33,842 bases of DNA, from assembly GCA_016180645.1 (NCBI GenBank), contig JACPAV010000033.1, positions 62,001 to 95,842 on the forward strand, in the 5' to 3' direction. The notes under the pieces are model-generated. The model saw only the letters and a list, made by a program, of their open reading frames with translations, ran no database searches and was not told the DNA's origin. The stretch is from Nitrospirota bacterium (lineage in GTDB: Bacteria; JACPQY01). This document shows, piece after piece, positions 1 through 33,842 of the stretch (position 1 is its first letter; every line of letters starts with the position of its first letter). Made by a program: the position numbers and the translations under genes.

Positions 1-938
1 TTGATCACGTGCGTAATCTGGGAGATGTCGATGCCGCGCGAGGCGATGTCGGTGGCGACGAGGATATTGTAGCGACCCTCCCGGAAGCCATCGAGCGCGG
101 CCTTTCGCCGGTTCTGCGAGAGATTACCCTGCAAGCAGGCAACCTCCCGGCCCTTGTCCTGAAGATTCCTTGCCAGACGCTTGGCGCGGTGCTTGGTGCG
201 AGTGAAAACCAGCACGGACGACCCGGCGGTCTGCTCCAGCAGCCTCGCCAGCAGCGCGGGCTTCAGGTGCTCGACCACCGGGTAAAGGGCGTGGGAAACC
301 GTCGCCAGTGGCACGGTATGGTCGACTTGGACGGTGACCGGTTGGCGGAGGATCTCGTGCGCGAGCCGGCGGATGTCGTCCGGCATCGTGGCCGAGAAGA
401 GCAACGTCTGCCGATTGGCCGGGAGTTGCTTGAGGATTCGGCGGATGTCGGGCAGGAAGCCCATGTCAAACATGCGGTCGGCTTCATCGATCACGAGGAC
501 ATCCAGGTGCGATGGCTTGAAGGCACCGTGCTGCATATGGTCGAGCAGGCGCCCCGGGCAGGCCACGACGATTTCGACGCCGTTCCCGAGGCCGGTGACC
601 TGGGGGCCGGCGCCGACCCCGCCGTACACCGTCAGGCTGCGCAGTCCCGTCTGCCGGCCGAGCTCGCGAAAAACATCCGCGATCTGGTCGGCCAGCTCGC
701 GCGTTGGCGCGAGGATCAGCGCCCGGGTGACGCCGCGCGGGCCCGTAAGCAGGTGCTGAAGTATGGGGAGGGCGAAGGCCGCGGTCTTTCCGGTCCCCGT
801 CTGCGCCAGGCCCATGACGTCGCGGCCCTGGAGGATGGGTGCGATGGATTGCAGCTGGATGGGCGTCGGTTTGGAATAGCCCAGCGCGCGGATGCCCGCA
901 ACGATCCTGGGATCGAAGTCAAAAGAAGAGAAGCTCAT
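1..938 (-). CDS. DEAD-box ATP-dependent RNA helicase (RhlE-like), 3' end runs off the window
   Basis: Not in the ORF track because it lacks a stop. Manual minus-strand translation from ATG 938: MSFSSFDFDPRIVAGIRALGYSKPTPIQ (Q motif), AQTGTGKT (motif I), VIDEADRMFDMGF (DEAD), LFSATMP (motif III), VATDIASRGIDI (motif V). GAAAGGG SD-like sequence upstream. Confidence 0.95.
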   Translation of the reverse strand, partial: MSFSSFDFDPRIVAGIRALGYSKPTPIQLQSIAPILQGRDVMGLAQTGTGKTAAFALPILQHLLTGPRGVTRALILAPTRELADQIADVFRELGRQTGLRSLTVYGGVGAGPQVTGLGNGVEIVVACPGRLLDHMQHGAFKPSHLDVLVIDEADRMFDMGFLPDIRRILKQLPANRQTLLFSATMPDDIRRLAHEILRQPVTVQVDHTVPLATVSHALYPVVEHLKPALLARLLEQTAGSSVLVFTRTKHRAKRLARNLQDKGREVACLQGNLSQNRRKAALDGFREGRYNILVATDIASRGIDISQITHVI

Positions 939-1241
939 GGTGTCACCCTTTCTATCTGTACGCGACCGGGAATTCCCGCATCAGCGAGCAAACGGCTTGT
1001 CCACGATGGGACTTGTCGGCGGCCTTGCAGAGGTGGGAGCGCCCTCGGCCGCTGTCTATTGTCTAACACATTCGGAGGCGGCCAACCCAACGTCGGCATG
1101 GCCATCCGCTAACCGTCATAGTATTATTTTGGAAACTTCTCAAACGAAGCGCTGATGGAGTACACTGTCCGGGCTCATGATTCACTGCGGCCCAGATCCT
1201 GACGATGTCATGATTGATGGCAGATATACATCTTTGACCTT

Positions 1242-3524
1242 ATGAAGCCCCGTTCCGAAATCCGCACGATCGCCTTTGTAGGGAACTACCTGCCCCGGCT
1301 CTGCGGTATCGCCACCTTCACAACGGATTTGTGCACGTCCGTGACGGCCCAGTTCCCGAAGGTACAGTGCTTCGCCGTGCCCGTGAACGACATCGAGGGG
1401 GGCTACGACTACCCCCACGATGTCCGTTTTGAAATTGAGGAGCAGAACTTGGCCTCGTATCGGCGGGCGGCGGATTTTTTGGGTATCAGCGACGTGGATG
1501 TGCTTTGTGTCCAACATGAGTACGGTATTTACGGAGGACCGGCGGGCGGGTACCTTCTAGCGCTCCTGCGCGAAGTGGATCTGCCTATCGTCACCACGCT
1601 CCACACCGTGCTCAAAGGACCCAACGCCGATCAAAAACGGGTGATGCAGGAACTGATCCAGCTCTCCACCCGCGTGGTGGTGATGTCCCATAAGGCGGAG
1701 GAATTCCTGAAGGGAGTTTACCATGCCCCCGCCGCCAAAATAGACATGATTCCCCACGGCATTCCCGAGACCTCTTTTGTGGATTCCGCTTTCTACAAGG
1801 ATCTCTTCGGCGTGGAAGGCAAGCAGGTTCTCTTGACGTTCGGTCTGCTTTCTCCCAACAAGGGAATTGAGAACATGCTTAACGCCCTTCCCAAGATCGT
1901 GGCGGAACGCCCCGACGTGGTTTACATCATCTTGGGAGCCACCCATCCGCACCTTTTGCGGGAGACGGGCGAGTCCTACCGCCTGGGCCTGGAATTGCTG
2001 GCCGAAAAGAACGGCGTCAAGAAGAATGTGATCTTTTACAACCGCTTCGTGGATTTGGCCGAGCTCAAGGAGTTCATCGGCGCTGCGGACATCTACGTCA
2101 CCCCCTATTTGGACGAAACCCAGATCGTGTCCGGGACTCTGGCCTATTGTTTCGGCGCGGGCAAGGCGGTGGTGTCCACTCCCTATTGGTACGCACGGGA
2201 GCTCTTGGCTGATCATCGGGGGGTATTGGTGCCCTTCAACGATCCGGGCGCCATCGCCCGGGAGGTGGTGGGGCTTTTGTCGGACGATACCCGGCGCAAC
2301 GCCCTGCGCAAGAACGCATACAAAATGGGGCGGGAGATGGTGTGGGGCAACGTGGCCTGTTCCTACATGCAGGTTTTTGAGAAGGCCCGGAATGAACGGG
2401 CCGGCTTGACCCGAAAGCTTTTCACGGTGAAGACGCTGGACAAGCAGCTCACAGGGCTGCCCGAAATGAAGTTGGACCACCTCTACCGGATGACCGACTC
2501 CACCGGCCTCTTTCAGCACGCCATCGCGGCGGTGCCGAACTTCCACACCGGGTACTGTACCGACGATAATGCCCGCGCCCTGATTTTGACGGTTCTTCTG
2601 GAGGAGTTGGGGATGGATTCCTCCCGTCTCTTGGACGCCGCCACCACCTACGCTGCCTTCCTGCAATACGCCTTCGACCCGAAGCTGAAGCGTTTTCGGA
2701 ACATCATGGGATTCAACCGGTCATGGAAGGATGAAACCATATCCGAGGACTGTTGCGGCCGCGCGCTGGCGGCCCTGGGAACCTGCGTGGGCCGATCAAG
2801 AAACTCCGGCTTTCAAGTCCTGGCGGGACAGGTCTTCGCACAGGCGCTCTCTCCTGTGACGGGATTCAGCTCGCCCCGGGCTTGGGCGATGGCCTTGATC
2901 GGCGCCCACGAATACCTGCGACGATTTAACGGAGACCGGCAGGTCAGCCAGCTCCGGGACGCCCTCACCGACCTTCTGATGGGTCTCTACCATCGCACCG
3001 CCACCCCCGAGTGGCCTTGGTTCGAGGACTCGGTGACTTATATGAACGCCGGGCTTCCCCACGCGCTGATTTTGAGCGGAAGGGAAACCTCCCGTGCCGA
3101 CGTGCTCGAGATGGGCCTGAATACCCTGCGCTGGCTCACCAAGATCCAGACCTCCGAAGGGGGCTATCTGCGGCCCATCGGCTCCAACGGTTTTTATAAA
3201 CGCGGTGGCGAGCGGGCGAATTTCGACCAGCAACCCATCGAGGCTCAGGCCATGGTGTCCGCCTGTTTGGAGGCTTACCGATGCACCTCGGATGACTATT
3301 GGTTCAGCCAGGCGCGCCGCGCCTTCGACTGGTTCTTGGGACGCAACGACTTGGGCCTTTTCCTCTACGACCCCAATACGGGCGGATGCCGGGACGGGCT
3401 CCACGTGGACCGCGTGAACCAGAACCAGGGGGCCGAATCCACCCTGGCGTTCCTCGTTTCTCTGGCGGAGATGCAGCGGGTGCACAACGAACTGGCCGCC
3501 TTCAAGAACTCGCCGCCCTCTTGA
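1242..3524 (+). CDS. GT4-family glycosyltransferase fused to a C-terminal helical (six-hairpin glycosidase-like) domain
   Basis: 760 aa. GNYLPRLCGIATF, QHEYGIYGG, TFGLLSPNKGIE and SGTLAY...GKAVVSTPY are GT4 motifs. The C-terminal domain carries YCTDDNARAL, FDQQPIE and NQNQGAESTLA. Confidence 0.9.
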   Translation: MKPRSEIRTIAFVGNYLPRLCGIATFTTDLCTSVTAQFPKVQCFAVPVNDIEGGYDYPHDVRFEIEEQNLASYRRAADFLGISDVDVLCVQHEYGIYGGPAGGYLLALLREVDLPIVTTLHTVLKGPNADQKRVMQELIQLSTRVVVMSHKAEEFLKGVYHAPAAKIDMIPHGIPETSFVDSAFYKDLFGVEGKQVLLTFGLLSPNKGIENMLNALPKIVAERPDVVYIILGATHPHLLRETGESYRLGLELLAEKNGVKKNVIFYNRFVDLAELKEFIGAADIYVTPYLDETQIVSGTLAYCFGAGKAVVSTPYWYARELLADHRGVLVPFNDPGAIAREVVGLLSDDTRRNALRKNAYKMGREMVWGNVACSYMQVFEKARNERAGLTRKLFTVKTLDKQLTGLPEMKLDHLYRMTDSTGLFQHAIAAVPNFHTGYCTDDNARALILTVLLEELGMDSSRLLDAATTYAAFLQYAFDPKLKRFRNIMGFNRSWKDETISEDCCGRALAALGTCVGRSRNSGFQVLAGQVFAQALSPVTGFSSPRAWAMALIGAHEYLRRFNGDRQVSQLRDALTDLLMGLYHRTATPEWPWFEDSVTYMNAGLPHALILSGRETSRADVLEMGLNTLRWLTKIQTSEGGYLRPIGSNGFYKRGGERANFDQQPIEAQAMVSACLEAYRCTSDDYWFSQARRAFDWFLGRNDLGLFLYDPNTGGCRDGLHVDRVNQNQGAESTLAFLVSLAEMQRVHNELAAFKNSPPS

Positions 3525-5003
3525 ATGAAACGGTCCTCCCTCAAACAAACACCCATCCACATCCGCCGGACGGAGATCCGGTTGGCCCCGGACCAAAACC
3601 GGGTAGTCCTGCGGCCTCTGGGGTTCGCCTCCGATGAGGAATACGTCAGGATCATCCGTCGGGCGCAGGCGCTTCCGGAGCAGGATGTCCAGCGCGTTCT
3701 TGATCGGGTCCTGCAGGAGTTTTCCTCCCGCCATCGGTGGCTGATCAAGCGCCTCTTGGCGAGGTTTCACCACCTGGAACATTTCCTGCCCCCGGGAGGC
3801 GACATCTCGGAAGCGCGAAAACTGCTGATCGGCTCCTACTTCATGTTTGAATATTCGGCCGAGTCCGCGGCGCTCTTCAACCCATCCATCCTTCACCATC
3901 CCGACCAATCGGGGCTGCCCAAGGGAAGTCTGCGCTTCCTTCTGAGCCTTCGGTCGACGGGGGAGGGTCACGTATCTTCCATTTCTTTCCGCAGCGGCGT
4001 TATTGACGCGCACAACGGCATTTCCGTGGACCCGGCATCGCGTTTCTTGACCGAGCCCGAGCTCATTGAGAACCCGGCTTATCACAAAGTTCTCTTTGGG
4101 CGGAAGATCGCGGAAATGGGCTTGGCCGGCGAATGGGCGGAACGCGTGATGGGCCGCCTGGGAGACTTTTTCACCCTCAAAGAACTCAAGCATGGCCTCA
4201 AGGAGGTGCTTCAAGAAACGGCCCCCGGCCAAAAAATCGGGGACGACAACACCGCCAAAGGCCTGTGGCTTTTGGCGCAGTCCAACTACGACATTCGGTT
4301 TCCGCCGGACCAGGAGCTCTCCGAAAGGATCATTTTTCCCGTCACTCCCATTCAAAGCAACGGCATCGAGGACGTGCGTCTGACGGCGCATCGAGCCGAA
4401 GGGGGAAACACGGTTTATTACGCCACCTATACCGCCTACGACGGCCGCAACGTGCTTCCCCAGCTCTTTGAAACGGAGGATTTCCTGCACTTCAAGTTCG
4501 CCACGCTCAACGGCCCCGGGGTGCAGAACAAAGGGATGGCCCTCTTCCCGCGCAAGATCAAAGGCCTCTTCGCCATGCTCTCGCGCCAGGACGGCGAGAA
4601 TGTTTTCCTGATGTATTCCGACAACGTGCATTTTTGGAACGAGTCTCAGCTCATCCTCTCACCCGCTCACCCCTGGGAATTCGTGAAGATGGGCAACTGC
4701 GGGTCTCCCATCGAGACGGAGGCGGGCTGGTTGGTGCTGAGCCACGGGGTTGGGCCCATGCGGAAGTACTGTCTCGGCGCTTTCTTGCTGGACCGGAATG
4801 ATCCTTCCAAGGTGATCGGCCGGCTGCGGAAGCCCTTGATGTCCCCCGAAGGGACCGAACGGGAGGGGTACGTTCCCAATGTCCTCTATACCTGCGGAGC
4901 GCTTGTGCGCGGCGATCAGCTTATCCTGCCCTACGGCATGTCGGACCGCGTGACCGGATTCGCCATCATTCCCATGGATGAAATCATGGCCCCCATGGCT
5001 TGA
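3525..5003 (+). CDS. Glycoside hydrolase/phosphorylase family 130 protein with N-terminal extension
   Basis: 492 aa, abutting the GT4 stop (TGA-ATG). Motifs GIEDVR, YYATYTAYDG, NKGMALFPRKI, WEFVKMGNCGSPI and EREGYVPNVLYTCG. Confidence 0.88.
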   Translation: MKRSSLKQTPIHIRRTEIRLAPDQNRVVLRPLGFASDEEYVRIIRRAQALPEQDVQRVLDRVLQEFSSRHRWLIKRLLARFHHLEHFLPPGGDISEARKLLIGSYFMFEYSAESAALFNPSILHHPDQSGLPKGSLRFLLSLRSTGEGHVSSISFRSGVIDAHNGISVDPASRFLTEPELIENPAYHKVLFGRKIAEMGLAGEWAERVMGRLGDFFTLKELKHGLKEVLQETAPGQKIGDDNTAKGLWLLAQSNYDIRFPPDQELSERIIFPVTPIQSNGIEDVRLTAHRAEGGNTVYYATYTAYDGRNVLPQLFETEDFLHFKFATLNGPGVQNKGMALFPRKIKGLFAMLSRQDGENVFLMYSDNVHFWNESQLILSPAHPWEFVKMGNCGSPIETEAGWLVLSHGVGPMRKYCLGAFLLDRNDPSKVIGRLRKPLMSPEGTEREGYVPNVLYTCGALVRGDQLILPYGMSDRVTGFAIIPMDEIMAPMA

Positions 5004-5056
5004 AGGGCAGTCCCGATGACTCATAGGGGATTTCGAGAGAAGCAAGGGCGCCAGGC

Positions 5057-5584
5057 ATGATTCCGGACCCGCTTGAAAGGGAACGGAATACCATCGGGCG
5101 AGCCCATCTCACGGAGGTGAATGGAACATCCATCTCGTGGGGTGAGATGGGAAAGGGCGACTCGCTGATTCTCCTTCACGGCATTTAGGACTCCCATCGA
5201 ACGTGGCGAAGGTGCGCGCCCCTTCTCGCCCGGCATTTCCGAGTCCTGATGCCCGATCTGGCGGGCCACGGCTATTCCGGCAGGCCGGACGCCCCGTACA
5301 CGCTTTCATGGCACGCCCGCATCCTCATCCAGTGGATGCGTAAGCTGAGCATGCCACGGGCGCACGTGGCAGGGCATTCCTACGGCGGGGGCGTGGCCCA
5401 ATGGATGCTTTTGGAGGACCGGAAACGCGTGCGCCGCCTGGCGCTTGTCTGCTCGGGAGGGCTTGGTCGGGAGGTGGCGGTCGGGATGCGCCTCGCCTCG
5501 TTTCCGTTATTCGGTCCTCTTACTCGCTCCGGTGCTGATGAAATTCGGCTCGCGCATGTGCCATGGGGTCAAGTCTTGACTTGA
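5057..5584 (+). pseudogene. Alpha/beta-hydrolase pseudogene (in-frame amber stop, C-terminal truncation)
   Basis: The frame from ATG 5057 reads ...GDSLILLHGI*DSHRTW...PDLAGHGYS...GHSYGG. TAG lies at 5186-5188. The reading frame ends inside the inverted repeat, and no C-terminal acid/His catalytic region is present. Confidence 0.85.
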
Positions 5585-5637
5585 TACTTCTCAGGTTCGC
5601 CGATGAAGCAAGTTGTGCCAAGTCAAGACTTGACCCC
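5565..5637. repeat. 19-bp perfect inverted repeat element (REP/REPIN- or MITE-like)
   Basis: GGGGTCAAGTCTTGACTTG (5565-5583) and CAAGTCAAGACTTGACCCC (5619-5637). Each arm is itself a small hairpin (GTCAA-GTC-TTGAC). Confidence 0.85.
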
Positions 5638-8600
5638 TTGCCCTTGCCCCCGGCGAGAAAGGAAGAAGGCGAGGAGCAAGACGGAGGGGAGGAGGGTGCT
5701 CCAGGGGTCGGTGGGAGAGCCGGGGAGGACGGCGCAGCCGCAGGTCATGCCGGCTTCGGAGGAGTCGGACTTGTACTCGACGGTGAAATGGTACTGGGTG
5801 AATTCCTTATTGTCCGCTTCATCGGTGGCGCGGACGAGGAGGTCATGCGCGCTGCCTTGTTCGAGCCCGCTCAGTTCTACGAGGCCGTCCTGCGGCAGGG
5901 CTTGATACGCGGCCCCGTCGAGGCTCCATTCCGCATTGATGTCGCTCCGTTCGGATACATAGTCTGTGACATGGGCGGTGAGGCGGACGAGGTCTTTCCC
6001 TGGATAGGCGGGGCCGATGACGCGGATGACGGGGGGTTGGGAATCGACTGCATATTTCAGGACGGCCGGTGTGGAGTCGATGTTGCGATCGGTGTCGATT
6101 CCCTGGACTTCCAAGGTGTGCCGACCTTCGATCTGCGGACCGAGGTGGAGGTCGGGATCAGCGGAGAAGATCTGCCAGGGCATGTCGTCGACGCGCCAGG
6201 TGTATTTGGCCGACGTGTCCCGATCGTCTTCATAGAGCACATAGACGACGCCGCCCGCCGGGGAGATGCCGTTGGCCACGGTCTGCTTGGGGTCGAGGTT
6301 GATGAATTCCTGGGCGGGGCCGCTTTTTGAGAGGGCGATGAAGGTTTTCGGCGCGGCGGGGCTGTCGGCCACGGTGGAGCCGGCGCCCATGCGGGCCGGG
6401 GCGAAGAGGGCGAATCCGCCGCCGCTGCTCTCCGGGGAGCAGGTGGTGAGGCAATCGCCCTTGGACAGGGCATCTCCCGAGAACATCGACTCTCCGAGTC
6501 CGGCCGAGCAGACTTTGTCTCCGGCGAAGCAGTCGGTCGTGCAGTGGAAGTCCGTGCGCCCATCCGTGCACGTGCCGTCTTTGGCCTCGCACCCTTCGCA
6601 GGACTTGTTGCCACAACAGGGTGGGGCGCCGCAGTCTGAGCAGCCGCAGTTCGTGGCGGTTCCCGTGCACTCGCCCTTTTCATTGGCGGTGTAGACCTTC
6701 GAGCCGCACTCCGTGTATTTCTCGCCCTGACCCATCTGGCAAATTCCGTCGCCGCATTTGCAGTCTTCGCTGGGTCCGTACCACTTGGCCTCTTCGCCGG
6801 GCGCACAGTACTGGCTGTTGCGCGTGGCGCAGTCGTCAGGGCAGTTCAGCTCCGTTTCGCCGATGTTGAGTTGGCACGTGCCGTCATCGTTGCATACGTC
6901 GGAGGGGATGAGGTCCGTTCCGAGCAGGCCGATGATGTCGAACTGTTTGAAACGGGCGTAGACGGTAAAGTAGTCTTTGGCGCCGTTGCCATCGGCGTCT
7001 GAGCCCTCGGTGCCTTCGTTTTTCGTCATCGGTTCCGGCCCCATGTGGAGGAACTTGAACTTGATGCCGGGGATGGAGAACTTTGTCTTCACGTCCGCGT
7101 AGAGGGACATTTCGAGCATTTCGCCGAGGAGTTCGGCGATGCCGCTCGTGAGGCGTTTGCCGCTGTCCGTCAGCGTCTTCCCGGGCTCCACATCGAGATA
7201 CTGGATGCTGTCGACGTCCAGCTTGGAATCGAAGTAGAGCGAGATGCAGGCGTCATCGTCGTCCGTGAGGTCGTTGTCGTCGAGCCCGAGGCAGGCGACG
7301 CCATCTTTGAAATCGGACTTGGCGCATTTGGCGCAGTCGGCGATTTCGCCGTACTCGTTGTCCGCGCAGCCGTATTCGAATCCGATCGGGCAGCAGGTGG
7401 GGGAGTTGGCGGAGTCGGTGCAATCCTTGCCGCTGACGGTCTTTGAGGGCGTGCAGGCCGGATCGGAGTTGGAGCTGTCGAAATCCGAGTTCGGGCAGAA
7501 GCCTTCGCCGGTGAAGTAATCCACGGAGACTTGGTATGCCATTCGGGTCCGCAGGGACATGAGCCGTTGCTCGGTGCCGTCCAGGTTTTTCAGGATGAAG
7601 TCGACGTCGAAGTTGGGGAGGGAGAATTCGAAATCGGTCCGGCAATCCTGGGGGCAACTGTCTTTCGTTTCGTTCGAGTTGCACACGAAGTCGGGGCAGG
7701 TTCCGGCGGTGGTGGAGGTTTTCCAGCGGGGGTTGCCGATCTTGACATCCGGTGTGCCTCTCGGGATGGTGCGGAGGATGACGGGCTGGCTGGCTCCGCC
7801 TTCGGTCTGGAAATTCTTGAAGGCCGGGAAGAGCGTTTCGAGCGAGCCGAGAGTGAAGGCGAAGGAGGCCGGGTTCGCGATGCTGGTGATATCGAAGCCG
7901 TCGAGGAGGCTCGACGCTTCGGTGGAAGAGGTCGAACCGTCCGTGGATTCGGGCGCGGCCGGCGGGGGGATCTGCATGCAGAAGCTGCCGGAGACGTAGA
8001 GTTGGTAGAAGATCCAGCGGAGGAGTTCCTGCGAGATGCCGAAAGCCATGTGGTAATTGGTGCCGTTGAATTTTCGGTATTCGAATTTCACCGCCGTGGC
8101 CGTCTGGGGGTTGGGCGGGCTGGTCTTATCGATGGACTCGAAGCACTCGGAGCTCTTGAGTTGGGAGAGATCCGTGGTGATCGGCTTCATGCCGAAGTCG
8201 AATGGCAGGAGGAAGCCGTTGTTGTCGATGTCCAAGTGGGGATAGAAGGCCATGCCGACGAGCGAATTGCCGCCGCCCTGGACGCCGTAGTAGCGCGCGG
8301 AGTTGGGGTTGCACTCGGCCGTACACCATTTGGGATCTTCCGCACCGCCGCAGGTGGGATCGCCCGTAGCAGGAATCGTGCCTTGCGGGATGGCCGTGGG
8401 TTGGACCCAACTGGTCATGAGGGCCATGACGTCGATGGGGAGGGAGCCTTCGAGCATGCCTTTGACTTGATCCATGAGGGGGCCCGCCAGTTGACCGATG
8501 AACAGGCCCTTGAAGGCGTTGATGAGTGCGCTCAGGAGGAAAGTGCAAATCTCTTTGATGATGGGGACTCCGCACAGGCCGCCCAATTCCAGCGTGATCT

Positions 8601-9489
8601 TGCCCGCGTCGATGCCGCTGTTATCGAGGCCCTTGGTTGTATCCACCCCCAGGTCGATGCTGAGAATGCTCGGATAGGGAGAGAGGTCGGTGCGCTTCAC
8701 CGGGTCGAGCTTCAGGTACAGGGTGAGGTATTCGATCGTGGCCCTCCCGCGCTCGAAGCCGAACCCGTCTATCTTGAGCTCGGCGATCATATTGTCGATA
8801 CGGATATTGATATTCATCGTGTCGTTTGCCGTGTCAATGGGCAGAGTGGGTGTCATCGAGGAGTAGTCCATGATCTTCCCCATGCAGAATTGCGTGTCGG
8901 ACGGATTGCAGACGCAATTAGCGTCTCCTGTGCTGTTGGCCGGGCAGGTGTGGCCGTTCTGGTCCGGGTAGGTGTCCTTCAGCCAGATCTTGACTCCGAG
9001 CATATCCGCCACGGGGTCCGTGGGCATGCTTGTGTTGATGATCCACTTGATGAGGTCGGATTTCATGAGGTCCAAGATTTGAACCTTGATTTTTTCGAAG
9101 CCCGTGTCCGTATCGGCGCCGGAGGGATCGGCGGTGAGCCTGAACGGGATCGCTTCCGTGTTGAGGAACGGAGCGGGGTTGCAGGTGGCCGGATCGTGTC
9201 CGAACTTATCGGCGCAGGCGCCGCCTTTGGTCGGATGGGGAATCGGCGAGAGCGGGATTTTGGTGTCTTCATCAACGAAGGACTTTCCCGACTTGGGGGG
9301 GAGTGCGGCGCCGCAGCCTCCGCAGCCGGCGCCCTCGGAGCAGGCGGCGAGCGCGAGCATGGCGAGGATGAAGGCGCCTTGGGCGATTCGTTTGGGGGTG
9401 AGAAAGCGCGGGCTAAAGCCCGCGGCTACCGAGGTCTCCACGAACGTCCTGATCGTCCTTTCTTCGCCTGTTGCTTTGTCACTTGTCAC
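5623..9489 (-). CDS. Large surface lipoprotein: BPI/LBP(TULIP)-like region, Cys-rich repeats, two Ig-like domains, MYXO-CTERM tail
   Basis: 1288 aa from GTG 9489 (GAGG upstream; start could be later). Lipobox LAAC, then GCGGCG. HMAFGISQELLRWIFYQLYVSG segment. CGDGxC/E..CPxDC repeats. Ig-like YTWRVD..W..EGRHTLEVQGID. Tail GCAVLPG...LLLAFFLSRRG. Confidence 0.8.
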   Translation of the reverse strand: MTSDKATGEERTIRTFVETSVAAGFSPRFLTPKRIAQGAFILAMLALAACSEGAGCGGCGAALPPKSGKSFVDEDTKIPLSPIPHPTKGGACADKFGHDPATCNPAPFLNTEAIPFRLTADPSGADTDTGFEKIKVQILDLMKSDLIKWIINTSMPTDPVADMLGVKIWLKDTYPDQNGHTCPANSTGDANCVCNPSDTQFCMGKIMDYSSMTPTLPIDTANDTMNINIRIDNMIAELKIDGFGFERGRATIEYLTLYLKLDPVKRTDLSPYPSILSIDLGVDTTKGLDNSGIDAGKITLELGGLCGVPIIKEICTFLLSALINAFKGLFIGQLAGPLMDQVKGMLEGSLPIDVMALMTSWVQPTAIPQGTIPATGDPTCGGAEDPKWCTAECNPNSARYYGVQGGGNSLVGMAFYPHLDIDNNGFLLPFDFGMKPITTDLSQLKSSECFESIDKTSPPNPQTATAVKFEYRKFNGTNYHMAFGISQELLRWIFYQLYVSGSFCMQIPPPAAPESTDGSTSSTEASSLLDGFDITSIANPASFAFTLGSLETLFPAFKNFQTEGGASQPVILRTIPRGTPDVKIGNPRWKTSTTAGTCPDFVCNSNETKDSCPQDCRTDFEFSLPNFDVDFILKNLDGTEQRLMSLRTRMAYQVSVDYFTGEGFCPNSDFDSSNSDPACTPSKTVSGKDCTDSANSPTCCPIGFEYGCADNEYGEIADCAKCAKSDFKDGVACLGLDDNDLTDDDDACISLYFDSKLDVDSIQYLDVEPGKTLTDSGKRLTSGIAELLGEMLEMSLYADVKTKFSIPGIKFKFLHMGPEPMTKNEGTEGSDADGNGAKDYFTVYARFKQFDIIGLLGTDLIPSDVCNDDGTCQLNIGETELNCPDDCATRNSQYCAPGEEAKWYGPSEDCKCGDGICQMGQGEKYTECGSKVYTANEKGECTGTATNCGCSDCGAPPCCGNKSCEGCEAKDGTCTDGRTDFHCTTDCFAGDKVCSAGLGESMFSGDALSKGDCLTTCSPESSGGGFALFAPARMGAGSTVADSPAAPKTFIALSKSGPAQEFINLDPKQTVANGISPAGGVVYVLYEDDRDTSAKYTWRVDDMPWQIFSADPDLHLGPQIEGRHTLEVQGIDTDRNIDSTPAVLKYAVDSQPPVIRVIGPAYPGKDLVRLTAHVTDYVSERSDINAEWSLDGAAYQALPQDGLVELSGLEQGSAHDLLVRATDEADNKEFTQYHFTVEYKSDSSEAGMTCGCAVLPGSPTDPWSTLLPSVLLLAFFLSRRGQGQGVKS
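9407..9429 (-). repeat. GTAG-type REP-like palindrome inside the 5' end of the CDS
   Basis: Minus strand GTAGC-CGCGGGC-TTTA-GCCCGCG: GTAG tetranucleotide followed by a 7-bp perfect stem. Confidence 0.65.
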
Positions 9490-9496
9490 ATGTCAC
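9476..9496 (-). repeat. Heptamer tandem repeat (GTGACAW)x3 spanning the start codon
   Basis: Plus strand TTGTCAC TTGTCAC ATGTCAC. Confidence 0.75.
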
Positions 9497-9497
9497 C

Positions 9498-11126
9498 TCA
9501 GAAGACGTCGGTTACGAAGGGGTTGAGGAGCCGGAGGAGGAGGCGCCGTTGGAGGCTTGTATCCGGCAACTGATCGAAACCTTCGTAGGCGATTCCGATG
9601 ACCCAGCCTTCGAGGGCGGATTCGGAGTATGTGAACGAGGCCATGGAGGACCACAGGCCGACGATTTTGGGGGTATCCAGCGACTGGATGGCCCACGAGA
9701 ACGCCTCGGCGGCTCCCGGGTCGGCGACTTGGACGGCCAGTTTGAGGTCTCCGGTGGCGCCATCCCGGTAGGAGATGAGCGGACGCTGGTTGGGTCCCAT
9801 GGCGATGGTGCTCTCGAGACCGGTTCCCGGATCGATGCCGTCTTCCACGATCTGGCCGACCCATTCTTCGAGGAGAACTTCGCCTTCCGACTGGCTGAAT
9901 TCGGTGAGGTTTTCTTCGCTGACCAGCACGAGATTCGCGGGCCGGCCATCTCCAATGGGAGCCACTTCCTCCCTGACTTGCAATGTTCCGCGGTCGAAGT
10001 TCTTGATGCGGCGGAAGCGCGGGTACCACCGTTTCAGGTTCGCATCGTAGACGATGTATTTCAGATCGCCGGCGAGCGCATCGGTGTAGCTGATGTGGAG
10101 GCGGCCGCGGTGATCCACGGTCACGGAGGCCCATCGGCCGACGTCGCTTGGCGTGCCGTCGCCCGGACTTTGGGGGCCGGCTTGGAGATCGTCAAGGGTC
10201 GTGATTTCCCATTCGCCGCCCACCACGGGTTTTTGGGCGAGTTTGAGATCGCCGTTGGGCTGACCGCCGCCCTCGCGGTTGGGATCGTAGTAGACGATGT
10301 ACACGGTGTCCGGCTGGTGTTCGGCATCGGCTGCCGAGATGGCGATGGAGGTTTTGCTCGGATCATCGCCGCGGGCGAGTTGGTTGGGATCGAGGAGGAC
10401 TCCGGCGACAGGCGGTTTGTCGCCATCCACCGCGGGATCCCATTCGCCGCCTTCCTCGGGCCGTTGCCGGTCCCACCGGAGGTACTTTACCGCCCCTTTC
10501 CGGGTGGGGTCGAACGAGACATAGGCGGCATGGATGCTGCCCGATTCGTCCAGCACGGCGGAGATCCACTGGCCGACGTTTCGTGATTCGGAGTCGAGGG
10601 TCACGATCTTGTGTTCCCAGACGCCGTCTTTCCGCTTGGTGGAGCCCCAGGCATATTTGATCTGCTTGTTGTCGTCGTCGTAGTACACGATGTGGGGTCG
10701 GCCGGTTGGGTCCACGTTGAGGGCGTTCCATTTTCCCATGCCATCGCCCTCTTTGTGGGTTCCCTTGTCTACGGGCTGGCCCTTGACGGTCCGTTTCTGG
10801 CCGGTGGGAAGTCCGAACTGGTCCACCTCGTCGAATTCGACGGTGGGGATCCACTTGCCCGCGCCTTCGGCCGTCTTGGCGAAGTAGATGTATTTGAGCC
10901 CCTTCTCCTTGAGATCGTAGTAGGTGAGATGGGGCATGCCGCGCACGTCGAACTTGAGGGAGGCGCCGATGCCGGCGTCCGAGGAGTCATCGACGACGAT
11001 GGAAGGGACGGGCAGCGGGCGGACGGAGTCGTGGCTGCCGGCGCGGCCGCACGCGGCGATACACGCCGCCGAGGCGGCGAGCATCGCCGCATTTGAGATT
11101 TGAGATTTGAAATTTGAAATTTTCAT
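9498..11126 (-). CDS. Beta-propeller-like lipoprotein, paralog 2 (542 aa)
   Basis: The likely start is ATG 11126, overlapping the upstream TGA (TGATG): MKISNFKSQISNAAMLAASAACIAACGR, lipobox IAAC. Recurrent blade motif G.w.s...D..G.PHI.YYD....lKY. The 944-aa ORF call is over-extended at its N-terminus. Confidence 0.8.
   Translation of the reverse strand: MKISNFKSQISNAAMLAASAACIAACGRAGSHDSVRPLPVPSIVVDDSSDAGIGASLKFDVRGMPHLTYYDLKEKGLKYIYFAKTAEGAGKWIPTVEFDEVDQFGLPTGQKRTVKGQPVDKGTHKEGDGMGKWNALNVDPTGRPHIVYYDDDNKQIKYAWGSTKRKDGVWEHKIVTLDSESRNVGQWISAVLDESGSIHAAYVSFDPTRKGAVKYLRWDRQRPEEGGEWDPAVDGDKPPVAGVLLDPNQLARGDDPSKTSIAISAADAEHQPDTVYIVYYDPNREGGGQPNGDLKLAQKPVVGGEWEITTLDDLQAGPQSPGDGTPSDVGRWASVTVDHRGRLHISYTDALAGDLKYIVYDANLKRWYPRFRRIKNFDRGTLQVREEVAPIGDGRPANLVLVSEENLTEFSQSEGEVLLEEWVGQIVEDGIDPGTGLESTIAMGPNQRPLISYRDGATGDLKLAVQVADPGAAEAFSWAIQSLDTPKIVGLWSSMASFTYSESALEGWVIGIAYEGFDQLPDTSLQRRLLLRLLNPFVTDVF
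11091..11118 (-). repeat. Heptamer tandem repeat x4 in the signal-peptide n-region
   Basis: Plus strand ATTTGAG ATTTGAG ATTTGAA ATTTGAA, encoding about SNFKSQISN. Confidence 0.85.
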
Positions 11127-12727
11127 CAGGTGCCCAGCTTCTCGAAGTATCGGAAGAGCAGGGTATGTTTCCGACTGCCCGTTTCGAGGATCTCGTAGCC
11201 TTGGTAGGCAATTCCCACTTTGAAATCTTCGGGCGTTTTTCCAGGGATCGTGCGGAGCGAGGACCAGATGCCCACGGTTTTCACATTGTCCAGTGGAACG
11301 GTGGCCCAGGCGTGTCCGGTGGGCGAGGGTGTGAGTGAATCCTGGAAGGCGATCTTGAGATCGCCCGTGGTGCCATCGCGGTAGGACAGGATCGCGCGGT
11401 TGAAGGGATCCAGCGTCATGGCTGCGCCCACCCCCGTGCCTGCTCCGGAGCCGTTGTCCACGATCTCGCCGGCCCATTCTTCGAGAACGGTCGTGCCTGT
11501 GCCGGACACATCGCTCATCGGCAGTTCGCTGACTACGCGGATGTCCGGTGTGCCGTCTTCCTTCGGCGGGAGTTCCACCTGGAGCTGGTTCTTCCCGACG
11601 TCGAAGTTCTTTACCCGCCTGTAGCGCGGGTACCACAGGCTGGTGGAGGGGTTGTACAAGATCTGTTTGAGGTCTTTGTTCGTCTCGTCGGCATACGCGA
11701 TGTGGAGGATGCCTTTCGAGTCGATCTCGGCGGCGGTCCACGTGCCGACGTTGTCTTGGTGCGTATCTCCGCCCACGGTCTTGTCCGTGCTGCCCGGTAC
11801 TTTGCTCGGCGGCAGATCGTCCAGGATTTGTACGGCAAACGGCGATCCGGAGGGCGCCGAGATGTTTCGACGGGCGAGTCGGAGGTCGCCGTCCGAGGAT
11901 GAATAGTAGACGACAAAGACATCCTGTTTGGAGAGGGCGATGGCGGTGCGCGAACCCTCGGCGGTGGCGAGCGGTTTCCCTACGGGCTCCGTGCCGGGAA
12001 AGTTTCCGAGGTCGACCAGATCGATGGTCTCGATTCGGGGCCGGTCTTTCTGCGATTCCTCGTCCCACGAGCGGTTCCATCGGAGGTACTTCACTTTTTT
12101 GAACTGGCCGTCCGTGTAGGCCACATGGATGTTCTGGGGGGTTGCGTCGTCCATCGCGGCCGTGAGCCATCTGCCGACGATTGCGCCTTCGGAGTCCAGG
12201 AAGACTTTCTTGAAGACCCAGGAGCCGTCGCCCGCTTGGCCGATGGCCCAGGCGTACTTGAGCTGGCGGGTGTCCCCGTCGTAGTAGACGATGTGGGGCC
12301 GATCTTCTCGGTCCAGCACGAGCCAGTTCCAATAGCCCACGCCTTTCCCGGAGCGCGGACCCATGTCCACGATTTGCCCGCGGATGATCGTCAGATCGTT
12401 CTCCAGTTTTCCGCAGTCCTTGTAGTTCGGCTCGGCCGTTTTGACTTGAGGCTGCCAGTTGAACCGGCCCGGCTCCACTTGGACGCCTTCGATGTATTTC
12501 AGGGCCTTGCAGCCGGCGTCGTAGTAGCTGATGTGGGCGTTTTTCTTGGAGTCGAATTTGAGGGAGGGGGCGATGCCTGCGTCCGAGGTGTTGTCGATCA
12601 CGGAGCCCGGTGTGAAGGGAATGCGGAAACTGTCCTCGCCGCCGGAGCGGCCGCAGGCGGCAGCGAAGGCTGCCGCCGTGATGAGTGATGAGTAATGTGT
12701 GAAGCGACGGATCATGCCAAGAGCCAT
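11126..12727 (-). CDS. Beta-propeller-like lipoprotein, paralog 1 (533 aa)
   Basis: GGAGGG SD. Lipobox FAAAC-GR. Repeated AHISYYD/PHIVYYD/IHVAYTD/LHIAYAD blades. Colinear with the downstream paralog (WYPRYRRVKNFD vs WYPRFRRIKNFD; SYRDGTTGDLK vs SYRDGATGDLK). Confidence 0.82.
   Translation of the reverse strand: MALGMIRRFTHYSSLITAAAFAAACGRSGGEDSFRIPFTPGSVIDNTSDAGIAPSLKFDSKKNAHISYYDAGCKALKYIEGVQVEPGRFNWQPQVKTAEPNYKDCGKLENDLTIIRGQIVDMGPRSGKGVGYWNWLVLDREDRPHIVYYDGDTRQLKYAWAIGQAGDGSWVFKKVFLDSEGAIVGRWLTAAMDDATPQNIHVAYTDGQFKKVKYLRWNRSWDEESQKDRPRIETIDLVDLGNFPGTEPVGKPLATAEGSRTAIALSKQDVFVVYYSSSDGDLRLARRNISAPSGSPFAVQILDDLPPSKVPGSTDKTVGGDTHQDNVGTWTAAEIDSKGILHIAYADETNKDLKQILYNPSTSLWYPRYRRVKNFDVGKNQLQVELPPKEDGTPDIRVVSELPMSDVSGTGTTVLEEWAGEIVDNGSGAGTGVGAAMTLDPFNRAILSYRDGTTGDLKIAFQDSLTPSPTGHAWATVPLDNVKTVGIWSSLRTIPGKTPEDFKVGIAYQGYEILETGSRKHTLLFRYFEKLGT
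12678..12698 (-). repeat. Heptamer tandem repeat x3 in the signal peptide
   Basis: Plus strand GTGATGA GTGATGA GTAATGT, encoding THYSSLIT. Confidence 0.65.
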
Positions 12728-12739
12728 CAGAGTGCCCTC

Positions 12740-12812
12740 CCGCTCATGCTTCGACGGCGCTCAGCACGAGCGGAAAAAAGCCGTTCGCCCTTGGCCTGTC
12801 GAAGGGTGAACG
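12740..12812. repeat. Inverted doublet of CTTCGAC...CTCAG-type hairpin repeats (REPIN-like) within the operon
   Basis: CCGCTCATGCTTCGACGGCGCTCAGCACGAGCGG and CGTTCGCCCTTGGCCTGTCGAAGGGTGAACG. Each folds into a hairpin, and the two are related in opposite orientation. Confidence 0.7.
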
Positions 12813-12832
12813 CGGCGTTGGCCCTCCAAAGC

Positions 12833-15800
12833 CTACCAACCAAGTTTCCTCCGAGAGAGCCAGAGGAGGGGTGCGATCAGGAGAAGGACGGCAGAGCCCA
12901 TGGGCGCTGATGATCCGAAGGGGATGGACGCGCAGGCGCCTCCGCCCCCTGGCGCGTCTTCCTGCACGCGGAACGGGTGGGAGATTTCGCTGACGTTTTC
13001 CGCGTCGTCCTTGGCGCGCAGCTTCAGCTCATGGTCGCCGAGGGCGAGATCACGGAACTTGAGATCGCGCCGATCGGAGAACTCGCTCCAGGCATTCCGA
13101 TCCAGACTGTAGGAGACCAGAATCTTCTCTTCCGGCGTCTGGACATCGTTGACGGATACGGTGAACTTGGGACTTTCCCGCACGATCGTATTCTGGGTGC
13201 CCAGGAGGCGGATGTCCGGTCCCGCGGAGTCGACGCGGAAGTAGAGTGTGGCGGGCGAGGCATCGACGATGTTGTCCGCCGAGCGCGACTTGATTTCCAG
13301 GCGGTGGAGACCTTCGTACAGGCCGGGGAGCATGGCGTAGCGGTCGCCCGTGTAGATGTGCCACGGGCCGAAATCGAGCTTCCACGAGAAATCCTTGGCG
13401 CCGTTCTCACCCGCGAAATCGAGGACGGAGTCGAACGTGGTGATTCCCGCTTTCTTGGTTTCCAAGGCGTTCAGGACCAGCCGATCGCCGAAACGCCCGT
13501 CGGTGAGTTGGACGAAGGTGTCCGGCTCGAGGGCCGCGTAGTCGGGAATCGGTTGTTGGCGCGCTGGAGCGGCGCTGGGGCAGGTCGGATTCGGGAGTGT
13601 GGCGCAGACGGTGTCGCCGGAGGGCGGCTTCGCGCAGTACTTGGCGCGAACCGTGCTGCACGTGCCGGCCTGCGGGCAGAGGCTGCAGAGCTGGGCGAGA
13701 ATCGGCTTGCACATGCCGTCCATGGCCTTCGCGGGATCGGCTTCGCAGAGAAAGCCCGTCACGAGATTCCAGAGGTCCTTCGGTCCGATGATGTCCGGGT
13801 CCGTGTCGGCGTCGTTCTCGCTGTCCAGCAGGTTGAGGCCGATGCCGAGGTAGTCGCCTTTGTCCTGGTCGTCCGCCACGGTGTTGCCCCGATCGTCCGT
13901 GATGGGGAAGGGATCTTTATCATCGCCCATCGGATCGATGATGAGGTCGAACATCGGGAGCGTCATGCCCAGGAGTTCGTTGGGGTTCACTTCGATCTCT
14001 CCCACGAGACCCGCCACGACGCCGATGAGGAGGCCGAAGAGATCGGAGACAAACTGGTGGGGCGGTTTTTTGGCTTTGTCGAACACTTCCGTGTTGAAGG
14101 TGAACGCCTTGATGTCCGGGGCGTTCTCGATGCCGATGCCGAGGACCATCGTCCAGCTCGGGTTTCCCTGACTGTCCTTGATGGGTTGCCCCTGATCGTT
14201 CTTCACTTTGCGGGTTACGTCGATGCCGACGCCGAGATCCATTCCGAGGTCGACTTCGGCGGCCGTCTGGTAATTCTTGGCGCGGTCCACGTCTACTTGG
14301 ATTCCGAATCCCAGATGGGGGATGCGGGCGAGGATGTCCGATTGGATTTCTTTCCCGTTGGCGCTGAGGATCTTGCCGCCGATCAACAGCGTCGGAGTGT
14401 CTTCAAGCTGAACGTAGCGGCCGTCTTTCGGATCGACGAGTTTTGGAGCGATGCTGAACTTCACTTCGGCGTTGGGGAAGGCCTTGGACAGGTCGCCCCA
14501 GAGGAACCCGATCTTGTCCGTGTTGAAGAAGTCCGCCGGGTTGATGCCCCCCAGGCTGCTGGAGTCGCTGCCGAGGGATCCCATCAGGGTCGAAACGAGA
14601 GCCGCATCGATCCCGATGCAGGCCACGCCGGAGGTGAGCGCGTTGTACATGACGGCGCTGAGGACGTCTTGGTGGAGACCGATGCCGAGCATCTGGTTGG
14701 AGAAGATGAGCGGTGTGATCTCGGTGATGATGGGAGCGGCGGAGGGCGGCCGCAGGACGCAGTTGAACTCCTTCGGATAGTCGAGCCCGATGCCCAGACC
14801 GCCCTTGAGCTCGACGCCGCCCTTCTCGGTTTTGGGATCGCAGAATCCGGAGTTCTTCCCGTTGCAATCCGCGAGGAAATCGAAGTTGAAGCCGAGGTTG
14901 AGCGTGATGCACCCTTTGGTGAGAGGGTGTTCGATGCCGCCGGAGGCCGAGCAGGTGGAGGCGGTGGACGTGGTGGACGAGCTGCCGCCGAGGCCGGGAA
15001 TGAGGCTGCTGCCGCTGCCGCCCGTGAGGCCGGCCAGGAGGCTGGAGGCATCCATGATCGGCGTGGGCCCGAAGTACTTGGCCACGGCCTTGTCGAACTC
15101 GTTGGTGAGTTCCAGCTTGAGGTTCAGCTCGAGGAAGGGCAGGAGGCTGGCGAACTTCTTCGAGAGGGCATCGGGGTTGCTCGGAAGCTCCAGTTTAATG
15201 TTGAAGCCGGTCCCCATTTTCACGTACGGGAGTTCCAAGGCGAGGCTGGTGCCGGGGTTGAGCGGCCGGAGCGGTTCGCCGTTTGCGTCGGCGGATACGG
15301 GATCTCCGCCGAGGGGACGGAGGGCAAGCGAGAGAGTGAGATTGGGGATGTTGCCCTTGGCGTTAACCGTGACGAATTTGGCCGGATCGGCGACGTATTG
15401 GCTTGGATCGGTCGGATCGGGTTTGGGGCCTCCGCCTTCCTGGACGGCGCAATCCGCCTCACCGGTGCGCGTGGGGGCGCGGAACTTGAAGTCGGCCGAC
15501 ATGGGGGCGAGGTCCACCACCACGGCGAGGGCCTTCTTGTCCATGTCCGGCTTGAAGCCGAGTTCGCGCACGGTGTAGTCGAGGGACTTGCCGTCGTTGT
15601 CGAGATCTTCGATGTAGAGCGCAAGGCACATGTCCGGGATGAAGGGATCGAGGCCGAATTTGAATTCGAAGAGCGCATCCCCGCTGCCGCCGAGAAGATC
15701 CGTCACCAGGCCGGCGAGGATGTTCTTGGTCATGTTCAGTTCGGCGTCCTTGTTGGCGGGGTTGGAGTAGTTGCAGCGGTCTTCCTTGCCGAGGAGGCAG

Positions 15801-16051
15801 TTCAGGGTTCGGTTGAGGTAATCGAGGAGGGTGTTGTCGATGCGCAGGTCGAAGGAGTTGCAGAGGTCGCACTTGCCGTCCGCGTCCACGTCGAAGGAGG
15901 GGATTTTGACGGTGAGCGGTTTGGCCGGCGCGGTGCTTGAGCTTGAACTCGATCCGAGGCAGGAGCTGTTGCAACTGCTCCCTCCGGACGAACACGCGAA
16001 AACGGCGAGAAATGCGGCGAGAAGAACGCCTAGTCTGAACTTGTGTCTCAT
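12833..16051 (-). CDS. Large surface lipoprotein: BPI/LBP(TULIP)-like region, two Ig-like domains, MYXO-CTERM-like tail (1072 aa)
   Basis: Start ATG 16051 with GGAGG SD: MRHKFRLGVLLAAFLAVFAC. Segment QMLGIGLHQDVLSAVMYNALTSG...GDLSKAFPNAEVKFSI...TPTLLIG. Ig-like FSWKLD..W..EGLHRLEIKSR. Tail GGGGACAS...VLLLIAPLLWLSRRK. Confidence 0.8.
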   Translation of the reverse strand: MRHKFRLGVLLAAFLAVFACSSGGSSCNSSCLGSSSSSSTAPAKPLTVKIPSFDVDADGKCDLCNSFDLRIDNTLLDYLNRTLNCLLGKEDRCNYSNPANKDAELNMTKNILAGLVTDLLGGSGDALFEFKFGLDPFIPDMCLALYIEDLDNDGKSLDYTVRELGFKPDMDKKALAVVVDLAPMSADFKFRAPTRTGEADCAVQEGGGPKPDPTDPSQYVADPAKFVTVNAKGNIPNLTLSLALRPLGGDPVSADANGEPLRPLNPGTSLALELPYVKMGTGFNIKLELPSNPDALSKKFASLLPFLELNLKLELTNEFDKAVAKYFGPTPIMDASSLLAGLTGGSGSSLIPGLGGSSSTTSTASTCSASGGIEHPLTKGCITLNLGFNFDFLADCNGKNSGFCDPKTEKGGVELKGGLGIGLDYPKEFNCVLRPPSAAPIITEITPLIFSNQMLGIGLHQDVLSAVMYNALTSGVACIGIDAALVSTLMGSLGSDSSSLGGINPADFFNTDKIGFLWGDLSKAFPNAEVKFSIAPKLVDPKDGRYVQLEDTPTLLIGGKILSANGKEIQSDILARIPHLGFGIQVDVDRAKNYQTAAEVDLGMDLGVGIDVTRKVKNDQGQPIKDSQGNPSWTMVLGIGIENAPDIKAFTFNTEVFDKAKKPPHQFVSDLFGLLIGVVAGLVGEIEVNPNELLGMTLPMFDLIIDPMGDDKDPFPITDDRGNTVADDQDKGDYLGIGLNLLDSENDADTDPDIIGPKDLWNLVTGFLCEADPAKAMDGMCKPILAQLCSLCPQAGTCSTVRAKYCAKPPSGDTVCATLPNPTCPSAAPARQQPIPDYAALEPDTFVQLTDGRFGDRLVLNALETKKAGITTFDSVLDFAGENGAKDFSWKLDFGPWHIYTGDRYAMLPGLYEGLHRLEIKSRSADNIVDASPATLYFRVDSAGPDIRLLGTQNTIVRESPKFTVSVNDVQTPEEKILVSYSLDRNAWSEFSDRRDLKFRDLALGDHELKLRAKDDAENVSEISHPFRVQEDAPGGGGACASIPFGSSAPMGSAVLLLIAPLLWLSRRKLGW

Positions 16052-16070
16052 TGATCCCTCCATCTGGGCA

Positions 16071-16099
16071 AACGTATCAGTATCATGATTACCTGTCAA
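16071..16099 (-). promoter_or_regulatory. Putative sigma70 promoter of the surface-protein operon
   Basis: TTGACA (16099-16094), 17 bp, TACGTT (16076-16071), with a TGn extended -10. Confidence 0.55.
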
Positions 16100-16112
16100 C
16101 CGATATTAACCC

Positions 16113-16129
16113 TGCAAGGTGATGGCCAA
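16113..16129 (-). promoter_or_regulatory. Putative sigma54 (-24/-12) promoter
   Basis: TTGGCCATCACCTTGCA: GG-N10-GC spacing with TTGGC and TTGCA matching the RpoN consensus. Confidence 0.65.
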
Positions 16130-16159
16130 AGCCTTGGGAAACAGGTTGCAATCCATTGA

Positions 16160-16172
16160 AATCAATAGATTG
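16160..16172 (+). promoter_or_regulatory. Putative IHF binding site
   Basis: AATCAA-TAGA-TTG matches WATCAAN4TTR exactly, in an AT-rich tract about 30 bp upstream of the -24 box. Confidence 0.55.
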
Positions 16173-16270
16173 TTCAAGTATCGATGCGGGCTGTCGGAAA
16201 TTGGGGACAAAAGGGACCGGCATCGGGTAATTAGTTCTTTTCCCAACGTGTCGTCGCGTTGGGATTGAAT

Positions 16271-16399
16271 AGCTGTCAGCGGTCAGCTTTCAGCGGTCAG
16301 CTTCCGGAAGGATTGGTCACTGGGTACGGACAGGACGTTTAGGAATGGGCCTTGATTCTGATGCGTTTCTGGTGAGCTGACAGCTGAATGCTGATCGCT
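16271..16399. repeat. Two inverted arrays of NNTCAGC heptamers enclosing ~75 bp
   Basis: AGC-TGTCAGC-GGTCAGC-TTTCAGC-GGTCAGC (16271-16301) and GCTGACA-GCTGAAT-GCTGATC-GCT (16376-16399). Confidence 0.8.
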
Positions 16400-16412
16400 C
16401 AGTGCTGGAAGC

Positions 16413-16916
16413 CTATTTTGGGGACATCTGCTCACGGACTTCTTGGAGGAGGTCCTCGGTGATCAGGGTGACTCCTCGCTGCCGGGCGACTCGTTCGATT
16501 TCCTGCTGGACCATAGGGCGTATGAAGAGAGGGATTCTCTCAAGGCGGAGTTCGGCATCGGTAGTCCACGCGAGGGAAGGGCGAGGCTCCACCGAGGGCT
16601 TTTTTGCCTCGTCGGCTGCAAGCATTTGCGGAAAAGGACACCCTGCGCCTGTGCTCGGTGCGACGTTCGACGTTCGACGTTCGACACTCGTTTCGAGGGA
16701 CTGGCGGGTCATTTCGAGAGGCTGGGCCGGGGCGTCGCGCCCCCCAACCTTGACACCCAGTGCGTTTACCATCTGGGTTTCACCGGGATTCGTCACCATG
16801 GAGAATCGGTGGCCGCACTGGGGGCAGGAGAATGTTATACCGAGCGATCCATCGGAGATCTTCTCCTGCTCCGCATAGGTCATGAACGTTTCACAGGATC
16901 GACAAACGAATTTCAC
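16413..16916 (-). CDS. Zinc-ribbon/CxxC protein with C-terminal PCP_red-like domain
   Basis: 167 aa. GTG start with GGAGG SD. CRSC...CPQC, GCPF, and C-terminal WTTDAELRLERIPLFIRPMVQQEIERVARQRGVTLIT resembling the BchB C-terminal (PCP_red) domain. Confidence 0.8.
   Translation of the reverse strand: MKFVCRSCETFMTYAEQEKISDGSLGITFSCPQCGHRFSMVTNPGETQMVNALGVKVGGRDAPAQPLEMTRQSLETSVERRTSNVAPSTGAGCPFPQMLAADEAKKPSVEPRPSLAWTTDAELRLERIPLFIRPMVQQEIERVARQRGVTLITEDLLQEVREQMSPK
16661..16685. repeat. Heptamer repeat (CGACGTT)x3.5 inside the CDS linker
   Basis: CGACGTT CGACGTT CGACGTT CGAC. Three units are 21 nt, so the frame is kept (VERRTSNV). Confidence 0.85.
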
Positions 16917-16959
16917 GGCGGTCCTCCCTTCGTCAGCCTTAGTGCGTCTAACAGAATGC

Positions 16960-17076
16960 GTAGGGGAGTGTCTTCAGACCCTCCCAACAAGAGGGAGCAA
17001 CCAAGAGGGAGCACCTGTAGGTGCTCCCCTACGAGGAGGCAAGGACAAGAGGGAGCATCTGAAGATGCTCCCCTAC
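16960..17076. repeat. Cluster of three GTAG-type REP palindromes (BIME-like)
   Basis: GTAGGGGAGTGTCTTCAGACCCTCCC (+, 16960-16985); GGGAGCACCTGTAGGTGCTCCCCTAC (17007-17032) and GGGAGCATCTGAAGATGCTCCCCTAC (17051-17076) in the opposite orientation. CAAGAGGGAGCA occurs three times. Confidence 0.85.
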
Positions 17077-17100
17077 GAATCGGCAATCTGTTAGCGGCTC

Positions 17101-18042
17101 TTATGATGCTTGGGACCCTTCCAGAAGTCCCGCAAGTTTGGCGGCGATCTCACTGAACGGCGCGGGAATCTTCCCATGCTCCGGCCCGGCGCCCACGGCC
17201 GGATCGAAGGGGACGGCGGCGAGAAGGGGGATTCCCAGCTCACCGGCGATGTTTTCCAGGCGCTCTGCGCTCAGGTTCCCGCCCTCGAAGATATTCTCGA
17301 CGTGGCCGCAGTGGGAGCAGGTTTTTCCCGCCATGTTGACTACTAGTCCAAGCGGCCGGATGCCGGAATCCCGCGCGTAGGCCACGGATCGGCGCACCAC
17401 GTCCAATGCGATCGCGGAGGGGGTGGTCACCATGACCGCGCCGTCCAGATCCGGAATGAAACTCATGAGGGCGGGCGGCTTGTCCGCGGCGGCGCCCGGG
17501 GGCAGATCGGCCAGCCACCAATCCAGTTCGCCCCATAGGATGTCCGCCAGCAGTTCCCGGAGGACCGTGTATTCCAGGGTGCCGAGCCAGACGGGACTCA
17601 GCTCCATGGGTCCGTTCCACCGGGTAGGCGAGCCATGCTTCAGGAGAAAATCGAGCGAGGCGATTTTCATGCCCAGAGGTCCCTCGATCGGTGTCGCGCC
17701 ATCGGCCCGAAAGGCTAGGGACCGGCCATTCAAGCCGAGCAGCTTGGGGAGGCACGGGCCGTTGAAATCGACGTCCAGCACTCCTACCCGATTTCCCAGG
17801 GCGGCCAGGGCCGTGGCGAGGTGCGCGGTGACGGTGCTCTTCCCGACGCCGCCTTTGCCGCTCATGACGAGGATTTTTCGTTTGATTCCGGCCATTCGAG
17901 CATGCACCGCGGAGGTCTGTTCGTGAATTTGGGAGGCGATTTTCGCATCGTCCGCAAATCTAATATTTTTGAGAATGGTTTTCAGGTCGCCGCTCACGAG
18001 GGGGATGCTAGAAGATTCCCCCTTGCGGGTCAATGGATCCAT
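17101..18042 (-). CDS. Mrp/NBP35 (ApbC) family Fe-S cluster carrier ATPase
   Basis: SGKGGVGKST deviant Walker A, LDVDFNGP, DLPPG, MVTTP, VNMAGKTCSHC. Start trimmed to ATG 18042 to avoid overlap with the divergent gene. Confidence 0.9.
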   Translation of the reverse strand: MDPLTRKGESSSIPLVSGDLKTILKNIRFADDAKIASQIHEQTSAVHARMAGIKRKILVMSGKGGVGKSTVTAHLATALAALGNRVGVLDVDFNGPCLPKLLGLNGRSLAFRADGATPIEGPLGMKIASLDFLLKHGSPTRWNGPMELSPVWLGTLEYTVLRELLADILWGELDWWLADLPPGAAADKPPALMSFIPDLDGAVMVTTPSAIALDVVRRSVAYARDSGIRPLGLVVNMAGKTCSHCGHVENIFEGGNLSAERLENIAGELGIPLLAAVPFDPAVGAGPEHGKIPAPFSEIAAKLAGLLEGSQAS

Positions 18043-18121
18043 CCCACGGCCTGGGAGGGCCGTTTGACATCGGAAGGGTGAGCGGGGAAGATGCCTGGAA
18101 CGGTCGCGAAACGAATCCAAG

Positions 18122-18544
18122 ATGAGAGCCATCTGTTTATTGATTGTCGCGGGCGTGCTCGCGGCTGCGGGCGCGCAGGACCCTTTGAAGGTGTCCTTGG
18201 AAAAGCTTGTGCGCTCGCCGGAAGAGTTCGTGTCGATCCCTCTGGTCGAGGTGGAGGGCGTTCTCAAGAACGCGGGCCAATCCTATTTCAAGGGGGCGCG
18301 TTTTGAGATACGCGATGGAGGGTCGGCCCTCGAAGTGGCGCCGTGGCTTCCCCTCGAAGTGGCGCCGCCGAGGCCGGGTTCGGATACTCCAAGACGAACG
18401 GTGATGTCGGACTTCCTCAGCAAGAGGGTGCGTCTCCAGGGCCGGATTGTGCCGGCGGGCTCGGAAGGGGCGAAGGACAAGAAGGAAACGCATCGATTTT
18501 CAGTCGAGCGCGCCGAAGTGATTTCCCCGGAGAGGCTGAAGTGA
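18122..18544 (+). CDS. Small exported protein, probable OB-fold
   Basis: 140 aa. Signal peptide MRAICLLIVAGVLAAAGA. Pattern LVRSPEEF...VEVEGVL...FEIRDGG...KRVRLQGRI. Confidence 0.65.
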   Translation: MRAICLLIVAGVLAAAGAQDPLKVSLEKLVRSPEEFVSIPLVEVEGVLKNAGQSYFKGARFEIRDGGSALEVAPWLPLEVAPPRPGSDTPRRTVMSDFLSKRVRLQGRIVPAGSEGAKDKKETHRFSVERAEVISPERLK

Positions 18545-20415
18545 TCTTGAACCCGCGAACGCCGATTGCCGCGCTTCTCATCGGGTGTTTGGGTTGTGGG
18601 GGTGGGGACGAATCGCAAACCCGCCAGTACGCCGCTCCCTCGGACCCCGCCTCATGCCCGTCCGTGGCCGCCGAGAAGAAAGTTCTCGCTCGATCCCGTC
18701 TTGCCCCCTATCCCCGGCCGATTTCGTGCGCCTTCCGGCCGCGTCCGTCCCTGCTCGATCCCCTTACGGGTCGATTCTTGCACACGGGCCGAGCGGTGCC
18801 CCAGCTCGGAATGCCGAATGTGAGCCGGCGCGATTTCACGCTCCCGGAACGCCCCGAGCCCCGACAAATCGTGACACCCCGCCCGGCGATTCGGGACGTG
18901 CGCCCCCCCGGCGAGATTCGCGTTCTGATTCTCTTGGTGGATTTCAACGACAACCCCCACGATTCGGGCATCCCCGTGTCGAAAATCGAGGACACCTTCG
19001 TCGGCTCGATCTCCACCGGTAGCATGCGGGAATACTATGAGGAAGTTTCCTACGGGAAACTGAAACTTTCCGGTCAGGCTTTCGGCTGGCGCTTCATCAC
19101 CACGTCATCATCGAGCAAGTGCGGGAGCACGCCGATCTATTCCTGTTACGTGAACGAATCCTGCGGCGAGGGATCGGGATTGTGTCCCTCCGAGCCGAAC
19201 TCCCTAACCCTTGCCCGGGACGCCGTGAAGGAGTTCGATTCGACCGTGAACTTTTCACAGTTCGACGGGAACGGGGACGGGTTTGTGGATGCGCTCATGG
19301 TGGTCCATCCGGGGCTGGGGGGCGAGGAGTCGAGCCTCAAGCGCGACCTGTGGTCCTCCATGACCATGCTCTCGAACTCCCCGGTGGTGGACGGGGTGCG
19401 CGTGCGGGATTTCATCGTTGTTCCCGAGCGGAGCTGCACCGGGCCGGCGCGCGATCCGTGCTCCCAAAAAGGATCGGTGAACATCGGTGTCATCGCGCAC
19501 GAGTTCGGTCACATCCTCCAATTGCCGGATCTGTACGACACGGGTCGCGGCTCCAGCGACGGCGTCGGCATTTACAGCATCATGGGCACCGGCGCGTACG
19601 GTCCCGACAATGAATCCCCCTTCAAACCGACACATTTCCTGGCCTGGGAGAAGGCGCTCCTCGGATGGCTCACACCGCGCACCTTGGCGAAGGATGATTG
19701 CGATGCCCGGCTCATGCCCGTTGAAACCAACGAGGACGCGATCCGGATCGATGCGAATGGGCCGGATGATTCCCAATATTTCCTTCTTGAAAACCGGCAG
19801 CCGGTGGGATTTGACAGTCGAATGTCAGGGAAAGGGCTGCTGATCACCCACATCGATGAAAAGGTTTGCGAGGCGGGATTTGACGACAACACGGTGAACG
19901 CCGATCCGAAACACAAGTGCGTGGACGTGGAAGAGGCCCACGGGGGGACCCAGCAGTTGGACGCGGACGAACGGGAGCACAATCAGGGGACCGCGGAGGA
20001 TTTCTTTCCGGGTCCGAAGGGCACGAAGACGGAGTTTAAGCGCGACAGTGACCCTTCCTCGGCGCCGTACATCGACGGGCTCCGGAAGGATTCCGGGGCG
20101 AATGTGGCTTTGACGAACATTCGGCTGGACGGATCCGATGTCCGCCTCTGCGCTTCGGGCGCGGCCGCCGGTTGCCCCGCCGCGTCCGAAACGGACATCT
20201 CCACCGCGCCCGAGACCGCCATCGGAAAAGGGACGGAGTCGACGAACAGCACGGGGGCTGGATCGGGCGCCTCCACGCCGGTGTCCAAGCCGGCGTCGGA
20301 GCCGGCGTGGGGGTGTACGGCATATTCGTTTTCCTCGTCCGGCACAGGCGGGCTATTCGACCTTCTCGCCCCGCTCGCGGCGTGGCTCTTCCTGCGTCGC
20401 CGCCGTTCCGGTTGA
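18541..20415 (+). CDS. M6-family (immune inhibitor A-like) metalloprotease with lipobox-like N-terminus and MYXO-CTERM tail
   Basis: GTG 18541 overlaps the upstream TGA. VLILLVDFND, SMREYYEEVSYGKL, FDGNGDGFVD, GVIAHEFGHILQLPDLYD, YSIMGTG Met-turn, QYFLLENRQ. Ser/Thr linker then GCTAYS...LLAPLAAWLFLRRRR. Confidence 0.9.
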   Translation: MILNPRTPIAALLIGCLGCGGGDESQTRQYAAPSDPASCPSVAAEKKVLARSRLAPYPRPISCAFRPRPSLLDPLTGRFLHTGRAVPQLGMPNVSRRDFTLPERPEPRQIVTPRPAIRDVRPPGEIRVLILLVDFNDNPHDSGIPVSKIEDTFVGSISTGSMREYYEEVSYGKLKLSGQAFGWRFITTSSSSKCGSTPIYSCYVNESCGEGSGLCPSEPNSLTLARDAVKEFDSTVNFSQFDGNGDGFVDALMVVHPGLGGEESSLKRDLWSSMTMLSNSPVVDGVRVRDFIVVPERSCTGPARDPCSQKGSVNIGVIAHEFGHILQLPDLYDTGRGSSDGVGIYSIMGTGAYGPDNESPFKPTHFLAWEKALLGWLTPRTLAKDDCDARLMPVETNEDAIRIDANGPDDSQYFLLENRQPVGFDSRMSGKGLLITHIDEKVCEAGFDDNTVNADPKHKCVDVEEAHGGTQQLDADEREHNQGTAEDFFPGPKGTKTEFKRDSDPSSAPYIDGLRKDSGANVALTNIRLDGSDVRLCASGAAAGCPAASETDISTAPETAIGKGTESTNSTGAGSGASTPVSKPASEPAWGCTAYSFSSSGTGGLFDLLAPLAAWLFLRRRRSG

Positions 20416-20566
20416 CCCCGCACCTATCCCGGCAAATACTTTTCCCCGGTTGGATCGAGGTGACACCCCGATGCTTTCAGATCGCCAGACCCGAACCCGC
20501 TGCCGCCGAGCGAGAGGATAGGTGCGGGGTTGACTCTTCCCCCTTGCCCGTGATACTCGCACGCGC

Positions 20567-21379
20567 ATGAAAGCCATGCCGAAGCACGGACGCTTCGTCC
20601 CCCTTCGCCGGCCGGGTCGACCGTCCTGGTCGCTTCCGGCACGGCCTGCACTTCCTGTGCGCCGCCTGTGCGCGGCGACGCTTCTGACGCTGTTTCTCCC
20701 GGTCGCGTCGGTTCGGGCGGACAATGTCGGCGCGCCCGCCGGGGTCCTCGGGCGCCACAAAGTCGGCTTTTCGGTCAATTCCGGCGTTTTTCAGCGGGAT
20801 GTGGAATTCAAGGAGGGATTAAGCCAGGCGGGAGCGGCCAACGAGGACAAGGCCGTTTTGACCTCCATCCGCCCCATCGTGCTCAAAGCCCAGGGGAACA
20901 TTCTCGATTGGCTCAACCCCTACGCCCTCTTCGGCATCGCCGATCTGCGTCTGGACGAAAACAACTACGAAGGGACGATGAAGCCCTATGTCGGGGGGGG
21001 GGCGGTTTTCCGGGTGGTCGATTCCCTCGAGGCGGGACCCGACATCAGTTTCCAATTGCACTCGGCCTACACGTACAGCAACGCGTACATCTCAAGCGAA
21101 AATGAGAGTTTCGATCTGAATTACTGGGAGGTCCAGGCGGCGCTCATCCTCCACAAGCGCATCAGCAATTTCATTCCGTTCATGGGGATCGCCTACTCGG
21201 ACACGTTTTTGTCGGAGCTGTCCGGCAACAACGCGAAACTTGATTACGGCGCGCGTACCGTGCCGGTGGGATTGTTCGCGGGTCTCGACTATTTCATCAC
21301 ACCGAACGTGTACATTCACTCGGAGCTGCACAATTTTGTGGAAGATGCCATAATCGTAGGCCTTGGTTTCGACCTCTAG
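20567..21379 (+). CDS. Outer-membrane beta-barrel protein
   Basis: Signal peptide ending ASVRA. Alternating amphipathic strands with aromatic residues. C-terminal IIVGLGFDL. Start uncertain (20567 or 20576). Confidence 0.7.
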   Translation: MKAMPKHGRFVPLRRPGRPSWSLPARPALPVRRLCAATLLTLFLPVASVRADNVGAPAGVLGRHKVGFSVNSGVFQRDVEFKEGLSQAGAANEDKAVLTSIRPIVLKAQGNILDWLNPYALFGIADLRLDENNYEGTMKPYVGGGAVFRVVDSLEAGPDISFQLHSAYTYSNAYISSENESFDLNYWEVQAALILHKRISNFIPFMGIAYSDTFLSELSGNNAKLDYGARTVPVGLFAGLDYFITPNVYIHSELHNFVEDAIIVGLGFDL

Positions 21380-21382
21380 ACG

Positions 21383-22033
21383 ATGAAAATATTTTTGGAC
21401 AGCGCGAACATTGAAGAGATCCGCCAGGTGAACGACTGGGGCATCCTGGACGGACTCACGACCAACCCGTCCCTCATCGCCAAGGAGAAGCGCGACTTTC
21501 ACGACGTGGTGAAGGACATCTGCGCGATTGTGAAGGGGCCGGTGAGTTTGGAAGTCGTGGCGACGGAAGCCGACAAGATGGTGGCCGAGGGAAAGAAGCT
21601 GGCCAAGATCGCCGACAATGTGGTCGTCAAAGTGCCGATGATTCCGGAAGGCCTCAAGGCGATCCGCCGACTATCGGGAGAAGGGATCCGAATCAACACG
21701 ACCCTCATCTTCACGCTCCCCCAGGCGCTCCTGGCCTCAAAGGCCGGTGCCTCCTTCGTCAGCCCCTTCATCGGCCGGCTGGACGACATCGCGCAAAACG
21801 GTGTGGAGTTGATCCGGCAGATCGTCACCGTATTCAAGAACTACGGCATCCGGACGGAGATTCTCGCCGCCAGCCTGCGTCACCCTCTTCACGTCATCGA
21901 TGTGGCCCTCGCCGGCGCTCATTGTTCAACGATCCCCTTCAAAGTGATCGAGCAACTGATGAAACACCCCCTGACCGACGCGGGGCTCAAGAGGTTTTTG
22001 GACGATTGGAACAAGTCCGGGCTGAAATTTTGA
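21383..22033 (+). CDS. tal: Transaldolase (small FSA/TalC-type family)
   Basis: [26 protein letters not shown] (Schiff-base Lys), SPFIGRLDD. Glu in SLEV and Phe in PFIGR indicate transaldolase rather than fructose-6-phosphate aldolase. Confidence 0.93.
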
Positions 22034-22041
22034 GTCGAACG

Positions 22042-22872
22042 ATGCTGAGATCGCATGATCCTTCCACTCATCGTCCCCGCAGCGAAGCGGATGGGACGAA
22101 CGGCCGTCAGTCGGCGTTCGACCGGTTCCGCGTCCACGTCGAAGGATTCATCTACCTCCTGGAAGATTTCACCTGGATCCTGCTCCTCGGTCCGCTTGAA
22201 GACGCGTTGGACTCCCATCCGCCGCTTTCAGGAGATCGCGTCGGCCACCCCATCGTGGCGGTGCACGGTTTCGGCCAGACGATGCACGTCTACCATAAGA
22301 TGCGCCGATACATGAAAACGCACGGGCGGGAGTTTCACCTGTTCAACTACTTCACGCCGGAATCGATCAAGAAAACAGTCGGCAAGCTGGATCGATACGT
22401 GGATCGCGTGCTGGAGAAGACCGGGGCCGAGAAGGTGGACCTCATCGGCCATAGCCTGGGCGGTTTGGTGGTGCGGTATTACGTGCAGGCCGGCGGAGGG
22501 AGCCGGAAAGTTTCCACGTGCATAACCCTGGGAGCGCCCCACGATGGGACGCGGATCTCTCCCTACCTGCCGGTGATCCGGAGCATGGCCGAGATGAGCC
22601 GGACGCTTCGGGAAAGCCGCTTCTGCCGGGAACTCAACGCGATGGAGAAGCCGGCCGGCGTGCGCTTCATCAATATCTACTCTCCGAACGACTTCTTCGT
22701 CCGATCGAAGGGGCGGGGTTCCTGGGAGGAGGCCGACCGGAATGTCGGTGTGGATTTCGTGGGCCACCTCGGGATGATCATGGACTATCGGTTCTTCGAC
22801 GTCCTGCTCAGGGAACTTCGGCCGGCGCAGCAGGCGGGAAATGTAATCTCCATGCAGGATCGGCATCGCTGA
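22042..22872 (+). CDS. Lipase/esterase (alpha/beta hydrolase, EstA/PGAP1-like)
   Basis: PIVAVHGF, KVDLIGHSLGG, ITLGAPHDGT, YSPND, VGHLG. Start is TTG 22030 or ATG 22042. Confidence 0.88.
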   Translation: MLRSHDPSTHRPRSEADGTNGRQSAFDRFRVHVEGFIYLLEDFTWILLLGPLEDALDSHPPLSGDRVGHPIVAVHGFGQTMHVYHKMRRYMKTHGREFHLFNYFTPESIKKTVGKLDRYVDRVLEKTGAEKVDLIGHSLGGLVVRYYVQAGGGSRKVSTCITLGAPHDGTRISPYLPVIRSMAEMSRTLRESRFCRELNAMEKPAGVRFINIYSPNDFFVRSKGRGSWEEADRNVGVDFVGHLGMIMDYRFFDVLLRELRPAQQAGNVISMQDRHR

Positions 22873-22888
22873 TACGAGAGGGAGAGGA

Positions 22889-23554
22889 ATGGCGAAACAA
22901 ACGGCGGCGAAATCCAAGTCGAAAACCGGATCCAAGGCGAAACAAATCATCATGGATGATTTCGACCGGGAGCTGAATGAAAGTTTCAAGTACCTCGAAG
23001 GAAAGCTGGGGGACGTGTTCGGCGGGCCGCTGGGTAGGATCGTGCGAAAGGTGGCCGATGAGCTGTTCGGGTGGTTCGTCAAGATGGGCGGGACGGAGAG
23101 GGGGCGCCGTTCATTCGAAATGATTCTCGACGAAGCGCAGAGATTCAACGGGAAGAACGTGGACGATATTATTGAAAAGTCCATGGAGGCCTATCTGAAA
23201 CTGAATGAGCTTTTCCTCCGGGCCGATCGAAATCACGAGTCTCTGGATAAACTGAAGGCGCTCCTTCACGAAGAGTATGAGGCGCGCCTGAAAATCTACG
23301 GACCCCTCATGGGCGCCACCGCCGATTCGTATGGAGAGTTGGTGCGAAAGACGTTCCCGGATCGGAAAGTCCTGGACAAGCTCATGAAAGATCAGTTTGA
23401 TGCGACGGAGAAAGTCTTGGACCTTATCGCGAATGAGAACGGCCTCATGAGGATTCCGACTCTTGTCCGCAAGCCGGTGCTGAAGGTGGTTCGCTCGTCC
23501 TACGCCTTGATGCGCGAACGTATCGAAAAAGGCACCGACAAGATCTACTCATGA
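22889..23554 (+). CDS. Hypothetical helical protein
   Basis: 221 aa. Purine-rich SD (GGGAGAGGA). Lys-rich N-terminus, charged helical composition, no recognised motif. Confidence 0.75.
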   Translation: MAKQTAAKSKSKTGSKAKQIIMDDFDRELNESFKYLEGKLGDVFGGPLGRIVRKVADELFGWFVKMGGTERGRRSFEMILDEAQRFNGKNVDDIIEKSMEAYLKLNELFLRADRNHESLDKLKALLHEEYEARLKIYGPLMGATADSYGELVRKTFPDRKVLDKLMKDQFDATEKVLDLIANENGLMRIPTLVRKPVLKVVRSSYALMRERIEKGTDKIYS

Positions 23555-23556
23555 AC

Positions 23557-23586
23557 CGCCTCTCGTCTCCCGCCTCCCCCCTCTCG
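23557..23586 (+). repeat. Degenerate heptamer repeat x4 at a gene junction
   Basis: CGCCTCT CGTCTCC CGCCTCC CCCCTCT CG. Confidence 0.6.
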
Positions 23587-23591
23587 GACCC

Positions 23592-25025
23592 ATGCTGACC
23601 CTCATCCGGCGCAAGCGGTTCCGACGATACGTCAAGATCGTGTTCGGCGTCGTCGCGTTCGTGTTCATCATCGGATTTGCGCTCGACGTGTCGAACGTGG
23701 GCCAGCAGCAGGACGCGCTCGTGGCCGCGAAAGTGAACGGGGAGGTCATCAGCACACTCGAAATTTCGCGGATCTACCGCGACCAGGTTCGCGACCGATA
23801 TTCCGAGTTGACACCGGAGCAGCGAAAGCAGCTCAACCTGCCGAAACAGGTTCTGGACGATGTGATCGAGAGCCGGCTGATCCTCGCCGAGGTGCCGGAA
23901 CTCGGCTTCAAGGTCGGCGGGGAGCAACTCAGGGAGAACATCCAAGGCCGTCCGTATTTTCAGGAGAAGGGCCAGTTCAGTATGGAGCGCTACCGGCGGA
24001 TTCTCCAGCAGGCGGGAACCAATCCGGCGCAGTTCGAAGCCTCCGAACGCGACTCCATCTCGTTGGAAGCGGTCCAAAACCTGCTCTCTGCCCTCACCTA
24101 TGTGCCTGCGGCCGCGGTGGATCGCGCCTCGCTCATGAAAAATATTCAGGCCAACGTCGAAGTATTGGAAATCGATCCGGATGAGGTGGCCAAGACCCTG
24201 AAGCCCGGGGCCGCCGACCTCCAGGCCCATTTCGAATCGCACAAGGATTCCTACAAGACGGATGAGAAACGGAAAGTCGAGTTTGTCGAGTTTCCCGATC
24301 AGTCGGCCGTGCAAAAAGCGGCTGAGGCGTTGGGCGAGTCCAAGGATCTGGCCAAGAGGGCGGGCGAGATGAAATGGGAGCTAAAGCGAACCTCTTGGCT
24401 GACGCGCCACGGGACGGTGGACGGGATTTCGGATGCGGAGAATTTTCTGGCGCAAGCGTTCCTCCTGGGGGCGGGCGAGATCGGTCCACCGCTCAATACG
24501 GGCGGGAAATACTTCCTAATCCGCGTGGCCGAAATCGAGGCGCCCCGCCCGGCGGCGTTCGAAGAGGTGAAGGAGCGGGTCCGCGCGGATTGGCTGAAGG
24601 ACAAATCGGGTGAGGCCGCGCGCCTCAAGGCGGAGACCCTTCTGGCGAAGGCCCGGGGCGCGAAGAATTTGAAGTCGCTGAAGATAGCCGGGGCACCTGT
24701 CTCCTTCGAGACCGGCCTTTTTTCCGCGGAGACTCCGTCCATTTCAAGAATCGGAGACTCGAAGGATTTCAAGGTAGCCGTTTTCGGGTTGTCGCCCGAG
24801 AAGAGATGGCCGGACAAACCGGTTCAAGTCGGGCGGAAGTGGTACGTCCTGCGGCTCGTGGAACTCAAGCTGCCCACAAAGGACGATTGGGTGAAGGACA
24901 GGACCGAGGCCCAAGACGATCTCTCTCGATTGAAACGTTTCGAACTCCTCCGCCACTGGCGTCAGACGCTCAAAGACAAATCCAAAATCAAGATCAACGA
25001 AGACGCGCTGAAAACACTTTCCTGA
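23592..25025 (+). CDS. PpiD/SurA-N-terminal-domain periplasmic chaperone
   Basis: N-terminal TM followed by VAAKVNGEVIS, FQEKGQFSMERY, FESHKDSYKTDEKRKVEFV, FEEVKERV and ETGLFS. At 477 aa it is shorter than typical PpiD. Confidence 0.85.
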   Translation: MLTLIRRKRFRRYVKIVFGVVAFVFIIGFALDVSNVGQQQDALVAAKVNGEVISTLEISRIYRDQVRDRYSELTPEQRKQLNLPKQVLDDVIESRLILAEVPELGFKVGGEQLRENIQGRPYFQEKGQFSMERYRRILQQAGTNPAQFEASERDSISLEAVQNLLSALTYVPAAAVDRASLMKNIQANVEVLEIDPDEVAKTLKPGAADLQAHFESHKDSYKTDEKRKVEFVEFPDQSAVQKAAEALGESKDLAKRAGEMKWELKRTSWLTRHGTVDGISDAENFLAQAFLLGAGEIGPPLNTGGKYFLIRVAEIEAPRPAAFEEVKERVRADWLKDKSGEAARLKAETLLAKARGAKNLKSLKIAGAPVSFETGLFSAETPSISRIGDSKDFKVAVFGLSPEKRWPDKPVQVGRKWYVLRLVELKLPTKDDWVKDRTEAQDDLSRLKRFELLRHWRQTLKDKSKIKINEDALKTLS

Positions 25026-25164
25026 GTCGGCCCGCGTCTCCGCGGAGGGGGATTCCACCCGATACGATCAAGTCATCCGCGAAGGCATCGCCTTATGTGG
25101 ACAACAGCGGTCTTGATTTGACTGGCCTCCTTATGATACGAGATCGCTCCATGGAGGTAAGCAT

Positions 25165-25671
25165 ATGAAACACGTTTTTGCAGCAGTCCTTTTCCTCATG
25201 ATCGCTGGTCCAGCGCTGGCGAGTGGTGGGGAACACGCAAAAGATGAAGACGCGATTAGGGCGGCGTGGGCCGGACACGTCGCCGGGATGAACAAGCATG
25301 ACGCGAAGGCCGCGGCGGCGTTCATGTCCGAGGATGGGGATCTCATGGACCCCATGGGCAAAATGGCCCGGGGTCGCGTCGAGATTGAGATGTTGCTGGC
25401 GGAGCATTTTCAGTCCGACATGATGAAGAACGGCACCGGCGAGCTGACCGTCACGAACGTGATGTTCATCAAGCCGGACGTCGCGGTGGTCGATGGCGAT
25501 GCGACGATGTCCGGGATGACGGGTCCGGAAGGGAAGCCGATGCCGCCCATGAAACACCACGCCACCGGTGTAATGGTCAAGAAATCAGGGAAGTGGTGGG
25601 CACAGGCCATTCGAGTCATGATGCCGCCCCCGCCGCCGGTCCCTGCCGGTCAGGCTCCGGCCAAGAAGTAG
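25165..25671 (+). CDS. Exported NTF2/SnoaL-like (SgcJ/EcaC, DUF4440-type) protein
   Basis: GGAGG SD and signal peptide. DEDAIRA...NKHDAKAAAAF.SEDG...GRVEI...FIKPDVAVVDG...VKKSGKW. Confidence 0.85.
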   Translation: MKHVFAAVLFLMIAGPALASGGEHAKDEDAIRAAWAGHVAGMNKHDAKAAAAFMSEDGDLMDPMGKMARGRVEIEMLLAEHFQSDMMKNGTGELTVTNVMFIKPDVAVVDGDATMSGMTGPEGKPMPPMKHHATGVMVKKSGKWWAQAIRVMMPPPPPVPAGQAPAKK

Positions 25672-25695
25672 CCCAGCCGAAAACCAAACCAATCG

Positions 25696-25731
25696 AAGCC
25701 CTTCCGGTCCGCCCGGGAGGGCTTTTGTTTT
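25696..25731 (+). terminator. Rho-independent terminator
   Basis: Stem AAGCCCTTCCGG / CCGGGAGGGCTT with a 5-nt loop, followed by TTGTTTT, 25 nt after the stop. Confidence 0.85.
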
Positions 25732-25762
25732 GGAGTGCTCGACACCGTTGATATCCTTCATC

Positions 25763-26371
25763 CTAACCGCGGAGCATCGTGGCTGCGATGTACATTCCTG
25801 CGTTGACGGCGGTGTGGGTAATGAGGGCGGGCCAGAGGCTTCCCGAGCGGTTTTTCAGCCAACCCCAGAAGAATCCGGCAGCCAGTGGTGCAAGGACGCT
25901 GGGAAGCGCCCCTGCCCATCCGACGTAGGCCGCGTAGAGCGGGTAGTGCATCAGGGCAAAGCATGCCGAGGTACGAATGAGACCTGTTTTCGGCTGGAGA
26001 AACCCGCGCCAGTAGTATTCCTCGGCGAACGGGTTTACCAGAATCCAGTACACGCCGAACAGTCCCCATGGCTCCGTCGAGAGAAATGCCTGCATGTCTG
26101 CCGGTGGCTGGAACCCTCGGGATCGTAATAGGAAGCCGGCTACCAGAAACGCGAGAAGGATCAGCGCCGAAGTCGCCAGGGTCAGGATGATCCATCGTGC
26201 GGTGGGCATGGAAGCGAGTCCTGCCTCCCGCATCGAAATCCGGGGAATGCCGATGCAGCCCACGTGATCCGCGATCAGCGTTGGCCACACCATCCCTCCG
26301 CTTGCCAAAGAGGCGACCAGTACCACCACGGGCGGCCACAGCGAAAGAGTCAGGATCGCCATTCCGGGCAT
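25763..26371 (-). CDS. CPBP (Abi/CAAX type II) intramembrane glutamic protease
   Basis: AEEYYWRG (EExxxR), FALMH (FxxxH), THTAVN (HxxxN), multiple TM segments. Confidence 0.88.
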   Translation of the reverse strand: MPGMAILTLSLWPPVVVLVASLASGGMVWPTLIADHVGCIGIPRISMREAGLASMPTARWIILTLATSALILLAFLVAGFLLRSRGFQPPADMQAFLSTEPWGLFGVYWILVNPFAEEYYWRGFLQPKTGLIRTSACFALMHYPLYAAYVGWAGALPSVLAPLAAGFFWGWLKNRSGSLWPALITHTAVNAGMYIAATMLRG

Positions 26372-26487
26372 TTCGACGCGCAGTGTAGCGCATTACGGGT
26401 TGCTCTTGTGGGTCGGGAATCACCCTTGTAGAATTGCCTCTCGAAAGGATACGGTTGGCGACCTACCGGAGGAGCACCACACGCAAA

Positions 26488-27336
26488 GTGAGTAGTGAGT
26501 CTGAGTCATCTAGCGAAAGCGAGAGTCTTCATCCTGAAGGCTTTAGGGATGCCCTTGAATCGATCCGAAAGAGTGTCGTCTTTTTGGGGACGGGTTCGGC
26601 AGAGAAGAATTTCACGCCATGTGCGACCGGATTCCTGGTCGCTTCGATGGGAGTCTTGGTAGTCATAACGGCCAAACACGTAGTGCTCAAGGGCGGGACT
26701 GATGTAATCAACGATGATCTCTTGGTGGCCTTCCGACAGGTTGGAGGGGGCCTGGCTACTCGGAGCGTTCGAGAGATCAAGACCACTTTCAAGGACGAAT
26801 TGGAGTGGGTGTTCCATCCCAGCGAAGATGTCGCGGCCATTCCATTCCTGCACCAGCCCGGCGTCGACGACCTCAAATCCATTCCTCAGGATTTTTGTTT
26901 GGAGAGCAAGAACCTCTGCGGACTTATGCAGGTGTTTTTCCCTGCCTACCAGCCTGGAGCATCTGAGATAGCAGGGATACGGCCCATCATGAGGGTCGGG
27001 CATATCAGCGATATTGGGCCAGGGCGGAAGTTTCTTCTGGATGGGGCAGCCTTTCCTGGGAACAGCGGGTCGCCGGTATTCACTGCCCCGTCGCACATGA
27101 ATCTTGTTTCAGGAATAGGTGGCCCTCGGTTGGTCGGCCTGATTTCCGGTTATCTCACGTATCGAGATGTTGCCGTCAGTGAGCAGACTCAGATGCCGCG
27201 CGTGATGTTTGAGGAGAACACAGGACTTTCAGTATGCTGCACGTATGACGCTATTGACGATGTTCTTACTGGGGAAGAGTTTCAAGTCATGCTCAAGCGA
27301 CTGGCGCCTCTCAGGGGAGTAGAAACTTCCAAGTAG
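26488..27336 (+). CDS. Trypsin-like serine protease, no signal peptide
   Basis: ATGFLV, ITAKHV, EDVAAI, FPGNSGSPVF triad. GTG 26488 follows GGAGGAG (start uncertain). More AT-rich codon usage than neighbours. Confidence 0.85.
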   Translation: MSSESESSSESESLHPEGFRDALESIRKSVVFLGTGSAEKNFTPCATGFLVASMGVLVVITAKHVVLKGGTDVINDDLLVAFRQVGGGLATRSVREIKTTFKDELEWVFHPSEDVAAIPFLHQPGVDDLKSIPQDFCLESKNLCGLMQVFFPAYQPGASEIAGIRPIMRVGHISDIGPGRKFLLDGAAFPGNSGSPVFTAPSHMNLVSGIGGPRLVGLISGYLTYRDVAVSEQTQMPRVMFEENTGLSVCCTYDAIDDVLTGEEFQVMLKRLAPLRGVETSK

Positions 27337-27350
27337 GATTGAGCAAGTGC

Positions 27351-27363
27351 GGGGTCAGGTCTT
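27351..27363 (+). repeat. Solitary GGGGTCAGGTCTT motif related to the 5565 inverted-repeat arm
   Basis: 12 of 13 nt identical to GGGGTCAAGTCTT, located between the protease stop and the TA promoter. Confidence 0.45.
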
Positions 27364-27412
27364 TCATTGTCATATTTGTCTCTGGGATGGAAATGGTGCC
27401 TTTCGCCGGGAG

Positions 27413-27441
27413 TTGAATGTGGTCCTATTTGTGACTACAAT
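27413..27441 (+). promoter_or_regulatory. sigma70 promoter and operator palindrome of the TA operon
   Basis: TTGAAT, 17 bp, TACAAT. Imperfect inverted repeat TGTGGTC-N8-GACTACA (27418-27439) overlaps it. Confidence 0.75.
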
Positions 27442-27447
27442 AAGGGA

Positions 27448-27738
27448 ATGGCGATGATGGATCTATTGCGTGCCGAATACATCGGGGTGCGGACCCTCAA
27501 GACCCATCTCTCAAAATACCTGCGAGGTGATCGACCGGTTGTGGTGACGGAGCGTGGCCGACCCAAGCGTGTCATCCTTGGCTACAACGATGCCGTCGAT
27601 CTTATCGAGATGATGGAAGAAGCTCGCGACAGCGAATGGACCGCCGAGGTTGAACGATCCCGCCGGGCATACCGCAAGGGCGGGGGAGTGCCTTTCCGGG
27701 GGGGCTCACTTCGCCGTCGAGTGGGTCTCGGGCGCTAG
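27448..27738 (+). CDS. Phd/YefM-family antitoxin
   Basis: YIGVRTLKTHLSKYL...PVVVTERGRPKRVIL followed by an acidic helix. Lies upstream of a RelE-like gene. Start is 27448, 27454 or 27457. Confidence 0.88.
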   Translation: MAMMDLLRAEYIGVRTLKTHLSKYLRGDRPVVVTERGRPKRVILGYNDAVDLIEMMEEARDSEWTAEVERSRRAYRKGGGVPFRGGSLRRRVGLGR

Positions 27739-27762
27739 CCGACCTCTCCCTTACCTACGAGA

Positions 27763-28059
27763 ATGGGCCCCTACAGACTGGTCTACGCGGCTGATCGCAA
27801 TCGACGGGCGATCGAGCGGTTCCTTTTGGGCATTCCCAGGAACGAACGCGTGCTTCTTGTGGGCAAACTGGAATCCCTGGCGGTCAACCCTAAACCCGTG
27901 CAGTACAGAATGCTGAGGCCGCCCGTTCCGATCGAGGGATACCTTGCGCCTCATCGACTGCGGGTCGGAGACTACCGGATTTTCTACGACATTGACGAGT
28001 CCGCGAAGACTGTCGTCTTGATCGGCATCCGTCGCAGGCACGAACACACCTACAGGTGA
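27763..28059 (+). CDS. RelE/ParE-family toxin
   Basis: 98 aa, basic. LAVNPKP...HRLRVGDYRIFYDIDESAKTVVLIGIRRRHEHTYR. Confidence 0.92.
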   Translation: MGPYRLVYAADRNRRAIERFLLGIPRNERVLLVGKLESLAVNPKPVQYRMLRPPVPIEGYLAPHRLRVGDYRIFYDIDESAKTVVLIGIRRRHEHTYR

Positions 28060-28130
28060 CCCGGCCGTTCTGAAGACGCGTGCTGAAGCCTGTGGCTGCC
28101 GGAAGGAAGGGAGGTGGACGGGGTGCGGGG

Positions 28131-29216
28131 CTACTTGATGCGGACGCGTTGGACGACGACGCGCTTCCGGGGCGGTTTCGCGACGCCCTTGGACTTCATC
28201 TCGGCCCACTGCTTTTTCGCGACGAGGATCTTTTCCAGCAGCGATTTCGGATAAACTTTGTCCGCCAGTTCGTCCCACACCGGCTGCGTCTTGTTTTTCA
28301 AAACCTGGAGGGCGGCCGGGTCCGGCTTCACGAGCTGGATGCCGTGCTTCAGCATCGCCTCCATGGAGCGCTCCTGGTCGGGCCGTTCAAGCTGGAAGAA
28401 GTAGTCCGAGAGTTCGGAGCTCGTATCAAGGAACACCTGCTGGAGGTCCGCCGGCATTTTGTTCCAGCTTGAATTGTTGATGAGGACGACGCCGGGATCG
28501 TAGTAGAGATTCATGTCGTAGACGTACTTCACCTGCGTGCTCCATTGCATTCCGACGGCGGCGAGTGGACTGGCCGTCACCACGTTCAGAAGCCCTGTTT
28601 GCAGCGAGGGAAGCACTTCGGGAACCGGCGTTTGAATCGGGCTTTCCACGCCGAGGGCCTTGAAGGTGGCCATGCCCACGGGTTCCGTGCTCCAGTTCCA
28701 CACGCGTTGGCCGCGGAAGCCCTCCGGCAATTCGATTTTGTTCTTGGAGTAGGGCAGGTCGAACCCTTCCTCCACCAGGCCGATGAGCTTGAAGCCCTTC
28801 TTGTCCATCAGGGCGTCGATTTCGTTGAAGAGGGAAAGCATCACGTAGTCGGCTTCGTCGTTGTCTTCGAGAAGGAAAGGGAGGCCGAACACGGTCAGCT
28901 CGTTGAGCGCGGAGAAGGTGCCCTTCATGGTGAAGCCGCCCACGTCGAGTTGACCGATGCGGAGCTTCTTGATCATGTCCGGCTCATCGCCGACCACGCC
29001 GCCCATGAAAAGGATATTCTTGATCCGGCCCTTGCTCTTTTCTTCGAGACGCTTTTTCCACATCTCCATCGAATCCGTGTAGGCCGTGCCTTGGGGGGCA
29101 AGCGAGCCCCATCGGAGGGTGACTTCAGGTTTGGGAGCCTGAGCATGGGAGGGTGGAACCGAAGAGGCAAAGAGGGCGGCAAGGAGCAGGCAAAAAGGGA
29201 TGCCTCGAATCAACAT
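28131..29216 (-). CDS. dctP: TRAP transporter substrate-binding protein DctP (TPAT/TatP-like subgroup)
   Basis: Signal peptide. LRWGSLAPQGTAY, GGVVGDEPDMIKKLRIGQLD, PEVLPSLQTGLLN, WNKMPADLQ. Confidence 0.88.
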   Translation of the reverse strand: MLIRGIPFCLLLAALFASSVPPSHAQAPKPEVTLRWGSLAPQGTAYTDSMEMWKKRLEEKSKGRIKNILFMGGVVGDEPDMIKKLRIGQLDVGGFTMKGTFSALNELTVFGLPFLLEDNDEADYVMLSLFNEIDALMDKKGFKLIGLVEEGFDLPYSKNKIELPEGFRGQRVWNWSTEPVGMATFKALGVESPIQTPVPEVLPSLQTGLLNVVTASPLAAVGMQWSTQVKYVYDMNLYYDPGVVLINNSSWNKMPADLQQVFLDTSSELSDYFFQLERPDQERSMEAMLKHGIQLVKPDPAALQVLKNKTQPVWDELADKVYPKSLLEKILVAKKQWAEMKSKGVAKPPRKRVVVQRVRIK

Positions 29217-29347
29217 TCGTGGAATGTAGTCCGAATTGGGTTTGCGGGCAAGCGTGTACTCTCTCCCTCATCGCGGACATCCTCTCCGCCGGAAATGTCG
29301 AGAGTACGGCCGGCATCATGCCGGACCGACCGGCGCGGGGGTCGCCG

Positions 29348-32300
29348 TCAGATGCCGGAGGCCTTCTTCATCTGGAGCCGACGGGCTTTCTCGAAGGCTT
29401 CGTCCATCCTGGCGTATCGAATTTCCCTGTAGCCGCGAACCTCTTCCGGGATTCGGAGCGCGGCCACGGCAGCGTCGTAGTCGGGAAAGGCCCCGACGAA
29501 AAATCCGCCTACCACGTGGTCGAGATACCATTGAGCAAACTGTTTTTCCCGTTCGTGCCAGCCGGGGAGCCAGCGCCGGAGAAAGCGCATGTGCCTCATG
29601 GCGCGAAGCATCCAGTCGCGCGCGTTCACGTTGAACTCGAAATCGCGACCAAACACGGTGAAGCGGGGACGGTTGTAGTGGACGTACCGGACCCGATCGT
29701 GCAGGCCGAGCCCGAGCGCCGCGCGGTCCTTCTCGTATTTCTCGGGTCGGGTGAGTAGGTGGGCCACGTAGACTTCATCTTTGATCAGGAGGACGCGGAA
29801 CAAATTCTCGATCACGGCGCGAGTGGCCGCCCATCCACGATCCGCGGAATCTTTTTCGGAGATCCGCACCACCGTGTGTACGAAGGTCCTTGCCGCATCC
29901 ATTCCATCGAACTCCGTGAGGTCGGCCGTGTATCGGATGAATTTGCGCCGGTCGGATTCCGCGAGCATGAGCCTCGGCAGCGTCTTGTCGATCAGCCGCC
30001 GGAACTCCTGCGATTCGCGCCAGCCCCGGGCGCGGGAGAAGAAGCTCCGTTCGATGGATCGGGCACGCTGTCCCACCCATTCCCGGAGTCCCACCGGCGC
30101 GGGGAGGGACTTCGTCTTGATCCCGTCCAGTGCGGCCGAGCGGCCGATCTTGAATGCGAGCCGGTTCTTTTCCGCCATCTCGTTGGAGAACGTTTCCCGG
30201 AGGGCTTCCGTCAGGTGCGCCTCCCGCAGCGGAAGAAGGCCGAGCTGGTAGGCGTATCCAAGCAAAATGACATTCGAAAAGAGTTTCGATCCCAGGTGTT
30301 CCTCCGCGAGAAGCGAGAGGTTGGCCCGAAGGAGGGTCTTCACCGTCGACGCGAAAAGCCGGTCCCAATCCCCCGGAACGGCCTTGTCGCCGATCAGCAT
30401 TTCGACGGTCAGCATCGGGTGGGTGTTCAACACCGCGGTGCTCTGCGGCCCCGCGTACCGGAGCCCCCGGGCGGCTTCGAGCGACTCCAGGCCGAGCAGA
30501 AGGTCCGCGCTGCCCTCCGGCACCACCGGTGAGTGAACTTGCTCGCGGCGGTCGAGCGTGAGGTGGGCTTCGACGCCGCCGTTTCGAATGGCGAGTCCTT
30601 TCTTCTCCATGAAATGGATCCGGAAACCGTCCTTCTCCGCGGCCCGCGCGAGGATCTGGACCATGAGTCCGACGCCCATGCCACCGACGCCGGCCGCGAC
30701 CATCCGCCAGGGGAACGCGAACGTTTGGAGGGGCACCGGGGCGTCCCGAAGGAGGGGATCGGGAAGGGTCGGCGGTCCCTTCCTCTGGATGACGACCTTC
30801 TCGAACGAGGGACACGCCTTGATCTGGGTGCAGTAGGAGTCGGATACGCAGGTCGACTTGTCGATGGCCACTTTAGTGCCGTAGTCGGTATCCACGAATG
30901 TGAGGCCAGGGCAGGCCGTCGCCTGGGTGCAGGCCAGGCAGAACTCGCAGACCTCCGGAACGATCTGAATGCGCTCTTCCACCGGCAGGTAGCCGTGACG
31001 GTGGATCACCTCGCGCTGCGCGGCGCGTTTGCGGTGGTGAAAGGTGATCCCGCACTCCTTGTCCGAGATGACCACGTGTGTGCCCGTCCGTCGGGTGAGC
31101 GAATCCAGAAGCGTCCGATAGGCCTCGCGGTTCGGCGAGTGCGCGCGATGCACGTCCACACCCGGGCCGAGGCTTTTCACGATCCGTTCGATCTCCTGGG
31201 GGGGGATCCGTTCGCCCATCACGTTCAAGTCGGAGGCGGCCGTGCCTTGATGGCCGGTCATGGCCGTGTTCTTGTTGTCGAGGATGATGTACGTGATGTT
31301 CTGTTTTTCCTTGATCGAGTTCGAGATGGCGAGGAGGCCGCTGTGGAAGAAAGTGGAGTCTCCCATGAGCACCACCTGGGGATTGCTCACGAACGGGTCG
31401 GCACCTGCACCGGCCGCGCCGCCGAGGCCCATGCCGGACATGTTGTGCATCGTTCTGAAGGGCGGGAGATAAGCCATCGAATAACAGCCGATGTCGCCAT
31501 GAAACAAGAAAGGAGCTTCATCACCATGCTCGGTGGTGAGCGCGATCGGATTCTGTCTCCGATCGCCGAGGTCTTTCAGAACCGAGAGCGTCTCCCGGTG
31601 CGGACATCCGGGGCAAAACGTCGGCGAGCGGGGCGGAAGTCCCGTCGCCGCGGACGAACTGTTTCCATCGCGGCCTGAAATTCCCTGGAATGGCCTCCCT
31701 CCTTGCGGTGCGCGCGCTCCGGCTGAACCCCATGAATCCACTCGCGCTTTGCCTTTGATGTCGAAAGGCAGGGTGCCTCCGGAGGGGGGGCTGCTCTGGA
31801 CGGATGCGGTGGGCAGCGCCTTTCCATTGGATCCGGCCATCGCGCGTATTCGCGGCTCGGCGGAGAGCGCTTGCGCGATCGTTCCGGACGAGAGGCCGCC
31901 GGCTTCCGCAAACCCATTCCCGAATTCGAACTGCTTGCCCCAGATATGCACCTCCGTGCGATCTCGAAGGAGGTGCCGAATTTGTGCCTCGATGAACGCG
32001 CCCTTCTCCTCCACCACGTAGATGTGGGAAAGCCCGTCGGCGAATTCCCGCAGAATCGTGGGCTCCATGGGATAGAGGAGGCCGAGCTTGAGGAGGCGCG
32101 GCTTCTCTTCAATCGCGAGCGAACGGAGCGCCTCGTGGAGATAGAGCCAGCAGGCGCCGGAGGCCACGATCCCGAAGCTCGCTTCCTGCGTTTCGGGCAC
32201 GATGTTGTCGATGCCCCTTCGCCGTGCCCAGGCGTGGAGCTTGTCCCGGCGGCCTCTCAGAATGTCCTCTTCATTCCGGTTTGAATTCGGCGGAATATTC

Positions 32301-32950
32301 ACGCGGCGATCCAGACGGATCCGGTGGGTGTCGATGCTGCGCGGCGAACGGGTATCCGCGTGAGGCCGCCGGTTCGGATGAAGCGCCACGGTGGCCCCGC
32401 CTTCCGCCTGTGGCGTGGTGATCCAGTAGCCGGCGATCAATCCGGATTCGCGCGAACCTTCAAGCCCCAACGCAATCCAATCCTTCAGCTCTTGGAACGT
32501 GGACGGCGCGAGGATGGGTATCTGGAGATGGCGGAACAGCCAGCGCGAGTCGGCGCCGACCTGCGTGCTCGAGAGGGCCGGATCGTCGCCCACCACGACC
32601 ATGGCGCCTGCATCGGGCGAGGTGCCCGCGTAATTCGCGATGGCCAGCGCATCCGCCGCTACGTGGAGGCCGACGCTTTTCATGAAGGCCACGGCCTCGG
32701 CTCCTGCGTCCTGCGCGCCGTTCAACATCGCGGCCGCTTGCGCCTCGTTGTTCGCTTGCGCCCCGCGGATGCCGTTCTTTTTCAGGAGCACCGACTGATC
32801 GGCGAGGATCGAGAAGATCTCGGCCACTGGCGAGCCGGGGTAACCTGTGATGAGGCTTGCGCCGGCTTCGAGACAACCTTTGAAGAGAATCTCATTCCCA
32901 TTGAGGAATCGTGTGCCGGATTCGGCGTCGTAGTGATCGCGCCTTGCCAT
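29348..32950 (-). CDS. Fused indolepyruvate-type 2-oxoacid:ferredoxin oxidoreductase (alpha, ferredoxin, beta and C-terminal domain), 1200 aa
   Basis: ATG 32950 lies just after the upstream TAG. GNE, TGYPGSP, MKSVG, FCPGCPH, GDIGCY, TPP motif MGDSTFFHSG...DN, TAMTGHQ, CEFCLAC...CP, AGVGGMG, IKDEVYVA and VRGYREIR. Confidence 0.92.
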   Translation of the reverse strand: MARRDHYDAESGTRFLNGNEILFKGCLEAGASLITGYPGSPVAEIFSILADQSVLLKKNGIRGAQANNEAQAAAMLNGAQDAGAEAVAFMKSVGLHVAADALAIANYAGTSPDAGAMVVVGDDPALSSTQVGADSRWLFRHLQIPILAPSTFQELKDWIALGLEGSRESGLIAGYWITTPQAEGGATVALHPNRRPHADTRSPRSIDTHRIRLDRRVNIPPNSNRNEEDILRGRRDKLHAWARRRGIDNIVPETQEASFGIVASGACWLYLHEALRSLAIEEKPRLLKLGLLYPMEPTILREFADGLSHIYVVEEKGAFIEAQIRHLLRDRTEVHIWGKQFEFGNGFAEAGGLSSGTIAQALSAEPRIRAMAGSNGKALPTASVQSSPPSGGTLPFDIKGKARVDSWGSAGARAPQGGRPFQGISGRDGNSSSAATGLPPRSPTFCPGCPHRETLSVLKDLGDRRQNPIALTTEHGDEAPFLFHGDIGCYSMAYLPPFRTMHNMSGMGLGGAAGAGADPFVSNPQVVLMGDSTFFHSGLLAISNSIKEKQNITYIILDNKNTAMTGHQGTAASDLNVMGERIPPQEIERIVKSLGPGVDVHRAHSPNREAYRTLLDSLTRRTGTHVVISDKECGITFHHRKRAAQREVIHRHGYLPVEERIQIVPEVCEFCLACTQATACPGLTFVDTDYGTKVAIDKSTCVSDSYCTQIKACPSFEKVVIQRKGPPTLPDPLLRDAPVPLQTFAFPWRMVAAGVGGMGVGLMVQILARAAEKDGFRIHFMEKKGLAIRNGGVEAHLTLDRREQVHSPVVPEGSADLLLGLESLEAARGLRYAGPQSTAVLNTHPMLTVEMLIGDKAVPGDWDRLFASTVKTLLRANLSLLAEEHLGSKLFSNVILLGYAYQLGLLPLREAHLTEALRETFSNEMAEKNRLAFKIGRSAALDGIKTKSLPAPVGLREWVGQRARSIERSFFSRARGWRESQEFRRLIDKTLPRLMLAESDRRKFIRYTADLTEFDGMDAARTFVHTVVRISEKDSADRGWAATRAVIENLFRVLLIKDEVYVAHLLTRPEKYEKDRAALGLGLHDRVRYVHYNRPRFTVFGRDFEFNVNARDWMLRAMRHMRFLRRWLPGWHEREKQFAQWYLDHVVGGFFVGAFPDYDAAVAALRIPEEVRGYREIRYARMDEAFEKARRLQMKKASGI

Positions 32951-32951
32951 T

Positions 32952-33596
32952 CTACCGTTTCTCCACCACGGTAACGACCGCCCGGGCCGAGCCGGGTCCG
33001 ACCGATCGGAACCCATGAGGCCGGTTCGAGTCGAACATCAGCGCGTCGCCGGATCGCAAGACCACCGTTTGGTCCGGCGTGCTGAATTCGAGGCGTCCGT
33101 TGAGGACAAAAATGAACTCCTCCCCCTCGTGGTCGAAAAAGGAGACCTCCTCCTTTTCCTTCGGTTCGAATTCGACGAAGTACGGATCCATGATCTTGCG
33201 CGTCTTGAGGTGCCCCAGAGAGAAATATTGGTAGCCCACCGGATGGCCATCTCTTGAGAGCCGCCGATTCACCGGGCGACGATCACGGGCGCGAACCACC
33301 GCGAGGGCGCCGGAAGCCTGCTCCTCGAAAAAACCGACCAAGGGGACCCCGAAGAACCGGCTGATCTTCAGGAGCGTGGGGATGGGGGGTACGACCTGTT
33401 CGTTCTCGATCAGGGATAGGAGGGCAGGAGAGAGCCCTGTGCCGCGCGCCACCGTCTTGAGGATGTATCCCTTGCTGCGTCTCAACCACCGGAGGCGCTG
33501 ACCGATATGTAGATGGTGGACCTCCCGGGCCGGCCCGCTCTTAGCCGCGGTCCGCCCGTTGCCTCGCTCCTGTGACTGACCGTGCCCCTGCGCCAT
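32952..33596 (-). CDS. XRE-family transcriptional regulator with cupin sensor domain
   Basis: IGQRLRWLR...TGLSPALLSLIEN...PPIPTLLKIS HTH; HEGEEFIFVLNG...GDALMFDSNRPH cupin. Confidence 0.93.
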   Translation of the reverse strand: MAQGHGQSQERGNGRTAAKSGPAREVHHLHIGQRLRWLRRSKGYILKTVARGTGLSPALLSLIENEQVVPPIPTLLKISRFFGVPLVGFFEEQASGALAVVRARDRRPVNRRLSRDGHPVGYQYFSLGHLKTRKIMDPYFVEFEPKEKEEVSFFDHEGEEFIFVLNGRLEFSTPDQTVVLRSGDALMFDSNRPHGFRSVGPGSARAVVTVVEKR

Positions 33597-33639
33597 TTCA
33601 GTATGGTTAAATTATATTCGGCACTACTGAAACTGTCAA
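33596..33639 (-). promoter_or_regulatory. Perfect-consensus sigma70 promoter with overlapping inverted repeat (putative XRE operator)
   Basis: TTGACA (33639-33634), 17 bp, TATAAT (33616-33611). TTTCAGTA (33596-33603) and TACTGAAA (33625-33632) bracket the -10. Confidence 0.85.
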
Positions 33640-33842
33640 GCGGATGGGGATCATTCAGACACCCTGCCCTCAATGGCCCCGACCACTCGCACTCCCCCCC
33701 CAGTCGCCCTCAAACTCCCTGATTCACATGATCCCCCGTAGCGGAGCCTTAACCTGAATCCGGCGTGAAGGTGAGTATATCACAGCTGGATTCCTTGCTT
33801 GGCGAGGGGCTAGTGCGTATTCTGAGGGGATGGGCCGTTTCT

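Follow-up and report, generated by a model that had tools for sequence, protein, structure and literature searches.

Predicted structures of protein A, encoded by the first gene of a four-gene locus, support a core of two tandem TULIP barrels like those of BPI, LBP and CETP. The explanation that we favor, with moderate confidence, is that A and its paralog A' are envelope-tethered double-TULIP proteins which, together with two propeller partners (B and B'), handle hydrophobic cargo.

The four genes are co-directional and tightly packed on the minus strand of the window (the whole stretch of 33,842 nucleotides that was analyzed), in the order A-B-B'-A':

16052-16412, minus strand: untranslated region 5' of A that probably supplies the operon's promoter and 5' leader
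12833-16051, minus strand: gene A, 1072 aa from ATG, with a putative lipobox, a predicted double-TULIP region joined by a Cys-rich linker to a pair of Ig-like domains, and a sorting-type tail at the C terminus that contains Cys
11126-12727, minus strand: gene B, 533 aa, putative lipoprotein of repeated propeller blades
9498-11126, minus strand: gene B', 542 aa from ATG, paralog of B
5623-9489, minus strand: gene A', 1288 aa from GTG, diverged paralog of A with 55 cysteines

The gap between A and B is 105 nt, the stop of B and the start of B' share 1 nt in a TGATG junction, and 8 nt separate the B' stop from the GTG of A'. The overlap of the B' ATG with the B stop suggests that B' is translationally coupled to B. 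A preliminary description of this DNA had proposed four close genes on one strand, in agreement with these distances (105, -1 and 8 nt); its coordinates and the lengths that it gave for both large proteins match the gene calls exactly, and every peptide string that it quoted for A and A' is found in the window translations. The longest frame of gene A begins at a TTG at 16099. A consensus scan of 16052-16412 found no sigma-70-like site, and the next minus-strand gene upstream of A (16413-16916) encodes a PCP_red domain and is grouped with the Mrp/ParA-type ATPase gene at 17101-18267. Neighbors in the window include genes for a glycosyltransferase, a GH130 enzyme, an Mrp-type ATPase, a transaldolase and a SurA-like chaperone, and no predation- or contact-related, toxin, immunity or contact-dependent genes are linked to the locus within the window. 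On the other strand, 2.2 kb upstream, lies the gene of a secreted M6 metalloprotease whose C-terminal tail is of the same kind. The source lineage is placed in a GTDB phylum that holds two species genomes only. This lineage is an uncultured one from groundwater, in a phylum with no cultured member.

The fold of A was assessed on two models, an earlier one of the full-length protein (model 1, pLDDT 49) and one of residues 96-760 built on a 17-row alignment (model 2, pLDDT 60.9), the latter value supporting the fold class and not the geometry. The regions of A are as follows:

15059-15760, minus strand: residues ~98-331, N-terminal TULIP-like barrel predicted in model 2
13787-14707, minus strand: residues ~449-755, C-terminal TULIP-like barrel predicted in the models, with conserved motifs
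12953-13537, minus strand: residues ~839-1033, predicted tandem Ig/FN3-like domains of the Y_Y_Y type (pLDDT ~73-88)
12836-12943, minus strand: residues ~1037-1072, a tail resembling MYXO-CTERM sorting tails, in which a Gly-rich stretch precedes the invariant Cys, a hydrophobic helix and a basic end

When model 2 was searched with Foldseek, seven matches were obtained at E≤1e-3 and every one is a TULIP protein: BPI (3.0e-11 over 675 columns, and 3.8e-11), LBP (1.2e-9 and 1.5e-9), CETP (7.1e-9) and two chains of OrfX1-OrfX3. The lower ranks hold P47, OrfX2, Takeout, JHBP, Mmm1, Der p 7 and SPLUNC1. VIA aligned model 2 with BPI end to end (model residues 7-648 with chain residues 16-455), with a Z score of 11.4, 380 of 456 residues aligned and an rmsd of 17.7, and a Foldseek-independent scan of 48,161 chains returned only BPI (9.3) and CETP (9.2) at a Z of at least 8. 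Model 1 gave the same non-Ig matches. The preliminary description had proposed a BPI/LBP/CETP-like fold for the large proteins from an alignment by eye, and for the predicted structures of A it is upheld by Foldseek, VIA and the 48,161-chain scan. The structural alignments to BPI, LBP and CETP carry ∼10% identity, and whole-protein superpositions have an rmsd of 15-20 Å, so the geometry between the barrels is not trustworthy.

Both barrels can also be matched separately. The N-terminal one (model 2 residues 3-236, pLDDT mostly 50-71) aligns to Der p 7 (Z 7.4, rmsd 5.0, 160 residues aligned), to BPIFA1 (Z 7.2, rmsd 4.5, 158 aligned) and to the N-terminal half of BPI. The C-terminal barrel, with a pLDDT of 63-86, aligns to that of CETP (model 1 residues 381-747 with chain residues 223-467, Z 9.1, rmsd 6.3, 227 aligned) and also to P47, Takeout and YceB; a comparison of language-model (ESM) features for residues 440-760 indicates clusters of PF02886 (0.89 and 0.85), which is a lead only. 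This second barrel is the best-conserved part of the family and contains the motifs singled out in the preliminary description, which lie at its start and are modeled as a strand followed by a helix. In the region beyond the barrels, tandem FN3 matches were obtained at Z 8-10, and the second Ig-like domain matches the Y_Y_Y domain of BT4663 (Z 10.3, rmsd 2.2, 91 residues aligned).

No significant sequence link exists between A or A' and any TULIP family. Pfam returned no family for either protein at E≤1, with DUF4403 (PF14356) absent from its results, and NCBIfam was silent on both; in the whole genome neither PF02886 (LBP_BPI_CETP_C) nor PF14356 has a match at E≤10. A family profile searched against PDB sequences reached BPI only at E 0.53, and a second family profile did not recover it. 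The residue-by-residue alignment to BPI that the preliminary description drew by eye found no confirmation in these profile searches.

Outside their C-terminal parts, the relationship between A and A' is seen by profile comparison. BLASTP between the two is significant solely over the C-terminal 256 aa (27% identity, E 1e-19), the shared part being the Ig-like region, and a profile comparison gives E 1.8e-38. Over the N-terminal region compared in the preliminary description, BLASTP is not significant (E 0.93), but the profiles of A and A' are collinear there (hhalign probability 95.5%, E 1.4e-8, 595 columns), and the two motifs picked out earlier superpose in this alignment. The profile alignment supports tying the putative double-TULIP region of A' to that of A:

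6832-9153, minus strand: A' residues ~113-886, collinear with the double-TULIP region of A in the hhalign profiles and interrupted by Cys-rich inserts
5641-6402, minus strand: A' residues ~1030-1283, predicted Ig-like pair and Cys-containing C-terminal tail, matched to A by BLASTP (E 1e-19)

B and B' are far closer to each other, with 38% identity over 519 aa (BLASTP E 3e-99). The view that the locus consists of two paralog pairs is therefore clear for B/B' and holds for A/A' only as a deeply diverged pair. B' matches BNR_4 (PF15892) above the cutoff (E 4.8e-8, 33.1 bits against 27.3), B has no Pfam match of its own at E≤1, and pattern searches find five copies of the blade motif in B and four in B'. 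Atlas leads for the two are BNR_4 and SBBP. Judged from their sequences, these features support B and B' as putative beta-propeller lipoproteins of the BNR_4 type, and the propeller nature first assigned to the two smaller proteins stands on the BNR_4 match of B' and the repeated blades.

All four proteins carry a lipobox-like motif after a hydrophobic stretch, as had been noted before, recognized here by its Cys pattern: VFAC in A (Cys20, with Phe at position -2), AAAC in B (Cys25), IAAC in B' (Cys26) and LAAC in A' (Cys50, counted from the GTG start). The N-terminal Cys is absent from three distant family members (P0005, P0007 and P0008), and the lipobox is not a family-wide feature. At the other end, Cys1040 of A is invariant in the eight aligned family members; a helix and an R/K-rich terminus come after it, which gives the A family the tripartite shape of MYXO-CTERM-type tails (Cys motif, hydrophobic helix, basic C terminus). 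The tail of A' scores 15 bits (E 0.024) with the MYXO-CTERM model TIGR03901, whose cutoff is 20, while that of A has no match to it, and all NCBIfam sorting models stay below cutoff for the family tail. About 10 of 27 regular-expression matches in the genome have the A-like tail shape. The genome also encodes three secretins and three CPBP-family proteases (PF02517), the gene for one of these proteases lying within the window (25763-26371). In Myxococcota, tails of such form send proteins to the cell surface, according to the available parts of two reports (mBio 2025, PMC11980579; Haft preprint).

The A family is rare. With the A core as query, an exhaustive phmmer search returned seven matches among 1.84 billion representatives, so that A and A' have no close kinship with a large family. 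A B-type gene follows A in all five A-type loci seen with flanks, these coming from three genomes, two of which belong to one GTDB family. The conserved linkage of the large-protein and propeller families, on which the earlier proposal depended, is thus found in five of five such loci. In the source genome all A-type (two), A'-type (two) and full-length B-type (three) genes fall in two loci, ordered A-B-B'-A' and A-B-A'; both loci are present in the sister genome G001, and an unrelated-looking locus from a metagenome-assembled genome reads A-B-B. Between the two loci of the source genome, A and its copy share 29% identity and B and its copy 27%, which indicates that the gene order survived deep divergence. 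The sister genome has two extra A'-type copies away from the operon, one with no B-type match in the 16 kb taken for it and the other at a distance of 3.5 kb from a B-repeat gene.

In Myxococcota, B-like propellers occur commonly (57 of 401 genomes). An A-type HMM match was found near none of 12 such loci within the flanks taken, and a metallo-beta-lactamase-fold neighbor is present at 5 of the 12. The occurrence of these B-like genes in other contexts implies that the propeller is not, in general, a dedicated partner of TULIP proteins, and the expectation that homologues would be found in myxobacteria fails for the A family at these loci.

A TULIP barrel has a strongly curved antiparallel sheet around a long helix, and two in tandem form the pseudo-dimer of the BPI/LBP/CETP family; elsewhere, this double-TULIP shape encloses the acyl chains of lipids. 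In the reading that we favor, A and A' would belong to a rare bacterial family without a name, be tethered to the envelope and be built around two BPI/LBP/CETP-like barrels. From the barrels, a Cys-rich spacer would lead to a pair of Ig-like domains and on to a sorting tail with its Cys at the C terminus; in the source lineage, an N-terminal lipobox would precede the barrels. The propeller lipoproteins would be made from the same transcript, B' being coupled to B in translation, and may serve A and A' as partner subunits, whether scaffold, receptor or adapter. The likely site of such a module would be the outer membrane or the cell surface, where it would pick up, hold or hand over hydrophobic cargo, candidates being phospholipid, LPS or lipid A, and the acyl chains of lipoproteins. 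The analysis establishes the gene structure, the paralogy, the predicted fold and the conservation of gene order; lipid binding, localization, contact between A/A' and B/B' and the nature of the cargo we infer. In an extended form that we consider distinctly improbable, the four proteins would make up one surface machine, with A and A' joined head to head into a four-barrel conduit, by analogy with the TipA dimer or the head-to-head joining of Mmm1 and Mdm12, and with the propellers holding and gating it, so that lipid or LPS could move between the outer membrane of this cell and the membrane of another. If so, the locus would encode a device of new composition for exchanging or harvesting lipid.

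A rather unlikely alternative to surface exposure is that A and A' are lipoproteins facing the periplasm, moving or buffering the cell's own lipids, LPS or lipoproteins with B and B' as outer membrane lipoprotein partners, and that nothing is exposed to other cells. The lipobox-like signals on all four proteins and the window's lack of predation- or contact-related genes are compatible with this, as is the prediction that DUF4403 and YceB are outer membrane lipoproteins facing the intermembrane space (Levine 2019, PMC6791001, in its available portion). However, the C-terminal Cys tail, present in 8 of 8 members, is the sole anchoring feature found family-wide, and it has a form that directs proteins to the surface in Myxococcota (PMC11980579 and the Haft preprint, in their accessible parts), whereas the lipobox is missing from the three distant members; tandem Ig-like domains and Cys-rich spacers are, moreover, typical of exposed stalks. 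A second alternative, in line with the preliminary description, is a factor of attack or defense. Like BPI itself, the core would bind other Gram-negative cells at their LPS or outer membrane and permeabilize them or strip lipid from them, in predation, competition or scavenging, and the propellers would be target receptors. BPI and LBP being the best structural matches would fit such a role, and so would the M6 metalloprotease with its similar tail and the precedent of TipA, which is secreted into prey and binds and destabilizes membranes (bioRxiv 10.1101/2025.09.09.675085, as far as its text was available). Yet CETP scores as well as BPI, a shared fold is no proof of shared cargo, no toxin, immunity or contact-dependent genes are linked to the locus, and the host phylum comprises two species genomes only; we regard this role as quite unlikely.

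The resemblance to TULIP proteins could itself be an artifact of weak models, A and A' being surface proteins of an adhesin or matrix type whose N-terminal regions adopt another alpha+beta fold, and the propellers being unrelated co-expressed lipoproteins or glycan-binding proteins. Mean pLDDT values of only 49 and 61 allow for this, Z scores of 9-11 are close to the range that the tool calls common, helix-grip folds (Aha1, START and PYR/PYL) also appear at Z 5-6 for the N-terminal half, and significant sequence matches to TULIP families are lacking. Nevertheless, BPI, LBP and CETP come first with three search methods and with both models, which were built on different alignments, and the matches cover both barrels end to end. 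Other TULIP families, and not random folds, rank below them, and the independent language-model search arrives at the same Pfam family (PF02886). An artifact is therefore very improbable in our judgment, and envelope-tethered double-TULIP proteins with propeller partners remain the reading that we prefer.

For a long time TULIP proteins were seen as chiefly a eukaryotic group, and the characterization of those from bacteria is just beginning. This locus adds a sequence family that is invisible to Pfam, in which the A-B order has outlasted a deep duplication and extends to a second lineage. Should the parts work together, partner-assisted handling of lipid by TULIP proteins would extend beyond TipA/TipB and offer a testable handle on the management or acquisition of envelope lipids in an uncultured groundwater lineage; if they do not, some ten hypothetical proteins still gain a useful annotation of their fold.

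Among known proteins, members of the BPI/LBP/CETP group (PF01273 plus PF02886; PDB 1BP1/1EWF, 4M4D and 2OBD) are the best structural matches of the predicted barrels, both N- and C-terminal. Unlike them, A and A' have no Pfam match and carry long inserts, extra domains and membrane anchors. The statement that no characterized system resembles this one is out of date: bacterial double-TULIPs are already known, as the available portions of a DUF4403 paper and a preprint on TipA with its adapter TipB describe. DUF4403 (PF14356) is a predicted bacterial full-length homologue of BPI, and YceB, P47/OrfX, DUF2140 and DUF2993 are further bacterial TULIPs (Levine 2019, PMC6791001, in the part available). 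A and A' resemble these in being putative bacterial lipoproteins with one or two TULIP barrels, and the YceB, P47 and OrfX chains are weaker structural matches of the A models. They differ from DUF4403, which in that part of the paper is a stand-alone domain of ∼460 aa that lacks Ig domains, a sorting tail and linked propellers.

TipA and TipB (Bd2538 and Bd2539 of Bdellovibrio bacteriovorus) are an operon-encoded double TULIP and its adapter, for which adapter-assisted lipid loading was proposed; the same work proposes higher-order chains of TULIP domains and reports that TipA homodimerizes (bioRxiv 10.1101/2025.09.09.675085, in its available text). No TipA chain was among the structural matches of the A models. 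As far as that text goes, the likeness to A-B-B'-A' would lie in placing a double-TULIP gene and a non-TULIP partner gene in one operon, although the partners differ: TipB is a small C2-like beta-sandwich whose loops insert into the TULIP, whereas B and B' are predicted BNR_4-type propeller lipoproteins of ∼535 aa. Unlike TipA as described there, A and A' form a diverged paralog pair, and to their putative barrels they add Ig-like domains, Cys-rich spacers, a lipobox and a sorting-type tail. An arrangement with one or two propeller lipoproteins between two such diverged paralogs is one that the available portions of the TipA/TipB and DUF4403 literature do not describe.

The operon consists of four minus-strand genes, referred to as A, B, B' and A', in which A and A' encode the large proteins and B and B' the propeller lipoproteins. 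These genes and the other minus-strand features of the window considered here are as follows:

5623-9489, minus, gene A', 1288 aa counted from GTG
9498-11126, minus, gene B', 542 aa counted from ATG
11126-12727, minus, gene B, 533 aa
12833-16051, minus, gene A, 1072 aa
16413-16916, minus, small PCP_red-domain protein, upstream of the operon
17101-18267, minus, Mrp/ParA-type (Mrp/NUBPL-type) P-loop ATPase, with the PCP_red gene directly downstream of it
25763-26371, minus, CPBP/Rce1-like intramembrane protease (PF02517, 53.5 bits), ∼10 kb from the operon

Genes A and B are separated by 105 nt, the stop codon of B and the start codon of B' overlap in TGATG, and only 8 nt lie between B' and A'. 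In all four products a lipobox-like cysteine closes the N-terminal hydrophobic stretch, as judged by pattern match. The preliminary description, of four codirectional, tightly packed lipobox genes at 5623-16051, is thus confirmed, and the peptides it quoted from both large proteins are found in the translations. Promoter and terminator scans of 4900-17200 returned nothing exceeding shuffled expectation, and an Rfam scan of the window at gathering cutoffs gave no matches. The PCP_red and ATPase genes, with a terminator-like hairpin between them (17073-17050), appear to be a pair unrelated to the operon. Downstream lie GH130 and glycosyltransferase genes, and a functional link to these was rejected because they are convergent and on the other strand; no functional tie was seen between the operon and its flanking genes on either side. 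An alpha/beta-hydrolase encoded at 21922-22872 on the plus strand is lipid related, with similarity to class 2 lipases, palmitoyl thioesterase and LCAT, but it is on the strand opposite to the operon, with a transaldolase gene in between.

It had also been proposed that the four genes form two paralog pairs. B and B' share 38% identity over 519 residues (E = 3e-99). For A and A', BLASTP found a match confined to the last ∼256 residues (27%, E = 1e-19) and none between the N-regions (E = 0.93). We then compared profiles built from the A- and A'-family alignments cut down to their N-regions, and these proved collinear over 595 columns (95.5% probability, E = 1.4e-8), superimposing the two motifs that had been aligned by eye to human BPI. 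By sequence comparison both pairs are therefore real, A/A' being the deep one. A' contains 55 cysteines versus 24 in A, mostly within inserts.

Neither A nor A' matched a Pfam family at E ≤ 1 or anything meaningful in NCBIfam, and searching both collections with all four proteins gave no route to a name for the large ones. A phmmer search against PDB sequences found no match for them, and the models of PF02886 (LBP_BPI_CETP_C) and DUF4403 (PF14356) matched nothing in the whole genome at E ≤ 10. An A-family profile run against the PDB placed human BPI at a nonsignificant E of 0.53, in the very stretch aligned by eye; a second A-family profile did not repeat this, and all other matches were of Ig type, to the insulin receptor. 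Searching for bacterial BPI-like sequences with PF02886 gave no match in any of 5 genomes or of 401 Bacteroidota genomes. A protein language model (ESM) search with residues 440 to 760 of A returned PF02886 clusters among its matches (0.89 and 0.85), which we treat as a lead only.

The predicted structures point more clearly to the tubular lipid-binding (TULIP) fold of BPI, LBP and CETP. A full-length model of A, based on an alignment of 8 sequences, was of poor quality (pLDDT 49.3), its sole non-Ig Foldseek matches being BPI (1.6e-7), LBP and CETP. With a second alignment of 17 rows, to which A'-type sequences and further paralogs had been added, residues 96 to 760 of A were modeled alone (pLDDT 60.9, pTM 0.47, second barrel pLDDT 63 to 86). 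All seven Foldseek matches of this model at E ≤ 1e-3 were TULIP proteins, namely, BPI (3.0e-11 and 3.8e-11), LBP (1.2e-9 and 1.5e-9), CETP (7.1e-9) and two OrfX1-OrfX3 chains, and the next ranks were P47, OrfX2, Takeout, JHBP, Mmm1, Der p 7 and SPLUNC1. In a VIA comparison it aligned with BPI end to end, covering 380 of 456 BPI residues at a Z score of 11.4 and an rmsd of 17.7, the large rmsd meaning that the mutual arrangement of the barrels and the long inserts are unreliably modeled. The N-half alone aligned with single-barrel TULIP proteins over ∼150 to 160 residues (Z 6 to 7.4, rmsd 4 to 5 Å). In a Foldseek-independent scan of 48,161 chains, only BPI (9.3) and CETP (9.2) reached a Z score of 8 or more, and helix-grip folds scored 5 to 6 against the N-half. 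The models thus support the BPI/LBP/CETP-like fold initially suggested, and we consider it likely that the core of A is a double TULIP. For A', the putative double-TULIP assignment is carried over solely via the N-region profile alignment with A.

The association of the two families extends beyond the window. An HMM search of the same genome found two A-type, two A'-type and three full-length B-type genes, all within two loci, with two other proteins carrying B-like repeats only. The gene order is A-B-B'-A' in the window and A-B-A' at the other locus, on contig C3 (L017, C3:149000-168000), which holds a further copy of the module that has diverged deeply:

5744-9073, minus, A'-type gene, 1109 aa
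9095-10534, minus, B-type gene, 479 aa
10586-14488, minus, A-type gene, 1300 aa

The sister genome G001 has both loci, plus two additional A'-type genes outside the operons, on C42 (L103:5959-9156) and C65 (L102:6038-9241), of which one has a B-repeat gene 3.5 kb upstream and the other no B-type match in the 16 kb examined. At L023, a locus from a metagenome-assembled genome, the order is an A-type gene, two B-type lipoprotein genes and a gene for an unrelated PKD/LVIVD protein. A B-type gene comes after the A-type gene in all five loci seen with flanks, and an A'-type gene comes last in four of them. Since the two genomes belong to one family and are not independent, this linkage, which agrees with what had been expected, counts as about three separate observations, namely, L023 and the two loci that arose by ancient duplication.

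The same is not true in reverse, as B-like propellers also occur without A-type genes. A search of 401 Myxococcota genomes found them in 57, but the flanks of 12 such loci gave no A-type or A'-type HMM match, so that the neighborhood survey did not bear out the homologues anticipated in myxobacteria, and none of 33 neighboring ORFs matched an LBP_BPI_CETP Pfam family. Five of the 12 loci (L107, L110, L111, L114 and L115) instead have a metallo-beta-lactamase-fold gene before or after the propeller gene, twice fused to helix-hairpin-helix motifs, a conserved pairing of this type of propeller that is distinct from the one with A.

The A family itself is rare. When 1.84 billion representatives were searched exhaustively by phmmer with the A core as the query, 7 proteins passed E ≤ 1e-3, including a distant relative of 1,428 aa (P0007, E = 2.1e-6) whose nearest relative with known context is L023, with its B-type neighbors. 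A word-index search gave one relative for A' and, with the A-family profile, six proteins, of which the query and its orthologue are the only true members; the other four cover 11 to 15% of the query and are taken to share Ig-type domains only. Likewise, 58 of 60 loci from a related-loci search of genome contigs share just the Ig domain with A, because the search pattern fell there. A first metagenome scan found no relative, and the sole relative in a second, with P0005 of the A family as the query, shares the Ig domain only. The host GTDB phylum comprises two species genomes in total, the sister genome coming from groundwater. Among the sequencing runs listed for this DNA, four are DNA runs from a single groundwater study, two of which may be its source, and none is an RNA run. 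Two others of the seven A-core relatives, P0003 (1023 aa) and P0004 (456 aa), lie on Logan contigs that are both 4,973 bases long and could be one and the same. P0004 is an N-barrel with its own sorting tail and P0003 begins at the second barrel, which may reflect either a natural split or a frameshift in the gene.

Among the propeller lipoproteins, B' matches BNR_4 above the Pfam cutoff, while B has no such match of its own yet is a clear paralog of B'; BNR_4 and SBBP were also the leads in an atlas search. A pattern search found five and four copies, respectively, of the blade repeat G-x-W...D...PHI-x-Y-Y-D...LKYA in B and B', and in the B family an invariant C-G-R follows the signal. A B-family profile found no matches in the PDB. 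The name BNR_4 led us to consider a sialidase-type enzyme role, which was set aside as no Asp-box motif was seen on reading the sequences. A complex prediction of A residues 440 to 760 with mature B scored 0.00, which is no verdict and counts neither for nor against an interaction.

After the barrels, A continues with a Cys-rich linker, two Ig/FN3-like domains, the second of which superposes on the BT4663 Y_Y_Y domain (Z 10.3, rmsd 2.2), and a tail. This tail consists of a Gly-rich motif, a cysteine that is invariant in the family, a hydrophobic helix and basic residues. The shape is MYXO-CTERM-like, but A' scores 15 bits against a cutoff of 20, A gives no MYXO-CTERM match, and no curated sorting model reaches its cutoff for either protein. 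A tail-pattern scan of the genome gave 27 matches, ∼10 of which have the Gly-rich-Cys-helix-basic form by eye, including A, A' and the A-type protein of the second locus. An M6 (immune inhibitor A-like) metalloprotease at 18343-20415 on the plus strand has a C-terminal Cys-helix-basic tail resembling those of A and A' (PVV-CTERM, 18.3 bits, below the cutoff of 27). The A'-type protein of L017 differs from the others in terminating just past the cysteine (...GCETLP), without the hydrophobic helix or basic end. CPBP-family enzymes were proposed to process tails of the MYXO-CTERM form (Haft preprint), and such processing was later shown (mBio 2025, PMC11980579). The genome encodes three CPBP-family proteases, the one at 25763-26371 being a candidate for the enzyme that processes the Cys tails, and three secretins. 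Taken with the shape of the tail, this makes surface display of A and A' plausible, although inferred. The N-terminal lipobox is lineage specific, its cysteine being absent in three distant A-family members.

A tight operon of two paralog pairs, with a predicted double-TULIP core and a conserved gene order, leads us to the following functional proposal. By analogy with TULIP proteins elsewhere, acyl chains would lie inside the barrels, which in turn would be kept at the outer membrane or on it by the Ig-like pair, the Cys-rich spacer and the tail. The cotranslated propeller lipoproteins would be partners of the TULIP proteins, as TipB is for TipA. The cargo could be either lipid of the cell itself or LPS of another cell, between which the sequence does not discriminate.

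The view that no characterized system resembles this one needs correction, since bacterial BPI-like proteins are already in print. DUF4403 was predicted to be a full-length BPI homologue and an outer membrane lipoprotein (Levine 2019, PMC6791001), and the structure of TipA/TipB has been solved (bioRxiv 10.1101/2025.09.09.675085). We found no description of a TULIP-propeller pairing in the literature searched. What appears to be new in the present system is a sequence family that no curated model covers, together with the arrangement of propeller genes between A and A'.
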